64,000 nucleotides of DNA, taken from assembly GCA_046330295.1 (NCBI GenBank), contig JAXLTB010000001.1, positions 87,207 to 151,206 of the forward strand, written 5' to 3'. The translations under genes and the position numbers were made by a program. Origin of the DNA: Solirubrobacterales bacterium. GTDB lineage: Bacteria > Actinomycetota > Thermoleophilia > Solirubrobacterales > 70-9. The first letter of the stretch is position 1. Every line of letters begins with the position of its first letter. Below, piece after piece: positions 1 through 64,000 of the stretch. Below the pieces are notes generated by a model. The model was given only the letters and a program-made list of their open reading frames with translations, did no database searches and was not told where the DNA came from.

Positions 1-563
1 GCGCCGCTGCCGATCACCACCACCCGCCTGCCGGCGTAGTCGAGATCCTCGGGCCAGTGCTGGGGGTGGACGACCCGTCCGGAGAAGCGCTCCAGGCCGG
101 GGAACTCGGGCGTGTATCCCTGGTCGTAGCGGTAGTAGCCGCTGCAGACGAAGAGGAAGCCGCAGGTGATGCTGACCGTCTCGCCGGTGTCGGCGCGCTC
201 CGCCTCGACCGTCCAGCGGGTGTCCTCGCTCGACCACTCGGCGCTGATGACGCGGTGGTTGAGGCGGATCCTGGCGTCGATGCCACCCTCGCGGGCGGTT
301 TCGCGGACGTACCTGAGGATCGAGGGACCGTCGGCGATCGCCTGGGCCTCGGTCCAGGGCCGGAAGCGGTAGCCGAGGGTGTGCATGTCGGAGTCCGAGC
401 GGATGCCGGGATAGCGGAACAGGTCCCAGGTGCCGCCGATGTCCGCCCGTGCCTCGAGGATCGCGTAGCTCTTGCCGGGGCAGCGCTGCTGCAGGTGGTG
501 GGCCGCGCCCACGCCGGACAGTCCGGCGCCGACGATCAGCACATCGAGATGCTCAGTTGGCAA
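1..563 (-). CDS. Flavin-containing (Baeyer-Villiger / EthA-type) monooxygenase, N-terminal part; gene runs off the window
   Basis: Not in the ORF track. My translation from TTG 563 (AGGGAG 6 nt upstream) gives PTEHLDVLIVGAGLSGVGAAHHL (GxGxxG), DIGGTWDLFRYPGIRSDSDMHTLGYRFRPW, and GRRVVVIGSGA at the window edge. Confidence 0.75.
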   Translation of the reverse strand, partial: MPTEHLDVLIVGAGLSGVGAAHHLQQRCPGKSYAILEARADIGGTWDLFRYPGIRSDSDMHTLGYRFRPWTEAQAIADGPSILRYVRETAREGGIDARIRLNHRVISAEWSSEDTRWTVEAERADTGETVSITCGFLFVCSGYYRYDQGYTPEFPGLERFSGRVVHPQHWPEDLDYAGRRVVVIGSG

Positions 564-577
564 TCCGGGCTCCCTGG

Positions 578-1762
578 TCAGGTTTGCGCTGGCTCCAGCG
601 CCCGAAAAACTATTCCGGCCCTCTGCAGCCTTGTGAGAAGCATGTCACCCATCGCCACCGCCGTCGTCACCTGGCCCGAGGTCTGCGGCAGCTCGTCGAA
701 GGCGAGGCAGAGGCCCGACTCGGCGAGCATCTTCGAGGTCTCGTCGTAGCCGGGGTCGCCGCCGGAGACCTCGGTGGCAACCCGCTTTGCGCCCCCTTCG
801 CCGACGAAGGTCAGCTTGAACCAGCTCTTCGCGCGATCGGCCTCGCTCGGCCCCTCTCCCGGCTGCTTGATCTTCAGCAGGAGCTTGCGGGTCGGGGGCA
901 GCGGCGCCAGCAGGGCGACCGCTCCCACCCCGAGCGAGAGGGCGGCGATCGTGCTCAGCCGCTTGGCGACCATGTGGTGGCCGTAGGTGAAGTTCGGCCC
1001 ATAGCGCTCCAGCGCCGCGGCCGAGCGGCGGACGACCGTGCCGTCGATGGTCGGCAGCGGCACCACCCAGCCGCCGAGCTCGGGTTCGCGGCGAACGCCG
1101 AAGGGCGCCGAGTGGATCTCGCGACCAGCCACCCGCGGCTCGGAGCGGCGGCGCTCCCGGCCGGCGCCGATCGTCTGGCGGGCGCGGGCGAAGCCGTTGA
1201 TCGCCGAGGCGTAGGTGCCGCCGGAGAAGCTGGCGTTGGTGCGCACGTAACCGTTCACCCTCAGCGGGACGCCCTCGGGCAGCTGCTTCACCGTGAAGTA
1301 GGCGCCGAGGTCGTGCGGGATCGAGTCGAACCCGCAGCAGTGGACGAGCCGCGCCCCGGTCCGCTCCGCCTCGGCGTGGTGCCGGGTCCACATCCGGTCG
1401 ACGAACTCGGGCTCGCCGGTGAGGTCGGCGTAGTCGGTGCCGGCGGCGGCGCAGGCGGCGACGAGCGGCTCCCCGTAGAGGGCGAAGGGGCCGACCGTGG
1501 TGACGACGACCTTCGCCGCCTCGGCGACCTTCGCCAGGGCGGCGCGGTCGAAAGCGTCGGCCTCGAGCAGGTCGGGCGCCGGGACCTCCGAGGAGATCCC
1601 GGCGAGCCGAGACGCGACTGCCTCGAGCTTGGCCCGGTTGCGCCCGACCAGGGCCCAGCGCAGGCCCGGCGGGCCGTTCTCCGCCAGGTAGGTGGCGGTC
1701 AGCCCGCCGGTGAACCCGGTCGCGCCGAACAGCGCCAGGTCATATCGCCGCTCCCCCTCCAC
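578..1762 (-). CDS. Saccharopine dehydrogenase-like NAD(P)-binding reductase (trans-acting enoyl reductase family)
   Basis: 394-aa ORF with a GTG start. N-terminal Rossmann motif LALFGATGFTGGL, then VTTVGPF and CCGFDSIPHDLG typical of this family. Its stop at 578 abuts the RBS of the downstream monooxygenase. Confidence 0.75.
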   Translation of the reverse strand: MEGERRYDLALFGATGFTGGLTATYLAENGPPGLRWALVGRNRAKLEAVASRLAGISSEVPAPDLLEADAFDRAALAKVAEAAKVVVTTVGPFALYGEPLVAACAAAGTDYADLTGEPEFVDRMWTRHHAEAERTGARLVHCCGFDSIPHDLGAYFTVKQLPEGVPLRVNGYVRTNASFSGGTYASAINGFARARQTIGAGRERRRSEPRVAGREIHSAPFGVRREPELGGWVVPLPTIDGTVVRRSAAALERYGPNFTYGHHMVAKRLSTIAALSLGVGAVALLAPLPPTRKLLLKIKQPGEGPSEADRAKSWFKLTFVGEGGAKRVATEVSGGDPGYDETSKMLAESGLCLAFDELPQTSGQVTTAVAMGDMLLTRLQRAGIVFRALEPAQT

Positions 1763-1830
1763 CGCCGATCATTCTCGCACGCCACCTGAGAAAGCCGCCC
1801 TCGGCGGAGCGACACGCTACGGTCCCGGCC

Positions 1831-2949
1831 GTGCCAGTCGAAGTCAGCCCAGCCCGGAGCCGACGCCAAGTTGGTGAGTTCATCGAGTTGCCGTTCCGCC
1901 TGCATGCCGGAACGCCCTGGGTGCCACCGCTGCGCCTCGAGCGGCGGATCTTCCTCAATCGCCGCCTCAACGCCTATTTCAAGCACGGCGAGGCCGAGTA
2001 CTTCCTGGCTCGGCGAGACGGCGAGATCGTCGGCCGGATCAGTGCCCAGATCGACTTCGCCTACAACCGCTTTCACGGAAGCCGCACGGGGATGTTCGGC
2101 TTCCTCGAGTTCGAGGACGACCAAGAGGTGCTCGAGGCGCTGCTTGGCGCGGCGGAGGGGTGGCTGAAGGCGCGGGGCTGCGTCGAGGCGCTGGGGCCGA
2201 TGGACTTCTCTCTCAACGACGAGAGCGGGGTGCTGATCGAGGGCTTCGAGCTCGAACCGCTGATCCGCCAGCCCTGGCACCCGCCCTACTACCAGCAGCG
2301 CTGCGAGGCGGCCGGCCTGACCAAGGCGATGGACCTCTTCTCCTGGGACCTCTCGATAGACGACCGCGAGCAGATGCTGCCGATCCTCTTCGAACTGGCG
2401 GAGAAGGCGGAATCGGAGCATCGGGTCGCGGTGCGGAAGATGTCCCGTCGCGGCCTGCGCCGGGACCTGGACAGGTTCGCAGAGGTCTACAACTCCGCCT
2501 GGTCGACCAACTGGGGCTTCGTTCCCTACTCCAAGCAGGACCTCGACGCCTACGCCCTGGACCTGCAACTCGTCTTCACGCCGGAGTGGTTCATGGTCGC
2601 CGAACGCGACGGGGAGACGATCGCGATGGCGATCACCGTGATGGACATCAACCAGGTGCTGCGCAAGATGAAGGGGCGCCTGCTGCCACTCGGCTGGTGG
2701 CACTTCCTGCGCCGCAACCGGATCTGCGACCGCCTCCGGGTCGGCTTCCTCGGGGTGAAGCCCGAGTACCAGCACACCGGCGTCGCCGCGCTCCTCTACG
2801 TCGAACATTTCAACGCGGCGGCGGCGACCCCGCTGAAGAAGGGCGAGGCGGGCTGGATCCTCGAGAGCAACGAGGCGATGAACCGTGGGCTCGAGGCGAT
2901 GAACGGGCGCCTCGTCAAGCGCTACCGGGTCTACGAGCGCGCCCTCTAG
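1831..2949 (+). CDS. GNAT-like N-acetyltransferase family protein (function unknown)
   Basis: 372-aa ORF with coding-like composition. The C-terminal part (GVKPEYQHTGVAALLY ... ESNEAMNRGLE) resembles an acyl-CoA N-acyltransferase fold. Divergent from the reductase gene. Confidence 0.7.
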   Translation: MPVEVSPARSRRQVGEFIELPFRLHAGTPWVPPLRLERRIFLNRRLNAYFKHGEAEYFLARRDGEIVGRISAQIDFAYNRFHGSRTGMFGFLEFEDDQEVLEALLGAAEGWLKARGCVEALGPMDFSLNDESGVLIEGFELEPLIRQPWHPPYYQQRCEAAGLTKAMDLFSWDLSIDDREQMLPILFELAEKAESEHRVAVRKMSRRGLRRDLDRFAEVYNSAWSTNWGFVPYSKQDLDAYALDLQLVFTPEWFMVAERDGETIAMAITVMDINQVLRKMKGRLLPLGWWHFLRRNRICDRLRVGFLGVKPEYQHTGVAALLYVEHFNAAAATPLKKGEAGWILESNEAMNRGLEAMNGRLVKRYRVYERAL

Positions 2950-2957
2950 CGGCCCGG

Positions 2958-4196
2958 CTAGGGCGCCCGCAGCGCCACCACGCAGTTCTGCCCCCCGAAC
3001 CCGAAGGCGTTGGCGATCGCCGTCTTAACGACGGCCTCCCGGGCCTCGAGGGCGACGTGATCGAGATCGCACTCGGGGTCGGGCGACTCGAGGTTTATCG
3101 TCGGGGGCAGGGCCGAATCGCGCATCGCGAGCAGGCAGACCATCGCCGAGAGCGAGCCTGCGGCGGCGATCAGGTGCCCGACCATCGACTTCGGGGAGCT
3201 GACCGGGACGCGGTCGGTATCCGCGCCGAGGACGGAGCGGATCGCCTTCGTCTCGGAGATGTCGTTGGCGCGGGTGGCGGTGCCGTGGGCGCATATGTAG
3301 TCGAGCTCGGCCGGCTCGATCCCGGCCCGTTCCATCGCCGTGGCGATCGCCAGCGCCGCGAAGCGACCGCTCGGCTCGGGAGCGCTCATGTGGAAGGCGT
3401 CCGCGGTCAGCGCACCGCCCGCGATCCGCCCGTAGGGGACGGCGCCTCGCGCTTCGGCGTGAGCCGCCGACTCGACGACCATCAGCACGGCGCCCTCGCC
3501 GAAGACGAAGCCGTCGCGGTCGGAGTCGAAGGGTCGGGAGGCTCGCCCGGGCTCGTCGTTGCGCTCCGACAGCGGCCCCATGTTGGATAACCCGGCAAAG
3601 ACCGCGGCGTTGATGCCGGCGTCTGCCCCCCCGGCGATCACGACGTCGGCCTCACCGGCGACGATCAACCGCCGGGCCTCGAGCAGAGCGTAGGTTCCCG
3701 TCGCGCAGGCCAGGGCGCTGGCGGTGACCGGACCGTGGGCGCCGAGCTCGATCGCCACCTCGCAGGCTGCCATGTTGGGGATCGTCGAGGCGACGAAGAA
3801 GGGGCTGACCTGGTTCGGGCCCTCCGCGACGAGGGCGAGGACGTTGCGTTCGGTCTCGGGTGTACCCGCCACCGCGGTGCCGACCGCGACTCCGACCCGG
3901 CCGGAGCTCGCGGCCACGTCGAGACCAGCGTCCTGCACCGCCTCGCGGGCCGCGACGATGGCCATCTGCGAGAAGCGGGCGGTGCGGTGGGCGCGCTTGG
4001 GCCCCAGCTCGGCAACCGGGTCGAAACCGCGCACTTCGCCGGCGATGCGGGTCGAGAGCGGCAGGGGGTCGAACGCCGCGATCGGGCCGATGCCCGACTC
4101 GCCGGCGAGCAGCGACCGCCACGTGGTCGGCACGTCGAGTCCGACCGGGGTGATGGCACCAATCCCCGTCACGACCGGGTCCGGAGTGCCGGTCAC
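2958..4196 (-). CDS. fabF: Beta-ketoacyl-ACP synthase II (KAS II)
   Basis: 412 aa. Cys-His-His triad contexts ACATGTYAL, CAHGTATRANDISE and KSMVGHLIAAAG, with a C-terminal NAFGFGGQN. Confidence 0.9.
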   Translation of the reverse strand: MTGTPDPVVTGIGAITPVGLDVPTTWRSLLAGESGIGPIAAFDPLPLSTRIAGEVRGFDPVAELGPKRAHRTARFSQMAIVAAREAVQDAGLDVAASSGRVGVAVGTAVAGTPETERNVLALVAEGPNQVSPFFVASTIPNMAACEVAIELGAHGPVTASALACATGTYALLEARRLIVAGEADVVIAGGADAGINAAVFAGLSNMGPLSERNDEPGRASRPFDSDRDGFVFGEGAVLMVVESAAHAEARGAVPYGRIAGGALTADAFHMSAPEPSGRFAALAIATAMERAGIEPAELDYICAHGTATRANDISETKAIRSVLGADTDRVPVSSPKSMVGHLIAAAGSLSAMVCLLAMRDSALPPTINLESPDPECDLDHVALEAREAVVKTAIANAFGFGGQNCVVALRAP

Positions 4197-4366
4197 GGAA
4201 TCCTGAACCGGCCGGCAAGACGTTGCCTCGCAGTGGGTGCGCCAAGGGCCTCGACGGGCATCGGTCGATCCTATTGGGAAGGGTCTCCACCAGCCGGCGG
4301 GGAACCCGACGATCGGGGGAAGTTCCTCCGGTCCCGGGGACCACGTTCATATACTGCGCCGCGGTC

Positions 4367-7300
4367 GTGCACCTTCACGTGGGCGAAGCGAGGACGCCTC
4401 TTGCCGGGGAGATCTCCATCCCCAGCTCCAAGTACCACGCGCACCGAGCGCTGATCCTGGCATCGCTGGCGCCCGGTACCAGCCACATCATCGGCCCCTC
4501 AGGGGCACAGCACGTGCGCTCGACGATCGATGTCCTGCGCGGTCTCGGCACCGCGATCGACGTAACCGAGGACGGCTTCACGGTGCGCGGAGGCCCTTAC
4601 CGTCCCAATCTGGAGACCGTCTCGGTGGGCTCCTCCGGCACCACCCTGTACTTCATGACAGGACTCGCCTCGCTGGCCGACACGCCGTTCACCCTGACCG
4701 GGCAGAAGTACTTCGAGCGGCGCCCCGTCGGCCCGCTGCTCGAGGCCCTGGAAGCGGTGGGCGTCCGCCTCGAGTCCGCCCGGTCCAGGCCGCCGATCAC
4801 GATCCGACCGTCCCAGCCCGCGGGAGGGCGCGTCAGCATCGCCGGCAAGCTCTCGCAGTGGATCTCGGGGCTGCTCATCCTCGCCCCCTTTGCCACCGGA
4901 CGGACCGTGGTGGAGGTCGAAGGGGAGTTCAACGAGCGCTCCTACGTCGAGCTGACAGTCGAGATGATGCGCCGGTTCGGGCTCGAGGTGGCGGTCTCCG
5001 GCGACTGGCGCCGCTTCGAGATCGAGCCCGGCCAGACGGCCGCCCCGGCAGACATCGTCCTGCCTCCCGACATCGGTTCCGCCGCTTTCGGACTCGCCGC
5101 CACCGCCCTCCACCCCGCCGACGTCCTCTTCCGCGGACTGATTGAGACGGAGGCAGGCCGGGTCGACCATCCCGAGGGCCATTTCATCGCGGTGATGTCC
5201 GAGATGGGCCTACCGATGGAGTTGGACGGCGCAGCGGGCGGTTTGCGGGTTCGGCACGACGGCATCCGGCTGCGGGGAGTCGAGGTGGACTGCCGGACGA
5301 TGCCGGACATGTTGCCGGCGCTCGCGGCGATCGGGCAGTTCGCGGAGGGGGAGACGAGATTCCGCAATATCGAGCATGTCCGCCTCAAGGAGTCCGATCG
5401 GGTCGTCTCGATGCTGCAGCTGAATCGCATGGGCGGAAACGTCGCTATCGAGGACGACCAACTGGTCGTCCGCGGTGTCGAGGACCGGCTGACCGGGGCG
5501 CCGCTCTCGTCCTTCAACGATCACCGTGTCCACATGGCGCTGACCATCGCCGCATCGCGGGCGAGCGGCGTCAGCTCGCTCACCTACCCAAACGCCTACC
5601 GGATCTCCTATCCATCCTTCCTCGACGACATGCGCTCGATCGGGATTCCCATGAGGGTCGGGGAGGCCCTGGAGAGCGACGGTGAGGACGGGCGCGCCCA
5701 CGCGGTGTCCGCGCAGCCGACCGTGGAGTCGGTGGCGATCGACCAGGCTGCGGAGACGCCGATAGTCGACTGGGTGGCCCGCTGGGTTCGCGAGCGCCCG
5801 GCCGATACCGCCGTCGTCGACGTGCGCACGAGCGGCACCCGCGCCTGGAGCTGGCGCGGGCTCGACGAGGCGGCTGATCGCACCGCCGCGCTCCTGCTGG
5901 AGCTCGGCGTGGAGCCCGGCGAGACCGTCGCCTATCAGCTGCCGAACTGGGGTGAGTTCGTGGTCTTGACGCTCGCCGCGATGAAGGTCGGCGCCGTCTG
6001 CTGCCCGCTGATGCCGATCTTCCGCGAGCGCGAGGTCGCGCAGGCGCTCGAGCGCTCGCGGGCGCGGGTGCTGGTCATCCCCGAGCGTTTCCGCGGGCGC
6101 GATCACCTCGGGGAGACGCGGGCCCTGGTCGAGTCCTGCGCGGCCGGGAGCCCCGAGTCCTCGATCCGCCTCGAACACGTCCTCGTGGTCTGTGGCGACG
6201 TCGCACCGGACCTGACCGAGTCGGGCGGGGTCCGCTGGCACGACTTCGCCGCCGCGACGACCACGAGGGCAGTCGACCGCGCAGCGATCGAGGCGCGCAA
6301 GCCGGCGCCAGAGGCGATCGCCCAGCTGCTCTTCACCTCCGGCACCTCCGGCGAGCCGAAGGGGGTGCTGCACCGCTATGACGCGCTCACCCGGGCGGCG
6401 GCCATGCAGCTCGAGCACCTCGGCCTCGGGCGCGACGACCGTATCTTCATCCCCACCCCCCTGGCTCACCAGACCGGTCTGCTCTACGGGATGTGGCTGG
6501 CCTTCATCCTCGGCTCGACGCAGATCCTCCAAGACGTATGGGACCCCGTCCGTGGAGTTCGGACGCTGCGCGAGTGGAACGGGACCTTCGCGCAGGCGGC
6601 GACGCCGTTCCTGGCCGATCTCGTCGAGGTGGTCGAGGAGGGCGAGGCCGCGCCGAGCTCGCTGCGCATCTTCGTCGTCACCGGCGCCGCCGTGCCGCGG
6701 GCGCTGGCGGAGAAGGCGACCCACGTGCTCGACGCCTCGATCTGCGGCGCCTGGGGATCGACGGAGTCCTGCCTCGGCGCCCTCACGGCCCCCGGCGACC
6801 CCCGCGAGAAGGTCTGGGGAACCGACGGCCGAGCACTGGCCGGAACCAGCATCCGCGTCACCAATGACTCCGGGAAGGTCCTCGGCCCGAATCTGGAGGG
6901 TCACTTCGAGGTCCACAGTCGCTGCCTTTTCGAGGGCTACCTCGACCGTCCGGACCTGACCGAGGCGGCGCTCACGCCCGACGGCTGGTATCGCAGCGGC
7001 GACCTCGCGACCATCGACGAGGACGGCTACCTTCGCATCACCGGGCGGGTCAAGGACATCGTCAACCGCGGCGGCGAGAAGGTGCCGGTCGCCGAGATCG
7101 AGCAGCTGCTGCACCGGCATCCGCTGGTCGCCGACGTCGCGATCGTGGCGATGCCCGATCAGCGCCTCGGCGAGCGTGCCTGTGCCTTCGTGGTCCTGCG
7201 CCAGGAGACCTCGCCCGAGGGGTTCGACCTCGTCGCGATGCGCGGCTACCTCGACCTCCACAAGGTCGCCACCCAGTACTGGCCGGAGCGATTGGAGTTG

Positions 7301-7417
7301 ATCGCCGAGCTGCCCAGGACCCCGAGTGGAAAGATCCAGAAGTTCGTTCTGCGCGAGCGGGCAAGGGAGCTCAGGCCCACTCATCCCACCTCGACCGACA
7401 AGGAGCCCGTTTCGTGA
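4367..7417 (+). CDS. Fusion protein: EPSP-synthase-fold domain + adenylate-forming acyl-CoA ligase (AnsJ/AnsK- or PlmJK-like)
   Basis: Frame is open from TTG 4223. GTG 4367 or 4379 sits just before the EPSPS N-terminal motif LAGEISIPSSKYHAHRALILASLA. EPSPS motifs: GSSGTTLYF, RLKESDR, NDHRVHMAL. Ligase motifs: LLFTSGTSGEPKGV, YRSGDL, GRVKDIVNRGGEKV, PRTPSGKIQK. The start is uncertain. Confidence 0.85.
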   Translation: MHLHVGEARTPLAGEISIPSSKYHAHRALILASLAPGTSHIIGPSGAQHVRSTIDVLRGLGTAIDVTEDGFTVRGGPYRPNLETVSVGSSGTTLYFMTGLASLADTPFTLTGQKYFERRPVGPLLEALEAVGVRLESARSRPPITIRPSQPAGGRVSIAGKLSQWISGLLILAPFATGRTVVEVEGEFNERSYVELTVEMMRRFGLEVAVSGDWRRFEIEPGQTAAPADIVLPPDIGSAAFGLAATALHPADVLFRGLIETEAGRVDHPEGHFIAVMSEMGLPMELDGAAGGLRVRHDGIRLRGVEVDCRTMPDMLPALAAIGQFAEGETRFRNIEHVRLKESDRVVSMLQLNRMGGNVAIEDDQLVVRGVEDRLTGAPLSSFNDHRVHMALTIAASRASGVSSLTYPNAYRISYPSFLDDMRSIGIPMRVGEALESDGEDGRAHAVSAQPTVESVAIDQAAETPIVDWVARWVRERPADTAVVDVRTSGTRAWSWRGLDEAADRTAALLLELGVEPGETVAYQLPNWGEFVVLTLAAMKVGAVCCPLMPIFREREVAQALERSRARVLVIPERFRGRDHLGETRALVESCAAGSPESSIRLEHVLVVCGDVAPDLTESGGVRWHDFAAATTTRAVDRAAIEARKPAPEAIAQLLFTSGTSGEPKGVLHRYDALTRAAAMQLEHLGLGRDDRIFIPTPLAHQTGLLYGMWLAFILGSTQILQDVWDPVRGVRTLREWNGTFAQAATPFLADLVEVVEEGEAAPSSLRIFVVTGAAVPRALAEKATHVLDASICGAWGSTESCLGALTAPGDPREKVWGTDGRALAGTSIRVTNDSGKVLGPNLEGHFEVHSRCLFEGYLDRPDLTEAALTPDGWYRSGDLATIDEDGYLRITGRVKDIVNRGGEKVPVAEIEQLLHRHPLVADVAIVAMPDQRLGERACAFVVLRQETSPEGFDLVAMRGYLDLHKVATQYWPERLELIAELPRTPSGKIQKFVLRERARELRPTHPTSTDKEPVS

Positions 7418-8598
7418 CCCAGGCGCCGGCATCGACCCCCGAAGCCCTCGACGAGGTCGAGTTCGCGGCCCTCAAGCAGGAGATCGCGGCCTACGTCGCC
7501 GAGCAGGGAGAGGCATGGACCGCCCGGATCGAGGAGAGCGGAACCGTTCCCGCCGAGCTGCGCGCGGAGCTTCGCGATCGCGGCTACCTCTCGCTCGCCG
7601 GCCCGCGCGAGTACGGCGGGCGCGGCATCCCCTTCGCCCGCTACCTCGAGCTGCTCGAGCTCTTCTCGATGTCCCACGCCTCCCTGCGGATGATCATTCA
7701 CGTCGCCAACGGCGTCTGGCGGGCGGTCGACCAGTACGCGACCGAGGAGCAGCGCCGGCAGTTCGTGCTCCCCGCGGTCACCGGCGAGCTGACAATTGCC
7801 TTCACCCTCACCGAGCCCACCGCGGGCACCGGCGCCGACCTGCGCTGCGCGGTCGAGCGCGAGGGCGACACCTACTACCTCTCGGGCGAGAAGCACCTGA
7901 TCACCTTCGGCGTCAGCTGCGACCGCTGGCTGCTCTTCGCCCGGCTGGCCGGTACCAGCGGCGGCGAGGGCACCGTTGCGCTGCTCGTCGACCGCGAGGT
8001 GCCGAACGTAAGCGTCCGCGAGATGGGACCGTCGCTCGGGGTGCGCGGGACCGATCACGCCCACCTCGTCTTCGACCGGGCGCCGGTCCCCGTCGCCGAC
8101 CGCCTCGGCGAGGAGGGCAACGGCCTCGCGGTGGCCTTCGGCGGCTTCCTCACCCCGAGCCGTATCGCGGTGGCGATGACCTGCGTCGGCCTCGCCCGCC
8201 GGGCGCAGGACCTTGCCGTCGCGCATGCGCTGGAGCGCGTCACCTTCGGCAAGCCGCTGGCCGCCCGGCAGGCCATCTCCTTCGCGCTGGCCGAGAACGC
8301 GGCCGACATCGAAGCCGCGCGGCAGCTGGCCCTGCACGCGGCGGAGGAATGGGAAGGTGGCTCGGCGCAGGCCGGGACGCTCTCCTCGATGGCGAAGCTG
8401 ACCGCGGTCGACATGTTGACCCGGGTCACCGACAAGGCCCTGCAGGCCCATGGCGGGATCGGGTTCTGGGCATCCCAGCCGATCGAGCGGGTGTACAGGG
8501 ATGCCCGCGCCCAGCGCTTCGAGGAGGGCACCAACGAGATCCAGAAGACGATCATCGCCCGCGACGTGCTGACGCCGCCCGCGGGACCGGCCGCATGA
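7414..8598 (+). CDS. Acyl-CoA dehydrogenase (AnsL/PlmL-like position)
   Basis: 394 aa. GTGA start/stop overlap with the upstream gene. Motifs FTLTEPTAGTGADL, GEKHLITFG, QAHGGIGF and RFEEGTNEIQK. Confidence 0.9.
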   Translation: MTQAPASTPEALDEVEFAALKQEIAAYVAEQGEAWTARIEESGTVPAELRAELRDRGYLSLAGPREYGGRGIPFARYLELLELFSMSHASLRMIIHVANGVWRAVDQYATEEQRRQFVLPAVTGELTIAFTLTEPTAGTGADLRCAVEREGDTYYLSGEKHLITFGVSCDRWLLFARLAGTSGGEGTVALLVDREVPNVSVREMGPSLGVRGTDHAHLVFDRAPVPVADRLGEEGNGLAVAFGGFLTPSRIAVAMTCVGLARRAQDLAVAHALERVTFGKPLAARQAISFALAENAADIEAARQLALHAAEEWEGGSAQAGTLSSMAKLTAVDMLTRVTDKALQAHGGIGFWASQPIERVYRDARAQRFEEGTNEIQKTIIARDVLTPPAGPAA

Positions 8599-9455
8599 GC
8601 GAAGGATTCGCCACCGACCGCGTCGCTCTGATCACCGGCAGCTCGCGCGGGATCGGGCGCTCCCTGGCTCTGTCCCTGGCCGCGCAGGGCGCCTCGATAG
8701 TCGTCAACTACAAGCGCAACCGGGAGCTCGCGGACTCGGTGGTGCGATCGGTCGAGGAGGCCGGTGGACAGAGCATCGCCGTGCAGGCCGATATGGAGAA
8801 GCCGGACGACATCGATCGGCTGTTCGAGTCCGCGGCGGAGAGGTTCGACCGGCTCGACTACTTCGTCAGCAACGCCGCGGCCAGCGCCTTCAAGTCGATC
8901 GCCGACCTGAAGCTGCACCACCTCGACCGCTCCTACGCGATGAACGTCCGCGCCTTCGTGCTCGGTGCCCAGCGCGCGGTCGAGCTGATGCCCGACGGCG
9001 GGCGGATCGTCGCGCTATCCAGCTACGGCTCGATCCGCGCCTATCCGACCTATGCGAATCTCGGCGCCGCCAAGGCCGCAGTCGAGGCCTGGGTCCGCTA
9101 CATGGCGATCGAGTTCGCGCCGCTGGGGATCAACGTCAACGCCGTCAACGGCGGGATCATCGACTCCGATTCCTCGGCCTACTTCTACGACGTCGAGGGC
9201 ATGCCCTCGCTGGAGACCGTCCTGCCGAAGGTGCCGAAGGCGCGGATGGGGACGGTCCAGGAGGTGGCCGATGTCGTCGAGTTCCTGCTCGAACCCCGCT
9301 CGGAGTACATCACCGGCCAGTCACTGGTCGTCGACGGCGGGCTCAGCATCGTCGCGCCGCCGTTCTTCGACGACGCCACCGGCCCGCTGCGGCTTCCCGC
9401 TCGAAACGGCGGCGAGGAGGCCGGTGCGGGCGCGGGCGCCGCGTCCGATGGCTGA
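8595..9455 (+). CDS. Short-chain dehydrogenase/reductase, candidate 1-cyclohexenylcarbonyl-CoA reductase (ChcA-like position)
   Basis: ATGA overlap with the ACAD stop. ALITGSSRGIGRSLA (TGxxxGIG), NAAAS, SSYGS...YxxxK (YANLGAAKAA). 286 aa. The longer track ORF from 7326 is an out-of-frame read-through artefact. Confidence 0.85.
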   Translation: MSEGFATDRVALITGSSRGIGRSLALSLAAQGASIVVNYKRNRELADSVVRSVEEAGGQSIAVQADMEKPDDIDRLFESAAERFDRLDYFVSNAAASAFKSIADLKLHHLDRSYAMNVRAFVLGAQRAVELMPDGGRIVALSSYGSIRAYPTYANLGAAKAAVEAWVRYMAIEFAPLGINVNAVNGGIIDSDSSAYFYDVEGMPSLETVLPKVPKARMGTVQEVADVVEFLLEPRSEYITGQSLVVDGGLSIVAPPFFDDATGPLRLPARNGGEEAGAGAGAASDG

Positions 9456-11553
9456 CCCGAGCGGCGAGCTCTCGGCCGCCTTCACGCCGACGGCGGTCGG
9501 ACGCCTGTGGCTCCCCCACCGGATCGTGATGGGAGCGATGCACCTCGGCATCGAGGCCGCCCCGGATGCCGGCGAGGCACTGGCGGCCTTCTACCGTGAG
9601 CGCGCGCTCGGCGGAGCCGGCCTGATAGTCACCGGCGGCTGGGCCGTCTCCCGGGTCGGTGCCGGGGGGCGCAGCTACGGCTTCGTCAACGAGGAAGCCG
9701 GGGCGCGGGCGCTCGAGCGCGTCGTGGCTGGGCTTCAGGGAACCGGTTCGGCGATCGCCCTGCAGCTCTTCCACGCCGGTCGCTACGCCTTCGAGGATGC
9801 CTTCGGGCTGGTTCCGGTGGCTCCCTCGGCGCTCGCGAGCCGGGTCTCGAGGACGATGCCCCGACCGCTCGAGGAGGATGAGATCTGGGAGACGATCGAG
9901 AGCTTCGCGCGAGCGGCTCGCCGCGCCGTCGAGCTCGGCTTCGACGCCGTCGAGGTGATGGGATCGGAGGGCTACCTGGTCGACCAGTTCCTCTCCCCGC
10001 TGACCAACAGGCGCGAAGATGCCTGGGGCGGCGATCACGAGCGCCGGATGCGCTTCGGCCTCGAGCTGGCGGCGGCGGTCCGCGATGCGGTCGGTGCCGA
10101 GTTCCCCCTCATCTTCCGGATGACCGGCGCCGATCTGATGCCGGGCTCCCGCTCGAGCGGCGAAGTGCTCGACTTCGCGCGGGCGCTCGCCGGCGCCGGC
10201 GTCGATGCGATCAACGTCGGGATCGGCTGGCACGAATCCGCGGTGCCGACGGTCCAGGGCCCGGTGCCGCCCGGCGTATGGTCGCCGTGGGCGGTGGCGC
10301 TGAAGCGGGCTGTCGGCACGGAGGTCGAGGTGATCGCGGGAAACCGCGTCAATCGCGTCACCGACGGCGCCACGCTGCTCGCCACGGGGGAGATCGACCT
10401 CGTCTCGATGTCGCGTCCCTTCCTCGCCGACCCCGAGCTGCTAGCCAGGGCGCGGGCCGAGCGCCCGGTCAACGTCTGCATCTCCTGCAACCAGGCCTGC
10501 ATCGACCGCTCTCTGACCGACGGACAGGTCTCCTGCCTGGTCAATCCGCGGTCGGGGTTCGAGCGGTCCTTCCCCCTGCCCGCGGAGACGAGTGCCGGCG
10601 GGCCCTCGGGGCGCTTCGCGGTCATCGGCGCTGGCCCCGCCGGGCTCGAGGCGGCGCGGACGCTGGCGCGCCTCGGCCAGCGGGTGGAGCTGTTCGAGGC
10701 CGAGGAGGAGCTGGGCGGGCAGTTCCGCTTCGCCCGCTTGGTTCCGGGCAAGGAGGACTTCGGGGCGACGATCTCCTACTTCGACCGGGAGCTGCGGCGG
10801 CTGGGCGTGCTCATCCACCTTGGCCGAGCCGTCCGCGAAACCGACGCGGATCTGCTCGGCGGCTTCGACGGCGTCGTCCTCGCAACCGGGGTCCTACCGC
10901 GTCGGATCGACCTGCCCGGCGCCGAGCTACCGCTGGTGAGCGACTATCCGAGCGCCTTCGACGGCGCGGTCAGCGCGGCGCGACGTGTCGCGATCATCGG
11001 CGCCGGGGGGATCGGGGTCGACCTCGCCCATTGGCTCACCCACAGGGAGACCGGGGAGCCCGCCGCGGAGCGCTTCCTCCGGGAGCAGGGCTGGTGCCGC
11101 CGGGGGCGGGGGCTGGTCGGGGATCCCGGCACCGACCTCGCCGCCGCCACCGCGCCACCGGCGGTGACGATGATGCGACGGGGCGGTCGGGCCGGAGCCG
11201 GCATCGGCCGCTCGACTCGCTGGGTTTGGCTGGCCGCCCTGCGCCGCGCCGAGGTCGCGATCCGCATCGGCCTCTCCTACCGGGCGATCACCCCTGATGG
11301 GGTGGAAATCGTGGTCGACGGAGCCGAGCCCGAGCTGGTCCCCGCAGATGCGGTCGTGGTCGCGGCCGGCCAGGAGCGCAACGACGCGCTGCGGCCAGTG
11401 CTGGAACGCGTCGGCGTGCCGCACCGGGTCGTAGGCGGCGCCGAGAGCCCGACCGAGCTGAATGCCGTGCGCGCCTTCGGGGACGGCCTGCGCGCCGCCT
11501 ACGAGCTGGCGGGCGGTCGGGCGGGCGCCGGTTGGGCTTCCGCCGCCCGCTGA
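9448..11553 (+). CDS. 2,4-dienoyl-CoA reductase-like FMN / Fe-S / FAD-NAD(P) oxidoreductase (AnsM/PlmM-like position)
   Basis: ATG 9448 overlaps the SDR stop by 8 nt. OYE-type TIM-barrel motifs (LQLFHAGRY, GFDAVEVMGSEGYL), Cys cluster CISCNQACIDR...SCLVNP, then dinucleotide folds AVIGAGPAGLEAA and VAIIGAGGIGVD. Confidence 0.9.
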   Translation: MADPSGELSAAFTPTAVGRLWLPHRIVMGAMHLGIEAAPDAGEALAAFYRERALGGAGLIVTGGWAVSRVGAGGRSYGFVNEEAGARALERVVAGLQGTGSAIALQLFHAGRYAFEDAFGLVPVAPSALASRVSRTMPRPLEEDEIWETIESFARAARRAVELGFDAVEVMGSEGYLVDQFLSPLTNRREDAWGGDHERRMRFGLELAAAVRDAVGAEFPLIFRMTGADLMPGSRSSGEVLDFARALAGAGVDAINVGIGWHESAVPTVQGPVPPGVWSPWAVALKRAVGTEVEVIAGNRVNRVTDGATLLATGEIDLVSMSRPFLADPELLARARAERPVNVCISCNQACIDRSLTDGQVSCLVNPRSGFERSFPLPAETSAGGPSGRFAVIGAGPAGLEAARTLARLGQRVELFEAEEELGGQFRFARLVPGKEDFGATISYFDRELRRLGVLIHLGRAVRETDADLLGGFDGVVLATGVLPRRIDLPGAELPLVSDYPSAFDGAVSAARRVAIIGAGGIGVDLAHWLTHRETGEPAAERFLREQGWCRRGRGLVGDPGTDLAAATAPPAVTMMRRGGRAGAGIGRSTRWVWLAALRRAEVAIRIGLSYRAITPDGVEIVVDGAEPELVPADAVVVAAGQERNDALRPVLERVGVPHRVVGGAESPTELNAVRAFGDGLRAAYELAGGRAGAGWASAAR

Positions 11554-11573
11554 GCGGCTAGTAGGTTGAGGCC

Positions 11574-12317
11574 GTGCAGAGAGGCACCGATTCCCGCCGG
11601 GTGGCGGTCATCTCCGGGGCGTCGAGCGGCATCGGCGAAGCGACGGCCCGCTCCCTGGCGGCGGCGGGGATGGACCTGGCGCTGCTCGCGCGGCGCCGGG
11701 ACAAGATCGAGCGACTGAGCCGGGAATTGAGCTCGGACAACGGCCGGGCGCTCGCGATCGAGACCGACATCACCGACTCGGCGTCGGTCGAGGCGGCGGC
11801 AGCGCGGGTCGCGGAGGATCTCGGCGGCGCCGACGTGCTGGTCAACAATGCCGGCCAGATGCTCCTCGCTCCGTTCGGCGCCGAGCGGGCCGAGGAGACA
11901 CGCCGCATGGTCGAGACGAACCTGCTCGGCGCGATGACGCTCACCTCCGCCTTCCTCGGGCAGCTGCGTCGCAACGGCGGTGACCTCGTCAATCTCTCCT
12001 CCCTCGCCGGTCGCACCGCCAGCCCTCGCATGTCGGTGTACAACGCGACGAAGTGGGGGATGAACGGGTGGTCCGAAGCGCTGCGCCAAGAGCTGGCGCC
12101 AGACATCCGCGTCATTCTCGTCGAGCCCGGCGCCGTCGACACCGAGCTCACCTCGCACATCACCGACGAGAGGTCCAAATCGTCGATAGAGCGCTGGTAC
12201 GCGAAGGCCGGGGCAATCGCCCCCTCGGAGGTCGCCGCCGTGATCGCCTTCGCGGTCGGGCTGCCCCACCACGTCTCCCTCTCGGAGATCGTGGTCCGAT
12301 CAACCAACCAGGCGTGA
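11574..12317 (+). CDS. SDR family oxidoreductase
   Basis: 247 aa. VAVISGASSGIGEATA, NNAG, SSLAG...YNATKWG. Lies 20 nt downstream of the preceding gene. Confidence 0.9.
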   Translation: MQRGTDSRRVAVISGASSGIGEATARSLAAAGMDLALLARRRDKIERLSRELSSDNGRALAIETDITDSASVEAAAARVAEDLGGADVLVNNAGQMLLAPFGAERAEETRRMVETNLLGAMTLTSAFLGQLRRNGGDLVNLSSLAGRTASPRMSVYNATKWGMNGWSEALRQELAPDIRVILVEPGAVDTELTSHITDERSKSSIERWYAKAGAIAPSEVAAVIAFAVGLPHHVSLSEIVVRSTNQA

Positions 12318-12354
12318 CGCCCGTCGAAGCGACGCTCTTCCCGCGGGTCCCATG

Positions 12355-12384
12355 GAGAAGCCCCGCGCCGGAGCGGGGCTTCTC
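12355..12384 (+). terminator. Perfect 12-bp GC-rich hairpin downstream of the SDR gene (putative operon terminator)
   Basis: GAGAAGCCCCGC-gccgga-GCGGGGCTTCTC read directly from the sequence. There is no clear T-run, so the intrinsic-terminator call is tentative. Confidence 0.5.
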
Positions 12385-12450
12385 GAAAGCGGCCTTGCGG
12401 CACCCGGCCGATGGCCGGGTGCTTCTCACACGCCGAGCAGATGACGGTAC

Positions 12451-13945
12451 GTGCACGATCATCCAAGATCGCCTGTTCACCGCGCTGCAGTAGGGGGTCT
12501 CTTGGCGCGCCTGCCCGAAAGCCTTGACGTCCTCCGCAGGCGGGAGTTCCGGCTACTGTTCAGCGGGCAGGCAGTGTCCGTGCTGGGCGACCGCATGGCC
12601 CTCCTAGCGCTCGCTTTCGCGGTGCTGGAGATCGGCGGTTCGGTCTCAGACGTCGGGCTCGTGCTGGCCGCGGGGATGTTCCCCTTGGTGACGACCGTGC
12701 TGGCGGGCGGCGTGGTCGCCGACCGGGTCTCACGCCGTGCCGTGATGGTGGTTGCAGACCTGGTGCGGGTCGCGAGCCAGGGCACGATGGCAGCTCTGCT
12801 CATAGCGGGAGTGGCGGAGGTGTGGATGCTCGCGCTGCTGGCCGGCGTGGCTGGCGCGGCCACCGGCTTCTTCAGCCCCGCGTCGACCGGTCTGCTGCCC
12901 GCGGTCGTCCTCGCGGAGCAGCTGCAGCCGGCGAACGCGCTGCGTGCGAGCGCCGCCTCGACGGGCGAGATCCTCGGCCCGGTTGTGGGCGGGGCGCTGG
13001 TCGCCGCCGCCGGGGCAGGCTGGGCGATCGCGATCGACGCCGTGACGTTCGCGGTGAGCGCCGCCTGCCTGGCGATGCTGCGGGTTCCGACGTGTCGCGG
13101 CGCAACGGAGCTCCTTCGTCGCCGACCTGCGTGAGGGCTGGGTCGCCTTTCGGGCGCGCAGGTGGGCTTGGACCTTCGTCCTCTACTTCGCGATCGGGAA
13201 CCTGCTCTGGGGCGCGTGGGGCACGCTCGGGCCCATCGTCGCCAAACGCGACCTCGGCGGCGCGGCGGCGTGGGGCACCGTTCTTGCGGCGGTGGGCGTC
13301 GGAGCACTGGCCGGCAGTCTGCTCGCGGCACGCGTCAGACCGCGCAGGCCGCTGCTGTTCGCCGCCTCACCGACGGACTCTTCGCGTTGCCGTTGGCCTT
13401 CCTGGCGGCGGCCCCACCAGTGCCGCTGATCGCCTGCGGTGCGCTGCTGGCCGGCGCGGGGATGGCGCTCGCGATCTCCGTCTGGGAGTCGACGCTCCAG
13501 CGCCACGTCCCCGGCGAGTCGCTGTCCAGGGTCAGCTCCTTATGACTGGTTCGGCTCGCTCGCCTTCTACCCCTTGGGACTCGCAGTCTGGGGTCCGGTC
13601 GCGGCGGTCATCGGGATCAGCGTCTCGCTGTGGCTGGCTTTCGGGCTCGCCGTCGCCCTGACCCTCGCGCTGCTCAGTGTCCTCGACATCCGCCATCTAC
13701 CTGCTGCCGCGCTGCCGGCTCGGCACCGCCGGCGAGTCCAGCCGAAAGTCCGACGCCGCAGCGCCGCCGGTGTCAGCCTCAGTTCAACATCGTGGCCAAG
13801 GCCCGTCGGAGGACCAGGTGGGCAACCTTCACCCCTCGAGCATCCAACGCAGGTCAGCTTCTTGAGACGGGCGCGCTCGGCCGGGGGCTTTGCCGTCCGC
13901 AGCAGCTTCTTGGCTCAATCGAGGTGTTCCCCCGCAGCCAGGTAA
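12451..13945 (+). pseudogene. MFS transporter (EntS/MFS_3-like) disrupted by at least three frameshifts
   Basis: N-terminal half in frame 1 (REFRLLFSGQAVSVLGDRMALLALAF...). Continuation SFVADLREGWVAFRARRWAWTFVLYFAIGNLLWGAWGTLGPIV is in frame 2. LTDGLFALPLAFLAAAPPVPLIACGALLAGAGMALAISVWESTLQRHVP is back in frame 1. YDWFGSLAFYPLGLAVWGPVAAVIG is in frame 2. The 3' end is uncertain. Confidence 0.6.
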
Positions 13946-14140
13946 TTCTCAAGCGGGCCTTGGAAGCAGGCTTCGAAATCTTCCGCTGCGACCTGAGTCG
14001 CTTCGGCCGTGCATTCCTGCGCGTGGGTAACGACGTTGGCGCCGGCGCTAGCCGGCGGAGTTTCGGGAACTGCCGGCCAGAGGTTCCCGAAACCGTCGAG
14101 CGCGGTTCAAGTGAGCCTCTTTGGCCGGGAGCCCGCGGGG

Positions 14141-14563
14141 TCAGATGTCAGCGGGCAGGAGTTCGAACACCCCGCCCTGCAGTGGCGCCACGGCTCGGAA
14201 ATGGCGCTCGTCAAAGCTGAAGAGGCGCCGGGTTTCGTAGCGATCCGCAAGGACCGCGATCGAGCAATCGGCGAGACCGAGGCCGAGATCGGAGTAGCGG
14301 GCGTTGAGCTCGGCGACCACCGGGTACTCGCCCGCTTCCAGACAGGCGACGTCGTAACGCCACGCGGCGAGGTCGCTGAGGAAGGCACGTCGGGCCGCAT
14401 GGCCGAAGCGGACACCAAGCAGATAGTCGACCTCGGCCGCAACCGGTGCCGGGAGGACCAACGGTCCCTCCTCCTCTTCGCGGATCCTCAGCAGCGCCTC
14501 GAGCTGCGGCTCCTTGGCGTCCGCCAGCGCGACCAGCGGCGCCGCGTCGAGGATGAGCGTCAC
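14141..14563 (-). CDS. vapC: PIN-domain ribonuclease toxin VapC
   Basis: 140 aa. Starts MTLILDAAPLVAL (conserved Asp) and has later acidic residues (AELNARYSDLGLGLADCS, FSFDERHF). 4-nt overlap with the upstream antitoxin gene. Confidence 0.85.
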   Translation of the reverse strand: MTLILDAAPLVALADAKEPQLEALLRIREEEEGPLVLPAPVAAEVDYLLGVRFGHAARRAFLSDLAAWRYDVACLEAGEYPVVAELNARYSDLGLGLADCSIAVLADRYETRRLFSFDERHFRAVAPLQGGVFELLPADI

Positions 14564-14835
14564 TCGCCGAAGCCGCGCATCAGCTCGTCCTCGGGGATCT
14601 CCGAGATCGGCCGAGAATCGGCATCGATGCGCTCGAAGTTACCGGCGAGGGCGAAGTTCCGATCCCGCTTGGGCGCAGGCCGGTAGCAGGAGATCGCCTC
14701 GCGGACGATCTCCGCCTGGGGGCGGCCCTCCGCGCGGGCGAGACGAGCGAGGCGGTTCGCCAGCTCGTCATCGAGGTAGATACTGGTCTTGCGCACGAGA
14801 AAGCAGTATAGGGCACTACGTAGGGCATTGCTCAT
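14560..14835 (-). CDS. vapB: Ribbon-helix-helix (CopG-type) antitoxin VapB
   Basis: KTSIYLDDELANRLARLARAEGRPQAEIVREAI is a typical RHH. ATG 14835 is preceded by AGGA. The track start at 14853 and GTG 14796 are alternatives. Confidence 0.8.
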   Translation of the reverse strand: MSNALRSALYCFLVRKTSIYLDDELANRLARLARAEGRPQAEIVREAISCYRPAPKRDRNFALAGNFERIDADSRPISEIPEDELMRGFGE

Positions 14836-14865
14836 TGGTCCTGAGACAGGCACCGAGTGTCGGCA

Positions 14866-15245
14866 CTCGGGATGCTCACGCCAACCGAATACGAGGATCT
14901 ACACAACCTGCGTTGGCGCGACGTCAAACCTCGGCGGCCAGACACTGCGGGTCGCCTCCTCGAAGACCGACACCGGCATCCGCGACGTCGGCCTCTCCCC
15001 GACGCTGCGAGAGGCCCTCTCTGGGTACCGCACACGGACCCGCCGCGGCGGGGCTTACGACCTCGTCTTCCCGACCGCAGAGGGCAAGCGCGACAACCCG
15101 TCGAACGTCCGAAACCGGTTCCCAGCGAGCGCGGTCGAGCGGGCGAACGTCGCACTGCGCGAAGCCGGGGCCGAGCCGATCGTCGGCGTCACGCCCCACT
15201 CGCTGCGCCGCACTTCCATCAGCCTGCTGCTCGCGACCGGGGGCG
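14866..15245 (+). pseudogene. Tyrosine recombinase (phage-integrase family) remnant, truncated at both ends and frameshifted
   Basis: LHNLRWRDV is in frame 1. NLGGQTLRVASSKTDTGIRDVGLSPTLREAL...GVTPHSLRRTSISLLLATGG is in frame 2, with the shift at the AAA run near 14922. There is no N-terminal domain and no C-terminal Tyr box. Confidence 0.6.
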
Positions 15246-15350
15246 GCGGCACCGCCACCGTGCTGGTGGCTTCACCCGTGGCGGCGCCGGTCGGGCGATT
15301 TTCGTTGATGTTGCGCCGGCCGGCGGGCCAAGCTAGGGTCGCTGGGGCGC

Positions 15351-16055
15351 ATGAGCGTAATGCTTCTGCTCCTCAGGGTTATCCTCGGGGCGGTTTTTGC
15401 GATCGCCGGCGTCGCCAAGCTCCGGGACGGGGCCGGGACGCGGCGGACGGTCCAGGAGTTTGGGGTGCCCGAGAAGCTCGCTCCGATGGTCGGGTTCTGT
15501 CTACCGCTCGCCGAGCTCGCGGCCGCGACCACACTCGTTTTCAACCCGACCGCTGGTGTAGGGGCCATCGCATCCTTCTGCCTGCTCGCTCTCTTCGCCG
15601 CCGTGATTGCCGCAAGCATCTCCCGGGGACAGCGGCCCGACTGCAACTGCTTCGGCCAGCTTCACTCGGCGCCGGTCGGTTGGCGGACAGCCGCCCGCAA
15701 CCTCGTGCTCGCGGCCCTGGCGGTCCTCATCCTCGCGGGCAACGGGCACGCCCTCGTCGGGGCGACCGCCGCCGGCGCGCTCGCTCTGGCCGCCGTCGGG
15801 ATCCTGCTGCTGGATCGGCGGCAAGCGGAGGACGGACACGAAGGCGCTGGAGCTGTGGCAAGAGCCCGCTCGCGATCGGCTCGCGTGCACCGCCATTTGA
15901 GCTGCGATCGCGCGACGGTCTCAACGTCAGCCTCACATCGCTGGTTCGCCGCGGCCGCCCGGTCCTCTTGGTCTTCAGCGATCCCCATTGCGGGCCGTGC
16001 ATGGCGCTGGCGCCCGAGCTCGCCCGCTGGCAGCGACGCCATTCCGACGAGCTGA
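15351..16055 (+). CDS. MauE/DoxX-family redox-associated membrane protein (ORF as it stands; the last ~65 codons look like out-of-frame read-through)
   Basis: Five hydrophobic segments and the family CxCFG motif (RPDCNCFGQLH). After about 15830 the frame turns Arg/Ser-rich, while a thioredoxin domain appears in another frame. Confidence 0.65.
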   Translation: MSVMLLLLRVILGAVFAIAGVAKLRDGAGTRRTVQEFGVPEKLAPMVGFCLPLAELAAATTLVFNPTAGVGAIASFCLLALFAAVIAASISRGQRPDCNCFGQLHSAPVGWRTAARNLVLAALAVLILAGNGHALVGATAAGALALAAVGILLLDRRQAEDGHEGAGAVARARSRSARVHRHLSCDRATVSTSASHRWFAAAARSSWSSAIPIAGRAWRWRPSSPAGSDAIPTS

Positions 16056-16255
16056 CCATCGCAGTCGTCGAGCGCGCGTCCAATGAAATCGGCGAGGGGG
16101 CGGACGCCCACGGCCGCCGCGACTTGCTGGTACAGCGCGACAGCGACGTCGCCGATGTCTACGTGGCTCGTGGGACTCCGAGCGCGGTCCTCGTCGATAC
16201 TCACGGCAGGGTTGCGAGCGCTCCGGTTGGCGGCCGTGTCGGGATCGAAGCGCTC
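15866..16255 (+). other. Thioredoxin-fold (TlpA/ResA/MauD-like) domain with no start codon of its own, in frame 2
   Basis: PLAIGSRAPPFELRSRDGLNVSLTSLVRRGRPVLLVFSDPHCGPCMALAPELARW...GTPSAVLVDTHGRV. CGPC active site. No ATG/GTG/TTG in this frame for more than 100 nt upstream, so at least one frameshift is implied relative to the MauE frame. Confidence 0.6.
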
Positions 16256-17188
16256 GTGGCCGAGCACGTCGCCGGCTTCGAATCGTCTGAGCGCGCCTCG
16301 GAATCAACTCCGCCGACGCACTTGCGCCGGCGGGAGATCCTCACCCGCTTCGGCGTCGCCTCGGGGGCCCTGGCGGCCCTCGGATTCCCCGCCTGGGCAA
16401 CCGCCCAGGCGGGGCCGCTCAAGATCAGGCGCTGCCACCATGATCGGGATTGCCCCGGGTCGCTTCAGTGCATCGACGGAGATTGCAAGTGCCCGGCCCT
16501 CTACCTAGACCAGTGCGGCAACGACTGCGTCGACCTCAACGGCGACCCGGCGAACTGCCGCGAGTGCGACCACGCGTGCGGTGCGGGAGAGAGTTGCGTC
16601 GGAGGCAAGTGCACGGAGGGCGATGCCACCACCTGCAACCCACCGTGTCCCGTCGGGCAGGCGTGCTGTCTCGAGTCCGGCAGCCCGAAGTGCGTCGACC
16701 TCAGCGTGGGTGCCGGCGAGCACTGCGGTGAGTGTGGCCACGACTGCACGCCGACGGAGGTCTGCTGCGACGGTCGCTGCAAGAACCTGTTCCAGAATCC
16801 AAACCGCTGCACGAGTAAGGAGGAGGGCTGCTTCGGCGTCAACAAGAAGAAGTGCAAGAGAGGTCAGGTCTGCTTCAACGGGCGCTGCCGCGACACGTGT
16901 CCGGACCGCTACACGCGGTGCGGCGACTTCTGCCTCGATTCAACAAGGAAGGAGCAGTGCTGCGACGCCAGGGTCTACGGCCAGTGGGATCTGCACAACT
17001 GCGGCGCGTGCGGCCACGACTGCAAGAAGCTCTCGGGTTTCATCCGGGCCGCTTGCTGCCCTGGAGTCGGCTGCGTCGACCTCGCGGTCAATCCCGGCAA
17101 CTGCGGCGGCTGCGGGAACCCGTGTCCCTCAAACTGCCAGTGCGTTCCCGGCCCGGGTGGCAAGGGTGTCTGCACGAACTGTGTCTAG
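16256..17188 (+). CDS. Secreted cysteine-rich repeat protein with a twin-arginine-type signal peptide (46 Cys)
   Basis: HLRRREILTRFGVASGALAALGFPAWATAQA, then about 258 aa with 46 Cys by my count. Repeated C-V-D-L-x(3-5)-NCGxCGxxC modules. Candidate starts are GTG 16256 and TTG 16322. There is no stop separating it from the thioredoxin domain upstream. Confidence 0.7.
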   Translation: MAEHVAGFESSERASESTPPTHLRRREILTRFGVASGALAALGFPAWATAQAGPLKIRRCHHDRDCPGSLQCIDGDCKCPALYLDQCGNDCVDLNGDPANCRECDHACGAGESCVGGKCTEGDATTCNPPCPVGQACCLESGSPKCVDLSVGAGEHCGECGHDCTPTEVCCDGRCKNLFQNPNRCTSKEEGCFGVNKKKCKRGQVCFNGRCRDTCPDRYTRCGDFCLDSTRKEQCCDARVYGQWDLHNCGACGHDCKKLSGFIRAACCPGVGCVDLAVNPGNCGGCGNPCPSNCQCVPGPGGKGVCTNCV

Positions 17189-17198
17189 GCGATCGGGC

Positions 17199-17552
17199 TT
17201 GAGATCGGTGCGACCCGGGCCGTCTTTGGCGGCGTTGACCGGCAAGGCCCCGCAGCTGGCCGAGGTCGACGCCAGATTCGGGGAGCCAGGGCTCTTCGGC
17301 CGGAACCCTGACGGGCTGCTTCAGCGGGCCTACGCGAAACTCTGCCGCTACTCCCACAGTCGTCCGGGCCATACGAACGGAGACATCCGGCAGAGCAACG
17401 GCCCGGTTTTCGTGGGAGGCGGGTTCACCCGCTTCCGGGAAGACCTTTGCGACACGATCGCCCTCTGCTACGTGCGGTACAAGATCGGCTGGTCCGAGCT
17501 CGTCCTCCCCGCGGATGCGCATCCTCTTTTCGAGTTCGCGGACGAGCGCTGA
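17199..17552 (+). CDS. Hypothetical protein or gene fragment
   Basis: Coding-like tail ...LLQRAYAKLCRYSHSRPGHTNGDIRQSNGPVFVGGGFTRFREDLCDTIALCYVRYKIGWSELVLPADAHPLFEFADER. Starts at TTG 17199 or GTG 17208. No family recognised. Confidence 0.3.
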   Translation: MRSVRPGPSLAALTGKAPQLAEVDARFGEPGLFGRNPDGLLQRAYAKLCRYSHSRPGHTNGDIRQSNGPVFVGGGFTRFREDLCDTIALCYVRYKIGWSELVLPADAHPLFEFADER

Positions 17553-17943
17553 GACGACGGGCTCGGCTCGAGGCTGCTCGAGTCTTCTTTCCGGACGCCG
17601 TCGAGCACAGTCCGGGCCTCTGATCGAACTCATGGGCATAGCGGCGGCGCCGCCCGCGACGCGGTCCGGTGAACTCGAATCGCCCCGTCGGATTCCAGCC
17701 ACTTCCGGCGAAGAGTGGCCGTCTCGGCGACCTATCCCCGTATATCGCCGCGCATCGGGATTCAGAGGCCAAACACGCAATCGCACGTATCCAGCGGTGG
17801 CTTGCAGACAATCGCGGAGCGTTCCGACAGATGCAACGACCCCGCGGTTGCTACCCCCGACTGCTACTCCCGCCCGAATCGGCCCCTACGATGATTGACG
17901 ACAACCAGCAGAAAGCGGCTGACTTGCAGTCGATTCGCGAAAA

Positions 17944-18017
17944 AGCGGCTGATGGGATTCGAACCCACGACCTTCTGCATGGCAAGCAGACGCTCTAGCC
18001 AGCTGAGCTACAGCCGC
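17944..18017 (-). tRNA. tRNA-Gly (anticodon GCC)
   Basis: Folded by hand from the reverse complement GCGGCTG-TA-GCTC-AGCTGGCTA-GAGC-G-TCTGC-TTGCCAT-GCAGA-AGGTC-GTGGG-TTCGAAT-CCCAT-CAGCCGC-T. Clean cloverleaf. CCA is not encoded. Confidence 0.9.
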
Positions 18018-18150
18018 ACGGGGCGGGATTCTAGCTTCCGCAGCCTGTGCTGGCGGGGAAGCCTCGCGCGTTGGCGGAATACTGGCGCCCTCCCCGCCCC
18101 AATCAGCACCCATGCGAGGACCGGCGGCGGCGGCGGGAGCAACCGCGCGC

Positions 18151-18982
18151 TCACTTGCCCCAGTTGTCTTCGTCGCAGAACAGAGTCGTGCATTGGATGC
18201 TGCGAAGCCGGGTGCGCTCGGCCGAGAAATCGGCCGGGGGAAACCAGCTCAGCCGAACCGATACTTCGCGGTGGTTTGTGAAGGTGTGGATCCCCGCCAG
18301 CCCTCCGTGCCTGATCGAGACGGGTGGGAAGGTGAAGTCACGGCTCTTGTGGTCGCCCGCCGAGGCGATCCGGAGGAACCTCCGCTTCGGCGCCGGGAAC
18401 CTCCGCGAGCGCGGAGTCGGCGGCTTGAGCGCCATGGAGGGCGATGTCAGCCCCACCTCCGCAACGCGCTGGCTGAGAGTCGAAGAGCGTCTGGACGTCG
18501 AGTCGCAGGCGATAGCCCTTGTCCGTCTTCGGCATCGAAACCGAACCTGGGACCGGGACCGGTTCTGAGTTGTAGCCCTGTTCGACGAACCGCTGCGGCG
18601 AACTGTCGGAACCGCAGGGAATCGGTTCGTAGGGGTAGGTGTAGACGCCATTTTCGAGGTGGGCATGGCGGTCGGCCAGGGTCGATACCTCCTTCGTCCT
18701 CAGCACGGCTTCCGAGACCTTCTCGACCAAGATCGGCCGATGCTTGATCGCCGTTTCGCGAAACGCGATTATCGAGCGGATGCTCCAGTCTCGCTCGAGC
18801 GCGTAGGTCCCGTGGTAGGGCTGGGGGATTTCGTCTCCGTAGTCGAGAGTCGCCGACTGCTGCCCGTCGACGGCGAGCTCGAAGCAGCAATTGCTCGCGG
18901 CGGACGCTGCCGAGGGCCAACTGGCCAGCATCGCCGGGATCGCGCAGCAGACCGCGAGCGTGAGGCGTCCCCAGATGGGCAC
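18151..18982 (-). pseudogene. Secreted hypothetical protein, apparently split by one frameshift
   Basis: Signal peptide MPIWGRLTLAVCCAIPAMLASWPSAASA. The ORF stops at 18338, but the protein-like continuation GDHKSRDFTFPPVSIRHGGLAGIHTFTNHREVSVRLSWFPPADF...CDEDNWGK runs in another frame to 18151. The shift is near the GGCGGGCG run at about 18355. Confidence 0.5.
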
Positions 18983-19115
18983 GGCATGAGGCTATGCCCG
19001 CCGGCTCCGGCAGTCAACGCCCCCACCACCCGAGCGCGGCCCCAGCTCGACCGGAAGCTGCCGGCGCCAGCTCATCCGCGGCGCTAGCCTGATCGTCGAA
19101 GGCTCCCATCCGACG

Positions 19116-20516
19116 ATGCTCTTCCGCCAGATAATCCACGAGGACCTCGGCTGCGCCTCCTACCTGGTCGCCGACCGCGAAAGCGGCGTCGGCGTCGTCG
19201 TCGACCCCCAGTGGGACATCGACCCCTACCGGCGGCTGGCGCGCCTGCACGGGGTGCGGATCGGCCACATCCTCGAGACCCACAACCACGCCGACCACGT
19301 CTCCGGGCACGGGCGGCTGGCGCGGACGACGGGTGCCACGATCCACATCCATCGGCTGGCGGAGGCCGAGTACGCGCACGAGCCCTTCGAGGACGGCTGG
19401 GTGCTGGCGTTGGGCGACATGACGATCGAGGCGATCCACACGCCCGGGCACCGTCCCGAGCACACCGCCTTCCTGCTGCGCGACGCGGGGCGCGACGGCG
19501 CCCCGTGGGCGGTCCTGGGCGGGGACTCGCTGTTCATCGGCGACGTCGCCCGGCCCGACCTCGCGGTGGAGCCCCGCGAGGGCGCCGCGGACATGTTCCG
19601 CTCCCTGCACGAGCGGTTGCTGGTGCTCGACGACGAGGTCGAGATCTGGCCCGGTCACCTCGGCGGCTCGCTCTGCGGCGGCGCGGGGATCGATCTCAAG
19701 ACTTCCTCGACGATCGGCTTCGAGCGCCGCCACAACCGTGCGCTCGGCATTGCCGAGGAGGCGGATTTCGTCGAGGACGCGGTCTCCTCGCTCGGCGATA
19801 GGCCGCCGAACGTCGAGCAGATCGTCGCCCTCAACCGGGGCCCCCTGGTCGAGGACTTCGGTACCCCGTCGCCGCTGACGCCCCATGAGGTCGAGGAGGC
19901 CGTCGTCGCCGGGGCCCTGGTCATCGACGGCCGCACCAACGAGGAGTTCGACGAGGCCCACGTCGCCGGCGCGCTCAGCACATCCTCCTACGACACCGGC
20001 TTCGCCACCAAGGTCTCCCGGGTCGCCCCCGACGGCGCCGAGATCATCGTCGTCGCCGCCTCCGACGGAGACGAGCGGCACGCCGCCGAGCTGCTGGCCG
20101 CGGTGGGCATGCGGGTGCGCGGGTTCCTCGAGGGCGGGATGACCGCCTGGCGCACGGAGGAGCGGCCGGTCCACAAGATCGAGCTGATCGACCCCGAGGA
20201 GCTGGCGCGGCGAGCCGAGGCGCCGGCGCCGCCGCTGATCCTCGACGTCCGCAACAACGCCGAGTACGCGTCCGAGCACATCCCCGGCTCCCTCCACATC
20301 CCCTACGGGGACCTGGCGGATCGGCTCGACGAGCTTCCCCGCGACCGCCCGATCGCGACGATCTGCCGCGGCGGCAAGCGCAGTGGTCTGGCCGCCTCGA
20401 TCCTGCAGCGCGAGGGCTTCGCCGACGTCGTCCACGTCGGCCAGGGGGTCCTGACCTGGCGCGACGCCGGCCATCCGGTGGAGAGCGGCGGCCGCGCTCC
20501 CAGCCCGGCGCTGTAG
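19116..20516 (+). CDS. MBL-fold persulfide dioxygenase fused to two rhodanese domains (CstB-like)
   Basis: 466 aa. Metallo-beta-lactamase motif ETHNHADHVSG plus HTPGH. Two C-terminal rhodanese modules, the second with active-site loop ICRGGKRS. Confidence 0.85.
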   Translation: MLFRQIIHEDLGCASYLVADRESGVGVVVDPQWDIDPYRRLARLHGVRIGHILETHNHADHVSGHGRLARTTGATIHIHRLAEAEYAHEPFEDGWVLALGDMTIEAIHTPGHRPEHTAFLLRDAGRDGAPWAVLGGDSLFIGDVARPDLAVEPREGAADMFRSLHERLLVLDDEVEIWPGHLGGSLCGGAGIDLKTSSTIGFERRHNRALGIAEEADFVEDAVSSLGDRPPNVEQIVALNRGPLVEDFGTPSPLTPHEVEEAVVAGALVIDGRTNEEFDEAHVAGALSTSSYDTGFATKVSRVAPDGAEIIVVAASDGDERHAAELLAAVGMRVRGFLEGGMTAWRTEERPVHKIELIDPEELARRAEAPAPPLILDVRNNAEYASEHIPGSLHIPYGDLADRLDELPRDRPIATICRGGKRSGLAASILQREGFADVVHVGQGVLTWRDAGHPVESGGRAPSPAL

Positions 20517-20518
20517 CG

Positions 20519-21163
20519 CTAGAGACCGGCCACGGCCAGCTCGATCGGGGTCTCGCCGGAGACGAGATCAAAGACCTTGCCGATCGAGTTCTCGGCGGTG
20601 AGGACCGCCGCCAGCACGGCGGCGACGTCGGCCCGCGGAATCTGCCCGCGATCGAGACGGGACCCGACCTCCACGCGGCCGGTCGGGGGTTCGTCGGTGA
20701 GGCTTCCGGGACGCACGATCGTGTAGTCGAGGCCGCTAGCCTCGAGTGCCTTGTCGGCCTCGGCCTTGGCCCGCAGGTACTCGCCGTGGACGTCGCCGCC
20801 CTCTGCCGGCGGCTCGGCTGCGCCCATCGCGCTGATCATCACGTAACGACCGACACCCTCGGCCCTGGCCGCCTCGATCAGCTTCAGGGCCCCACCGTAA
20901 TCCATCGTCCACTTGCGCTCGGCGCCGCTGCCGGGGCCGGCCCCGGCAGCGAAGACGACCGCATCCGCGCCCCGGACCGCGGTGGCGACGTCGTGGTCGG
21001 CCTCGAGATCGCAGAGCACCGGCTCGACGCCGACGGCATGGAGGTCGTCTTCCTGGCCGGGACTGCGGATCAGCCCCCAGACCGCGTTCCCCCGCTCCAC
21101 CAGCAACCTTCCCAGCATCAGTCCGATCTTGCCGTGCCCGCCCGCGATCGCGACCTCGATCAT
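20519..21163 (-). CDS. NAD(P)H-binding atypical SDR (NmrA/YwnB-like)
   Basis: 214 aa. N-terminal IAGGHGKIGLMLGRLL Rossmann motif and YLRAKAEAD. Convergent with the CstB-like gene. Confidence 0.85.
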   Translation of the reverse strand: MIEVAIAGGHGKIGLMLGRLLVERGNAVWGLIRSPGQEDDLHAVGVEPVLCDLEADHDVATAVRGADAVVFAAGAGPGSGAERKWTMDYGGALKLIEAARAEGVGRYVMISAMGAAEPPAEGGDVHGEYLRAKAEADKALEASGLDYTIVRPGSLTDEPPTGRVEVGSRLDRGQIPRADVAAVLAAVLTAENSIGKVFDLVSGETPIELAVAGL

Positions 21164-21281
21164 GCTCGGCTCCTTTCGTCGCCCGCCAGGACATGACAGG
21201 GGATCATCAATTTTGGGTAGTCTGTCCGCGTCTTAGACCCTCGGGAAACGGCCGCAAGGCGCAAGGCAGAGGAGGATCTCC

Positions 21282-22109
21282 ATGAATCGAAGCATGTTCG
21301 CAATCGCGGCCGCGGTGGCCCTGGCGGCAGCGATGCTGGCTCCCAGCGCCGCCTCAGCCTGGGCACCGGCCGGCTCGGCTCCGATCCACCCCGGCGTCCA
21401 GACCTTCACCGCCGGCGCCCAGTGCACCTCGAACTTCGTCTTCCAGGAAGGGTCCACGGTCTTCCTCGGCCAGGCCGCGCACTGCTCCGGCACCGGCGGA
21501 CAGACCGAAACCAACGGCTGCACCAGCGGCTCGCTGCCGATCGGCACCGCGGTGGAAGTGAGCGGAGCCAGCAAACTGGGCACCCTGGTCTACAACTCCT
21601 GGCTGACGATGCAGGCCGCCGGGGAGTCCGACCCGGATACCTGCGCGTACAACGACCTGGCGCTGATCCGCCTCGACCCCGCCGACGTGGGCGGCGTCAA
21701 CCCCTCGGTCCCGGGCTTCGGCGGCCCGACGGGGGTCGGCGCCGTCGGCGAACTCGGCTCGACGGTCTACTCCTACGGCAACTCCGAGCTGCGCGGCGGT
21801 GTGAGCAAGCTGAGCCCGAAGCAGGGAGTCGTCGTGCAGAACGAAGGCAACGGCTGGAGCCACAACGTGGTCACCCTATCCCCCGGCATCCCCGGCGACT
21901 CGGGCAGCGGCTTCATGAACGAATCGGGTCAGGCGATCGGCGTCCTCAGCACGCTCCAATTGGCGCCGCTCGCCGGCTCCAACGGAGTCGGCGACCTCGG
22001 CAAGGAGCTCGCCTACCTGCGGGCCCACAGCTCCTTCACGGGGCTGCAGCTGGTGCCCGGGACGGTTCCCTTCAACGCCAACCTGCTCGAAGCCGTCCTC
22101 GGCTCCTGA
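21282..22109 (+). CDS. Secreted trypsin-like (S1 family) serine protease
   Basis: Signal peptide MNRSMFAIAAAVALAAAMLAPSAASA. Catalytic triad contexts GQAAHCSG, YNDLALIRL and PGDSGSGF. Confidence 0.85.
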   Translation: MNRSMFAIAAAVALAAAMLAPSAASAWAPAGSAPIHPGVQTFTAGAQCTSNFVFQEGSTVFLGQAAHCSGTGGQTETNGCTSGSLPIGTAVEVSGASKLGTLVYNSWLTMQAAGESDPDTCAYNDLALIRLDPADVGGVNPSVPGFGGPTGVGAVGELGSTVYSYGNSELRGGVSKLSPKQGVVVQNEGNGWSHNVVTLSPGIPGDSGSGFMNESGQAIGVLSTLQLAPLAGSNGVGDLGKELAYLRAHSSFTGLQLVPGTVPFNANLLEAVLGS

Positions 22110-22132
22110 GGCCGCGGCTGGGGTCGACCGGG

Positions 22133-22531
22133 TCAGCCATCGAGGACCTGGTTCACGAGCCGGTCGGCCTCGGCGTTGTTCTCGCGCCGCACGTGGCGGA
22201 TCATCCAGCTGTCGAAATCGCTCAACGCCCGCTTCACCTCGGTGTGGAGTTCACGCATCGTCGCGTCCTTGACCTTGTAGCGGCCTTCGACCTGACGCAC
22301 CACCAGCTCGGAGTCCCCGATCAGCTCCAGCTCGGTGGCGCCGTGGGCGGCGGCCAGCTCGATTCCCAGCAGCAGCGCCCGGTACTCGGCGACGTTGTTG
22401 GTGGCGCGGCCGATTCGCTCGCCGCGCTCCTCCAGCACCTCGCCCTCGGGCCCGCGGACCACCGCTCCGATCGCGGCCGGGCCCGGGTTGCCCCGAGCGC
22501 CGCCGTCGACGTTCACGGTGATCCTGCTCAT
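22133..22531 (-). CDS. Ribonuclease H family protein (RNase HI-type)
   Basis: 132 aa. VDGGARGNPGPAAIGAVV, NNVAEYRALLLGIE, GDSELVV and NAEADRLVN carry the D-E-D-D residues. Confidence 0.85.
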   Translation of the reverse strand: MSRITVNVDGGARGNPGPAAIGAVVRGPEGEVLEERGERIGRATNNVAEYRALLLGIELAAAHGATELELIGDSELVVRQVEGRYKVKDATMRELHTEVKRALSDFDSWMIRHVRRENNAEADRLVNQVLDG

Positions 22532-22534
22532 CTC

Positions 22535-23218
22535 TCAGTGCCGAACCGCTTTGCCGTCGGCAGGGATCGGGGCCGAGAGGACGATCCGGCCGCCCTCGAT
22601 AGCCGTGGCGTTCCACTGCCGCGCCGCCGCGTCGAGCTGTGAGACCTCCAGGCCCTTGTCGAGCTCGAAGACGGGTCTCAGCTCGTCGTCGAGGTCGACT
22701 CCCCATTGGTACCAGGAGAGCTCCCAGGCGACGGTGATCCGGACCTGGTTCGCTGCTCCCGCCGAGGCGCCGACCGAGACCCAGGGCACGCCGAGCGTCC
22801 GCGCCAGGCCGGCGACGGTGTGACCGGCCTCGCTGGCGTTGAAGCGGGCGGCGGCGCGCTCGAAGGGGCTGACCGGGGACGCGGCGGCGGCCGGGCGGCC
22901 GGCCCGCTTCCCGGGAGCGGCCGGATCGGGAGTCGGGGCAGGCGGCGATGGCTGAGCATCCGGCGAGAGCTCCGGCAGGTCCGCCAGCTGCTTCGGGCGG
23001 CGCCGCAGCAGGCCCCTCAGACCGGCGGGGCGGGACCCCCCCGCCCCCGGGGGCGGGGAATCGGGTGCAGCCTCCCCCCAGCGCCAGCCGAGCCGCTCGG
23101 CGCGCCCGGTGCAGAGCTCGCAAACGGTGCGGCGATCGTCGCCTGCGAGGTAGCCGCGGACCTGCTCGCCGGCGAGGATCGTCCGGCCGCAGACGGCACA
23201 GGTCTGATCGGCGCTCAT
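22535..23218 (-). CDS. Hypothetical protein with N-terminal zinc-ribbon (CxxC...CxxC)
   Basis: 227 aa. MSADQTCAVCGRTI...RTVCELCTGR, then a Pro-rich linker and a conserved-looking C-terminal domain. 3 nt upstream of the RNase H gene. Confidence 0.7.
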   Translation of the reverse strand: MSADQTCAVCGRTILAGEQVRGYLAGDDRRTVCELCTGRAERLGWRWGEAAPDSPPPGAGGSRPAGLRGLLRRRPKQLADLPELSPDAQPSPPAPTPDPAAPGKRAGRPAAAASPVSPFERAAARFNASEAGHTVAGLARTLGVPWVSVGASAGAANQVRITVAWELSWYQWGVDLDDELRPVFELDKGLEVSQLDAAARQWNATAIEGGRIVLSAPIPADGKAVRH

Positions 23219-23264
23219 GGCGCCAAGTTAGCAGCGGGCACGAGGGGCCCGGGGGGCATCCCCG

Positions 23265-24047
23265 CTAGGCCTGCTGGAGGTGGGACTTGAGCCGCATAAC
23301 GGCCTTGGTGTGGAGCTGGGAGACCCGCGACTCGGTCACGCCGAGGACCTCGCCTATCTCCCGCAGGGTGAGGTTCTCGTAGTAGTAGAGGGCGACCACC
23401 AGCTGCTCGCGCTCGGGCAGCGAGCCGATTGCCTCGGTCAGTCGGTCCTTGACCTCGCTCGAGGCCAGTGCCTCCTGCGGGTCGGCGGCGGCGCCGTCGG
23501 CGATCGTGTCGAGCAGCGAGACCTGGTCACCGGAGGAGTCGGAGACGGTCCACAGCTCGTCGAGCGCATAGACCGAGGAGTTGGCGATTTCGAGCAGCGA
23601 ATTCTGCAGTTCCTCCTCGGACATGTTGAGCCTGACCGCCAGCTCCGCCTCGGTCGGGGCCCGCTGCAGCTCGTGCTCCAGCTTCGCCTGGGCGGCTTCG
23701 ATCTCGCGTGCCCGGGAGCGGACGGATCGCGGCACCCAGTCGAGCGAGCGCAGTTCGTCGATGATCGAGCCGCGAATGCGGGTCATCGCGAAGGTCTCGA
23801 ATTTGATCCCGCGCTCGGGCTCGAAGCGCTCGATCGCGCCGATCAGGCCGACCAACCCGTAGGAGATCAGATCAGCGTCCTCGACGTGGGCGGGAAGCCC
23901 GGCGCCGAGCCGGCCGGCGACGAACTTGACCATCGGCGAGTAGGCGACCACCAGGCGCTCCCTCGCGGTGTCGTCGCCTTGATCCTTGTAGCGTCGCCAC
24001 AGGTCGCGCAGCTCCACCTCTTTTACGCCTGCTTCCATATCCCTCAA
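23265..24047 (-). CDS. RNA polymerase sigma factor, FliA/WhiG (sigma-28) family
   Basis: 260 aa. Region 2 (DLISYGLVGLIGAIERFEPERGIKFETFAMTRIRGSIIDELR) and region 4 HTH (LTLREIGEVLGVTESRVSQLHTKAV). Confidence 0.9.
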   Translation of the reverse strand: MRDMEAGVKEVELRDLWRRYKDQGDDTARERLVVAYSPMVKFVAGRLGAGLPAHVEDADLISYGLVGLIGAIERFEPERGIKFETFAMTRIRGSIIDELRSLDWVPRSVRSRAREIEAAQAKLEHELQRAPTEAELAVRLNMSEEELQNSLLEIANSSVYALDELWTVSDSSGDQVSLLDTIADGAAADPQEALASSEVKDRLTEAIGSLPEREQLVVALYYYENLTLREIGEVLGVTESRVSQLHTKAVMRLKSHLQQA

Positions 24048-24078
24048 CCGATTCTACGGTCGTTGGCTGGGTTGGGGG

Positions 24079-24984
24079 TCATGCGCGGGGGTGGCTGGCG
24101 GCATAGGTGTCCCGGAGCCGAGCGGCGTCGACGCGGGTGTAGACCTGGGTGGTGGAGATCGAGGCGTGGCCGAGTAACTCCTGGATAGTACGCAGATCGG
24201 CGCCGCCCTCGAGCAGGTGGGTGGCGAACGAATGGCGCAGGGAATGCGGCGAGACGCCGGCGGCGAGCGCCGCCTCACGCGTCCAGAGGCCGAGACGCCT
24301 GGTGACGTCGGAGTTGGAGAGGCGGCGGCCACTCTTGGAGAGGAAGAGCGCCGGCTCGCGGGGATCGGTCGCGAGCGCCCGCCGCCCCCGTTCCAGGTAG
24401 CGTCGCAGCGCCCGCTGGGCGGGCTCGCCGACCGGCAGGATCCGCTCCTTGGACCCCTTGCCGAGCACCCGCAGCTGCTCGGTCTCGAAGTCGAGCGACC
24501 CGGTATCGAGGTTGACGAGCTCCTCGCAGCGCAGGCCGCACGAGTAGGCCAGCTCGAGCATCGCCCGGTCGCGCCGCTCCAACGGGGTGCGAGCGGGGAT
24601 CCGCTCCAGCAGCGAGCGCATCTGCTCGGTCGAGAGGACCCTCGGCAGCTTCTCGGAACGTTTCGGGCTCGAGACCAGCTCGGCCGGGTTCTGCCCGGTC
24701 CGCTCGGTGCGGACGAGGAAGCCGTAGAGGCCGCGGATCGAGGCCAGCTTGCGGGCGACCGTCGCCGGTGCGGCCCCGGCCGAGGAGAGCCCGGCGGCGA
24801 AGCGGCGCACGTCGCGGTGGCGGACGTCGCCGGGCCCAAGGCCCTGGGGCATGGCCCACTCGACGAAGCCGCCGAGGTCGACGCCGTAGGCGCGCCTGGT
24901 TCGCTCGGCGGCGCCGCGCGCGCGGAGGTCGCGGTCGTAGTCGGCCAGTGCCGTCTCCCAGCTCATCGGAAAGAGGTTCGCCAC
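24079..24984 (-). CDS. xerC: Site-specific tyrosine recombinase XerC/XerD
   Basis: 301 aa. Catalytic residues in context: AYSCGLRCEEL, HSLRHSFATHLL, LLGHASISTTQVYTRV. Confidence 0.9.
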   Translation of the reverse strand: MANLFPMSWETALADYDRDLRARGAAERTRRAYGVDLGGFVEWAMPQGLGPGDVRHRDVRRFAAGLSSAGAAPATVARKLASIRGLYGFLVRTERTGQNPAELVSSPKRSEKLPRVLSTEQMRSLLERIPARTPLERRDRAMLELAYSCGLRCEELVNLDTGSLDFETEQLRVLGKGSKERILPVGEPAQRALRRYLERGRRALATDPREPALFLSKSGRRLSNSDVTRRLGLWTREAALAAGVSPHSLRHSFATHLLEGGADLRTIQELLGHASISTTQVYTRVDAARLRDTYAASHPRA

Positions 24985-25000
24985 GCGGGCGCCCGTGCCT

Positions 25001-26038
25001 CTAGCCGATGTAGATCGGGGTTCCGACTTCGACCTGGTCGTAGAGTTCTTCGACGTCGGGGATGGACATCCGCACGCATCCGTGGGAGGCGGCCGAGCCG
25101 AGCGATTCGAGCTCTTCGGTACCGTGGATCCCGGCCCCTTCGAAGATCCCCATCCAGCGCGCCTTGATCGGATCGGCGGGCCCGGGTGGGATCACCTGGC
25201 CGGCCAGTTCGCCGGCCCAGGCGGAGTTGGGGACGTGCCAGGAGGGGTTCACCTGCTTTTCTTGGATGTGGTAGAGCCCTTCCGGCGTTTCGAGGCCTTC
25301 CTGGCCGACCGCGACGGTGTAGGACTTGGCCAGCTTCAGGTGCTTCCAGAGCCGCAGGGTGAAGGCGGCGCGGTCGAGGGTGAGGTAGGAGGGGTATTCG
25401 GCCGCGACCTCGTCGGTCGTCACTTCCGGCTTGGTCGTGTGGACGTGGGCGACCACGGCGTGGGGTGCCCCGGCGTTCAGGACCGCCTCTTCGAGTTCCT
25501 TCGTGAGCAGGTTGTCACGCAGCTTGCGCCCGTTCTTGCCGGCGACGACGTTGAGCGAGTCGGCGCCTGGGCTGACGGTCGCGTTCTGGGCTTCGCGGTC
25601 GACTTCTTCGGCGATGTGGCGGACGAAGCGGTCGATCGCGGGCTGGGAGTAGCTGAGATGGGCGGAGACCGGCTTGTCGACTTCTTCACCGGTTACGTAG
25701 CGGACGAGGCGGGTCGGCAAGCCGCCTTCCTGACTCTCTTCGACCGCCTGTTCGACGGCCGCGTGGACGTCGGCGCGGACCTTGAGCCGCTCGCCCGGGA
25801 GGGTCCAGGTATCGCCGCCGAAGTTGACCTTGAGGGAGTGGCGCAGTGGTGCCAGCAGGTGCCGGCGCACCGCGGCCGTGGCTTCTCCGGCGTCGAGGCC
25901 GCCGACGTCGACACCCGCGATCGTCACCCCGTCGGCGATCTTGTCCTTCTGGGTGCTGTCATACGCATAGGCGCCGGCGGCGAGGAGGATCACGGCCACC
26001 ACAGCGGCGACCATGCCTATCTGAGTCTTGCGTCCCAT
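25001..26038 (-). CDS. L,D-transpeptidase (YkuD domain) with N-terminal membrane anchor
   Basis: 345 aa. TM segment IGMVAAVVAVILLAAGAYA and catalytic motif GIHGT...SHGCVRM. Confidence 0.9.
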   Translation of the reverse strand: MGRKTQIGMVAAVVAVILLAAGAYAYDSTQKDKIADGVTIAGVDVGGLDAGEATAAVRRHLLAPLRHSLKVNFGGDTWTLPGERLKVRADVHAAVEQAVEESQEGGLPTRLVRYVTGEEVDKPVSAHLSYSQPAIDRFVRHIAEEVDREAQNATVSPGADSLNVVAGKNGRKLRDNLLTKELEEAVLNAGAPHAVVAHVHTTKPEVTTDEVAAEYPSYLTLDRAAFTLRLWKHLKLAKSYTVAVGQEGLETPEGLYHIQEKQVNPSWHVPNSAWAGELAGQVIPPGPADPIKARWMGIFEGAGIHGTEELESLGSAASHGCVRMSIPDVEELYDQVEVGTPIYIG

Positions 26039-26184
26039 CGTCTAAGTGCCGCTCACCCTCGGTCGACCCTGCACCCGGTTGCGAAAAGTCTAGGCATTCG
26101 GATCATTCGGCTTGGACATTCGTCTTCCCTGCAATTTCCCGTCTCGCAGGTTCTTATCGGCAGCTCGCGGGATATCTTTCGCCG

Positions 26185-26898
26185 ATGCGCTCCAAGGATG
26201 AGGTCCGCAAGGAGGTCTGGAAGGCGATGGATCGCGAGGGCGTTTCGCGCTTCCCCGGTGCCGAGGGCCGGATACCGAACTTCGCCGGCGCCAAGCTGGC
26301 GGCCGAGAAGCTCGCCGGCCACCGGCTCTGGAAGCGCGCCCGGGTCATCAAGGCCAATCCGGACTCACCGCAGACGCACTCCCGCAGGATCGCCCTCGAC
26401 GAGGGCAAGATCGTGATCATGGCCGTCCCCCGCCTGCGCGACCCGCACCCCTTTCGCGTCCTCGACCCGTCCAAGCTCTCGAAGCAGGCGGTGAAGGAAG
26501 CGGCGACGATCAAGGGGGCGCTCAAGCACGGGCGGGTGGTCGCCCTCGACGATCTGCCGGAGATCGACTTCGTCCTCTGCGGCTCGGTCGCGGTCAACCT
26601 GAGTGGGGCGCGAATCGGCAAAGGCGGCGGCTACCACGACCTCGAGTACGGGATCCTGGTCGACGCCGGCAAGATCGACAGCCACACCACGGTCGCGACC
26701 ACCGTCCATCCGATTCAGATCCTGCGCCAGCACCTGATGGTCACCGCCCATGACCTGCCTTGCGATCTGATCGCGACGCCGCGGGCCGTGATCGAAGTCG
26801 AGCGCCAGTACGAGCGCCCGCGCGGCATCCTCTGGGACCACCTGCAGCCGCCACAGATCCGCGAGATCCCGGTGCTGGAACGGATGGGTTACGCGTAG
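26185..26898 (+). CDS. 5-formyltetrahydrofolate cyclo-ligase family protein
   Basis: Internal ATG 26185 of the 25846 ORF. The family call rests on the MRSKDEVRKEVW N-terminus, GRIPNFAGA, and GKGGGYHDLEY. Confidence 0.8.
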   Translation: MRSKDEVRKEVWKAMDREGVSRFPGAEGRIPNFAGAKLAAEKLAGHRLWKRARVIKANPDSPQTHSRRIALDEGKIVIMAVPRLRDPHPFRVLDPSKLSKQAVKEAATIKGALKHGRVVALDDLPEIDFVLCGSVAVNLSGARIGKGGGYHDLEYGILVDAGKIDSHTTVATTVHPIQILRQHLMVTAHDLPCDLIATPRAVIEVERQYERPRGILWDHLQPPQIREIPVLERMGYA

Positions 26899-26982
26899 GC
26901 GGGCGCAACCTCGCTCAACCCCGCCGGCGCGAGTCGGTGGCGAGAGTTCGATGCCTTCGATCTGATTCTGGACCCGGACCGA

Positions 26983-29382
26983 CTAGCTGGTCCGCGGTGC
27001 GAGCCTGCTTTGTCTTTTTGCCGGATCCATGAACTCCTCGACGGCAACTGCCGTGAGCGGGCGAGCAAAGAGAAACCCCTGTCCCTGATCGCATTCTTCG
27101 CGTTGGAGCGCCTTTAGCTGGGAGGTCTCCTCGATGCCCTCGGCGAGTGTCTCGATGCTCAGGGTCTTGCCGAGTTGCACCAGCGTGTGGATGAGCGTGG
27201 TCGACTCCTCAGAGGATGCGATTCCGCCGATGAACGAACGATCGATCTTGAGAGCGTCGACGGGGAATTGGTGCAGATAGGCGAGCGAGCTGTAGCCGGT
27301 TCCGAAATCGTCGATCGCAATGCGAATGCCCAGATCCTTGAGGGCGGTGAGGCGCTTGGCGGAAGCCTCGGCGTCGCGCATGAGCACCGTCTCGGTGATC
27401 TCCAGCGTCAGCGTTGTCGGATCGAGCCCGCTCTCCGCCAGCGCGTTGCGCACGTCGTCGATGAGTCCGTCGCGATTGAGCTGGACCCCGGAAACGTTGA
27501 CCGACATACCGATGGCGTTGCCCTTCGCCTGCCATGCGGCGGCCTGCCGGCAGGCCTCATTCAGCACCCAGCGCCCGATCGGGACGATCAGCTCGTTCCG
27601 CTCGGCGATGGGGATGAATTGGTTGGGCTCGATGATGCCCCGAGTCGGGTGACGCCAGCGGATCAGCGCCTCGACACCGATCACGCTCTCCGTCTGGAGG
27701 TCGAAGGTGGGCTGGTAGAGCAGGAACAGCTCCTCGCGGGCGAGCGCATCCGGCAGGTCCATCTCGAGCGCGAGCTGATCCTCGGCGGCGGTCCCCATGC
27801 TCCGCTCGAAGAGCGAATAGCCGTTTCCTCCCATTCTCTTGGCCTCATACAGGGCGATGTCCGCGTCCTTGAGGAGCTCTTCGGCGGTTCCCCCCCACCC
27901 CAGGCTTATGCCGACGCTCGCGGTGACGGTCAGCTCTTTGCCGATCTCGGCCTTCAAGTCGTACGGTCGGCGCAGCATGCTCAGGAGTCGCTCGGCGACG
28001 AGCTTGGGGTCCGCATCCAGCGTGGCGTTCTCGAGCAGCACGACGAACTCGTCGCCGGCCAGGCGCGCCGCCGTGTCGCCCTTCCTGACGAGGCTGGCCA
28101 ATCGCCCGGCGACGAGCCTGAGAAGCTCATCGCCCGTGGCATGGCCGAACTTGTCGTTGATGTGCTTGAAGCCATCCAGATCCACATAGAGGGCGGCCAT
28201 CGGCTGCGAATTGCGCCGGGCGCGGGCGAGCATCTGCTCAGCGCGATCGATTGCCAGGACTCGGTTGGGTAGCTCCGTCAGCGAGTCATGGAGAGCCTGA
28301 TGGCGCAGACGCTCCTCGAGACCCTTCCGCTCGCTGAGATCCCAGATGTTCAACACCAGGCCGTTCCAGCCGGGATCGTCGAGCAGATTTGCGGCGTGAA
28401 CTTCACACGTGCGTCTACTGCCGTCGCGGTGACGCAGACGCAGCTCCTTGCTGGCGCTGTCGACCGTCGCGCAGAGAGCGAGAAGCGAGGCTCGGTCCTC
28501 GGGGTCGATCCACTCGGTCAGCTTGGTTCCTTCGATCTCCTGCGGCCGATAGCCGAGCGTCTGCTCCACCGCACCGGCTTGATAGATCACCGTGGAATCG
28601 GGCCGTACCACCGTGATCATGTCCGAGCCATGCTCCACCAGAACCCTCATTCGCCGTTCGCTCTCGAGCAACGCGCCATGCTCGATCTCGACGGCCAGCC
28701 GCCGCCTGCGAGCCTTGGCGACACCGACCAGCAACAGCACCAACAGCCCACCCACTACCCCGGTTATCACCAGAGTCGCGGTCCACGCGGTCCGGCCCGC
28801 CGCCCGCGTCGAGTCATCGAGCGCCTCCTGCGCGGCCGCGACATCGGATTCGACCGTGGGGACCATCGGTTCGACGTCCCGCTTGTAGAGCCCATTCGCA
28901 GCGGCAACTCGGTGCTGCGCGAGCAGCCCCATCACCGCTCTCGTGCGATTGGAGATCCGGGTGCTGTCCGCCCGGAGCCTCAGCGCCAGGGGCGCATCCC
29001 AGTGGCGATTGACGCCCGCCACGGCAGTCCTCAATTCATCGCGGAGTCGCTTGTTCAGCGGAAACTCGGCGGCTTCGATCGGCCCACCGGCGAGCAGTGA
29101 CAGTGGCGAACTGACCGTCGAGCGGAGAGCGCCCGGCACCGCGCTCAGCGAGATCTGGGCCTGGCGCAGCTCGTCCTTGCGGTGGTCGCTGGCGCGAACC
29201 AGGACGACGGTGCCGACCAGGGCGCCCACCACCGCCACGACCACAAGGAGCGACCACAGCTCGGTGCCGTGCAGCCAGTGGCGCAGACCGCCGCCCGCAT
29301 GGCGCTCGGCTACCTCGTCGCCTGACGTGCCCGAGGATCCGCCGGACCGCTCGCCGCTTGAAAGAGCTCTCCGATCAGGCAT
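26983..29382 (-). CDS. Membrane sensor diguanylate cyclase/phosphodiesterase (TM - PAS - GGDEF - EAL)
   Basis: 799 aa with two TM segments. GGDEF domain with I-site RKGD and A-site variant AGDEF. EAL domain with EALIRW and DDFGTGYSSL. Confidence 0.9.
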   Translation of the reverse strand: MPDRRALSSGERSGGSSGTSGDEVAERHAGGGLRHWLHGTELWSLLVVVAVVGALVGTVVLVRASDHRKDELRQAQISLSAVPGALRSTVSSPLSLLAGGPIEAAEFPLNKRLRDELRTAVAGVNRHWDAPLALRLRADSTRISNRTRAVMGLLAQHRVAAANGLYKRDVEPMVPTVESDVAAAQEALDDSTRAAGRTAWTATLVITGVVGGLLVLLLVGVAKARRRRLAVEIEHGALLESERRMRVLVEHGSDMITVVRPDSTVIYQAGAVEQTLGYRPQEIEGTKLTEWIDPEDRASLLALCATVDSASKELRLRHRDGSRRTCEVHAANLLDDPGWNGLVLNIWDLSERKGLEERLRHQALHDSLTELPNRVLAIDRAEQMLARARRNSQPMAALYVDLDGFKHINDKFGHATGDELLRLVAGRLASLVRKGDTAARLAGDEFVVLLENATLDADPKLVAERLLSMLRRPYDLKAEIGKELTVTASVGISLGWGGTAEELLKDADIALYEAKRMGGNGYSLFERSMGTAAEDQLALEMDLPDALAREELFLLYQPTFDLQTESVIGVEALIRWRHPTRGIIEPNQFIPIAERNELIVPIGRWVLNEACRQAAAWQAKGNAIGMSVNVSGVQLNRDGLIDDVRNALAESGLDPTTLTLEITETVLMRDAEASAKRLTALKDLGIRIAIDDFGTGYSSLAYLHQFPVDALKIDRSFIGGIASSEESTTLIHTLVQLGKTLSIETLAEGIEETSQLKALQREECDQGQGFLFARPLTAVAVEEFMDPAKRQSRLAPRTS

Positions 29383-29689
29383 GCGACGCTCCCGGGCCGT
29401 GCCTCAGTCGTTGCTGCTCCCGACGATCGACCGCAGGAACGGGATCGGCTGCCCAGTGACCGACTCGCAGGTTTGCTGTCGCCGACATCCCGAAACCATC
29501 GACCGCGGCGACCTGCTCCTTGAGTTGGGGGCCGATCGGGCCTCGAAGCTCAGGCGATTGGCTTACGCGAGCCACTGATGCGATTTCCCCAAAGGCCAAG
29601 CGGTCGGACCGGATCCGCGAGATTCCGGCACTCGAACGGGTGGGGGACGCGTAACCGGTGACGCTCGGTCATTCGGCTAAGGTCGGCCG

Positions 29690-29896
29690 ATGCCGACCTA
29701 CATTCGTTTTGGCGACGATCACTCGGTCGCGGTGCAGGAGAGCCTGGCCGAGATCAGGAGGCTGATCGAGGAGTCCGAGTCGAAGGTCGGGCTCTTCGAG
29801 GCCACCCGCATCGACGGGGCGAAGCTGCTCGTCAACGCAAACGAGGTCTGGACGATCTCGGAGGGGAAGAAGAAGGACGGTGCCCGGAAGCGCTGA
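29690..29896 (+). CDS. Small hypothetical protein (68 aa)
   Basis: Non-biased composition (MPTYIRFGDDHSVAVQESLAEIRRLIEESE...). Overlaps the start of the downstream hydrolase by 17 nt. No family recognised. Confidence 0.4.
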   Translation: MPTYIRFGDDHSVAVQESLAEIRRLIEESESKVGLFEATRIDGAKLLVNANEVWTISEGKKKDGARKR

Positions 29897-30806
29897 CGCG
29901 CGGGCGGGGCGCCGGCTGGACCCGCGGATCGTCGCCGGTTTGGACTACGGAAACGCCGATCCGGACTGGACGCGGATCGATTGGCGCCGGCACCGACGCC
30001 GGGTCGAGCTGCCGGGGGCGGCGGCCGACTACGTCGAAATCGGCGAGGGCGAGCCGATCCTCTTCGTCCACGGCATCTCCGGCTGCTGGCGCAACTGGCT
30101 CGAAAATTTGCCCCACTTCGGCGCCGGCCGCCGGGCGATAGCCCTCGACCTGCCCGGCTTCGGGTCGAGCCCGATGCCCTCGTGGCCGGTCGACATGCCG
30201 GCCTACGGTCGCCTCATCCACCACTTCTGCGAGAAGCTCGGGCTCGACGGCGTGACCCTGGTCGGCAACTCGATGGGCGGTTTCATCGGGGTCGAGGCCG
30301 TGACCGCCAAGCCGGCGAGGTTCGAGCGGCTCGTCCTCGTCTCGGCGGCAGGCATCCTCAACACCTGGAACCCGGAAGCGCGCGCCACCGCAACCGCCTA
30401 CGCGTGGAAGAGGTTCGGCCCGTTGGTGGCCGACCGGGGCCGCTGGATCGTCTCCCACCCTCGCGCCCGGCAGCTGGCGCTGGCCCAGTTCTTCCACTAC
30501 CCGAACCGGCTCCGCGCCGAGCTGCTCTGGGAGCAGTTGGACGGCGGCATGCGCTGCCCCGCCTTCGGCAACGCGCTGCAGGCACTGATCCGTCGCGACA
30601 TCCGCGATCGGCTGGGCGCGATCGAGATGCCGACGATGATCGTCTGGGGCCTCTCGGACCGGGTGATCCCGGCCGCGGCGGCGATCAGCTACCACCGCCG
30701 CATCCCTGATTCGCGGCTCGAGATCTTCGAGCGCACCGGCCACGTGCCGCAGCTCGAGCGGCCGCTGCGCTTCAATGCCCTGCTGAGCGAGTTCCTGGGC
30801 GGATAG
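29880..30806 (+). CDS. Alpha/beta-fold hydrolase
   Basis: 308 aa. ILFVHGISG, nucleophile elbow GNSMGG, C-terminal GHVPQLERP. Confidence 0.85.
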   Translation: MPGSADARAGRRLDPRIVAGLDYGNADPDWTRIDWRRHRRRVELPGAAADYVEIGEGEPILFVHGISGCWRNWLENLPHFGAGRRAIALDLPGFGSSPMPSWPVDMPAYGRLIHHFCEKLGLDGVTLVGNSMGGFIGVEAVTAKPARFERLVLVSAAGILNTWNPEARATATAYAWKRFGPLVADRGRWIVSHPRARQLALAQFFHYPNRLRAELLWEQLDGGMRCPAFGNALQALIRRDIRDRLGAIEMPTMIVWGLSDRVIPAAAAISYHRRIPDSRLEIFERTGHVPQLERPLRFNALLSEFLGG

Positions 30807-30863
30807 GAAGCTCGGCTGCAGCCTCTTTCCGCCATAGCGGGAAAGGGCCCTGGAAGGGACGCC

Positions 30864-32558
30864 TCAGCTGGTGATCGCGCCCTGAGAGGCGGAGGAGACC
30901 GTCGCCGCGTACTTCGCCATCACGCCGCGCCTGAAGAGCGGCTCGCGTGGCTCGTAGTCGGCCACGCGCTGCTCGATCTCCTCCTCCGAGAGGGCGACGT
31001 CGAGGCGCCGGGCCTCGACGTCGAAGGTGATCTCATCGCCCTCGCGGATCGCCGCGATCGGGCCGCCCTTGACCGCCTCCGGCGCGACGTGGCCGGCCAT
31101 CAGCCCGCGGGTGGCGCCGGAGAAGCGGCCGTCGGTGAGCAGGGCGACGCTCTCCCCCAGGCCCTCGCCGACGATCGCCGCCGTCACCTGAAGCATCTCC
31201 CGCATTCCGGGCCCGCCGGCCGGTCCCTCGTTGCGGATCACGACGATGTCGCCGGCCTGGATCTTCTGGTCCTTGACGGCGCGGAAGCACTCCTCCTCGG
31301 ACTCGAAGACGCGGGCCGGGCCGACCTGCTTCTTGCGCTCGGTGCCGGCGAGCTTGACCACGGCGCCTTCGGGGGCGATGTTGCCACGCATGATCGCCAG
31401 CCCGCCTTCGGACTTGAGCGGATCGTCCAGCGGGCGGACCACCTCCTGGCCCTCGGCCTCGATCGCCTCGTCGGCCACCTCGCCGATCGTCGCGCCGCTG
31501 ACCGTAATCGCGTCCCGGTGCAGGATCCCGGCTTCGGAGAGCCGCTTGATGATCAGCGGCACGCCGCCGGCCCGGTAGAGGTCGGTGGCGACGAAGCGCC
31601 CGCCGGGCTTCAGATCCGCGAACAGCGGCGTATTGCGGGAGATCCGCTCGAAGTCGTCCATCTCCAGCTCGAGCCCGGCCTCGTGGGCGAGGGCGATCAG
31701 GTGCAGGACGCCGTTGGTCGAGCCGCCCGAGGCGCAGATGCAGGCGATCGCGTTTTCCAGCGAGTCGCGGGTGATCACCCTGCTCGGCTTCAGGTCATCG
31801 GAGAGGACGCGCATCACCAGCTCGCCGATCTTCTCGGCGACGGTGCCCTTGTCGTCGTCTTCGGCCGGCACCATCGCCGAGCCGCCGGGGCTGATCCCCA
31901 GCGCCTCGAAGGCGCAGGCCATCGTGTTCGCCGTGAACTGGCCGCCGCAGGCCCCCGCGCCGGGGCTCGCGACCCCCTCCAGCTCGTTCAGTTCCTCGTC
32001 GCTCATGTCGCCGGCGGCATGGGCGCCGATCGCCTCGAAGACGTCGAGGATCGTCACGTCCTTCCCGTGCCAGTGGCCGGGAGCGATCGAACCGCCGTAG
32101 AGGAGCACCGAGGGCACGTCGAGCCGGGCCAGGGCCATCGCGCAGCCGGGGATCGTCTTATCGCAGGCCGAGAGGGCGACGATCGCGTCGAACTGGTAGC
32201 CGCGGGCCATCAGCTCGATCGAGTCGGCGATCACCTCGCGGCTGATCAGCGACGCCTTCATGCCCTGGGTTCCCATCGTGATCCCGTCGGAGATGGCGAC
32301 GGTGTTGAACTCCATCGGCGTGCCCCCGGCGGCGCGGACGCCCTCCTTGACATGCTCGGCCAGCCCGCGCAGGTGGAAGTTGCACGGCATCGCCTCGGTC
32401 CAGGTGTTGGCGATGCCGATCGTCGGCCGCCTGAGCGCGTCGTCGTCGAAGCCGATGCCCTTCATGTAGGCGCGGGCCGCGGCGCGGTCGGGGCCGTCGA
32501 AGACGGTGGCAGAGCGGGGGCGGGGAAGGCGGGCCGCGGTGTTGCCGTGAGTGCTCAT
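30864..32558 (-). CDS. ilvD: Dihydroxy-acid dehydratase
   Basis: 564 aa. CDKTIPG, ISDGITMGT and TDGRFSGATRG motifs. Confidence 0.95.
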   Translation of the reverse strand: MSTHGNTAARLPRPRSATVFDGPDRAAARAYMKGIGFDDDALRRPTIGIANTWTEAMPCNFHLRGLAEHVKEGVRAAGGTPMEFNTVAISDGITMGTQGMKASLISREVIADSIELMARGYQFDAIVALSACDKTIPGCAMALARLDVPSVLLYGGSIAPGHWHGKDVTILDVFEAIGAHAAGDMSDEELNELEGVASPGAGACGGQFTANTMACAFEALGISPGGSAMVPAEDDDKGTVAEKIGELVMRVLSDDLKPSRVITRDSLENAIACICASGGSTNGVLHLIALAHEAGLELEMDDFERISRNTPLFADLKPGGRFVATDLYRAGGVPLIIKRLSEAGILHRDAITVSGATIGEVADEAIEAEGQEVVRPLDDPLKSEGGLAIMRGNIAPEGAVVKLAGTERKKQVGPARVFESEEECFRAVKDQKIQAGDIVVIRNEGPAGGPGMREMLQVTAAIVGEGLGESVALLTDGRFSGATRGLMAGHVAPEAVKGGPIAAIREGDEITFDVEARRLDVALSEEEIEQRVADYEPREPLFRRGVMAKYAATVSSASQGAITS

Positions 32559-32571
32559 GGGGCCAATCTAT

Positions 32572-33393
32572 TCAGCGGGTCAAGTAGGCGTCGTCGGGCG
32601 GGCGGTGCGCGAGATCGAACACGTCCACCGGGCCGGGGCCAGAACCGATCTCGCGCAGCCCCGAGCCGACCGCGGCCGAAGCTACCCGCCGGGCCCGCCG
32701 CGCGGCCTCGAGCGGTTCGGCGCCGCGGGCCAGGAGGGCGGCAAGGGCCGAGGAATGGGTGCAGCCCGAGCCGTGCGAGGCGCCGTCGGGATGCCGCTGA
32801 CCCGGAATCTCGACCAGTTGACCGCCGTCGAAGAAGAGGTCGATGAGGCCCGCGCTGTGGCCGCCCGTGACGACGACCGCCTTCGGGCCGAGAGCGAGCA
32901 CGCCGCGGGCCAGATCCTCCTGCGTGGCCCCCTCCCCCGCCCCGGTCAGCACCCGCGCCTCGGGGATGTTCGGCGTCGCAACCGTTGTCAGCGGCAGCAC
33001 CCGCTCGATCAGCGCCTGCCGCGCCTCGTCGTCGAGCAGGACGGCGCCGCTCTCGGCGACCATCACCGGGTCGATCACGACCGGGGCGTCGCCGACGTGG
33101 CCGAGCGCCTCGACCACCGCCGCGACCGTCTCCGCCGTGCCGAGCATCCCGATCTTGACCGCGTCGACGCCGATGTCCTCGGCCACGGCTCGCACCTGGG
33201 CGACGATGATCCGCGGCGAGATCTGCTCGATGGCCTCCACCCCGACGGTGCTCTGCGCCGTGATCGCCGTGATCGCCGTCATCCCGTGCACCCCGCAGCG
33301 CGCGAAGGCCTTGAGGTCGGCCTGGATCCCAGCACCGCCGCCGGAGTCCGAGCCGGCGATCGAGAGCACCGCCGGTATGCGTCGCCTGGTCAC
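32572..33393 (-). CDS. thiD: Hydroxymethylpyrimidine / phosphomethylpyrimidine kinase
   Basis: 273 aa. [21 protein letters not shown] and [12 protein letters not shown]. Confidence 0.9.
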
Positions 33394-33402
33394 GCCGGGA
33401 GC

Positions 33403-34725
33403 CTAGATGGCGGCGGTTGCGGGTGGTGGCAGCAGAGTGCGCGAATAGGTCCCTACCGCAGAGCAGGCGACGTAGCCGAGCAGCTCGAGGCGGGCGAGGG
33501 CCGCGGCTGCCTCTGGGCCGGAGAGGCCGAGGGCGGCGGCGACACCGTCGCAGGTTGCCTCTCCATCCTCGACGGCGCTCAGCACCGCGGCCAGGGCGGG
33601 GTCGAGCGATGGACCGGCGCGTTCGATGCTCCTCGCGCCGGGGCCGAGCATCGCGTCGAGAACGTCCTGGGCGTCGCGGATCACGCAGGCGCCGCCGGCG
33701 AGCAGGTTGTTGGGGCCGGCCGAAGCGCGCGAGGTGACCGGCCCGGGGACGGCTCCGAGGTCGCGGCCGAGATCCGCCGCGAGCTCAGCGGTGATCAGCG
33801 AGCCAGAGCGAGCCGCCGCCTCGACGACGACGGTCATCCCGGCCAGCGCCGCCATGATCCGATTGCGGGCCGGGAAGGTCCAGCGCCAGGGCGTGGCGCC
33901 CGGTGGGAACTCGGAGAGGACGAGGTCGGTTTCGGAGACCCGCCGCCAGAGCGAGCGGTGCGCGGCCGGATACGCCGTGTCCGGACCGCAACCGAGGACG
34001 GCGATCGTGCGACCCGCGTCGAGGGCGCCACGATGGGCGCAGCCGTCGATGCCGAAGGCGAGGCCGCTGACGACGATCATCCCCGCCGCAGCCAGCTCTC
34101 GTCCCAACTCGCGGGCGATCTCGCGACCGTAGGAGGTGGCGCGGCGGGCGCCGACGATGGTCACCGCGCCGAACGGCTCGACGCCGTCCAGTAGGCCCGG
34201 ATCGCCGCGGCCGATCAGCGCCCACGGGGCGTCGGCGGCGTCACGGAGCGAGGCGGGGTAGAGCTCGCCGTGGCGGCAGCATGCCCAGCACATGGCCGCC
34301 GCCAGCTCCTCCGCGAAGTGACGCTCTGAGATCGCGGCCACTCGCCCGAGCAGGTGCGCCGCGACTTTCGGTGCCGCGAACTCGACCAGGTCCTCGTTGG
34401 AGAGGCGAAGGAGCTCGGGCGAGCGCGATCCGGGGGCGCCTGATGCGATCCGTTCGATGTAGGGCCCGAGCAGGGCCAGCAGCCACGAGCGTCGAAGGCA
34501 CTCCGGGCAGGCGCGGCTCAGCCACGGTCCCGCCTGCGCAGCTGCGGCGCCTGCGCCATCTGCTCCTGCCCGATCGAGTCTCTGCCGGCGAGATCGGCGA
34601 TCGTCTGGGCCAGCCGCAGGGCCGGTCGTGGGCGCGCCCGCTGAGGCGCTGGCGCGAGTAGAGCTCCCCAGCAGCGCCCCGGCCTCCGGTCTGAGCGCGC
34701 ATCCGCGCGCCTCGCCCGGAGTCAT
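33403..34725 (-). CDS. dprA: DNA-processing protein DprA
   Basis: Core motifs [46 protein letters not shown] 34725 makes an ATGA overlap with the comM stop, but the first ~65 codons overlap comM-tail coding remnants, so the start is ambiguous. The 699-aa track ORF is read-through. Confidence 0.85.
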
Positions 34726-36011
34726 CTCGGCATTGCACCGGCCCGACCCAGCCGTCGCTCCTGGCGCTCGCGCGCGGCGGCCACGCGCGCCCGGACGTCG
34801 GCGGATGCCTCGCCCGGGCCACCACCGATCTCGGCCGCACTCGGCTGCCGGACCGCGGCGAGGATGTCGATCCGGTCGGCCAGGGCGCCGCTGAGCCGCC
34901 CCTGGTAGCGCTGCACCGCCACCGGCGCGCAGCTGCAGTCCGGGTCGGCTTCGCCGCGGCCACAGGGACAGGGGTTGGCCGCGGCGACGAGCATGAAGCG
35001 GCAGGGCAGGCTGCGCCTGCTTCCCGCCCGCGCGATCGAGACCTCCCCCGTCTCCAGCGGCGCCCGCAGGGCCTCCAGCGCGTCGCGGCGAAACTCGCAG
35101 AGCTCGTCCAAGAACAGAACGCCGCGGTGAGCCAAAGTCGCCTCCCCAGGGCGCGGCGGGCTGCCGCCTCCAATCAAACCGGCGGGGCTGATCGTGTGAT
35201 GCGGGGCGCGGAACGGCCGCTCCCCGGGCATCGTGCCGCCCAGCCGCCCGCAGGCGCTGGCGATGCGGGCCACTTCCAGGGCCTCGACCGAGGCGAGTGC
35301 CGGCAGGATCGACGGCAGCCGGCTGGCGGCCAGCGACTTTCCGGCGCCTGGCGGACCGATCATCAGCAGGCTGTGCCCGCCGGCGGCGGCGACCTCGAGT
35401 GCGTGGCGAAGGTGCGGCTGGCCCCGCAGGTCGGCGAGGTCGGGGGCGCCGGGTGAGGGGTCCAGGCTGAGCGCCAGCGGCTCGGGCCGACGCGGCTCCC
35501 AATCGCCGTCCACCAGCGCCAAGAGCCGACTGAGGCTGTCGAGGGGGATCACGTCGATCCCCGCTGCGAGCGCCGCCTCGGGCCCGTTCTCGGCTGGCAG
35601 GACGATCGCCTCCGCTCCCCCCTCCCGGGCCGCCTCGGCGATCGCGAGCGCTCCGTTGACAGACCGGGTCGAGCCGTCCAGCGCCAGCTCACCGGCCAGC
35701 GCCACCCGCGAAAGCGCCTCCCACTGCAGCTGCCCGGAGGCGCTCAGCAGCGCCGCGGCGATCGCCAGGTCCATCCCCGGCCCCGCCTTGCGCAGGCTGG
35801 CCGGTGCGAGGTTGACGACGATCCTCCGGAGGGGGAACTCGAAGCCGCAGTTGACCATCGCCGCCCGCACCCGCTCCCGCGCCTCCCTGACCGCGGTGTC
35901 TGGCAGGCCGACGATCGCGAAGCCGGGCAGTCCCCTGTGGACGTCCACCTCCACCCGGACCGGGCGCGCGGAGATTCCGTCGAGGGTGAAGGTCCGGGCC
36001 GTGGCTAGCAC
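34722..36011 (-). CDS. comM: YifB/ComM family Mg-chelatase-like ATPase, C-terminal domain disrupted
   Basis: 429 aa. Lon-like N-domain, Walker A GPPGAGKS, LFLDE, and zinc-ribbon-like PCPCGRGEADPDCSC. It stops about 70 aa short, and remnants of the missing C-terminal domain lie downstream in three frames. Confidence 0.85.
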   Translation of the reverse strand: MLATARTFTLDGISARPVRVEVDVHRGLPGFAIVGLPDTAVREARERVRAAMVNCGFEFPLRRIVVNLAPASLRKAGPGMDLAIAAALLSASGQLQWEALSRVALAGELALDGSTRSVNGALAIAEAAREGGAEAIVLPAENGPEAALAAGIDVIPLDSLSRLLALVDGDWEPRRPEPLALSLDPSPGAPDLADLRGQPHLRHALEVAAAGGHSLLMIGPPGAGKSLAASRLPSILPALASVEALEVARIASACGRLGGTMPGERPFRAPHHTISPAGLIGGGSPPRPGEATLAHRGVLFLDELCEFRRDALEALRAPLETGEVSIARAGSRRSLPCRFMLVAAANPCPCGRGEADPDCSCAPVAVQRYQGRLSGALADRIDILAAVRQPSAAEIGGGPGEASADVRARVAAARERQERRLGRAGAMPR

Positions 36012-36118
36012 GCTGGCGACGGTATGGGGAGAGATTTCGCGTATGGCGCGTCAGAAGGGCCAATGAAGTGACCTCTTGCGCACGTCTGGCCCACCCCCAC
36101 GCCCTACCGTCGCACTCG

Positions 36119-36496
36119 ATGACCGTCGCCCGGCAGAGGACCGGCAGTCGCGCGGAGGCCCTCGTCGCGCGGCGGCTCGCGGCCGCCGGCTGGGAGATCG
36201 TCGAGCGCAACGCGCGCACCCGCTACGGCGAGCTGGACATCGTCGCCCGCGAGGGCCGAGCCCTCGTCTTCGTCGAGGTCAAGGCGGGCCGCGATGGCAC
36301 TTCGTTCGGTCCGGAGCGACCGATCCTCGCCGTCGACCGCCGCAAGCAGCTGCGCATCCGCCGCCTCGCCACCGCTTGGATGGCCGAACGCCGGGACGTC
36401 CCTCCCTATGCCGAGATCCGTTTCGACGCCGTCGGCGTCACCTTCGACCGCGCCGGGCGCGCGGTCGAAGTCGAGCACATCCCGGGCGCCTTCTAG
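36119..36496 (+). CDS. YraN family (UPF0102) endonuclease-like protein
   Basis: GSRAEALVARRLAAAGWEIVERNARTRYGELDIVAREGRALVFVEVK. Start taken at ATG 36119 (track ORF begins at GTG 36068). Opposite orientation to its usual neighbours. Confidence 0.8.
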   Translation: MTVARQRTGSRAEALVARRLAAAGWEIVERNARTRYGELDIVAREGRALVFVEVKAGRDGTSFGPERPILAVDRRKQLRIRRLATAWMAERRDVPPYAEIRFDAVGVTFDRAGRAVEVEHIPGAF

Positions 36497-36507
36497 AGTC
36501 GTCCGGT

Positions 36508-36885
36508 ATGCGTCGGAGGGCCCAGCCACGACTTCCCCCGGCGATCATCGCCTGGAGGTCCGCCCACGCCGCCATCGCGCTCGCGTTCCTGGGTTCGATC
36601 GGTTACGTGTGGTGGTGTGCCCTGACAGGTCGCCGCGGGCGCCTGCTGCGGCCCGCCGTAGCTGCTCTGGTCGCCGAGGCGGGCCTCGTCGCCGCGAACC
36701 GGGGCGACTGTCCCCTCGGGAACATCGGCGAGCGGATTGGCGACCCTGTTCCCCTCTTCCGACTCGTTCTGCCACCAACCGCCGCGCGGCGGGCCGTCCC
36801 GGTGCTCGGCCTGGTGACGGCCGCCGGCCTGCTCCTGCTCGCGGCGCGGGAACCGCGCCGCGAGGACATGGTCGATGCAGCCTGA
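36508..36885 (+). CDS. Small membrane protein, unknown function
   Basis: 125 aa from ATG 36508 with three hydrophobic segments (AAIALAFLGSIGYVWWCAL; AVAALVAEAGLVAA; VLGLVTAAGLLLLAA). Confidence 0.55.
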   Translation: MRRRAQPRLPPAIIAWRSAHAAIALAFLGSIGYVWWCALTGRRGRLLRPAVAALVAEAGLVAANRGDCPLGNIGERIGDPVPLFRLVLPPTAARRAVPVLGLVTAAGLLLLAAREPRREDMVDAA

Positions 36886-36961
36886 GATCTGGCCAGCAGA
36901 TCAAGGACGCAGGGATGGCGTGCTCTGCGCGCGGGCGACAGATGACGCCGATACGCGCCGG

Positions 36962-37675
36962 TCAGGTCAGCTCGAGCTGGGAGTAGGCGACCGACTGGAA
37001 CGAGCGGCGGTGCAGCGGTGAGATCCCGATCTCCTCGATCGCGGCGCGGTGCTCGGGAGTCGAGTACCCAACGTGCTCCTCAAACCCCCAGCCCGGATGC
37101 TCGCGGGCGGCCTCCTGCATGTAGCGGTCGCGGGTGACCTTGGCAATGACCGAGGCGGCGGCGATCGCGGCGCTGGTGCCGTCTCCCTGCACGACCGCCC
37201 GGTGCGGGACCGCGCAGCGCGGCAGCGGGAATCCGTCGACGAGGCTGATCGCCGATTCCCCCGGGCGTAGCCGTTCGAGAGCGTTGGAGAGCGCTTCGAT
37301 GTTGGTCACGTGCAGGCCGCGCCGGTCGATTCCGGCCGCCGAGCGGATCACGACGCTGACCCGCTCCGCCGCGCGCAGCACGCACGGGTACATCTCCAGC
37401 CGCCGCTCGACCGTCATCTGCTTGGAGTCGTGCAGGCCGGCGAGGGCGCGGCGATCGGCGGTCGAGAGCGTCTCGTAGTCGATCAGGACCGCGGCCGCCA
37501 CCAGCGGGCCGGCGAGGCAGCCGCGCCCGGCCTCGTCGGCACCGGCCACGTAGCGGCTCTGCAGCCCGCGGTCGAAGGCGAACAGGCGGCGGCTCCGCGC
37601 CAGCCTGCGGCGGTGGGACTTCGGCTTAGAAGATGCCGATGCGGTCGGGCGGCCAGTAGGTGGCAAAGGCCTCAC
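36962..37675 (-). CDS. rnhB: Ribonuclease HII
   Basis: VAGADEAGRGCLAGPLVAAAV, DSKQM, ASVIAK. The start is uncertain. GTG 37675 or TTG 37666 overlap the lepB 3' end by 41-50 nt, and the track start 37732 overlaps it by 107 nt. Confidence 0.85.
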   Translation of the reverse strand: MRPLPPTGRPTASASSKPKSHRRRLARSRRLFAFDRGLQSRYVAGADEAGRGCLAGPLVAAAVLIDYETLSTADRRALAGLHDSKQMTVERRLEMYPCVLRAAERVSVVIRSAAGIDRRGLHVTNIEALSNALERLRPGESAISLVDGFPLPRCAVPHRAVVQGDGTSAAIAAASVIAKVTRDRYMQEAAREHPGWGFEEHVGYSTPEHRAAIEEIGISPLHRRSFQSVAYSQLELT

Positions 37676-38195
37676 CGATGATCCAGTCGCGGGGTACCGG
37701 TCCCCAGAAGCGGCTGTCGTCGCTTGCCCCACGATTGTCGCCCATCATGAAGTAGTGGCCGGGTGGAACCCTGATCGTCCTCGGCATGTTGCAGGCGCCG
37801 GCGTGTCCGCAGGGGATGGTGTAGGGCTCGTTCTTCTTCTCGACCCCGTTGACGACCGGGTGGCCGTCCTTGATGGAGAGGGTGTCGCCCGGCCCTGCGA
37901 CGATCCGCTTGATGAAGTTCTGGCTCGACTCGCCGCTGGTCGGCTGAGGGCACGGTTCACCGACCTTGGGCTGGACGCCGCATTCGGTGCCGTTGTCGGC
38001 GCCTGCCGGCGGATGGAAGACGACGATGTCGCCGATCGAGGGATCTTCGAAGTTGTAGAGGAAGCGGTTGACGAGGACCCGCTGGCCGACGTCGAGCGTA
38101 GGCTCCATCGATTCCGAGGGGATCTGGTACGGCTTGACCACCCAGGCCTGGATCGCCAGCGCAAGCCCCAGGGCCAGCGCGACGATGACGACCAA
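37626..38195 (-). CDS. lepB: Signal peptidase I
   Basis: 189 aa. IPSESMEPTL (Ser box), GDIVVF, KRIVAGPGD, GDNRGASDDSRFWG. TTG start. Confidence 0.9.
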   Translation of the reverse strand: MVVIVALALGLALAIQAWVVKPYQIPSESMEPTLDVGQRVLVNRFLYNFEDPSIGDIVVFHPPAGADNGTECGVQPKVGEPCPQPTSGESSQNFIKRIVAGPGDTLSIKDGHPVVNGVEKKNEPYTIPCGHAGACNMPRTIRVPPGHYFMMGDNRGASDDSRFWGPVPRDWIIGEAFATYWPPDRIGIF

Positions 38196-38242
38196 CTCGA
38201 CCAGCCCGCCGCCCTTGCCCTTCGGCTTCGGGAACGAGAGTT

Positions 38243-38884
38243 TCAGGCTGCCGAATCCTCGTCGGACTGGCCGGCTGCCGCCGGCTCCTCGTCCTCGGCA
38301 TCCTCTGACGCTGGTTTGTCCTCGGTCTCCCCCGCCTCGGGCGCTGCCGCGTCCGTGTCCGCCGCCGCCTCTACCTCCGGCTCCGTCTCAGCCTCGGGCT
38401 CGGTCTCCGCCGCCGCCTTGGTCGCCGCCGCCTCCGTCTCCGCCCCCGCGACCTCGGCTTCCTCCTGGCTGACGCCCTCGGCGTCGACCGCTTCGGGCTC
38501 GGCCGCGGTGGGGGTGGAGACCATCTCCTCGTCGATGCCCCAGCGCCGCTCGGCGACGCGGGCGGCCTTGCCGACCCGGCCGCGCAGGTAGTAGAGCTTG
38601 GCCCGACGTACGGCCCCGCGCGCGGCGACCTCGAGTTTCTCGATCTTCGGCGAGTGCAGCGGGAACGTCCGCTCGACGCCGACCCCGAAGGACTGCTTGC
38701 GCACCGTGAAGGTCTCCCGGGCGCCCGAGCCCTGGCGACGCAAGACGACGCCCTCGAAGACCTGGGTGCGCTTGCGGGTCCCCTCGATCACCTGGAAGTG
38801 GACGCGCACGCGATCGCCCGGGCTGAAGGAGGGAAGGCCCTTCTTCAGCTGGTCGCGCTCGATGCTGTCGATTACGGAGCTCAT
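38243..38884 (-). CDS. rplS: 50S ribosomal protein L19 with long acidic C-terminal extension
   Basis: Start at ATG 38884 ([15 protein letters not shown]). The core runs through [18 protein letters not shown]. It is followed by about 100 aa of Ala/Glu/Asp/Pro/Thr-rich tail. Confidence 0.9.
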
Positions 38885-38978
38885 TTGGCGAGAAAAAACC
38901 GCCGGACCCAGGCTCGGGAACCGCGCGGTGGCGGAATGGTAGCCCAAAGCCCATTCGGCGCGGGTGGTGGCATCGTCG

Positions 38979-39035
38979 CGGATCCGCTACAAGAGGACCG
39001 TTCCGGTGTTCCCATTCTGCGATGGAGCGGATCCG
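38979..39035 (-). promoter_or_regulatory. Perfect 10-bp inverted repeat (stem-loop) in the 313-nt trmD-rplS spacer; candidate rplS leader structure
   Basis: CGGATCCGCT (38979-38988) pairs with AGCGGATCCG (39026-39035) across a 37-nt loop. A T6 run (38893-38898 on the minus strand) follows GC-rich palindromes 8 nt before the rplS ATG. Confidence 0.3.
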
Positions 39036-39197
39036 TGCAAGGCCGGCGGCAAGCGCGGTGGTCGGGTCGGTGCTCCTCTTCGCCGCCGCCGCTGCTTCCG
39101 TGCACTTCACGCCGCTCCGAGCCCGACGACCCGCGCCCGTTCGTGAGCAGCGACCGATCGGGGCCCGACTCCAGCGAGTCGGCGCCTTGGCGCCAGC

Positions 39198-39875
39198 CTA
39201 ATCGGAGCCGGCCTCGAACCTCTTGGCACGTGCCCGGCTCTGCTCGAGCCTCCACCGGCGCACCTTCTCGTGGTCTCCGGAGAGCAGGATCTCGGGTACC
39301 CCCCAGCCCCGGTGGACGGGCGGGCGGGTGTAGTGCGGGTACTCGGGCATGCCCTCCAGCACCTGGCCGAAGGACTCCTCGACGGCGGAATCCGCGTGCC
39401 CGAGGGCGCCCGGCAGCTTGCGCATGACAACGTCGGCCAGGACCATCGCCGGCAGCTCGCCGCCAGCCAGGACGTAGCGCCCGATCGAGACCTCGTCGTC
39501 GGCGAGGTGCTCGTGCACCCGCTGGTCGAAGCCCTCGTAGCGCCCGCAGAGGACGGCAACGTGGGGCTCCGCCGTCAACTCGTCGGCCAGCTCGTCGTCC
39601 AGCAGCCGGCCGGTCGGCGAGAGGAGGACGATCCGCGGCCTCCCGCCCTCGCCGTAGGCGGCCTGCAACGCCGCGTCGACCACGTCGACCCGCAGCACCA
39701 TCCCCGCCCCGCCGCCATAGGGCGAGTCGTCGACCTGGCCGGCGGTAAGCGGCGTCGTATCGCGATAGTTGAACAGCCGCAGCTCGTTCCCTTCCCGGAT
39801 CGCGTTCTGCACCGAGCGCTGGCCCTGGAACCAATCGAAGGCCTCGGGGAAGAGTGTGAAGATGTCGAGCTTCAT
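39198..39875 (-). CDS. trmD: tRNA (guanine37-N1)-methyltransferase
   Basis: Start at ATG 39875 (MKLDIFTLFPEAF). Motifs DDSPYGGGAGMVL, CGRYEGFDQRV, SIGRYVLAGGELPAMV. The track ORF's extra 43 N-terminal codons are unlikely to be real. Confidence 0.9.
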   Translation of the reverse strand: MKLDIFTLFPEAFDWFQGQRSVQNAIREGNELRLFNYRDTTPLTAGQVDDSPYGGGAGMVLRVDVVDAALQAAYGEGGRPRIVLLSPTGRLLDDELADELTAEPHVAVLCGRYEGFDQRVHEHLADDEVSIGRYVLAGGELPAMVLADVVMRKLPGALGHADSAVEESFGQVLEGMPEYPHYTRPPVHRGWGVPEILLSGDHEKVRRWRLEQSRARAKRFEAGSD

Positions 39876-40007
39876 GAGCTGGCCTGTCTGCGGGTTCGGG
39901 CGAGGGCGGAGCGTCTTGCACTTCTTCGCGGCAGCGGTCCTCGGACGGCGCCTGGCGATTCTCGGAAAAGTTAAGCGGAACCCTGACCCGGACCCCGCGA
40001 GCAATCC

Positions 40008-40238
40008 TCAGTCAAGAATGTCGACGATCACCCGTCGGTCGATCCTGACGGCAGCGGCCTTGGCGATCGTGCGGATCGCGTTGGCGACTCGCCCGCCCTT
40101 GCCGATCACTCGCCCCAGGTCGCCCTCGGCGACGCTGATCTCGTAGACGAGGTCGCCGTCCTCTTCCAGCTCCTCGACAACGACCGCCTCGGGGTCCTCG
40201 ACCAATGCCCTGACGAGAAACTCGAGCAGCTCGGTCAT
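40008..40238 (-). CDS. KH-domain RNA-binding protein (UPF0109/YlqC-like)
   Basis: 76 aa. GRVIGKGGRVANAIRTI (GxxG loop). Canonical position after rpsP. Confidence 0.85.
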   Translation of the reverse strand: MTELLEFLVRALVEDPEAVVVEELEEDGDLVYEISVAEGDLGRVIGKGGRVANAIRTIAKAAAVRIDRRVIVDILD

Positions 40239-40252
40239 CGGGCGCTGGCGAC

Positions 40253-40507
40253 CTAGCTGCCGGAGGCGGCGATGCCCTTGGTGCGCAACAGCCCGGCGAC
40301 TGTCTCGGACGGCTGGGCGCCATGCTCGAGCCAGTGGCGCGCGCGCTCCTCGTCGAACTCGATCAGCGACGGGTTGGTCTGCGGGTTGTACTGGCCGATC
40401 GTCTCGATCGTCCGACCGTCGCGCGGCGAGCGCTTGTCGGCGACCACGATGCGCCAGATGGGGTTCTTCTTGGAACCCACTCGTCTGAGTCTTATCCGAA
40501 CAGCCAT
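40253..40507 (-). CDS. rpsP: 30S ribosomal protein S16
   Basis: MAVRIRLRRVGSKKNPIWRIVVADKRSPRDGRTIETIGQYNP. Confidence 0.95.
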   Translation of the reverse strand: MAVRIRLRRVGSKKNPIWRIVVADKRSPRDGRTIETIGQYNPQTNPSLIEFDEERARHWLEHGAQPSETVAGLLRTKGIAASGS

Positions 40508-40520
40508 GAGCGGCGAGAGG

Positions 40521-41885
40521 TTAGCGCCTGCGCCCCTTCGGGCGCGGGGCGCCCCCCGCCATCTGCGCCAGCCGTTGCGGGTCGGGCATCTTGCCGGAGG
40601 CCATCGAGCGCATCATCACCCGCATCTGATCGAACTGCTTGACCAGCTGGTTGACGTGCTGAACCCGCGTTCCGGAGCCGTTTGCGATCCGCTTTCGCCG
40701 CGATCCGTTGATCAGCCCCGGGTCGGCGCGCTCGGCGGGGGTCATCGAGAGGATGATCGCCTCGACCCGGTCCAACTCGCCCTCGTCGACATTGGCGTTC
40801 TTCAGCTGTTTCATCGCCCCCATCCCCGGCAGCATCCCAATCAGGCCGCTGAGCGGGCCCATTTTGCGCACCTGGCGCATCTGCGTGAGGAAGTCCTCGA
40901 GGGTGAACTGGTCGCGGCGCAGCTTCTCCTGCAGGTCGAGCGCCTGCTTCTCGTCGACCTGCTGCTCGGCTTTCTCGATCAGGCTGAGGACGTCGCCCAT
41001 GCCGAGGATCCGCGAGGCCATCCGGTCGGGGTGGAACTTCTCGAAATCCTCCAGCTTCTCGCCGGTGGAGGCGAAGAGGATCGGCTTGCCGGTGACGGCT
41101 TTGACCGAGAGGGCGGCGCCGCCGCGGGCGTCGCCGTCGAGCTTGGTCATCACGACGCCGTCGAACTCGGCGGCGTCGGCGAAGGATTCGGCGACCCCGA
41201 CGGCGTCCTGGCCGGTCATCGCGTCGACCACCAGCAGCACGTCGTGCGGCTTGGTCTTCTTGCGGATCCGAGAAAGCTCGGCCATCAGGTCCTGGTCGAT
41301 GTGGAGGCGACCGGCGGTGTCGACGATCAGCACGTCGCGCCGCTCCGCTCGCGCCTGCTCCAACGCCCAGGCGGCGATGTCGACCGGGTCGGCCTCGGTC
41401 CCCTGCTGGTAGACGTGGGCGCCGGCGCGCTCGCCGACGGTGACGAGCTGGTCGACCGCGGCCGGCCGGTAGACGTCGCAGGCGGCAAGGGCGACGTCCT
41501 TGCCCGCCTTGCCGAAGTGGAGCGCCAGCTTGGCGCAGGCGGTGGTCTTGCCGGAACCCTGCAAACCGGCCATCAGGATCACCGTCGGACCGCTGGAGGC
41601 CATCGCCAGCTCGCTGCCGGTGCCCCCCATCAGCGCCGCCAGCTCCTCGTTGACGATCTTCACCACCTGCTGGCCGGGATCGAGACTCTCCAGCACGTCG
41701 GAGCCGAGGCAGCGCTCCTTCAGGGTCGCCGTGAACGATTTGACGACTTTGAAGTTGACGTCGGCCTCGAGCAGGGCGAGGCGGATCTCCCGCATCGCCG
41801 CGTCGACGTCGGATTCGCCCAGTTTGCCGCGAGAGCGGACGTCGGAGAGGGTCGCCTGGAGACGGTCTGAGAGCTGGTCGAACAT
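40521..41885 (-). CDS. ffh: Signal recognition particle protein Ffh
   Basis: 454 aa. GLQGSGKTT, DTAGR, TKLDGDARGGAALS, and a Met-rich M domain. Confidence 0.95.
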   Translation of the reverse strand: MFDQLSDRLQATLSDVRSRGKLGESDVDAAMREIRLALLEADVNFKVVKSFTATLKERCLGSDVLESLDPGQQVVKIVNEELAALMGGTGSELAMASSGPTVILMAGLQGSGKTTACAKLALHFGKAGKDVALAACDVYRPAAVDQLVTVGERAGAHVYQQGTEADPVDIAAWALEQARAERRDVLIVDTAGRLHIDQDLMAELSRIRKKTKPHDVLLVVDAMTGQDAVGVAESFADAAEFDGVVMTKLDGDARGGAALSVKAVTGKPILFASTGEKLEDFEKFHPDRMASRILGMGDVLSLIEKAEQQVDEKQALDLQEKLRRDQFTLEDFLTQMRQVRKMGPLSGLIGMLPGMGAMKQLKNANVDEGELDRVEAIILSMTPAERADPGLINGSRRKRIANGSGTRVQHVNQLVKQFDQMRVMMRSMASGKMPDPQRLAQMAGGAPRPKGRRR

Positions 41886-41924
41886 GGCTGCTCAGCTTAG
41901 ACGGGCGCCCCGCCTGGTGAGGAT

Positions 41925-42854
41925 CTACTCGGCCAGCAGGGCGGCGGCGTACTCGGCGGGATCGAACGGGCGCAGGTCCTCCAGCGTCTCGCCGACGCCG
42001 ATCAGCTTCACCGGAATCCCGAGGTCGGCGGCGATCGCCAGCGCGATTCCGCCCTTGGCGGTGCCGTCGAGCTTGGTTAGGACCACTCCGTCCAGGGCGA
42101 CAGCCTCGGAGAAGACCTTGGCCTGGCGCAGGCCATTCTGGCCGGTGGTGGCGTCGATCGAGATCAGCGTCTCGTGCGGGGCATCCGGGATCTGCTTGGC
42201 GATCACCCGTTTCACCTTGGCCAGCTCCTCCATCAGGTTTTCCTGGGTGTGCAGGCGGCCGGCGGTGTCGACGATGACGACGTCGGCGCCGCGGGCGCGG
42301 GCGGCGGAGATCGCGTCGTAGGCGACCGAGCCGGGGTCGGCGCCGGGGTCTGAGCGGACCAGCTCGGCACCCGCCCGCCGCGCCCACTCCGCCAGCTGCT
42401 CGGAGGCGGCGGCGCGGTAGGTGTCGGCAGCCGCGAGGACGACCGAGAGGCCCATCTCCCTGCTCAGGTGCCAGGCGATCTTGCCGGCCGTCGTCGTCTT
42501 CCCGGTGCCGTTGACGCCGACCATCATCAGCACCGCGGGCTCGCCGCTGAGGTCGATCGGGGCCCGGCCGGTGGCGGCAACCTCGGCGAGGATCTCGATC
42601 AGGCGGTCGCGGACCCCGGCGCCGTCGGCGGGCACTGCCCCCGAGTCGACCTCGTGCTCGAGCCGTTCGACCACCGCGGCGGTGGTCGGCGCGCCGACGT
42701 CGGCGAGGATCAGCGCCTCCTCCAGGCGCTCCCAGGGTGCCTCGTCGATGCGGTCGAAGAGGCTGGCCGAGATCTCCTCGGTCAGCGCCTGGCGGCTCTT
42801 GGAGAGGCTCTCGCGCAGGCGCCGGAAGACGCCGCGGCGCTCGGATTCGGCCAT
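41925..42854 (-). CDS. ftsY: Signal recognition particle receptor FtsY
   Basis: Start taken at ATG 42854 (MAESERRGVFRRLRESLSKS). GVNGTGKTT, DTAGRLH, TKLDGTAKGG. The upstream part of the 431-aa track ORF is Arg/Trp/Ser-rich noise. Confidence 0.9.
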   Translation of the reverse strand: MAESERRGVFRRLRESLSKSRQALTEEISASLFDRIDEAPWERLEEALILADVGAPTTAAVVERLEHEVDSGAVPADGAGVRDRLIEILAEVAATGRAPIDLSGEPAVLMMVGVNGTGKTTTAGKIAWHLSREMGLSVVLAAADTYRAAASEQLAEWARRAGAELVRSDPGADPGSVAYDAISAARARGADVVIVDTAGRLHTQENLMEELAKVKRVIAKQIPDAPHETLISIDATTGQNGLRQAKVFSEAVALDGVVLTKLDGTAKGGIALAIAADLGIPVKLIGVGETLEDLRPFDPAEYAAALLAE

Positions 42855-42933
42855 TTCGGGCGCAGCCTCGGCGGCGGCAGCGCGCGCGCCGAGGTCGATT
42901 ATCTCCTGCCAGCTGGTCGCCACCGGCGGAAAG

Positions 42934-43275
42934 CTATCCGGCCCGCCGCTGCGCCGCCGCCAGTAGCGGCGGCGGGGCGAAGTTTCGGAACCAGTCGTTG
43001 AGGCTCCAGATCGTCCGCGCTCCCAGCGGGTGCCTGGAGGCTTTGAGGTCGTCCATCGCCGCCGAGATGCCATCGGCGAGCGCGTGATGGGTCTTGTAGA
43101 CGACGGCGAAGCGATCCTCGTCGAATCCGTCGACGAGCACCAGCTCCCAGGGCGGCCGCGAGCGGTCCAGCGGGGGCGCCAGCACGGCGCCGATCGCCAT
43201 CTGCCCGTTCGCTTTCTCATTCGCCAGGAACGACGTGTCGAGCGACGTCAGCCTGTCCATGTGACGTTGCGGCAT
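42934..43275 (-). pseudogene. Wax-ester synthase / diacylglycerol acyltransferase (WS/DGAT) remnant
   Basis: LTSLDTSFLANEKANGQMAIGAVL is fused directly to PLDRSRPPWELVLVDGFDEDRFAVVYKTHHALADGIS (HHxxxDG active site). About 85 aa are missing internally and about 330 aa are missing from the C-terminus. Confidence 0.6.
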
Positions 43276-43311
43276 ATCCCCCCAGTCGGAGGGTACCCCC
43301 GCGGCCCGGGA

Positions 43312-45687
43312 CTAGGCCACAGCCGAGAGCGCTCCGCCTCCGCCCTCCCCTTCGCCCCGCTCCTCCTCGGCGACGTCCCGCGGCAGGCGCCGCGAGACGA
43401 CCTTGGTGACGCCGTCGCCGCCCATGCTGACCCCGTAGAGGACGTCGGCGGCGTCCATCGTCCGTTTCTGGTGGGTGACGATGACGAACTGGGCGCGGTC
43501 AGAGAAGCGTCGGATTAGCTGCAGGAAGCGGTCGATGTTGGCGTCGTCGAGGGCCGCCTCGACCTCGTCGAGGATGTAGAAGGGGCAGGGTCGGGCGAGG
43601 AAGACCGCGAAGACGAAAGCCAGCGCGACCAGCGACTTCTCGCCGCCAGAGAGAAGCGAGAGCTTGCGGGTCGACTTTCCGGCCGGGGTCACCTCGATCT
43701 CGACCCCGAGCTCGTCGCGCTCTTCCTCTGACTCCTCGTCCTCGGGCTCCGGCTCGGCGTCGGTCGGGACCTCTTGCTCGCCGCTTGGTCGTTCCTCGTC
43801 GCTGACCGGGCGCAGGCTGACCCGGCGCAGGCGGCCGCGTCCGCCCGGGAAGAGGTGCTCGACCATCTCCTCGAAGTTCTTCGCGGTCGCCTCGAAGGTC
43901 TGCTCGAAGGCGCGCTCGATCTCCCCGTCGATGTCGCGGATCAGAGTCTCCAGCTCCCGCATCGCCCGCTCGGTGTCCTCGCGCTGGGCCTGGAGGCTCT
44001 CGACGTGCTCGCGAGCCTCGTCGTACTCGCGCTCGGCCAGCGGGTTGACCGGGCCGATCTGGGCGCGGCGGCGCTCGAGCCGCTCGAGGCGGCGGTCGAT
44101 GTCGGCCCGCTCCTCGTCGCTCAGCGCCTCCTCGGCCGGGGGGATCTCCTCGTCGAGCCGCTCGGCGATCGTCGCCAGCTCGCGCTCGGCCTCGGCCCGG
44201 CGGTCGCCGAGATGGGCGGCCTCGACCTCGGCCTTCGTCAGCTCGTCGGAGGCGGACTTCATCTCCGCCTGCAGCTCGAACTCCTGCTGGGAGCAGGCGC
44301 GCAGCTCCTCGGCGATCTCGTCGCCGTCGCCCTCGCCGCCGACGACCGCGCGCTCGGTGCGCTCGATCCGGGCGCGGATAGCCGCCCCGACGCCTTCGAT
44401 CGCCGCCACCGCGGCGCGGATGTCGTCGAGCAGCTCCTCGCTGCCGGCCACTCGCTTGCGCAGCGCCTCGCGATGGCGCTCGCCCAGCAGGCCCTCCGCC
44501 CGGCGGGCATGCCGCGAGGCCCGCTCGGCGCCGCCGCGGACGTCGCCGAGCGCCGCCTCGCGGGCCGACTCGGCGGCCTCCCCCGAGCGGGCGACGGCGA
44601 GCCCGTCGACCGCGGTCCTCAGTCCCGCGTCGACCTCGGCCAACTCCTCCTCCAGCTTGCGCGCCCGCTCGGCGGGCGCGCTGCCAGCGGTCACGTCCAG
44701 GGTCAGCGGGCCCAGCTCGGCGCGCAGACTCTCCAGCCTCGCCTCGACCTCGGTCTCGCGCCCGGAGAGGCGGGCGGCACGGACCGCGACGCGCTCCTGC
44801 TCGCCGCGCAGCTTCGTCAGCATGCCCCAGGCCTGGGTGCGCTGGCGGTCGCGGGCGGCGAAGCGCTCCTCGGCGTCGCGGCGGCGCTTGCTCATCTCGG
44901 CCAGGCGCTCCTCGATCTTGCTTCGCGTCGCGCGGGCCGCGGTTGCTGCCTTGGCCGCGGCCGCAGCGCGATCGGCGCCGAAACGGAGCTCCTCGGAGAC
45001 CAGGCGGGCGCGCAGGCCGAGCTCCTCGCGCTCGATCCGGGCCCCCAGCTCCGCCGCCTGGGCCTGGCGCTTGAGCGGCCGCAGGCGGGCGCGGGCCTCG
45101 CGCTCGACGTCGAGCGCGCGGTCGAGGTTGTCGCGGGTCCCGAGCAGTTTCAGCTCGGCCCGGCGACGGCGTTTGCGGTGCTTGCCGAGACCGGCGGCCT
45201 CCTCGACCAGGAGCCGCCGCTCGCGCGGCTTGGAGTGGACGATGGTCTCGACCCGGCCCTGGCTGATCACCGAATGCATCTCGCGCCCGAGGTTGGTGTC
45301 GGAGAGGACGTCGGTGACGTCGGCGAGGCGGCAGCGGGCGCCGTTGAGCCGGTATACGCCCTCGCCCGAGCGGTCGAGCCGGCGCTGCACGGCGATCTCG
45401 GAGAACTCGGTCGCAGCGCGGCCGTCGGAGTTGTCGATCACGACCTCGACCTCGGCCGCGCGGCGCTGGCCGATGCCCTTGCCGCCGGCGGAGATCACGT
45501 CCTGCATCGAGGCGCCGCGGACGGCTCCGGGGCTCTGCTCGCCCAGCGCCCAGAGGACGGCGTCGGTGATGTTGGACTTGCCGGAGCCGTTGGGCCCGAC
45601 GATCACGCTGACGCCGGGTGAGAACTCGAGGCTCACCCGCTCGGGGAACGACTTGAACCCCTTCATCGTGATCGATCTCAGATACAT
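43312..45687 (-). CDS. smc: SMC-type chromosome partition ATPase, unusually short (791 aa), no recognisable hinge
   Basis: N-head MYLRSITMKGFKSF...GPNGSGKSN. C-head LSGGEKSLVALAFVFA, FYILDEVEAALDD, VTHQKRTM. Only about 380 aa of Ala/Arg/Glu coiled coil lie between the heads. Confidence 0.85.
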   Translation of the reverse strand: MYLRSITMKGFKSFPERVSLEFSPGVSVIVGPNGSGKSNITDAVLWALGEQSPGAVRGASMQDVISAGGKGIGQRRAAEVEVVIDNSDGRAATEFSEIAVQRRLDRSGEGVYRLNGARCRLADVTDVLSDTNLGREMHSVISQGRVETIVHSKPRERRLLVEEAAGLGKHRKRRRRAELKLLGTRDNLDRALDVEREARARLRPLKRQAQAAELGARIEREELGLRARLVSEELRFGADRAAAAAKAATAARATRSKIEERLAEMSKRRRDAEERFAARDRQRTQAWGMLTKLRGEQERVAVRAARLSGRETEVEARLESLRAELGPLTLDVTAGSAPAERARKLEEELAEVDAGLRTAVDGLAVARSGEAAESAREAALGDVRGGAERASRHARRAEGLLGERHREALRKRVAGSEELLDDIRAAVAAIEGVGAAIRARIERTERAVVGGEGDGDEIAEELRACSQQEFELQAEMKSASDELTKAEVEAAHLGDRRAEAERELATIAERLDEEIPPAEEALSDEERADIDRRLERLERRRAQIGPVNPLAEREYDEAREHVESLQAQREDTERAMRELETLIRDIDGEIERAFEQTFEATAKNFEEMVEHLFPGGRGRLRRVSLRPVSDEERPSGEQEVPTDAEPEPEDEESEEERDELGVEIEVTPAGKSTRKLSLLSGGEKSLVALAFVFAVFLARPCPFYILDEVEAALDDANIDRFLQLIRRFSDRAQFVIVTHQKRTMDAADVLYGVSMGGDGVTKVVSRRLPRDVAEEERGEGEGGGGALSAVA

Positions 45688-45752
45688 GGGCTTCTCACTG
45701 CTACTACCGTCAGATTCGCGGTTGCCTCGGACGCGATGTCACCCCGGCCGGG

Positions 45753-46448
45753 CTAGCCACCGAGCCGAGCCAATGCCTGCTCCGCCGCGACCTGCTCAGC
45801 GGCCTTCTTACTACGCCCCTCGCCCGACCCGATGCGCTCGGAATCGACGATTGCCGCCACCTCGAAGGTGCGCCGGTGCGGCGGGCCGGTGGCCGCGACG
45901 ACCTCGTAGCTTACGCGCGCGCCGCGACGGGCCAGCAGCTCCTGCAGGGCGGACTTGAAGTCGATCCTGGTCTCGGAGGCATGCTCGATGCGCGGCTCGA
46001 AGGCGGCGACCACAGCCTCCGCCGTGCGCTCGAACCCGTAGGCGAGGTAGCAGGCGCCGATCAGGGCCTCGGTGGCCTCCGGCAGCGGCCGCTCGCCCTC
46101 GAGCAGGACCTCCGCCGGGATCGCCGCGGTCACGTCCTCGGGCTCGTTCGCCCGCAGCATCTCCGGAACCCCGAGCTGGCGGCCCACCTCGGCGCAGGAG
46201 ACGCCGCTGACCGCCTGATTGTGGATCTTCGTCAGACCGCCCGAGACGGTCGAGCCGAACCGGTTGAAGAGCTCGGTCGCGACCGAGAGCCCGAGCACGC
46301 TGTCGCCGACGAAGGCCAGCCGCTCGAAGGAATCCGCCCGGCGCTCGGTCCAGGAGGAGTGGGTCAATGCCTGGGAGCGCAGCTCGGCCGGGAGCTCCTC
46401 AATCAGCGCCGCCAGGGCCGCGACCGCCGACTCGGGGTCCGCTGCCAC
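45753..46448 (-). CDS. rnc: Ribonuclease III
   Basis: 231 aa. RNase III signature FERLAFVGDSVLG, EALIGA, and a C-terminal dsRBD (GPPHRRTFEV...GEGRSKKAAEQVAA). Confidence 0.9.
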   Translation of the reverse strand: MAADPESAVAALAALIEELPAELRSQALTHSSWTERRADSFERLAFVGDSVLGLSVATELFNRFGSTVSGGLTKIHNQAVSGVSCAEVGRQLGVPEMLRANEPEDVTAAIPAEVLLEGERPLPEATEALIGACYLAYGFERTAEAVVAAFEPRIEHASETRIDFKSALQELLARRGARVSYEVVAATGPPHRRTFEVAAIVDSERIGSGEGRSKKAAEQVAAEQALARLGG

Positions 46449-46452
46449 CGCG

Positions 46453-46698
46453 TCAGGCCGGGGCGTGCTCGACCACGAAGCCCACCGCGTCGCCTACGGT
46501 CTGGATCCGCGACGCCTGCTCCTCGGAGACCGCCACCCCGTAGCGGTCCTCCAGCTCCATCACCAGCTCATACAGGTCGAGCGAGTCGGCGTCGAGGTCC
46601 TCCTTGAACCGCGTCTGCTCGGAGATCCTCTCGATGTCCACTTCGAGCTCCTCGGCGAGGTGCTCGCGGACGAGGGTGAGGACTTCCCCGCGGTTCAT
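46453..46698 (-). CDS. acpP: Acyl carrier protein
   Basis: Start at ATG 46698, preceded by AGGAAGGG and 13 nt after the plsX stop. Phosphopantetheine site LDADSLDLYELV. Confidence 0.9.
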   Translation of the reverse strand: MNRGEVLTLVREHLAEELEVDIERISEQTRFKEDLDADSLDLYELVMELEDRYGVAVSEEQASRIQTVGDAVGFVVEHAPA

Positions 46699-46711
46699 CC
46701 CGCCCTTCCTA

Positions 46712-47740
46712 TCACGCGCCATCCTCGGGCGCCAAGGCGGCGCGGCCGGCGCCGCCGTCGCGCAGCAACGCCGCCGTCCGGCCCACCGCGTCGACCTCGG
46801 CGCAGCGCGCGGCCAGGCGCACCGCGTTGGCGATGCCCTCGGCGCCGGAGCTGCCGTGTCCGACCACGGCGATGCCGCGCAGGCCGAGCAGGATCGCGCC
46901 GCCGGTGGTGTCGGGGTGGAGTTCGCGGCGCAGCCCGCCGAGAGCGGGTTTCAGCAGCAGCCCGCCGAGGGCCGCGATCGGATTGGAGCGGGCGGCCTGG
47001 CCGACGGCGGCGGCGACGGTCTTCGCGGTGCCCTCCATCAGCTTCAGGGCGACGTTGCCGGTGAAGCCGTCGGTGACGACGACGTCGACCGCCGCCGCCG
47101 GGAGATCTCGGCCCTCGACGTTGCCGGCGAACGCGATGCCGGGGGCGGCGCTGAGCAGCCGGTGTGCCTCGACCACCTCCTCGCGGCCCTTACCGGACTC
47201 CTCGCCGACCGTCAGCAGCCCTACCGTCGGCCTCTCGACCTCGAGCACGGCGGCGCTGAAGGCAGCGCCGAGAAAGGCGAACTGAACCAGGTGCTGGGCG
47301 CGGACCTCGACATTGGCCCCGACGTCGAGGAACAGCACCGGCTTGCCGGGGACCGGCACCTGTACCGCGAGCGCCGGGCGTTGCACCCCCCGGATCCGTC
47401 GCAGTCCGAAGGTCGCGGCCGCCATCGTCGCCCCGGTCGAGCCGAGGCTGACGATCGCCGCGGATAGGCCTTCGGCGACGTCGCCGGCGGCGCGAACCAC
47501 CGATGCCTCCTTCTTCGCCCGGACGGCGGCGACGGGGTCCTGCTCGTTGCCGATCCACTCGCTGGTCTGCACGACCTCGATTCCCTCGATCCCCTTCAGG
47601 CCAAGGGCGCGCTCGGGCCCGAACACGCGCACCCCGATCCCGTCGGCGGCGGCGAGCCTCGCGCCGTCGGCGAGGACGCCGAATCCCTGCTCCGCCCCGT
47701 AGCCGTCGAGGGCCACGGTGATCGCGCGCTCAGGCGCCAC
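46712..47740 (-). CDS. plsX: Phosphate acyltransferase PlsX
   Basis: 342 aa. ITVALDGYGAE, VDVVVTDGFTGNVALK, and canonical rpmF-plsX-acpP context. Confidence 0.95.
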   Translation of the reverse strand: MAPERAITVALDGYGAEQGFGVLADGARLAAADGIGVRVFGPERALGLKGIEGIEVVQTSEWIGNEQDPVAAVRAKKEASVVRAAGDVAEGLSAAIVSLGSTGATMAAATFGLRRIRGVQRPALAVQVPVPGKPVLFLDVGANVEVRAQHLVQFAFLGAAFSAAVLEVERPTVGLLTVGEESGKGREEVVEAHRLLSAAPGIAFAGNVEGRDLPAAAVDVVVTDGFTGNVALKLMEGTAKTVAAAVGQAARSNPIAALGGLLLKPALGGLRRELHPDTTGGAILLGLRGIAVVGHGSSGAEGIANAVRLAARCAEVDAVGRTAALLRDGGAGRAALAPEDGA

Positions 47741-47742
47741 GG

Positions 47743-47955
47743 CTACTCGGAGTCGGTGGTGCTCGCCGGTGTCTCGGCGACTCTGTGAGTGATGACCTCA
47801 CGCCCGGCGTAGGTGCCGCAGGTGGGACACACCCGGTGAGGCAGCCGCGGGCTGTGGCAGCGCGGGCAGTTGTTCAGCCGGGCCTTGCCGGCCTTGTGGT
47901 TGGCCCGGCGCTTGTCGCGGCGAGCGCTGGAGGTTCTCTTCTTGGGGACAGCCAT
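47743..47955 (-). CDS. rpmF: 50S ribosomal protein L32
   Basis: Start at ATG 47955 (MAVPKKRTSSARRDKRRANH). CxxC...CxxC zinc ribbon (CPRCHSP...CPTCG). Confidence 0.9.
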   Translation of the reverse strand: MAVPKKRTSSARRDKRRANHKAGKARLNNCPRCHSPRLPHRVCPTCGTYAGREVITHRVAETPASTTDSE

Positions 47956-48005
47956 CGGACGCGGGATGGTAGCCGGTTCCGGCGTAGAGCAGCCGAAACC
48001 CGCAA

Positions 48006-48500
48006 TCAGTAGACCGCCCGGATAACCGCCAGATCGCCGGATTGCCAGGTGACCTCGCCATCGCACCAGTCGACCAGGTCGCTGAGCTGCCCGGGCTCGA
48101 AAACGTCGCCGATGACGAGAGAGCGGGACTGGCCCTTGACCTGACGGCAGAGGTTCTGCTTCTGGTCGTCGTTCAGCTGGTTGACGGAGAGGACGGAGAT
48201 GACGAGATCCCAGGGGCCGTCCGGGAGGGGGTCCTCCATGCGGGCGAGCTGGACGTCGTCGTAGGTCTTGCGGGCGCGGAAGACCATGTCGGGGCTGGCG
48301 TCGAGGCCGACCACCCAGGCGTCGGGATAAGCCTCGATCAGGCGCCGAGTCGTCTCCCCCGTGCCCATTCCGAGCTCCAGGACCCGCTCCGGCGGGAACG
48401 GGATCGCGGCCACCGACTGCTGCTGGAGATCGTCGTAGCCGGGGATCTCGGCGCGGATCCGCTCCAGGTAGACCTCTGGTGTCCAGTCGAATTGACCCAT
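48006..48500 (-). CDS. Class I SAM-dependent methyltransferase
   Basis: Start at ATG 48500 (GAGG 7 nt upstream). VLELGMGTGETT (motif I) and DLVISVLSVNQL. The upper part of the 386-aa track ORF is antisense to yceD. Confidence 0.8.
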   Translation of the reverse strand: MGQFDWTPEVYLERIRAEIPGYDDLQQQSVAAIPFPPERVLELGMGTGETTRRLIEAYPDAWVVGLDASPDMVFRARKTYDDVQLARMEDPLPDGPWDLVISVLSVNQLNDDQKQNLCRQVKGQSRSLVIGDVFEPGQLSDLVDWCDGEVTWQSGDLAVIRAVY

Positions 48501-48557
48501 CTCGTAACCTCGTTGGGAGGAAGTCATCGTAAGCTCGAACCCAGCGGAGTTTCGCTC

Positions 48558-49082
48558 ATGCCCCAAGCGAGTACGACGATCATCGACCTGTCGCGCCTCT
48601 CGCTGGCCCATGGCGAGGGGAAGCGACTCGAGGTTCCGGTCGAGCTCACCCCGTTCGAGCTCGGCGGCCAGACCTATGCCGCCAACCCTGCATCGCCCAC
48701 CGTGCGGCTGGAGGTCTCGCGCCCAAGCGGCGGCTTCGCCTTCCGGCTGCGCTTCCCGGTGCACCTCGAAGGCCCCTGCATGCGCTGCCTCGAGCCGGCC
48801 TCGCTCGATCTCGAGGTGGAGGCCCGCGAGGTCGACCAGTCCGGGGCCGAAGACGAGGAGCTCCGCAGCCCCTACGTCGAAGACGACGAGCTGGACATCG
48901 GCCGCTGGGCCCACAACGCCACTCTGCTCGCCCTCCCCACCCGTCTCCTCTGCCGCCCCGACTGCGCCGGCCTCTGCCCCATCTGCGGCGAGTCCCTCAA
49001 CGACGCCGACCCCGCCGACCACGAACACGACGCCGGCATCGACCCCCGCTGGGCCGCCCTGAGGAACCTGAAACTGGAGTAA
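48558..49082 (+). CDS. YceD (DUF177) family protein
   Basis: Start at ATG 48558. C-terminal CRPDCAGLCPICGESLN and DPRWAALRNL are typical of DUF177. Opposite strand to rpmF. Confidence 0.85.
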   Translation: MPQASTTIIDLSRLSLAHGEGKRLEVPVELTPFELGGQTYAANPASPTVRLEVSRPSGGFAFRLRFPVHLEGPCMRCLEPASLDLEVEAREVDQSGAEDEELRSPYVEDDELDIGRWAHNATLLALPTRLLCRPDCAGLCPICGESLNDADPADHEHDAGIDPRWAALRNLKLE

Positions 49083-49122
49083 CCGGGGGAAGAGTCGTCG
49101 GGGTCGGCGGCTTTGTACCCCT

Positions 49123-49959
49123 ATGGGTGACAAACCCGCCAATCCCGATCTCGTGGCGGCGCGCATCGCGGCGCGCCAGCATGGCGTCGTGTCGCACCGC
49201 CAACTGCTTGCGGCCGGACTGAGCAGGAACTCCGTGTCGAAGAGATGCGGTAAGGGCCGGCTGCACCGCGTTCACCGCGGCGTCTACGCCGTCGGGCACC
49301 CCGGGCTCTCGAGTCAGGGACGGTGGATGGCAGCCGTCTTGGCCTGCGGCGACGCGGCCGTGCTGAGCCATCTCAGCGCGGCCGGCCTCTGGAGTCTGCT
49401 CCCGACCCCGAGCGGTCCGGTCCATGTCTCGATTCCGACCGGGTCCGGTCGCGACAAGCGCCCCGGTATCCGCATCCACCGCTGCGCGGCGCTCACTCCT
49501 GACCTGGTCACTCGCCGGCTGTCCATCCCCGTGACCACGCCGGCACGGACGATCGCCGACCTGAGAGGGACGATCCCGGCGGCCCAGCTGCGCCGCGCGA
49601 TCCGCCAAGCGGAGGTGCTTGGCCTTCAAACCGGCCTGGACGAGTCGAGCGAGCCGACGCGGAGTGAGCTCGAGCACCTCTTCCTGCGGCTATGTCGTCG
49701 CCATCGGCTGCCGACGCCCGAGGTCAACGTGCGGATCGGCTCGCGGGAGGTCGACTTCCTCTGGCGCGAGCACCGGGTCGTTGTCGAGACCGACGGCTAC
49801 CGTTACCACCGCGGCTCCACCGCCTTCGAGGACGACCACGATCGCGACCTCGAGCTGCACACCGAGGGCTTCGACGTACTCCGCTTCACCTACCGCCAGG
49901 TCACGTCAACCCCGGAGCGGGTGGGCGCCGCGATCGACGAATCGCTTCAGGGCGGTTGA
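49123..49959 (+). CDS. DUF559 (Vsr-like endonuclease fold) protein with AbiEi-like N-terminal HTH
   Basis: 278 aa. N-terminal GVVSHRQLLAAGLSRNSVSKRCGKGRLHRVHRGVY. C-terminal EVDFLWREHRVVVETDGYRYH...DRDLELHTEGFDVLRFT. Confidence 0.8.
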   Translation: MGDKPANPDLVAARIAARQHGVVSHRQLLAAGLSRNSVSKRCGKGRLHRVHRGVYAVGHPGLSSQGRWMAAVLACGDAAVLSHLSAAGLWSLLPTPSGPVHVSIPTGSGRDKRPGIRIHRCAALTPDLVTRRLSIPVTTPARTIADLRGTIPAAQLRRAIRQAEVLGLQTGLDESSEPTRSELEHLFLRLCRRHRLPTPEVNVRIGSREVDFLWREHRVVVETDGYRYHRGSTAFEDDHDRDLELHTEGFDVLRFTYRQVTSTPERVGAAIDESLQGG

Positions 49960-49989
49960 AACCGCCGGGGTAGGGGCTTGAAGAGCGCG

Positions 49990-50466
49990 CTACGGCTGCT
50001 CGAGCTCGGCCGCGGGCTCTTCGTCGCGCCCGGCGAGGCGGTCCCGACCGCGCTGCACGGCCGCGAGGAACTTCTGCAGGTTGACTTCCAAGGTGTTGAG
50101 GATCTCGTCGGCGTAGTCCTCGGCGCCGAGGCGGATTTCACGCTCGCGGTTGCGGGCGTCCTCGACGATCTCATCGGCGGCGCGCTCGGCCTGCTTGGTG
50201 ACCTCCTCGTCGGAGATCAGGCGGGCCTGCTGCTCGCGCGCCTCGCGGACGATCCGCTCGGCCTCGCGTTTGGCCTCGGCCAGCATCTCCTGGCGCTCCT
50301 TGACGATCCAGCGCGCCTGCTTGATCTCCTCGGGGATCGTGGCGCGCATCTGGTCGAGGAGGTCGTAGATCTCCTCGCGGTCCACACGCACCTGATCCGT
50401 CAGGGGGACGGGGCGGGCGTTGTGGACTACGTCGTCCAGCTTGTCTATGAGGACCAGGACGTCCAT
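49990..50466 (-). CDS. Coiled-coil protein, possibly DivIVA-related (mycobacterial Rv2927c/SepIVA-like position)
   Basis: 158 aa. MDVLVLIDKLDDVVHNARPVPLTDQVRVDREEIYDLLDQMRATIPEEIKQA, then a charged coiled coil. The family assignment is from memory and position only. Confidence 0.6.
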   Translation of the reverse strand: MDVLVLIDKLDDVVHNARPVPLTDQVRVDREEIYDLLDQMRATIPEEIKQARWIVKERQEMLAEAKREAERIVREAREQQARLISDEEVTKQAERAADEIVEDARNREREIRLGAEDYADEILNTLEVNLQKFLAAVQRGRDRLAGRDEEPAAELEQP

Positions 50467-50571
50467 TGGCAGGTCGTAAGCCTACGTGTATGCGGGGTTT
50501 TTCGTGAAGATGCGGTTATCGAGGGCATTTTTTGCAAGCGGTCGCCCACGCGGACGAGCCTGGCGCACAGC

Positions 50572-51072
50572 CTACCTCTCGCCCAGGCGCTCGGAAAGCG
50601 CGGTCGCGACGGCGGCGGGAACCAGGTCGGAGACGTCTCCACCGAAAGTGGCCATCTCCTTCACCCCGGTCGAGGAGAGGAAGCTGTAGTGGGGCGAGGC
50701 GATCACGTAGATGCTCTCGATCCCGGGATCGAGCTTGCGGTTGAGCTGGGCCATCTCGAACTCGTACTCGAAGTCGGAGATCGCGCGCAGGCCCTTGACG
50801 ATCGCCTTGGCGTCGTTGTCGCGGGCGAACTCGACCAAGAGGGCGGCGAAGATCTTCACCTCGACGTTCGGCAGGTCGGCCGTCGCCTCGCGGATGAAGT
50901 CGCGCCGCTCCGCCGCGCTAAACAGCGTCTTCTGCTTGCGAACCGGGTTGTTGACGACGCCGACAACGACGCGATCGAAGACCTGCGCGGTCCTTGTGAT
51001 GATGTCGACGTGGCCGTTGGTGACCGGGTCATAGCTGCCCGGGCAGACAACGGTGCGGGTGCGCGGGCTCAC
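50572..51072 (-). CDS. coaD: Phosphopantetheine adenylyltransferase
   Basis: 166 aa. CPGSYDPVTNGHVDII and KGLRAISDFEYEFEMA. Confidence 0.95.
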   Translation of the reverse strand: MSPRTRTVVCPGSYDPVTNGHVDIITRTAQVFDRVVVGVVNNPVRKQKTLFSAAERRDFIREATADLPNVEVKIFAALLVEFARDNDAKAIVKGLRAISDFEYEFEMAQLNRKLDPGIESIYVIASPHYSFLSSTGVKEMATFGGDVSDLVPAAVATALSERLGER

Positions 51073-51617
51073 GCCTCCGCGCTCCCGTAGATCGAGACGT
51101 CGGCCGCCCCGTAGCGGCGCTGGCGCAGTCGCCGCAGGGAGTCGATGCGCAGCGGCTTTCCGGCGCTGCTCTCGACGACCGCCCGGCCCTCTGGGGCGAG
51201 CAGCCGGGGCAGGTGGGTGTTGAGGTCGTGCGTCACGCGGTCGGCGAGTCTATAGGGGGCGTCGACGAACACGAGGTCGAAGCGAGGTCCGTCCGGCCGC
51301 TCGGAAACCTGGCCCATCCAGCGCCCGACGTCGTCGCGAACCAGCTCGGTCCGGCCGGCCAGGCCGAGGCGCTCGACGTTGCCCAGCGCCGGCCTCGTGT
51401 CGCGGTCGACCAGCACCGCGCGCTCGGCGCCGCGCGAGAGCGCCTCGATGGCGAGAGCGCCCGTGCCGCAATACAGATCGAGGACGGTGGCGCCGGCCAC
51501 CCGCTCTCCGAGGGTGGAGAAGATCGCCTCGCGGACGCGGTCGGACGTCGGGCGGACCTTCCACCCGCGGGGGGCGAGGAGGCGTTGGCCCCCGAGCTCT
51601 CCGGCGATGACCCTCAC
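51069..51617 (-). CDS. rsmD: 16S rRNA (guanine966-N2)-methyltransferase
   Basis: GTG 51617 (VRVIAGELGGQRL), 5 nt after the recG stop. RPTSDRVREAIF, LDLYCGTGALAIEALSRGA, VFVDAPY. 4-nt overlap with coaD. Confidence 0.85.
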   Translation of the reverse strand: MRVIAGELGGQRLLAPRGWKVRPTSDRVREAIFSTLGERVAGATVLDLYCGTGALAIEALSRGAERAVLVDRDTRPALGNVERLGLAGRTELVRDDVGRWMGQVSERPDGPRFDLVFVDAPYRLADRVTHDLNTHLPRLLAPEGRAVVESSAGKPLRIDSLRRLRQRRYGAADVSIYGSAEA

Positions 51618-51624
51618 GTCGCCA

Positions 51625-53973
51625 TTAGAGTGGAATCGGATCCGCGGCGCCGGTCCCGAACCGGCGCCGGGCCGCATCGAGGAGCGGCCCGAGGGCCGGG
51701 TCCTCCAGCGAGCCATGCCGCTTGAGGAGCGCGAGGACATCCTCCCTCGCCGCCAGCAGGGTCGACATGTCCTCGGGCAGGCTGGCGACGGCGAAGCGCG
51801 GCAGTCCGTGCTGGCGAGTGCCAAGGATCTCCCCCTCGCCTCGCAGGCTGAGGTCGACCTCGGCGAGCCTGAACCCATCGCGCTCGGAGGCGACAGCCTC
51901 CAGTCGTCGCCGCGCCAGCTCTCCCGCCCCTTCGGCGAAGAGCAGGCATTGAGAGGCGTGTCGCCCGCGCCCGACTCGGCCACGCAACTGGTGCAGCTGA
52001 GACACACCGAAGCGCTCGGCCCCCTCGATCACCATCACCGTCGCGTTGGCAACGTCGATCCCGACCTCGATCACGGTCGTCGCCACCAGCACGTCGGTCT
52101 CCCCCGCCGCAAACGCCCGCATCGTCTCGGCCTTCTGCGGTGAGGGCATCTGCCCGTGCAGGACCCCGAGCTCGAATTCGCGCAGCTCTCCCGCCCGCAG
52201 CCTCTCCGCCTCGACCTCCGCCGCCTTGCCGCGCACCTTCTCGGACTCGGAGACCAGCGGGCAGACGACGAAGGCCTGGCGGCCCTCGCGCAGCCGCTCG
52301 CGAACGAACTCGTAGGCGCCGGCACGGCGCTCCTCGCCCACCAGCCAGGTCTCCACCGGCACCCGACCGGCCGGCAGCTCGTGCAGCGCGGTGGTGTCGA
52401 GATCGCCGTATGCGGTGAGGGAGAGCGTGCGCGGGATCGGGGTGGCGGTCATGTGGAGGACGTGTGGCGCCATCCCCTCCACGCCCTTTGCGTCGAGGGC
52501 ACGGCGCTGCTCGACGCCGAAGCGGTGCTGCTCGTCGACCACGCAGAGACCGAGCCGGGCGAAGCGGACGGCGGGCTCGATCAGGGCGTGCGTGCCGACG
52601 ACCAGGCCCAGCTCGCCGCTGGCAAGCTGGTCGAGGGCCCGCTTCCGCACCGCCGCCGGGGCGGCGCCGGTCAACAGCGCGAAGGGAATCGCCTCTTCCG
52701 CCAGCAGCCTGGCGAGCGTGATCGCATGCTGCTCGGCCAGCGTCTCGGTCGGCGCCATCAGCGCCGCCTGGAACCCGGCTTCCAGCGCCCGCAGCATCGA
52801 GTAGACGGCGACCACCGTCTTCCCCGACCCGACCTCGCCCATGAGCAGCCGCTGCATCGGCGCGCCGGAGTCGAGGTCGGCATCGATCTCGTCGAAGGCG
52901 CGCAGCTGGTCTCGGGTGGGCTCGAAGGGCAGCGAATCGATCCAGCGACCGACCAGCTCGCCGGGCCTCCCGAACCGCGGCGCCGGTCTGGCGATGCGAT
53001 GCGATCGCTTGCGCGTCGCCAGGATCGCCTGGTGCAGGAACAGCTCTTCGAAGGCGAGGCGCTCCCTGGCGCTTTGGAGGTCATCCTCGGAGTCCGGGAA
53101 GTGCGCGGCGCGCAAGACGTCGCCGACGCCGGCGAGGCCCCGCCGCGCCCTGATCTCCGCGGGGAGCCCCTCGATCGCGTTGGGGGCCCACTGGCAGGCC
53201 TGCCAGGCCCACTCGCGGATGCGTTGCGGGCGCAGGGTCTCGGTGGCCGGGTGTATCGGGACGATTCCGGTGGTGTGGAGCCCCGGCGGCATGGACCTCG
53301 TCTCCTTCGCGTGGAGCGCTTTCGCCGCTCCCGGGGATGGTCCGGTGAGGGGGGACGAGAACGAATGCCTCGGCCGCGGGGCCTGGCGCGCAGAGGGCTC
53401 CCGCGGGCGGGCGGGCATGTCCGTTCTCGGACCCGTCTCCGCGCCACCCGCGGAGGAGACGATCTCGTGCGCCGAGACTCGGAAGCCGCGTTTGTCCCTT
53501 GAGCCGACGAGAAGAAGGGCGGTACCGGGGGTGAGTTTGTCCGCCAGCCACGGCTGGTTGAACCAGGTCGCCCGGGTCGAGCCGCTTTCGTCGCTGACTT
53601 TGGCCGTGAGGATGGTGATGCGTGAGCGTCGGAAGGGACGCGGTTGGGAGCCGGTGACCTCGACCAGGACCGTTGCCTCCTCCCCAGGCTCCAGATCGGC
53701 GAGGGCCCGCACGTCGGCACGATCGCGATAGCTGTGCGGCACGCGGTAGAGGAGGTCGCCTACGATGACGATCCCGGCCTCGGCGGCGGCTTCGGCGAGC
53801 TTGGGACCGACGCCGTCGAGGGCCTGGATCGAGACATCGAGGACGCTGGGGCGCGGCCAGTGGACGGGCGCGTCGCGAAGCGCCGCGCGATCCAGTGGCC
53901 GTCTGTCACCGAATGAGCGCGGCGTCTCTGCGCCAGGCGCCGCGACCGGCTCGGCACTCGGCGGAGGGACCAT
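51625..53973 (-). CDS. recG: ATP-dependent DNA helicase RecG
   Basis: 782 aa. Wedge/OB N-terminal domain, GEVGSGKT, DEQHRFG, TATPIPRT, QLHQLRGRVGRG. Confidence 0.95.
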   Translation of the reverse strand: MVPPPSAEPVAAPGAETPRSFGDRRPLDRAALRDAPVHWPRPSVLDVSIQALDGVGPKLAEAAAEAGIVIVGDLLYRVPHSYRDRADVRALADLEPGEEATVLVEVTGSQPRPFRRSRITILTAKVSDESGSTRATWFNQPWLADKLTPGTALLLVGSRDKRGFRVSAHEIVSSAGGAETGPRTDMPARPREPSARQAPRPRHSFSSPLTGPSPGAAKALHAKETRSMPPGLHTTGIVPIHPATETLRPQRIREWAWQACQWAPNAIEGLPAEIRARRGLAGVGDVLRAAHFPDSEDDLQSARERLAFEELFLHQAILATRKRSHRIARPAPRFGRPGELVGRWIDSLPFEPTRDQLRAFDEIDADLDSGAPMQRLLMGEVGSGKTVVAVYSMLRALEAGFQAALMAPTETLAEQHAITLARLLAEEAIPFALLTGAAPAAVRKRALDQLASGELGLVVGTHALIEPAVRFARLGLCVVDEQHRFGVEQRRALDAKGVEGMAPHVLHMTATPIPRTLSLTAYGDLDTTALHELPAGRVPVETWLVGEERRAGAYEFVRERLREGRQAFVVCPLVSESEKVRGKAAEVEAERLRAGELREFELGVLHGQMPSPQKAETMRAFAAGETDVLVATTVIEVGIDVANATVMVIEGAERFGVSQLHQLRGRVGRGRHASQCLLFAEGAGELARRRLEAVASERDGFRLAEVDLSLRGEGEILGTRQHGLPRFAVASLPEDMSTLLAAREDVLALLKRHGSLEDPALGPLLDAARRRFGTGAADPIPL

Positions 53974-54038
53974 AGGAGACCAAGGCTACGCCGGGCCTGG
54001 GACGGCCGGCGCGAACGACTCGGACGCCTCGGCGCTGG

Positions 54039-54766
54039 CTAGCCGGCGTCGAGGCGCCAGCTGCGCTTGGCCGCGGACGGATCGACGTTGCCGGCGGAGT
54101 CCCGGGCTTTGACCCGGAAGGTGTGCTTGCCGTTCGCCAGCCCGGAGTACTTCTTCGGCGACTTGCACCCACCCCAGGGCTTGGCGTCGAGCTCGCACTG
54201 GAAGGTCGAGCCGGCCTCGCCGGAGCGGAAGCGGAATGTCGCCTTTCGCGAGCCGGTCTTCCCCGACGGACGGGATGAGATGGTCCTCTGCGGCGGAGTC
54301 GGTGGCGGCGTCGGGGTCGAGGCGGACCAGGCGACGGCCTGGCTCGTGCAGCGGGGGACGGTCGTGTGGACGGAGAGCGTGCTCTGCGCCTGCTGGGGCG
54401 CCAGGAACGAGCCGCTGAAGCGGACCGGACTGACAGAAGCTTCCGTAGGAGAACGTGTCGTTGGCGATCGGGATCGACCGATCGGGATCGACCAGATGGT
54501 GGTGGCGCTCACGGCCCCGCCGCACGAGCTCGGGACGTTCGTCAGAGCGAGCCGCGTGACGCTGGCGCCGTCGGCGGAGACGTCGAAGCTGACCGTGCCC
54601 CCGCGGCCGTGCCGCTGTATGTGGCTGGATGGCTGACGTTCGCCGCCAGCGCTCCGGGCGCGAACGCGCCGGTCACGACCATCAGTCCCGCGACGACCCT
54701 TCGGCGCCTGCGCCAGTTGATGACGGTTCCCCTCAACGGCCCTGCTCCAGTGTCGGAAGATGGCAC
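54039..54766 (-). pseudogene. Secreted protein with C-terminal Ig-like domain, broken by about three frameshifts
   Basis: Signal peptide RRRRRVVAGLMVVTGAFAPGALA is in one frame. GTVSFDVSADGASVTRLALTNVP is in a second and DRSIPIANDTFSYGSF in a third. The second frame resumes to ...KATFRFRSGEAGSTFQCELDAKPWGGCKSPKKYSGLANGKHTFRVKARDSAGNVD. Confidence 0.5.
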
Positions 54767-54838
54767 CAGTCGAAGGCAGCACGGGGATAGGGGTGCGCCA
54801 GCCGCCGAGCGACCGGACCCGGATCTCGGCCCAGGGCG

Positions 54839-56470
54839 CTATTGCGCCGCCAGCAGCCACCACCAGCTGGGCTGACCCCCCTCATGGGTCTCGACCTCGA
54901 CGCCCCGGGGGACGTGGGTGTCGATCTCGGTCAGGGCGATCGGGGCTCCCTCGCCGGCGATCACGGTGACGATCTCCGCCCCCTCGGCGAGATGCTGGAT
55001 CGTCTCGGTGAGGGTCGAGCCGGCGCCGCCCCAGGCGACGATCTCGCCATCGGCGAACCCGACCGCGTCGCCCTGCTTGAAACGGCCCTGGGCGTCGTCG
55101 CGGGCCGCCGGCGCGACGCCACCGGTCGCCACCCCGTCCAGCGCCCCCTCGAGCCGCTCGGCGTTCTCCTCGGCCGAGGCGTGCGGATCGAGCTCGACCA
55201 GAGCCAGCAGGCTCGCCTGCTGGGAGGTCGCCGGCACGACCCGGGCCGGCTTCTCGGAGAGCTCGCAGGCCCGCTCCGCGGCCATGATCACGTTGGATGA
55301 GCTGGGCAGGACCACTACCTCCTCCGAGGCGACCCCGTGGATCCCGGCCAGGAGCTCGTAGGTGGACGGGTTCAACGTCTCGCCGCCGGGGACGACGTTG
55401 GCGCCGAGCTCGCCGAAGAGACGCTCCAGGCCCTCCCCGGCGGCGACCGCCACCACCCCCGTACGCCCCGCGGCGAGGCGGGCGTCGCGTTCGGCCATCT
55501 GCTCGCGCATGTCGGCGACGTCGAGGTTGGTGACCTCGCCGACCCCGTCGAAGAGGGCGACGGCCGCCGCCGGCTCGTCGGTGTGGACGTGGACCTTGAG
55601 CGTCGCTTCGTCGCCGACGACGAGGACGGAGTCCCCGAGCCGCTCGAGGGGAGGCAGGAGCTCACGGCTGTCGAGGCCGCTGCCGGCGACGATGAAGTTG
55701 GTGCAGTAGCGGTAGCGGCTGTCCTCGTGGTGGGGCAGGCTCAGCCGTGGCGGCTCGTGGTGGGGCACCTCCGGCAGCTCGGCCCCGTCGCCCCGCAGGC
55801 CGGCGACCACGCCGGCGAGGATCAGCACCAGCCCGTGCCCGCCGGCGTCGACGACGCCGGACTCGCGCAGGACCTCGAGCTGCTCGGGGGTGCGGGCGAC
55901 GGCGCGCTCGCCGTCCTCGATCGCCCGCTCCAGGACCTCGGCCAGGACCGCGTCCTGCTGCTCTTCGCCGACGTCGCGGCCGAGCCGTTGTTTGTCGGCC
56001 TCGAGGTGGGCGAGCTGGCGGGCGAGCGAGTGCGCCATCTCCCGGAACACGGTCAGCATCGTTCCCTCGGCCGGCTCGCGCACCGACTCGTAGGCGGCGT
56101 CGGCGGCGGTGGCGAAGGCGGCGGCGACGAGGACCGGATCGACGAGCTCCCCCGGGCGGCTGGCCAGCTCCTCGGCGGCGCCGCGGACGATCTGGCTGAG
56201 GATGACCCCGGAGTTGCCGCGGGCGCCCATCAGCGCCGCCCGCGCCAGCGCCTGCACCAGCTGCGCGCGCCCGAACTCGTCGACCTCGAGCCCGTCGAGG
56301 CGATCGAGCTCCTCCATCACCGCGCGCAGGGTCATCGCCATGTTGTCGCCGGTGTCGCCGTCAGCGACCGGGAAGACGTTGAGGTCGTTGACCTCTTGGC
56401 GCCGCGCCTCCAGCGAGGCGTACGCAGAGCTGATGACCCGTCGGAACCGGGCGATCGAAGGATCGGACAT
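54839..56470 (-). CDS. DAK2-domain fusion protein YloV
   Basis: 543 aa. VFPVADGDTGDNM and GARGNSGVILSQ. Canonical position upstream of recG. Confidence 0.9.
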   Translation of the reverse strand: MSDPSIARFRRVISSAYASLEARRQEVNDLNVFPVADGDTGDNMAMTLRAVMEELDRLDGLEVDEFGRAQLVQALARAALMGARGNSGVILSQIVRGAAEELASRPGELVDPVLVAAAFATAADAAYESVREPAEGTMLTVFREMAHSLARQLAHLEADKQRLGRDVGEEQQDAVLAEVLERAIEDGERAVARTPEQLEVLRESGVVDAGGHGLVLILAGVVAGLRGDGAELPEVPHHEPPRLSLPHHEDSRYRYCTNFIVAGSGLDSRELLPPLERLGDSVLVVGDEATLKVHVHTDEPAAAVALFDGVGEVTNLDVADMREQMAERDARLAAGRTGVVAVAAGEGLERLFGELGANVVPGGETLNPSTYELLAGIHGVASEEVVVLPSSSNVIMAAERACELSEKPARVVPATSQQASLLALVELDPHASAEENAERLEGALDGVATGGVAPAARDDAQGRFKQGDAVGFADGEIVAWGGAGSTLTETIQHLAEGAEIVTVIAGEGAPIALTEIDTHVPRGVEVETHEGGQPSWWWLLAAQ

Positions 56471-56543
56471 CTGCAGGGGAATCTAGCCGCCCCCGCGGAA
56501 GGCGGGTGGCTGGACCGCGACCATTGCTACCTTCACCCGCTCG

Positions 56544-58748
56544 ATGAGACGGCTCGGCACCTGGTGCACCACCCACCGCAAGACGACGATCATCGCCTGG
56601 ATCGTCGCCCTGATCGCGATCGGCTTCGCCGCGGGATCAGCCGGCTCAGCCTTCTCCAACAACTTCGAACTGCCCGCCTCCGACTCCCAGAAGGCGCTCG
56701 ACCTGCTCAAGCACCGGTTCCCGGCGCAGGCTGGCGACACGGCGCAGGTCGTCTACCGCGCCGAAGGCGGGGTCTCGGCGCCGGACGTGAAGCCCAAGAT
56801 GGCGAAGGCGTTCGCCGAAATCGAGCGTGTGCCCCACGTCACCGGCGTCAGCGACCCCTACGCCAAGGGCAGCGACGCGATCAGCAAGGACGGCGAAATC
56901 GCCTACGCGACCGTCCAGTTCGACCTGACCACCAACAAGCTGCCGAAGCAGAACACCGAAGAAGTCATCGGCATCGCCGAAGGCGCGGCCGGTCCCGGGC
57001 TGCAGGTGGCGCTGGGCGGTCAGCCGATCGAGCAGGTGCGCCAGAGCAAAGGCGACACCTCCTTCGCGATCGGCCTGCTGGCGGCGATCGTGATCCTCCT
57101 GATCACCTTCGGCTCGGTGGTGGCGATGGGTCTGCCGCTCCTCACGGCGCTGTTCGCGCTCGGGGTCGGCCTCAGCCTGGTCACGCTCGGCACCCATGTC
57201 TTCGACACCGCCGACTTCGCCACGCAGCTGGCGGCGATGATCGGGCTCGGGGTCGGGATCGATTACGCGCTGTTCATCCTCACCCGCTTCCGCAATGGAC
57301 TCGACGACGGGCTCGAACCGCGACCGGCGGCGGTGGCGGCGATCGACACCGCCGGCCGCGCCGTCCTCTTCGCCGGCGTCACCGTGATCATCGCCCTGCT
57401 GGGGATGCTGCTGCTCGGCGTCACCTTCCTCTACGGCGTGGCGATCGCCGCGGCGATCGCGGTCGCGATGACGATGTTCGCCACCCTGACCCTGCTGCCG
57501 GCGCTGCTGGCGATCGCCGGCCGGCGCGTCGACCGCCTGCGCGTCCCCGGCCTCGGCCGCCGCGAGAGCACCTCTGTGGAGCGGCGGCGCTGGTACCGCT
57601 GGAGCCTCTGGATCCAGCGTCGCCCGGTGCTCGCGATGGCGCTGTCGGGGGGCTTTCTCCTGCTTCTCTGCGTGCCGATGCTGTCGCTCCGGCTCGGCTC
57701 CAGCGACGCCGGCTCCGACCCGGCCGGCAGCACGACCCGGGAAGCCTACGACTGGCTCGCCGAAGGCTTCGGCCCAGGCTTCAACGGTCCCTTCCTGATC
57801 GTCGCCAAACTGCCCGGGAAGGGAGAGGACCAGGCTCTGAAGACGCTGGCCAAGGAGGCCGAAGGCGAGTCCGGAGTCGCTGCGAGGACCGACATCGTCC
57901 TCAACCCGGCCGAAGACACCGGCACCTTTCAGATCTTCCCGACGACTTCGCCGCAGAGCGAGGCGACCACCGAACTGCTCCACCGCCTGCGCAACGACCT
58001 GATCCCGCCGGTCGAGGGCAGCACCGGCGCCGCGATCCACGTTGGCGGCACCACCGCGATCTTCGAGGACTTCGGCAACGTCCTCGCCGAAAAGCTGCCG
58101 CTCTTCATCGGCGTCGTCGTGCTGCTCTCGGCGCTGCTGCTGATGGCCGTCTTCCGCTCGCTGCTGGTGCCGCTGAAGGCGATGCTGATGAACCTGCTCA
58201 GCATCGGCGCCGCCTTCGGCGTCGTCGTCGCCGTCTTCCAGTGGGGCTGGGGCGCGGGCATCATCGGGATCGACACGACCGGCCCGATCGAGTCCTTCCT
58301 GCCGGTCTTCCTGTTCGCGATCGTCTTCGGCCTCTCGATGGACTACGAGGTCTTCCTGATGTCGCGGATGCACGAGGAGTGGGAGAGACACCACGAAGCG
58401 TCCGCGGCCGTGACTCGCGGCCTGGCGCTGACCGGCCGGGTGATCACCGCGGCGGCGGCGATCATGGTCACCGTCTTCGCCTCGTTCATGATCGGCGAAG
58501 ACCGGATCATCAAACTCTTCGGCCTCGGCCTCGCGTCGGCCGTCTTCATCGACGCCGTGATCATCCGTTCGGCCCTCGTCCCGGCGCTGATGCAGCTCTT
58601 CGGCAGGAACGCCTGGTACTTCCCCGCCTGGCTCGGCCGCATCCTCCCCCGCCTGCACGTCGAGCCGGCGGAGGGCGATCCCGCTCCGACGGGAGAGCAC
58701 CCCGTTCACCCGGTCGACGAGCCCGCGCTGGACGCCGACGCCAGCTGA
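56544..58748 (+). CDS. MMPL family (RND superfamily) transporter
   Basis: 734 aa. Two 6-TM bundles, each preceded by an extracytoplasmic domain. GVGIDYALFILTRF and GLSMDYEVFLMSRM. Confidence 0.9.
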   Translation: MRRLGTWCTTHRKTTIIAWIVALIAIGFAAGSAGSAFSNNFELPASDSQKALDLLKHRFPAQAGDTAQVVYRAEGGVSAPDVKPKMAKAFAEIERVPHVTGVSDPYAKGSDAISKDGEIAYATVQFDLTTNKLPKQNTEEVIGIAEGAAGPGLQVALGGQPIEQVRQSKGDTSFAIGLLAAIVILLITFGSVVAMGLPLLTALFALGVGLSLVTLGTHVFDTADFATQLAAMIGLGVGIDYALFILTRFRNGLDDGLEPRPAAVAAIDTAGRAVLFAGVTVIIALLGMLLLGVTFLYGVAIAAAIAVAMTMFATLTLLPALLAIAGRRVDRLRVPGLGRRESTSVERRRWYRWSLWIQRRPVLAMALSGGFLLLLCVPMLSLRLGSSDAGSDPAGSTTREAYDWLAEGFGPGFNGPFLIVAKLPGKGEDQALKTLAKEAEGESGVAARTDIVLNPAEDTGTFQIFPTTSPQSEATTELLHRLRNDLIPPVEGSTGAAIHVGGTTAIFEDFGNVLAEKLPLFIGVVVLLSALLLMAVFRSLLVPLKAMLMNLLSIGAAFGVVVAVFQWGWGAGIIGIDTTGPIESFLPVFLFAIVFGLSMDYEVFLMSRMHEEWERHHEASAAVTRGLALTGRVITAAAAIMVTVFASFMIGEDRIIKLFGLGLASAVFIDAVIIRSALVPALMQLFGRNAWYFPAWLGRILPRLHVEPAEGDPAPTGEHPVHPVDEPALDADAS

Positions 58749-58849
58749 CGCAGGCTGACCGTCCAAGCCAGAGGGTGAACGGCGATGAGCGAGCAGCGGG
58801 CGCTATTCGCGAAGAGCGGGGCCACCCTCTGGTGCCGCGTCAGACAGCC

Positions 58850-59041
58850 TCAGGCGGCCTTCGTCACCTTGTTGGACTTCAAGCAGCGGGTGCAGACATA
58901 GGCGCGCAGCGGGCGGCCGTTCTCCTGGATCCGGACCTTCTGCAGGTTCGGATCGAAGCGCCGCTTGGTCGCGACCATCGAGTGGCTTCTGGACTGGCCG
59001 AACGCCGGTCCCTTGCCGCAGCTGTGGCAAACCTTGGCCAT
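58850..59041 (-). CDS. rpmB: 50S ribosomal protein L28
   Basis: MAKVCHSCGKGPAFGQSRSHSMVATKRRFDPNLQKVR. Confidence 0.95.
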   Translation of the reverse strand: MAKVCHSCGKGPAFGQSRSHSMVATKRRFDPNLQKVRIQENGRPLRAYVCTRCLKSNKVTKAA

Positions 59042-59063
59042 CGGGATCGTGGATGGTAGCCAG

Positions 59064-59558
59064 TCAGGAGAGTTGGCGCGCCGTCAAGGCCATCCGGGCC
59101 ACCGTGAGGGCCGAGTTCCGGCCCTGATCGCGCTTGTCCCCGCCCGCTCGCGCCAGCGCCTGTTCCATGTTGTCGCAGGTGATCACGCCGAAGGCGCAGG
59201 GCACCCCGGTCTGCAGCGCGACGTCCTGGATCCCGCGGGCGGTCGCGCCGCAGACGAAGTCGTAGTGGTCGGTCTCGCCGCGGATGACGACGCCGAGACA
59301 GGCGATGCCGGCGAACCCGCCGGTCTCGGCATGGAGCTTGGCCGCGAGCGGCAGCTCGTAGGCGCCCGGGACCGACACCCGGCTGACCGAGGTGGCCGGG
59401 ACCCCGGCGAGCTCGAAACCGTCGTCGGCGCCCTTGAGGAGGCGCTGGGCGAGCTCCTCGTAGTAGCGGCCGACGCACACCGCGAAGCGCAGCGGCGCCA
59501 GCGTCGCGCGCTCCTCGTCGCTGAACCGCTCGAGGAAGGCCCCCTCCGCGTCAGCCAT
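59064..59558 (-). CDS. ribH: 6,7-dimethyl-8-ribityllumazine synthase
   Basis: 164 aa. [33 protein letters not shown]. Confidence 0.95.
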
Positions 59559-60867
59559 CCACGTGCCTCGCGTCGCGCTCCTCCTCGTCGTGGATCATCT
59601 CCTCGTCGAGTGCCAGGCCCTGGTGGTGGAGCGAGTGGCCCATCTTGTCGCGCTTCGCCCGCAGATAGGCCTCGTTGTGGACGTTGGGCGCGGATTCGAT
59701 CGGCACCTGCATGGTGACCGACAGCCCGTAGCCCTCCAGGCCGACGATCTTTTTCGGGTTGTTGGTGAGGATGCGGATGCTGGTCAGCCCGAGGTCACCG
59801 AGGATCTGGGCGCCGATGCCGTAGTCGCGCAGGTCGGCCGGCAGCCCCAGCTTGAGGTTGGCTTCGACGGTGTCAGCACCCTCCTCCTGCAGCTTGTAGG
59901 CGCGCAGCTTGTTGAGCAGGCCGATCCCCCGTCCCTCCTGGGAGAGGTAGAGGAGGACGCCGCGGCCCTCCTGCTCGATCATCGACAGCGCCGCCGCCAG
60001 CTGGTCGCCGCAGTCGCAGCGCATGCTGTGGAAGACGTCGCCGGTGAGGCACTCGCTGTGGACCCGGACGAGGACGTCCTCAGCCCCGTCGACCTCGCCC
60101 TTGACCATCGCCACGTGGTGTTTGTCGTCCACCAGAGAGCGGTAGCCGACCGCGGTGAAGTCTCCGAAGGAGGTCGGCAGCGCCGTGGCGACGACCCGCT
60201 CGACCAGCACCTCGGTGCGGCGCCGATAGGCGATCAGGTCGGCGACCGTCACCATCTTCAGGCCGTGGCGCTGGCAGTAGGGAACCAGGTCGGGGATGCG
60301 GGCCATGGTGCCGTCGTCGTTCATCACCTCGCAGATAACCCCGGCGGGGATCAGGCCGGCGAGGCGGGCGAGGTCGACACTGGCCTCGGTGTGCCCGGTC
60401 CGCTCCAGGACGCCGCCGTCTTTGGCCCGCAGCGGGAACATGTGGCCGGGGACGACGATGTCGTGGGGACCGGATTCGGGGTCGATCGCGATCTGGATCG
60501 TGTGGGCGCGGTCGTGGGCCGAGATACCGGTGCTGACCCCGCCGGCCGCCTCGATCGCGACCGTGAAGGCGGTCTGCAGGGGCGCCTCGTTCTTGGCCGC
60601 CATCAGGTTGAGGCCGAGGCGCTCGCAGCGCTCTGCGGTCAGCGCCAGGCAGATCAGCCCGCGCGCCTCCTTGGCCATGAAGTTGACCGCCTCGGGAGTC
60701 GCGAACTGTGCCGCCATCACCAGGTCGCCCTCGTTCTCACGGTCCTCGCCGTCGCAGACGACGACCATGCGGCCGCGGCGGATTTCTTCGATCGCCTCCT
60801 CGATCGTCGAGAACGGGCCCTCGCCCGCCCCCGTCACCGAGTCCTCGTTCTTCTGGGCTTCCGTCAT
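59551..60867 (-). CDS. ribBA: Bifunctional 3,4-dihydroxy-2-butanone-4-phosphate synthase / GTP cyclohydrolase II
   Basis: Start at ATG 60867, 5 nt after the ribE stop. [25 protein letters not shown]...CDCG. Confidence 0.95.
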
Positions 60868-60872
60868 ATGGC

Positions 60873-61478
60873 TCACGCTCGCTCCTTTCCGGCGAATGGT
60901 GCCACCAACCGCTCCACGTACTTCGCCACGATGTCGCACTCGACGTTCAAGAGGCTTCCAGGCCCCAGCTCGTCAAGGTTCGTGCGCTCGAGAGTCTCAG
61001 GGATCAGGGAAACTTCTGCCCAAGCTTGGCCCAAATCGGCGACAGTGAGGCTGACCCCGCTGAGCGTGATCGACCCCTTGTCGACGACGTAGCGCAGCAG
61101 CTCCGGCGCAAGGGCCACGCGGACCCGGCGAGCGAACCCATCCCCGCTGGTCGCCAAAACCTTCGCCACACCGTCGACATGTCCCTGGACGATGTGCCCG
61201 CCGAGCCGGTCCGACGCGTGCATCGCCAGCTCGAGGTTGACCCTGCCCCCGACCTCGACCCCGCCCAGAGCCGTGACCTCCAGGGTCTGGTTCATGGCCT
61301 CGGTCTCGAAGCCGCCCTCGTCCGCCGCTGTCGCGGTCAGGCAGACGCCGTTGACGGCGATCGAATCGCCCAAGCCGACTTCGGACCCGAGCGTGGTCGC
61401 GATCCGCAGCCTCGCTCCCTCCACGCCGGCCTCCAGCTCCTCGACCCTCCCCACATCCTGGATCAGTCCCGTGAACAC
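60873..61478 (-). CDS. ribE: Riboflavin synthase
   Basis: [22 protein letters not shown], and the duplicated [10 protein letters not shown]. Confidence 0.95.
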
Positions 61479-61479
61479 T

Positions 61480-62610
61480 TCACCACTCCCTGAACCTTGC
61501 CGTGATCAGGGTGTCCTCCCCGACCGCCTCGGTTCGCGACTCCAGTGCCACCAGACGCTCGCTTCCGGCCGCGGCCGAGCGCAGCGGGCCCCCGAGCAGG
61601 ATCGGCGCGATGAAGATCCGCGCCTGATCGACCTGCCCGGCGGCGAGGAAGGCGGTGGCCAGCGTGCGGCCGCCCTCCAGGAAGAGGCTGGTGATGCCGC
61701 GGCGACCGAGGTCGGCAAGAGCGGCCTGTACGCGATCCGCCGGGGTCGCGCCAGCGGCGACGAGGACTTCGGCGCCCGCGTCGCGCAGGGCGCCTGCCCG
61801 AGCCGGGTCGGCCTCGGGGACCGTGACCACGACCAGCGGGGAGCGGTCGAGGGTCGCCAGCAGCTGGGAGTCGGCGGGCAGGCGGGCCTCGGAATCGAAG
61901 ACGACGCGGACCGGCTGGCGGGCGTCGGGCTGGCGGGCGGTCAGCAGCGGGTCATCGGCGAGGACGGTGCCGATGCCGACGGCGATCGCGTCGGATTCGG
62001 CGCGCCAGCGGTGGACGAGGGCCCGGCTCGGCTCGCCCGAGATCCAGGGGCCCTCGCCGGGGGGGGTCGTGGTCTGTCCGTCGAGGGACATCGCCATCTT
62101 CAGGCTGACGAGCGGGATCCCGGTGCGGGCGTGCTTGCGGAACGGCTGGTTCAGCAGGCGGGCGGCCCCCGCCTCGCCCCCGGCGGCGAAGGAGACCTCG
62201 ACGCCGCCGTCGCGAAGGATCCCCGGCCCGCGACCCGACGCCTTCTCGCTCGGGTCCTCGGAGGCGAGCACGACCCGGGCGATCCCGGCCTCGAGGATCG
62301 CCTCGACGCAGGGCGGCTGGCGCCCCTGGTGGGCGCAGGGCTCGAGGCTGACGTACATCGTTGCCCCACCCGGATCCTCGCCTCGCCTCCGGCAGTCCTC
62401 CAGCGCCGCCCGCTCTGCGTGCAGCCCCCCGAGCTCGGCGTGGAACCCCTCCCCGATAACCTCTCCGTCGCGAGCGACCACCGCGCCGACCAACGGGTTC
62501 GGAGTCACCCGCCCCCGGCCGCGCTCCGCCAACTCGAGGGCGCGTCTCAAGTGCGTACCGTCGGCCGCTGTCAGCTGGGTATCCAAGAAACCGATTGACC
62601 CGTCAATCAA
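61480..62610 (-). CDS. ribD: Bifunctional riboflavin deaminase / reductase RibD
   Basis: 376 aa. Deaminase zinc motifs HAERAAL and PCAHQGRQPPC, plus a C-terminal reductase domain. TTG start, with TTG 62586 as an alternative. Confidence 0.9.
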   Translation of the reverse strand: MIDGSIGFLDTQLTAADGTHLRRALELAERGRGRVTPNPLVGAVVARDGEVIGEGFHAELGGLHAERAALEDCRRRGEDPGGATMYVSLEPCAHQGRQPPCVEAILEAGIARVVLASEDPSEKASGRGPGILRDGGVEVSFAAGGEAGAARLLNQPFRKHARTGIPLVSLKMAMSLDGQTTTPPGEGPWISGEPSRALVHRWRAESDAIAVGIGTVLADDPLLTARQPDARQPVRVVFDSEARLPADSQLLATLDRSPLVVVTVPEADPARAGALRDAGAEVLVAAGATPADRVQAALADLGRRGITSLFLEGGRTLATAFLAAGQVDQARIFIAPILLGGPLRSAAAGSERLVALESRTEAVGEDTLITARFREW

Positions 62611-62742
62611 TGATTCTAGCCACGGCTCGACATGGCTAGGCAGGGCAGGGACGCGGGGAGCGTGGCGCGCTCTGCATGCGAGCTACCGAGGATGCAGGGA
62701 TGCGACGCCATAGTGAGACTCTCCCGAATACTCTGACGCCGC

Positions 62743-63732
62743 GTGAAACTGATCATCCAGATTCCCTGCCTTAACGAGGAGGCGACGCTGCCGGCGACGA
62801 TCTCCGACCTGCCGCGGCAGGTCGAGGGCATCGACGAGGTCGAGCTGCTGGTGATCGACGACGGGTCCACCGACCGCACGGTCGCCGTCGCCCGCGAGTG
62901 CGGCGTCGACCACATCGTCCGGCTGACCAACAACAAGGGCCTCGCCGCCGGCTTCCAGGCCGGCCTCGACGCCTGCCTCAAGCTCGGCGCAGACGTCGTC
63001 GTCAACACCGACGCCGACAACCAGTACCGGGGGGCCGACGTCGTGAAGCTGGTCGGGCCGATCCTCGCCGGCGAGGCCGACATGGTCGTCGGCGACCGCC
63101 AGGTCTCCCAGATCGAGCATTTCTCCGGCTCCAAGAAAGGCCTGCAGCGCCTCGGCAGCTGGGTCGTCCGGCGCCTCTCGGGAACCGAGATCACCGACAC
63201 CACCTCGGGCTTCCGCGCCTACAACCGTGAGGCGGCGCTGCAGCTGCTGGTCGTCGACAACTTCACCTACACGCTGGAGAGCCTGATCCAGGCCGGCAAG
63301 ATGCTGGTCGCCGTCGACCAGGTGACGATCGGGACCAACCCGCAGACCCGCGAGTCCCGGCTGTCCGAATCAACCGGCGCCTACGTGCGCCGCAACGGCC
63401 CGGCGATCCTGCGGATCTACGCCCGCTACGAGCCGCTGCGCGCCTTCGCCAGCGCCGGGCTAGTCGTGATGGTGGCGGCCCTGGCGGCGTGGATGCCCTT
63501 CCTGATCGACTGGATCTTCAACGGACGGAGCAGCGGACACATCCAGTCGCTGATCCTCGGTGCCGTCCTCTTCATCGCCGCCGTGCAGCTCTTCGCCCTG
63601 GGGGTGATCGGCGACCTCTTGGCCGGCCAGCGGGTGATGACGCAGCGGGTCTTCGAGCGGGTCCGACGGGTCGAGCTGGCGCTGGGCGTCGAGCCCTCCC
63701 ACTACGAGCCGGGCGACCAGCACAACCGATGA
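62743..63732 (+). CDS. Family 2 glycosyltransferase with C-terminal TM helices (polyprenol-phosphate sugar transferase-like)
   Basis: 329 aa with a GTG start. QIPCLNEE, VIDDGSTDRT, NTDADNQY, and two C-terminal hydrophobic helices. Confidence 0.9.
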   Translation: MKLIIQIPCLNEEATLPATISDLPRQVEGIDEVELLVIDDGSTDRTVAVARECGVDHIVRLTNNKGLAAGFQAGLDACLKLGADVVVNTDADNQYRGADVVKLVGPILAGEADMVVGDRQVSQIEHFSGSKKGLQRLGSWVVRRLSGTEITDTTSGFRAYNREAALQLLVVDNFTYTLESLIQAGKMLVAVDQVTIGTNPQTRESRLSESTGAYVRRNGPAILRIYARYEPLRAFASAGLVVMVAALAAWMPFLIDWIFNGRSSGHIQSLILGAVLFIAAVQLFALGVIGDLLAGQRVMTQRVFERVRRVELALGVEPSHYEPGDQHNR

Positions 63733-64000
63733 AGGGTCGCAAGCGCGCCCCGGCCTCGGCCTCGGCCTCGGCCGAGTACGGCAAGACCGCGAGCTTCCTG
63801 GCGATCGGCGTCGGGCTGACCGGCGTCATCACCTACGCCTACTTCCTGATCGCCTCGCACGTGCTCTCCAAGCCCGACTACGGCCAGATCACGGTGCTCT
63901 GGTCGGCCGTCTTCATCACGATCTCGACGCTCTACCGGCCGGTCGAACAGCTGCTCTCGCGCCACATCTCCGAGCGCCTGGTCCGCGCCGAACCGATCGG
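63729..64000 (+). CDS. Membrane protein, probably polysaccharide-biosynthesis/flippase-like; partial, runs off the window
   Basis: ATGA overlap with the glycosyltransferase stop. MKGRKRAPASASASAEYGKTASFLAIGVGLTGVITYAYFLIASHVL... Only 90 codons are visible. Confidence 0.55.
   Translation, partial: MKGRKRAPASASASAEYGKTASFLAIGVGLTGVITYAYFLIASHVLSKPDYGQITVLWSAVFITISTLYRPVEQLLSRHISERLVRAEPI

Follow-up and report, generated by a model that had tools for sequence, protein, structure and literature searches.

The locus described here raises the question of what an operon for the conversion of shikimate to cyclohexanecarboxyl-CoA (CHC-CoA) serves in an actinobacterium when no polyketide synthase (PKS) or non-ribosomal peptide synthetase (NRPS) accompanies it. 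The DNA analysed, referred to as the window, was a 64-kb stretch from a metagenome-assembled genome (MAG) of an uncultured soil actinobacterium of the Solirubrobacterales. The rest of the window is made up of housekeeping genes (plsX-acpP-rnc-smc-ftsY-ffh, a riboflavin operon, recG and ilvD), and the GC content of the cassette equals that of its flanks. Every larger gene was checked, and, as originally predicted, no PKS or NRPS was found in the window (within 50 kb of the cassette), nor within 10 kb in approximately 45 related loci. The window is core chromosome, and the cassette is located outside any secondary-metabolite cluster.

Four plus-strand genes (4367-11553) are translationally coupled, and their enzyme families and junctions are as had been described. 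The first (4367..7417, 1016 aa) encodes a fusion of an EPSP-synthase-like domain (J domain, approximately aa 1-445) with an adenylate-forming acyl-CoA ligase (K domain; Pfam EPSP_synthase 9e-81, AMP-binding 1e-65, AMP-binding_C), is 100% identical to the database protein P0001 and is predicted, by analogy, to be a shikimoyl-CoA synthetase. Its start had been placed at a TTG at 4223 and was corrected to the GTG at 4367 (MHLHVGE...), since P0001 starts there as well, the N-terminus aligns with the MHL of the Streptomyces homologue, and a conserved TATACT box lies 11 nt upstream. After a GTGA overlap (7414-7417) preceded by AAGGAG follows an acyl-CoA-dehydrogenase-family (ACAD) flavoprotein (7414..8598, 394 aa, AnsL/AsuB2-like) with all four ACAD domains (Pfam), which retains the catalytic Glu, carries EEGT in place of YEGT and is 64-70% identical to copies in biosynthetic clusters. 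An ATGA overlap (8595-8598) leads into an SDR enoyl reductase (8595..9455, 286 aa, ChcA/AsuB3-like; adh_short_C2 4e-59, Pfam), with the B. subtilis enoyl-ACP reductase FabL as top match in both NCBIfam and PDB (3oic, 1e-53) and 67-68% identity to copies in biosynthetic clusters. The last gene, entered through the 8-nt overlap ATGGCTGA (9448-9455), encodes an FMN/4Fe-4S/FAD 2,4-dienoyl-CoA reductase (9448..11553, 701 aa, AnsM/AsuB4-like; Pfam Oxidored_FMN 3e-61, Pyr_redox_2), which aligns with E. coli FadH over its full length (1ps9, 1.6e-144) and retains the Cys motif CxxCxxxC...C. Pfam E-values and coupled junctions of the four genes are far beyond chance.

The cassette was compared with copies from antibiotic clusters. 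All four genes are colinear with the cassette of L138, an ansatrienin/mycotrienin-type cluster where it is situated among AHBA-pathway genes and a stand-alone A-PCP-TE, at identities of 62% (J), 57% (K), 64% (ACAD), 67% (SDR) and 53% (dienoyl-CoA reductase), and the fusion aligns from end to end with that of Streptomyces flaveolus (P0190) at 59% identity; in these values the ansatrienin type is represented by the L138 and S. flaveolus copies. With an asukamycin-type look-alike cluster (L033, Kitasatospora mediocidica), the fusion, the ACAD and the SDR share 60-70% identity. MycA1-A4 and AsuB1-B4 have been assigned to the formation of CHC or CHC-CoA from shikimate (PMC13304725, PMC12720273).

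As had been proposed, the EPSP-synthase-like domain groups with the cassette J domains of Streptomyces, Kitasatospora, Arthrobacter and Herbiconiux (59-73% identity) apart from housekeeping AroA; to E. coli AroA (PDB 1g6s), a member of the same fold family alignable over its full length, it is 26% identical. That gene 1 simply joins a housekeeping AroA to an unrelated acyl-CoA ligase is therefore hardly credible, even though the domain passes the aroA equivalog model TIGR01356 (310.5; cut-off 287.25), all members bear the name '3-phosphoshikimate 1-carboxyvinyltransferase' at NCBI and JGI, no second aroA was found in the 64-kb window or in the fetched related loci, and 14 of the 22 AroA ligand or catalytic positions are kept, including K22, D313 and E341. 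The other eight are changed (S23Y, N94S, R100Y, P101F, S169 lost, S197E, N336H, K411I), identically so in every cassette copy checked; the ansatrienin type has the signature seen in the window. Several of these positions presumably contact the 3-phosphate of S3P, as in the EPSPS-S3P structure. The same fusion occurs, moreover, inside streptomycete antibiotic clusters, and streptomycetes with such a cassette are expected to carry an aroA of their own. Judged by its residues, the J domain is a diverged EPSP-synthase fold with catalytic and PEP-side residues kept and, in contrast to E. coli AroA, is fused to a CoA ligase and always a cassette member.

On the strength of the domain and family matches, gene order and identity relative to L138, identity to L033 and S. 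flaveolus, the literature assignment and the J signature, the operon 4367-11553 is very probably a bona fide shikimate-to-CHC-CoA cassette, and the original prediction of a complete AnsJK/L/ChcA/M-type set was borne out. A catabolic role or operation in the other direction, with CoA-dependent use of shikimate, quinate, cyclohexanecarboxylate or related alicyclic (naphthenic) acids together with flanking monooxygenase and dehydrogenases, is improbable. The top NCBIfam match of the ligase domain is indeed cyclohexanecarboxylate-CoA ligase (TIGR03208, 478 bits), and the ACAD matches cyclohexane-1-carbonyl-CoA dehydrogenase models at 183 and 141 bits, but these scores lie far under the curated cut-offs (792, 650 and 575), and all four proteins resemble the biosynthetic cassettes of antibiotic clusters much more closely (53-70%). 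The locus is flanked by a flavin monooxygenase (3-542, minus strand), predicted as a Baeyer-Villiger enzyme (BVMO) and present only as its first 180 aa, cut by the window edge, by a saccharopine-dehydrogenase-like gene (578-1762, minus strand) and by a second classical SDR (11601..12317, plus strand, 238 aa, 45 nt 3' of the reductase gene), the latter two confirmed as predicted; at locus L001, a molybdenum hydroxylase operon lies just upstream of the cassette. However, none of the 52 related genome loci has the BVMO, saccharopine-dehydrogenase-like or MFS neighbours, the second SDR, an optional fifth gene, follows the cassette in only about five related loci, the scanned window genes include neither an enoyl-CoA hydratase nor a ring-opening gene of the crotonase family (BadK/BadI type), and the J domain is known solely from biosynthetic-type cassettes.

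For the CHC-CoA cassette, the adjoining condensing enzyme was considered as a pointer to its product. As predicted, a FabF-type beta-ketoacyl-ACP synthase II (KAS; 2958..4196, minus strand, 412 aa; NF005589 476, cut-off 387) is transcribed divergently from the cassette, with the Cys-His-His triad and GFGG retained in an alignment to FabF 1e5m. The interval 4197..4366 probably acts as a shared divergent control region: a -10-like TATACT (4350-4355) lies 11 nt before the GTG at 4367, which would make the transcript near-leaderless, and both this box and a small inverted repeat, CCCGAcgaTCGGG (4305-4317), are conserved when 35-42 related intergenic regions are aligned. No fabH, fabD or ACP gene adjoins the cassette, the sole acpP being 42 kb away.

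The KAS adjoins the cassette divergently in approximately 40 of 52 related genome loci, and in a metagenome sample selected through the KAS alone the cassette was present at all 12 close KAS orthologues; the FabF-type KAS is a conserved partner of the cassette. Pairwise distances of KAS and J are correlated (r = 0.94), with means of 15% for KAS, 15% for J and 9.5% for ACAD; the cassette diverged in step with the KAS and is a vertically inherited core-chromosome operon across the whole clade. The adjacency recurs in deeper KAS branches (among them Streptosporangiaceae and Acidimicrobiales MAGs and a variant in which J and K are encoded separately), and all organisms with the arrangement are MAGs. 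The cassette is missing beside members of the KAS family in Baekduia soli and about 25 metagenome loci; conversely, seven Solirubrobacterales loci have the cassette but no KAS. In the cultured B. soli, the orthologous KAS is placed in a lipid context, with a fatty-acid-CoA-ligase-like gene on one side and a cyclopropane-fatty-acid synthase on the other. The KAS may be the general FabF of the lineage, and its adjacency to the cassette may be partly historical.

The pathway is documented by homology, gene order, coupling and active-site conservation; the chemistry is assigned by analogy to characterised Streptomyces cassettes. The K domain would convert shikimate to shikimoyl-CoA, the ACAD-family flavoprotein would contribute dehydration or alpha-proton chemistry, and the FabL-like SDR and FadH-like Fe-S flavoenzyme would carry out the enoyl and dienoyl reductions to CHC-CoA. 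Since the operon lies in the core chromosome, outside a secondary-metabolite cluster, and has a divergent region in common with a FabF-type KAS, type II fatty-acid synthesis is the likeliest sink; the KAS linkage, Streptomyces spill-over and an orphan cassette in Herbiconiux make it moderately probable. CHC-CoA would serve as starter unit, the adjoining KAS would handle the bulky cyclohexyl acyl chain at initiation or elongation, and membrane lipids would contain the resulting omega-cyclohexyl fatty acids. The sink originally deduced from the neighbouring genes, fatty acids or an unknown lipid, is plausible and has gained support from the conserved FabF linkage, while the BVMO and saccharopine-dehydrogenase-like part of that context fell away. 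By default, actinomycetes feed CHC-CoA into fatty-acid synthesis, and in the asukamycin producer it is also the precursor of omega-cyclohexyl fatty acids, at 3.1% of the total and fivefold increased in a thioesterase mutant (PMC4147253).

A possible but rather doubtful alternative is that CHC-CoA, or a partly reduced cyclohexene or hydroxycyclohexane carboxyl-CoA, is directed to a product other than bulk fatty acids, through an unlinked polyketide or non-ribosomal pathway or as the acyl group on N or O of a small molecule or lipid head group, with FabF adjacency as no more than inherited synteny. The separate occurrences of KAS and cassette and the optional SDR would fit such a fate, whereas the missing PKS/NRPS genes and the default route of CHC-CoA speak against it. 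One candidate transferase, overlooked in the original description, would be a double-GNAT/FemAB-like protein (1831..2949, plus strand, 372 aa; weak Pfam matches to Acetyltransf_1, _6 and _7, no match in PDB or NCBIfam), encoded between the saccharopine-dehydrogenase-like gene and the KAS, convergent with the latter, and a fixed neighbour in 24 loci. A GNAT also adjoins the cassette in L138, and CHC is N-acylated in that pathway (PMC13304725), but the two GNATs share no detectable similarity. With a mean column identity of 88% (21-sequence alignment) the window GNAT is conserved beyond the cassette, and at many loci variable insertions keep it apart from the KAS, so that it looks like an unrelated housekeeping neighbour; it is a very highly conserved neighbour of KAS-bearing loci, with an unproven, candidate link to the cassette.

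Returning to fatty-acid synthesis as the preferred sink, omega-cyclohexyl fatty acids had been called unusual for high-GC actinobacteria, but they have precedents there: reports exist for Curtobacterium pusillum and Propionibacterium cyclohexanicum (PMC5023266, PMC10011130), and for Herbiconiux the description at genus level states that 'cyclohexyl-C17:0 may be present' (PMC10011130). For cultured Solirubrobacterales, e.g. Conexibacter woesei, published reports list no cyclohexyl fatty acids (PMC3035278), which speaks against this sink, but none of these organisms is among the cassette-bearing loci. The novelty lies in the Solirubrobacterales lineage and the context rather than in such fatty acids in high-GC actinobacteria as such.

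Among known systems, Alicyclobacillus, C. pusillum and P. cyclohexanicum are producers of omega-cyclohexyl fatty acids and are likened here by product, not by genes. Orphan cassettes with no PKS nearby occur in Herbiconiux solani (J-K-ACAD-SDR-FadH; proteins 45-64% identical to those of the window, same J signature), differing from the window by separate J and K genes and no adjoining KAS, and in Arthrobacter sp. Sa2CUA1, where the SDR is missing and ribosomal-protein operons lie on both sides of the cassette. In asukamycin biosynthesis (asuB1-B4, Streptomyces nodosus subsp. asukaensis), with like fusion, ACAD and SDR, CHC-CoA starts an acyl chain whose condensing enzymes are discrete (non-modular), and it spills over into fatty acids as well (PMC4147253, PMC12720273). 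The asukamycin type has a KAS III homologue pair, a dedicated ACP and an arylamine N-acyltransferase, whereas the sole condensing enzyme of the window cassette is a canonical Cys-His-His KAS II, without ACP, KAS III or AHBA gene. The ansatrienin/mycotrienin cassettes (ansJ-ansK-ansL-chcA-ansM of S. collinus; mycA1-A4 of S. flaveolus) share the four enzyme families, their order, the J-K fusion and the coupled genes, and plmJK-plmL-chcA-plmM of phoslactomycin is taken to be a further cassette of the same kind. In contrast to the ansatrienin type, the window cassette is located outside a PKS/NRPS cluster, in conserved Solirubrobacterales core chromosome, where it is divergently paired with a FabF-type KAS and vertically inherited clade-wide.

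Genes of the operon were modelled from a codon-usage gene call together with the ORF list of the window, whose DNA is GC-rich (~70%) and stems from a metagenome-assembled genome (MAG) labelled Solirubrobacterales bacterium. Four plus-strand genes were obtained: the JK fusion, joining an EPSP-synthase-like domain (J) to an adenylate-forming CoA ligase domain (K), at 4367–7417, an acyl-CoA dehydrogenase (ACAD) gene at 7414–8598, an SDR gene at 8595–9455 and a FadH-like reductase gene at 9448–11553. The junctions given in the original prediction were exact, with GTGA at 7414–7417 (AAGGAG upstream), ATGA at 8595–8598 and ATGGCTGA at 9448–9455. TTG 4223, its fusion start, only marks the maximal ORF. 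Translation begins instead at GTG 4367: this codon yields the 1016-aa database protein P0001, brings every residue into register with the MHL N-terminus of the Streptomyces homologue and has a TATACT box 11 nt upstream (4350–4355) that is kept in ~40 related loci. This distance implies a near-leaderless mRNA. P0001 and P0233, the latter corresponding to the divergent KAS gene (FabF-type beta-ketoacyl-ACP synthase II, 2958–4196, minus strand), are both 100% identical to the window proteins and are NCBI MAG proteins from a 236.5-kb contig. The order JK-L-ChcA-M is colinear in one operon with overlapping stop and start codons, and the order recurs in the ansatrienin-type locus L138 and ~40 related loci.

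Conserved boxes, shared with the equivalent regions of ~40 loci, were found in the intergenic stretch between KAS and the cassette (4197–4366). A small inverted repeat, CCCGAcgaTCGGG, lies at 4305–4317, and in relatives a GATTATCGCGGTTCG box adjoins the KAS start. The boxes may be operator sites for co-regulation. A promoter/terminator consensus scan of 2800–14000 gave nothing above shuffles.

Domain and structure searches were performed for each of the four proteins. Gene 1 encodes a full-length EPSP_synthase domain (Pfam, 9e-81), followed by AMP-binding and AMP-binding_C at aa 519–1037 (numbering of the maximal ORF), and its ligase half has cyclohexanecarboxylate-CoA ligase as top NCBIfam match, at a score well under the model cut-off. 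The gene 2 product contains all four ACAD Pfam domains and retains the catalytic Glu, with EEGT vs. YEGT of the classical enzymes. The gene 3 SDR is matched best by the enoyl reductase FabL at both family (NF005975) and structure level (PDB 3oic, 1e-53), not by ketoreductases, and the gene 4 product aligns over its whole length, four-Cys Fe-S motif included, with the E. coli 2,4-dienoyl-CoA reductase FadH (1ps9, 1.6e-144).

The cassette comparison was anchored on copies identified by genomic context rather than on the named proteins of S. collinus (ChcA included) or of phoslactomycin. In L138, whose fusion protein is identical to one of Streptomyces rishiriensis, genes for an aminoDAHP synthase, an aminoDHQ dehydratase, an AHBA-synthase-type aminotransferase, an oxidoreductase/phosphatase pair, a stand-alone A-PCP-TE and a GNAT were found, and JK-ACAD-SDR-FadH follows the A-PCP-TE/GNAT genes in the same order as in the window. 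The ansatrienin (myc) cluster has been described with this same arrangement, and in it MycA1–A4 produce the cyclohexanecarboxyl (CHC) moiety from shikimate (PMC13304725). Identities between window and L138 are 62% for J, 57% for K, 64% for ACAD, 67% for SDR and 53% for the FadH-like protein. In L033 (Kitasatospora mediocidica), a type II 3-dehydroquinate synthase, an AMP ligase, an arylamine N-acyltransferase, two KAS III and an ACP directly precede JK-ACAD-SDR, a layout that corresponds to the asukamycin architecture, where asuB1–B4 are assigned to cyclohexylcarbonyl-CoA formation (PMC12720273). Here the window proteins are 60–65% (J and K), 70% (ACAD) and 68% (SDR) identical. The K domain lies at 57–62% identity to the cassette copies in the two loci, ACAD at 64–70% and SDR at 67–68%. 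Over 1010 residues, the window fusion shares 59% identity with that of S. flaveolus, the species used to define the myc cluster. At the sequence level, every defining feature tested of the AnsJ/K/L-ChcA-AnsM = AsuB1–4 = MycA1–4 family was found in the window operon, and its identity as a cassette for cyclohexanecarboxyl-CoA (CHC-CoA) is considered highly probable. By orthology with the characterised cassettes, the chemistry would run from shikimate via shikimoyl-CoA to CHC-CoA.

A role in the opposite, catabolic direction was considered with the same searches and is unlikely. The relevant models were scored far below their cut-offs (TIGR03208, 478 vs. 792; NF043006, 183 vs. 650; TIGR03207, 141 vs. 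575), a hydratase, ring-cleaving or crotonase-family gene was not found among the window genes scanned, and the flanking oxidoreductases are not conserved. Cyclohexanecarboxylate degradation (AliA/AliB/BadK/BadH/BadI) combines a ligase and dehydrogenase recognised at equivalog level with a hydratase and a ring-cleaving hydrolase, a combination not seen among the window genes scanned.

For the J domain, the alternative of a housekeeping AroA fused to a ligase was examined, as the fusion scores 310.5 with the aroA equivalog TIGR01356 (cut-off 287.25). It is because this cut-off is passed that public databases name the fusions AroA: NCBI uses 3-phosphoshikimate 1-carboxyvinyltransferase, JGI the same or cyclohexanecarboxylate-CoA ligase. 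Among the matches listed (P0001–P0232), each J-K fusion named by its source is called AroA or cyclohexanecarboxylate-CoA ligase. Passing TIGR01356 does not discriminate between J and AroA here. Window J is 26% identical to E. coli AroA, the reference sequence of which was confirmed to be identical to PDB 1g6s, and 59–73% identical to J of Streptomyces, Kitasatospora, Arthrobacter, Microlunatus and other Solirubrobacterales. Residues were scored at 22 positions which we take, from the E. coli structure, to bind shikimate-3-phosphate (S3P) or PEP in EPSP synthase. Fourteen of these are retained in J, including K22, R124, D313, E341, R344 and R386, and eight are altered (S23Y, N94S, R100Y, P101F, loss of S169, S197E, N336H, K411I), so that S23, S169, S197 and N336 are among the AroA ligand residues replaced. 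The identical eight changes were present in all cassette copies checked, one unfused J protein included, and the core of the signature is still present at ~41–45% identity among library representatives. Several of the replaced residues presumably contact the 3-phosphate of S3P in the EPSPS-S3P structure, and the substitutions would suit a substrate lacking that phosphate. Residue pattern and clade membership both contradict the AroA reading; J does not group with housekeeping AroA, a grouping that, together with J being the sole aroA of the genome, would have refuted the original prediction. A second aroA was not found within the 64-kb window or ~1.5 Mb of fetched loci.

The KAS gene product passes the KAS II subfamily model and retains the Cys-His-His triad and the GFGG motif (alignment to FabF 1e5m, 5e-110). 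Since the first 52 loci had been chosen via the fusion protein, a second sample of metagenome contigs was drawn through KAS alone. Among KAS orthologues at least 76% identical to the window KAS and preceded by 1 kb or more of DNA, the cassette was divergently adjacent in 12 of 12; among those 68–73.5% identical, which include the cultured Baekduia soli, it was present in none. The gene order in this second group is F420-dependent luciferase-like (LLM) oxidoreductase, fatty-acid-CoA-ligase-like gene, KAS, and in B. soli the gene after KAS encodes a cyclopropane-fatty-acid synthase. Orthologues at 58–67% identity include Streptosporangiaceae and Acidimicrobiales MAGs; several orthologues of this third group again pair KAS (then ligase) divergently with JK-ACAD-SDR, and in some of them an F420-dependent LLM oxidoreductase gene takes the place of the FadH-type one behind SDR. 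In the lineage of L056, J and K are separate genes and KAS lies across an MFS gene. An F420-dependent LLM oxidoreductase gene stands after SDR instead of the FadH-type reductase in L029, L032 and L056/L057/L085 and may have replaced the last reductase without being homologous to it. L116–L118 possibly carry the same variant; a FadH-type gene was not detected there.

Neighbour-joining placed the window-type KAS genes in a single clade with B. soli as sister, and cassette-linked KAS genes in three separate parts of the tree. Pairwise distances of KAS and J are correlated (r = 0.94, Mantel p ~0.001), mean within-clade distances being 0.148 for KAS, 0.153 for J and 0.095 for ACAD; the cassette is conserved at least as well as KAS. 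From the distance correlation, the conservation and the KAS sample, it follows that the cassette is an old operon, inherited vertically and maintained by selection, and not part of a cluster that was acquired recently. Its association with this KAS family recurs.

The two parts also occur separately, with the cassette lacking KAS in seven Solirubrobacterales loci and the KAS family found without the cassette. L001 (Conexibacter sp. MAG), whose fusion is the nearest homologue (74%), has no KAS; an operon for a molybdenum hydroxylase of three subunits (2Fe-2S, FAD, MoCo) lies directly upstream there on the same strand (6252–9882 of that locus). L053 (Arthrobacter sp. Sa2CUA1) carries JK-ACAD-FadH without SDR between the S10 ribosomal-protein operon and the tuf/fusA/rpsG/rpsL operon, adjoining a 1639-aa ORF without Pfam match. 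A 555–600-aa long-chain-fatty-acid-CoA-ligase-like gene travels with the KAS family (L055 = B. soli CP042430.1, L071–L107, L029, L139); its stop overlaps the KAS start in B. soli, and Herbiconiux solani has a 64% identical gene 1.5 kb upstream of its cassette. Candidate substrates of the encoded ligase are free cyclohexanecarboxylate and other starter acids.

In related loci, the conserved set comprises the divergent KAS gene and, further upstream, a gene for a 372-aa double-GNAT/FemAB-like protein (window 1831–2949, plus strand). The monooxygenase fragment at 3–542 and the saccharopine-dehydrogenase-like gene at 578–1762, which had been put forward as context of the system, were rejected as parts of it because both are missing from all 52 related loci. 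The MFS gene starting at 12502 likewise has a counterpart in 0 of the 52. This MFS_3-type transporter gene (12502–~13950, plus strand) is frameshifted: frame 1 stops at TGA 13132–13134, and the protein carries on (...SFVADLREGWVAFRARRWAWTFVLYF...) in another frame from ~13112, either as a pseudogene or through a MAG assembly error. An earlier reading, in which an inserted island cut the gene, was replaced by the frameshift, and no homology was detected between this MFS protein and that of L054. GC is lower (~0.67) and the coding signal weak at 13100–19000, which may be an island or variable region adjoining the operon and contains an RHH/PIN toxin-antitoxin pair (14141–14796, minus strand), a Cys-rich Stig1-like/thioredoxin-like ORF (14789–17188) and tRNA-Gly(GCC) (17944–18017, minus strand). 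The Rfam search of the window returned a single tRNA and nothing else.

The remaining window is ordinary core chromosome, with genes for a sigma factor, a tyrosine recombinase, an L,D-transpeptidase and a GGDEF/EAL protein, ilvD, thiD, dprA, rplS, trmD, ffh, ftsY, smc, rnc, acpP, plsX, recG, genes for a FakA-like protein and an MMPL transporter, and a riboflavin operon. The lack of PKS and NRPS genes noted in the original prediction held for the window genes scanned and extended to the flanks of related loci. Neither fabH nor fabD was found among the window genes scanned, and a search for fabH and extra ACP genes in the window and all fetched loci gave acpP (46453–46698) as sole find. The gene order at 40521–47740 (minus strand) is plsX-acpP-rnc-smc-ftsY-ffh. 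As acpP has none of fabD, fabG and fabF for a neighbour, the genome seems to carry its fab genes at scattered sites. Between ftsY and smc lies a 108-aa WS/DGAT fragment (42934–43260).

Thermoacidophilic Alicyclobacillus and a few actinobacteria are the main known sources of omega-cyclohexyl fatty acids. In the proposed pathway, CHC-CoA would feed type II FAS to give such acids, and this fate is given a somewhat better than even chance. CHC-CoA would be supplied at a locus free of a competing PKS, and linkage to FAS components is provided by the divergent KAS, though the locus holds neither fabH nor ACP. Four observations favour the assignment: the divergent partner, kept across loci, is a fatty-acid condensing enzyme; the same KAS has lipid-metabolism genes as neighbours in B. 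soli; the asukamycin producer is reported to turn CHC-CoA into omega-cyclohexyl fatty acids too; and an orphan cassette occurs in a cultured species of a genus with possible cyclohexyl-C17:0. In the asukamycin producer, these acids reportedly account for 3.1% of cellular fatty acids and increase fivefold when a thioesterase is mutated (PMC4147253, citing Rui et al. 2010). The cultured species is Herbiconiux solani, whose J-K-ACAD-SDR-FadH cassette is 45–64% identical to the window proteins, shares the J signature and has no PKS within 10 kb; according to the genus description, cyclohexyl-C17:0 ‘may be present’ (PMC10011130). Against a fatty-acid sink stand the KAS family members without cassette, the seven cassette loci without KAS, the missing fabH/ACP, and the acids of the cultured relative Conexibacter woesei, given as oleic, iso-C16:0, C16:0 and C17:1 only (PMC3035278). 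Cultured Solirubrobacterales genomes were absent from the cassette loci.

The main rival, a different sink for CHC-CoA through an unlinked pathway or acyl transfer, is possible, if rather doubtful. The double-GNAT neighbour is a tempting transferase for it, 74–80% identical across 20 species, but it has no similarity to the GNAT of L138, exceeds the cassette in conservation (88% mean column identity) and is parted from KAS by variable insertions in many loci. PDB and NCBIfam searches with this protein gave no match, and its single-sequence structure model reached pLDDT 32. Within the fatty-acid assignment, a more specific proposal is that the cassette-linked KAS is a starter-selecting condensing enzyme, which would prime FAS from acyl-CoAs including CHC-CoA rather than act as a general elongating enzyme, and that omega-cyclohexyl fatty acids would make up a large share of the membrane in this widespread, uncultured soil clade of Solirubrobacterales. 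It draws on the fatty-acid-CoA-ligase-like gene and the F420-dependent oxidoreductase that travel with KAS in relatives and is held to be improbable; if true, it would provide a lineage-specific lipid biomarker and a new case of KAS I/II-type initiation.

A fatty-acid fate would predict rare omega-cyclohexyl membrane lipids in an abundant, uncultured soil lineage, which is a concrete and testable prediction. The systematic misannotation of J-K fusions can distort shikimate-pathway reconstructions from MAGs, and the cassette is a predicted compact four-gene CHC-CoA source from a new lineage for pathway engineering. The view in the original prediction that such a fate would be unusual for this kind of backbone holds only in part: the lineage is new, but omega-cyclohexyl fatty acids have already been reported in a few actinobacteria (PMC5023266, PMC10011130); the literature searched contained no paper tying the cassette or cyclohexyl lipids to Solirubrobacterales. 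Compared with the known systems, the window operon belongs to the established CHC-CoA cassette family and its enzymology is not new. New is the setting: Solirubrobacterales (class Thermoleophilia, mostly soil MAGs), a core chromosome without secondary-metabolite cluster, and a conserved FabF partner. The ‘antibiotic’ CHC-CoA cassette thus also occurs in primary metabolism, as an operon that is inherited vertically and coupled to a FabF gene, and this bears on the origin of the Streptomyces cassettes.

Follow-up and report, generated by a model that had tools for sequence, protein, structure and literature searches.

A frameshift-interrupted member of a Thermoleophilia gene family joining MauE and thioredoxin domains, a twin-arginine-type signal-like segment and a Stig1-like cysteine-rich domain

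Features of the locus

The window analysed in this study is a stretch of 64,000 nucleotides from a Solirubrobacterales bacterium (GenBank assembly GCA_046330295.1, contig JAXLTB010000001.1, positions 87,207 to 151,206 of the forward strand). A MauE membrane domain, a thioredoxin (Trx) domain, a twin-arginine (RR) segment and a domain with 46 cysteines have been found in it where an original prediction, made by reading the DNA without database searches, had placed them. The features are as follows.

15351..15866, + strand: MauE domain with five transmembrane (TM) helices and the start of the linker between TM5 and the Trx domain (DRRQAEDGHEGAGAVARA), frame 0
15642..15650, + strand: CXC motif (Cys-Asn-Cys, then Phe-Gly), the redox-active site of MauE, in the TM3-TM4 loop; from translation
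15840..15866, no strand: frameshift site, frame 0 to frame 2; from the GC3 plot and alignments
15866..16318, + strand: TlpA/ResA/MauD-like thioredoxin-fold domain with a short C-terminal linker, frame 2; from profile matches
15989..16000, + strand: CGPC active-site motif of the Trx domain (HCGPC, 15986-16000); from translation
16319..16411, + strand: internal twin-arginine-type signal-like segment, HLRRREILTRFGVASGALAALGFPAWATAQA; from translation, hydropathy and stand-alone homologues
16412..17188, + strand: Stig1/MXAN_6577-like Cys-rich domain (domain proper 16412-17185) and stop codon; from Pfam and NCBIfam

No ATG, GTG or TTG lies 5' of the Trx domain in frame 2, so that this domain lacks a start of its own, as had been noted before. 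In the NCBI annotation, the MauE part is a separate 231-aa MauE/DoxX protein (P0269).

One gene in homologous sequences

A single chain with MauE, a CGPC Trx domain, an RR-type signal-like segment and a Stig1-like domain is found in at least 37 proteins of 575-683 aa, with an overall identity of 35-40% within this fused family, and the full three-part form is one unbroken open reading frame at each of nine species-representative loci. Among species-representative genomes, the full form has been found only in Thermoleophilia, Solirubrobacterales and unclassified actinomycete soil metagenome-assembled genomes. Because the same order recurs in dozens of independent sequences, the four-part arrangement is far beyond chance. 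The locus in the window is a frameshift-interrupted copy of a single gene of about 612 codons conserved in soil Thermoleophilia/Solirubrobacterales, and the single multi-pass protein, one of three readings originally offered, is the native architecture. Since the parts form a single polypeptide in at least 37 homologues and follow the order mauE-mauD-mauA, the proposal of a dedicated MauE/Trx module with its client, mirroring MauE/MauD/MauA, has gained support. No operon partner is kept beside the three-domain gene (five contexts compared, no common neighbour), and the gene is therefore self-contained.

For the Cys-rich domain alone as query, a word-indexed search gave just four proteins and an exhaustive search was needed. 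P0125, a candidate for a stand-alone Cys-rich homologue, was rejected because it is an N-terminally cut three-domain protein. As a side observation, ECF sigma factors adjoin the three-domain gene in two of the five contexts, probably by chance.

State of the copy in the window

The single frameshift lies at about 15840-15866, within the linker leading from TM5 to the Trx domain. When one base is re-read (for example, CCC at 15865-15867 as CCCC), a 612-aa protein colinear with the homologues is obtained, which aligns with them across the junction. The frame change that had been claimed is seen in the plot of third-position GC, and the DNA alignment with the closest intact homologue (L095) has a single gap whose length is not divisible by three, at the junction. 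Programmed -1 frameshifting was rejected, because frame 0 of the MauE ORF has no X_XXY_YYZ heptamer and all relatives use one frame.

It is improbable that the organism encodes the intact 612-aa protein and that the frameshift reflects an error of assembly or consensus, or a minority variant. The lesion is one base in a run of C (CCC, 15865-15867) within a variable linker, the remainder of the gene has no stops or other damage, and the source is a metagenome-assembled genome, all of which would suit an error. Against this, an independent Logan assembly of run SRR26348421 (contig L001), though probably built from the same reads, is 100% identical over 3789 bp including the frameshift site. In addition, the frame changes three times in an MFS gene 2 kb upstream, and only a fragment is left of an integrase; these damaged neighbours indicate that real decay happens in the neighbourhood. 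The long unbroken frames in the rest of the window likewise speak against a generally error-prone assembly, and assembly-wide indel errors were rejected as the cause of the frameshift. Thus, the reading of a decaying locus, with one frameshift and adjoining pseudogenes, fits the copy in the window, which is probably inactive or only partly active because the frameshift cuts MauE off from the remainder.

We consider it equally improbable that this copy yields separate products, namely a MauE protein with an out-of-frame tail (15351-16055) and a Tat-secreted Cys-rich protein, with the Trx domain left untranslated. The internal start of the latter would be GTG 16256 or TTG 16322, of which TTG 16322 gives MRRREILTRF..., a proper N-terminal RR signal; the frameshift is the sole lesion and both halves stay open with no further stops. 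Moreover, a true stand-alone homologue (P0132, 42% identical) exists with its own intergenic region and an unrelated upstream gene. The separate genes of the original prediction thus have a counterpart in this Tat-signal homologue, although the design of the family is fused and all its other members are so. Separate products would also lose the Trx domain, which is invariant in the family; nothing resembling a Shine-Dalgarno sequence precedes 16001, 16256 or 16322, and the flanking DNA contains decayed genes. A scan of little value in so GC-rich an organism found no sigma-70-like promoter at the locus, and terminator-like sites no more often than by chance. Genomic-island borders at tRNA-Gly were also considered and rejected, since there is no second tRNA 3' half and there are no convincing direct repeats.

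MauE and thioredoxin domains

Residues 1-129 of the frame-0 product (15351 to about 15813) match Pfam MauE (PF07291) with 99.9 bits (cut-off 27) and an E-value of 1.7e-28; a PDB sequence search with this domain gave no match. TM helices lie at residues ~5-22, 46-64, 72-90, 118-130 and 140-154, and the hydropathy peaks of TM1-5 are 1.7-2.7 in the window protein and typically 2.0-2.9 across the family. In the AlphaFold2 (AF2) model of a homologue (P0002), the MauE helices have pLDDT of about 90. The motif CNCFG (15642-15656) contains a CXC that is invariant in alignment A1, and the window copy has both the Lys that ends TM1 and the Glu of TM2 that are invariant in the family; the columns of K, E, C, C, F and G do not vary in alignments A1 and A3. 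MauE has been reported to be a disulfide-forming enzyme: two MauE proteins with four TM helices take the place of DsbB in E. coli, and the CXC is essential in both (bioRxiv 10.64898/2026.03.05.709764).

In frame 2 from 15866, the Pfam models AhpC-TSA, Thioredoxin_2 and Thioredoxin all score above their cut-offs. NCBIfam matches to MauD, ResA and deiodinase-related models are all below cut-off, and the MauD equivalog TIGR02661 reaches 27.9 bits against a cut-off of 188.6. As judged by such scores, the domain is MauD-like in fold and position, yet it is no MauD orthologue. The active-site motif is CGPC in 34 of 38 family members and CAPC or CVPC in the remainder, and a cis-Pro-type T-P pair is invariant.

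The Trx domain of the P0002 model (pLDDT 93-97) matched ResA (2f9s) in Foldseek with a target-normalised TM-score of 0.78, rmsd of 3.0 and an E-value of 1.4e-8, and a fold search with the full-length model gave thioredoxin-fold matches only. The structural neighbours, ResA, CcmG, Etrx, SdbA and FetE, are extracytoplasmic proteins. Related Trx domains occur in fusion with a PqqD/RRE domain, and no helix lies between the two. Against placing such domains in the cytoplasm, the N-terminus of P0059, a related Trx protein, resembles that of a lipoprotein.

The cysteine-rich domain

Of the 258 aa of the domain, exactly 46 are Cys; it contains four CVDL...NCGxCGxxC modules, and DNA repeats D1-D3 lie within it. 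Pfam Stig1 (PF04885) matches in two stretches with an E-value of 7e-12 and 46 bits against a cut-off of 24.1. NCBIfam NF041328 gives 1e-13 and 51.4 bits against a cut-off of 100, which is below the subfamily threshold; the domain is therefore assigned repeats of the NF041328 type, yet by the NCBI threshold it is not counted as a member. Stig1 is a secreted plant Cys-rich family.

The number of Cys is even in all 37 family sequences counted, ranging from 36 to 60 and often not a multiple of four. The AF2 model of the domain (pLDDT 89.1) consists of stacked beta-hairpins. A PDB sequence search with the domain found no match and a fold search with the model found nothing below an E-value of 0.1; such weak neighbours as it has in structure are disulfide modules of the extracellular kind (for example furin-like, EGF, TNFR and granulin). 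Pfam, NCBIfam and the fold search revealed no cofactor motif in the domain.

These data bear on a very different role, in which the domain binds a metal or cluster and MauE/Trx act reductively, keeping its thiols reduced for loading before Tat. Tat commonly exports cofactor-loaded proteins (PMC5449189), CGPC is the classical reducing thioredoxin motif, and an earlier study, as it is cited in bioRxiv 10.64898/2026.03.05.709764, proposed that MauE is a reductase. We nevertheless regard metal loading as highly improbable: MauE acts as an oxidase in the assays of that preprint, and the always even Cys counts that are often not multiples of four, the predicted stacked beta-hairpins with disulfide modules as sole, weak neighbours, and the secreted nature of Stig1 all speak against it.

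The internal signal segment

The segment starts at residue 324 of 612, so it is not N-terminal. It consists of an n-region HLRRREILTR, a weakly hydrophobic h-region FGVASGALAALGF and a c-region PAWATAQA with an A-x-A site, followed by basic KIRR. Read as LRRREILTR, a 24-residue uncharged stretch and AQA, it has the S/T-R-R-x-F-L-K-like motif, uncharged h-region and small-x-small site of Tat signals. The family consensus of the motif is RRE[LF]LxR; 29 of 38 members have RR, and the other nine have RL or RM, which counts against the use of Tat. The peak hydropathy of the segment is about 1.3-1.9 against 2.0-2.9 for TM1-5 (as 12-residue peaks, 1.56 against 2.9 for the strongest MauE helix), the h-region has just 12-16 residues in several members, and 4.2 K/R are found among the 15 residues after the segment. 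Thus, all three features that were found to govern dual Sec-Tat proteins (Tooke et al. 2017, PMC5449189) are present: the Tat motif immediately precedes the last hydrophobic segment, this segment is only weakly hydrophobic, and positive charges follow it.

Only in the stand-alone relatives P0132 and P0122 is the signal N-terminal, and it is homologous to the internal segment. The TIGR01409 Tat model gave no match to the window segment; with its cut-off of 16.7, the segment of P0033 scored 15.9 and unfused clients scored 13.8-16.7. In AF2 the segment has pLDDT below 50 and is not packed into the membrane bundle. No tat genes were found by motif within the window.

Unfused MauE-Trx loci

Cys-rich proteins with Tat signals adjoin 25 of 71 two-domain MauE-Trx loci, in six phyla, whereas none was found in about 300 kb of control DNA; the co-occurrence check called for by the original prediction is thus positive, and the unfused MauE-Trx form is widespread. 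The adjoining clients have 6-122 Cys and a conserved FDxLTK...SRRxxLK signal. In the fused family the FDxLTK helix is lost, and the RR, h and c regions are kept.

Proposed mechanism and membrane orientation

We think it rather probable that the single gene encodes a private MauE/Trx disulfide relay for its own attached domain, which would be folded in the cytoplasm and then exported by Tat. The MauE domain would be a DsbB-like, quinone-linked disulfide generator with the CXC as active site, and electrons would pass from client cysteines to CGPC, CXC and quinone, as MauE/MauD/MauA in a single chain. Sec would insert the first five helices, with the MauE N-terminus extracellular and with the CXC loop and the Trx domain at the cytoplasmic face. 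The Cys-rich domain would undergo oxidative folding in the cytoplasm, the internal RR signal would pass the folded domain to Tat, and signal peptidase would probably free it at the A-x-A site.

The cytoplasm-facing topology with Tat export is the arrangement that we favour, by inference from the charge bias, the retained n/h/c signal, the even Cys count and the PqqD fusions. Mean numbers of K+R are 0 in the N-terminus, 4.0 in loop 1, 0.9 in loop 2, 3.9 in loop 3, 0 in loop 4 and 3.2 after TM5. The same bias is found in 44 two-domain proteins, 4 canonical MauE and 120 stand-alone MauE proteins, with none reversed, and in MauD anchors K/R are absent in front of the helix and LLRQxGxLxER follows it. 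What counts against reading topology from charge is that at least three of the loop K/R residues are invariant, and these may serve a function instead of setting the topology.

Alternatively, the protein may be an extracytoplasmic, VKOR-Trx-like enzyme tethered to its substrate, with the N-terminus inside, the CXC outside and TM5 carrying the Trx domain outside. The RR/hydrophobic segment would then be non-spanning, a relic signal peptide of a once-separate downstream gene, and Sec would translocate the Cys-rich domain unfolded behind TM5, to be oxidised outside by the neighbouring Trx and MauE. For the two MauE proteins that complement dsbB, TOPCONS predicts a periplasm-facing CXC, and MauE-thioredoxin-superfamily fusions, which are 8.2% of InterPro MauE entries, are compared there to VKOR-Trx (bioRxiv 10.64898/2026.03.05.709764). 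The Trx fold is nearest to ResA, CcmG and Etrx, which are extracytoplasmic, the loss of RR in nine members and the TIGR01409 result also agree with a relic, and the low AF2 confidence of the segment is linker-like. Since the h-region is weakly hydrophobic, with 12-16 residues in several members, Sec could pass it.

We judge this orientation possible and rather unlikely. It needs about eight K/R in translocated loops and about one in cytoplasmic loops, with no exception in more than 200 sequences. It leaves unexplained why the n/h/c signal and basic residues are kept at 35-40% identity while FDxLTK is lost, and why Tat-type signals occur on unfused clients and on the MauA/AauA small subunits. 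The PqqD fusions are left unexplained as well.

Implications

In the textbook account, bacterial disulfide formation occurs outside the cytoplasm, following Sec export. If cytoplasmic oxidation followed by Tat export is correct, the gene links an oxidase to a domain needing about 23 disulfides through a signal of the kind that exports folded proteins, and bacteria would then seem able to use a dedicated machine for folding disulfide-rich proteins prior to export. As a tentative generalisation, MauE-Trx modules may be natural cytoplasm-facing, quinone-linked disulfide generators that pre-fold Cys-rich proteins for Tat. If so, the fused Thermoleophilia protein would be an extreme form of a system whose unfused form, in at least six phyla, is marked by FDxLTK...SRRxxLK clients, and MauE/MauD/MauA of methylamine dehydrogenase would be a further instance, which would explain the maturation of its Tat-exported, six-disulfide small subunit. 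The MauE family would then act on either membrane face, and a natural counterpart to engineered CyDisCo-plus-Tat would exist.

The single gene offers a compact test of natural oxidation at the cytoplasmic face with folded Tat export, and such a test is relevant to the question of why amine dehydrogenase clusters have a MauE/MauD pair of their own beside a Tat-exported six-disulfide subunit. It also bears on the 2026 report of MauE as a general periplasmic DsbB substitute, for which the charge bias in more than 200 sequences predicts the opposite orientation. In practice, a natural machine of this kind could aid production of disulfide-rich proteins, and the FDxLTK...RR signal gives a handle on a large, unstudied class of secreted Cys-rich proteins of soil bacteria.

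Comparison with known systems

The order mauE-mauD-mauA, with CXC in MauE, CxxC in MauD and a disulfide-rich small subunit with an RR signal, is the same as that described here. In the four methylamine/aralkylamine dehydrogenase clusters examined, MauE also has the K/R pattern seen here, and the Trx fold is likewise preceded by a helix and then by basic residues. Differences are that the parts are one polypeptide here and that the client is a 258-aa, 46-Cys Stig1-like domain unrelated to MauA. The Trx motif is CGPC, not CPxC, the TIGR02661 score is far below its cut-off, and there are no other mau genes near the three-domain gene.

The MauE-Trx fusions of bioRxiv 10.64898/2026.03.05.709764 share the CXC-FG of MauE, the Lys of TM1, the Glu of TM2 and a thioredoxin-superfamily partner. 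The internal RR signal and the Cys-rich domain are extra to these and to VKOR-Trx fusions and are unmentioned in the preprint, and the charge bias found here predicts the reverse of the orientation reported there. The original prediction that no described system has this architecture agrees with the literature for the full form only: as far as we could find, a fusion of the enzyme with an export signal and a Cys-rich domain has no earlier description in the literature, whereas the MauE-thioredoxin fusion is already in this preprint.

Stig1/NF041328 proteins have CxDL...NCGxCGxxC modules in common with the present domain, and stand-alone bacterial members are secreted via Tat-type or lipoprotein signals; here, the domain is fused behind a membrane enzyme.

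Dual Sec-Tat polytopic proteins are known, such as the actinobacterial Rieske protein Sco2149, Sco3746 and polyferredoxins (PMC5449189, PMC3471235). Sec-type helices, a Tat motif, a last weakly hydrophobic segment, positive charges and an actinobacterial host are common to them and to the present protein, which would differ in having five Sec helices plus one Tat segment and a folded enzyme domain of 150 aa in a cytoplasmic loop. The passenger here has no known cofactor, and MauE and thioredoxin are unmentioned in PMC5449189. Furthermore, the h-region here often lacks the length that a stable helix needs and an A-x-A site comes after it, both of which point to release and not to anchoring.

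In CyDisCo strains, cytoplasmic disulfide formation has been engineered together with Tat export by using soluble Erv1p and PDI (PMC9995818, PMC6350376). Under the favoured model the logic would be the same, in that a cytoplasmic oxidase makes disulfides and Tat exports the folded protein. Whereas CyDisCo is man-made, the present system would be a natural one, linked to the membrane and to quinone and joined to its client by a covalent bond.

One gene with a single frameshift

The original prediction described a MauE-type membrane domain, a start-less thioredoxin (Trx) part, a twin-arginine (RR) segment and a 46-Cys domain, and every one of these elements was recovered in the window:

From 15351, frame 0, + strand: MauE-family membrane domain (Pfam PF07291, E 1.7e-28), five hydrophobic helices
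15642-15656, + strand: CNCFG motif of the MauE domain, by translation
From 15866, frame 2, + strand: thioredoxin fold, by profile matches, with HCGPC at 15986-16000; no start codon of its own found in frame 2
16319-16411, + strand: RR signal-like segment, reading HLRRREILTRFGVASGALAALGFPAWATAQA
16412-17185, + strand: Cys-rich domain, 258 aa with 46 Cys (Pfam Stig1, E 7e-12)

The Cys-rich domain also matches NCBIfam NF041328 (MXAN_6577-like), with a score below the cut-off. A search with the frame-2 product returned P0001, the protein encoded by the window itself (annotated by NCBI as "hypothetical protein U0R26_00495"; Solirubrobacterales MAG, 236.5-kb contig). It also returned dozens of proteins, each about 600-650 aa long, that combine MauE, thioredoxin and Stig1 Pfam domains in a single chain; 37 of these have the complete motif set. 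When frame 0 (15351-15866) was joined to frame 2 (15866-17188) with one base re-read, the resulting 612-aa reconstruction was colinear with these three-domain homologues across the junction. The closest of them, P0002, has 69% identity, and its gene (on contig L095) 72.6% nucleotide identity; in the DNA alignment of the window with L095, the sole gap that is not a multiple of three is one of 2 nt at about 15851. The phase of third-position GC in the frame plot changes between about 15800 and 15860, and the assembly of run SRR26348421 in Logan is 100% identical across 14184-17972 of the window, split included. Programmed frameshifting is unsupported, the slippery heptamer being absent.

It had been left open whether the locus holds separate genes, one multi-pass protein or a decaying gene. 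The second reading describes the family, since the 37 homologues have all motifs and the full architecture is one unbroken ORF in all nine species-representative genomes, and the third describes the window copy, which carries this single lesion among broken neighbours. The MFS transporter gene at 12451-13945 (+ strand), with MFS_1 and MFS_3 matches on its first 227 aa, has three reading-frame changes and is probably a pseudogene. Upstream of the locus, a tyrosine recombinase remnant (14948-15262, + strand) matches Phage_integrase at E 0.034 over profile positions 62-142 only; it shares an open frame with the Trx/Cys-rich part by chance. By this MFS gene and the integrase fragment, the neighbourhood is decaying, and the remainder of the window has long intact reading frames. 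Because the second assembly and the NCBI split agree, the neighbours decay and the rest of the window is intact, the frameshift is probably real, and the window copy is probably a recent pseudogene. NCBI annotates this copy as two CDSs (P0269 and P0001), split in the same way. Against separate genes are the single ORFs of the homologues and the finding of no ribosome-binding site before the internal starts GTG 16256 or TTG 16322, from which residual expression of the downstream half is possible.

Distribution and genomic context

Among 185,579 species, each represented by a single genome, the three-domain form was found in nine genomes, all Thermoleophilia, Solirubrobacterales or unclassified actinomycete soil MAGs, and the two-domain MauE-Trx form, in which the Cys-rich protein is not fused, gave more than 580 matches over many phyla. 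No neighbour gene is shared among five genomic contexts of three-domain genes, and the gene is self-contained. A Thermoleophilia contig (L003:10001-13869) carries the tandem three-domain paralogues P0029 and P0082, the second beginning at the final base of the first. The two are members of a subclade that has RL in place of RR.

Other genes around the window locus are as follows:

14141-14563, - strand: PIN-domain VapC-like gene, toxin of a toxin-antitoxin pair
14560-14853, - strand: ribbon-helix-helix antitoxin gene, overlapping the VapC-like gene by 4 bases
17944-18017, - strand: tRNA-Gly(GCC), downstream of the Cys-rich gene

The recombinase remnant upstream and the tRNA-Gly downstream suggest an old integration site; a search for a repeat of the tRNA-Gly 3' half found none. 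Immediately after the Cys-rich gene comes an ORF of 114 aa (17208-17552, + strand) that has no Pfam match, and a 466-aa ORF (19116-20516, + strand) is by eye a candidate fusion of a metallo-beta-lactamase fold and a rhodanese.

Structure of the domains and the internal segment

The AlphaFold2 model of P0002, built with the family alignment, has pLDDT of about 90 for MauE, 93-97 for Trx and 83-94 for the Cys-rich domain, and below 50 for the TM5-Trx linker (155-166) and the RR/hydrophobic region (311-354; helix 322-340); with pTM 0.35, domain packing is undefined. In the fold search, the Trx domain is nearest to ResA, CcmG and Etrx-type oxidoreductases (target-normalised TM-score 0.78). The window's Cys-rich domain modelled alone (pLDDT 89.1) forms stacked beta-hairpins. 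Sequence and fold searches gave no significant PDB neighbour for it, and its weak fold neighbours are extracellular disulfide modules (furin-like repeats, EGF, TNFR, granulin). Counted downstream of the signal-like segment, the Cys total is an even number in 37 of 37 sequences (36-60, often not a multiple of four), which fits complete disulfide pairing.

The motif RRE[LF]LxR is present in 29 of 38 family sequences, and the other nine, with RL or RM, form one subclade. It is followed by an uncharged Ala/Gly/Ser-rich stretch of 12-27 residues, then often by Pro with a small-x-small site, and by basic residues. Hydropathy of the segment peaks at about 1.3-1.9, against 2.0-2.9 for TM1-5, and the next 15 residues contain 4.2 K/R. 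Dual Sec-Tat membrane proteins are governed by three features: the last segment is preceded by a Tat motif, is only weakly hydrophobic and has positive charges behind it (Tooke et al., 2017, PMC5449189). The segment of the three-domain family shows all three. The h-region hydropathy is 1.89 in the RL subclade versus 1.56 (p = 0.003), a single clade that is effectively one observation. A homologous segment serves as N-terminal signal in the stand-alone relatives P0122 and P0132, of which P0132 is 42% identical and colinear, with its own intergenic region and an unrelated upstream gene. The TIGR01409 profile gave no score for the window segment, and one homologue's segment nearly scores.

Unfused systems and their putative substrates

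In all four amine-dehydrogenase clusters fetched, the gene order is mauE, mauD and small subunit, and the small subunits have RR signals. We scanned up to 4 kb on each side of 71 two-domain MauE-Trx loci, and 22 of them are flanked by an ORF that is 150 aa or longer and contains 30 or more Cys. At least one ORF with N-terminal F-D-[DE]-L-T-[KR]-x-L-x4-S-R-R-x-x-L, an expression written after examples had been seen, followed by 6-122 Cys, flanks 25 of the 71, mostly on the same strand and immediately adjoining the MauE-Trx gene. No such Cys-rich ORF occurs in the controls, which are the window and 239 kb of other fetched loci (a modest set of about 300 kb). The hosts of these MauE-Trx loci come from Chloroflexota, Verrucomicrobiota, Acidobacteriota, Actinomycetota, Gemmatimonadota and Rokubacteria.

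Loci with FDxLTK...RR proteins beside MauE-Trx, and example genes
First part: L026, L028, L029, L031, L036-L038, L040, L042, L045, L049, L050
Second part: L053-L055, L061, L063, L067, L071, L072, L075, L077, L079, L082, L090
Example genes: L028:147-2195, L028:2454-3917; L077:6070-8067, L077:8391-9953

The idea that MauE-Trx genes and Cys-rich proteins would be found together elsewhere is upheld, since 25 of 71 loci adjoin Cys-rich ORFs. From these sequences the association is general, with the three-domain protein as its fused form. The encoded proteins are heterogeneous, being Stig1/MXAN_6577-like, Dicty_CTDC, Hint-containing or without family. Common to the unfused ones is a helix motif directly N-terminal to the twin-arginine (F-D-[DE]-L-T-[KR]-x-L-x4-S-R-R-x-x-L-K), through which these proteins may dock onto the MauE-Trx module; in the fused form this helix is absent and the RR, h and c regions are kept. 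One candidate (L079:1649-3691) has 681 aa, 111 Cys, an FDELTK...SRR signal and a C-terminal Hint/intein-like module, with matches to Hint (E 2.5e-8) and to the intein C-terminal region (E 1.2e-4).

Membrane orientation

MauE of Caldithrix and Desulfatibacillum substitutes for DsbB in E. coli, the CXC of the TM3-TM4 loop is essential in the tested MauE, a predicted quinone site is lined by a conserved TM1 Lys and TM2 Glu, and 8.2% of InterPro MauE entries have a thioredoxin-superfamily fusion (bioRxiv 10.64898/2026.03.05.709764, March 2026). Because of this activity and these fusions, the MauE-Trx pair is a known kind of disulfide-generating unit, and alignments of the window protein's family show conservation at every one of the K, E, CXC and FG positions.

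Based on the positive-inside rule, we favour an orientation in which the CXC loop and the Trx domain would be cytoplasmic, the sole arrangement that would let the internal signal work. In the three-domain family, mean K/R is 4.0 in loop 1, 3.9 in loop 3 and 3.2 after TM5, against 0 at the N-terminus, 0.9 in loop 2 and 0 in loop 4, and a like bias is present in 44 two-domain proteins and four canonical MauE. In 120 stand-alone MauE (P0268-P0387) the means are 3.6 (loop 1), 3.8 (loop 3), 0.04 (N-terminus) and 0.12 (loop 2); the pattern holds in all 120, including 34 four-helix forms, and is reversed in none. MauD anchors agree: K/R are absent ahead of the helix, and LLRQxGxLxER follows it. Fusions in which related Trx domains are joined directly, without a helix between, to a PqqD/RRE domain point the same way; RREs act in the cytoplasm. 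P0053, P0075 and L093:38-1432 have two thioredoxin-fold domains and then a PqqD-like (RiPP recognition element) domain without intervening membrane helix; P0075 begins at a contig end with apparent MauE TM4-TM5. Among these loci, an NTP_transf_5 gene is found two genes downstream.

Against the cytoplasmic orientation, the structural neighbours of the Trx domain (ResA, CcmG and Etrx-type) are extracytoplasmic, and several loop K/R residues may be functional rather than topogenic. P0059, on a single 2.7-kb contig, is a Trx relative preceded by a PD40-like segment and a lipobox-like N-terminus; its gene call, if right, would put a closely related Trx outside the cell, contrary to the cytoplasmic model, but it may be chimeric. 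Also opposed are the DsbB replacement and the periplasmic CXC that TOPCONS predicts for the two tested MauE (bioRxiv 10.64898/2026.03.05.709764); the charge bias of the 120 stand-alone MauE predicts an orientation opposite to the one reported for these two proteins.

Proposed mechanism and comparison with known systems

We infer that MauE-Trx serves the Cys-rich domain joined to it as a private disulfide relay. Five helices would be inserted via Sec with the N-terminus outside, the Cys-rich domain would be oxidised at the cytoplasmic face and exported by Tat through the internal signal, and signal peptidase would release it. This whole route is, in our judgement, somewhat probable. The main rival, in which the entire C-terminal part is extracytoplasmic as in VKOR-Trx and the RR segment is a relic, we consider rather unlikely. 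In our literature searches, neither a MauE-Trx-Stig1 fusion, nor an internal Tat signal within a protein of this kind, nor the FDxLTK...RR substrate class was found to be described; the view that no such system had been described holds for the full fusion, and the MauE-Trx part was already known (bioRxiv 10.64898/2026.03.05.709764). The nearest functional analogue is found in engineered CyDisCo-plus-Tat systems.
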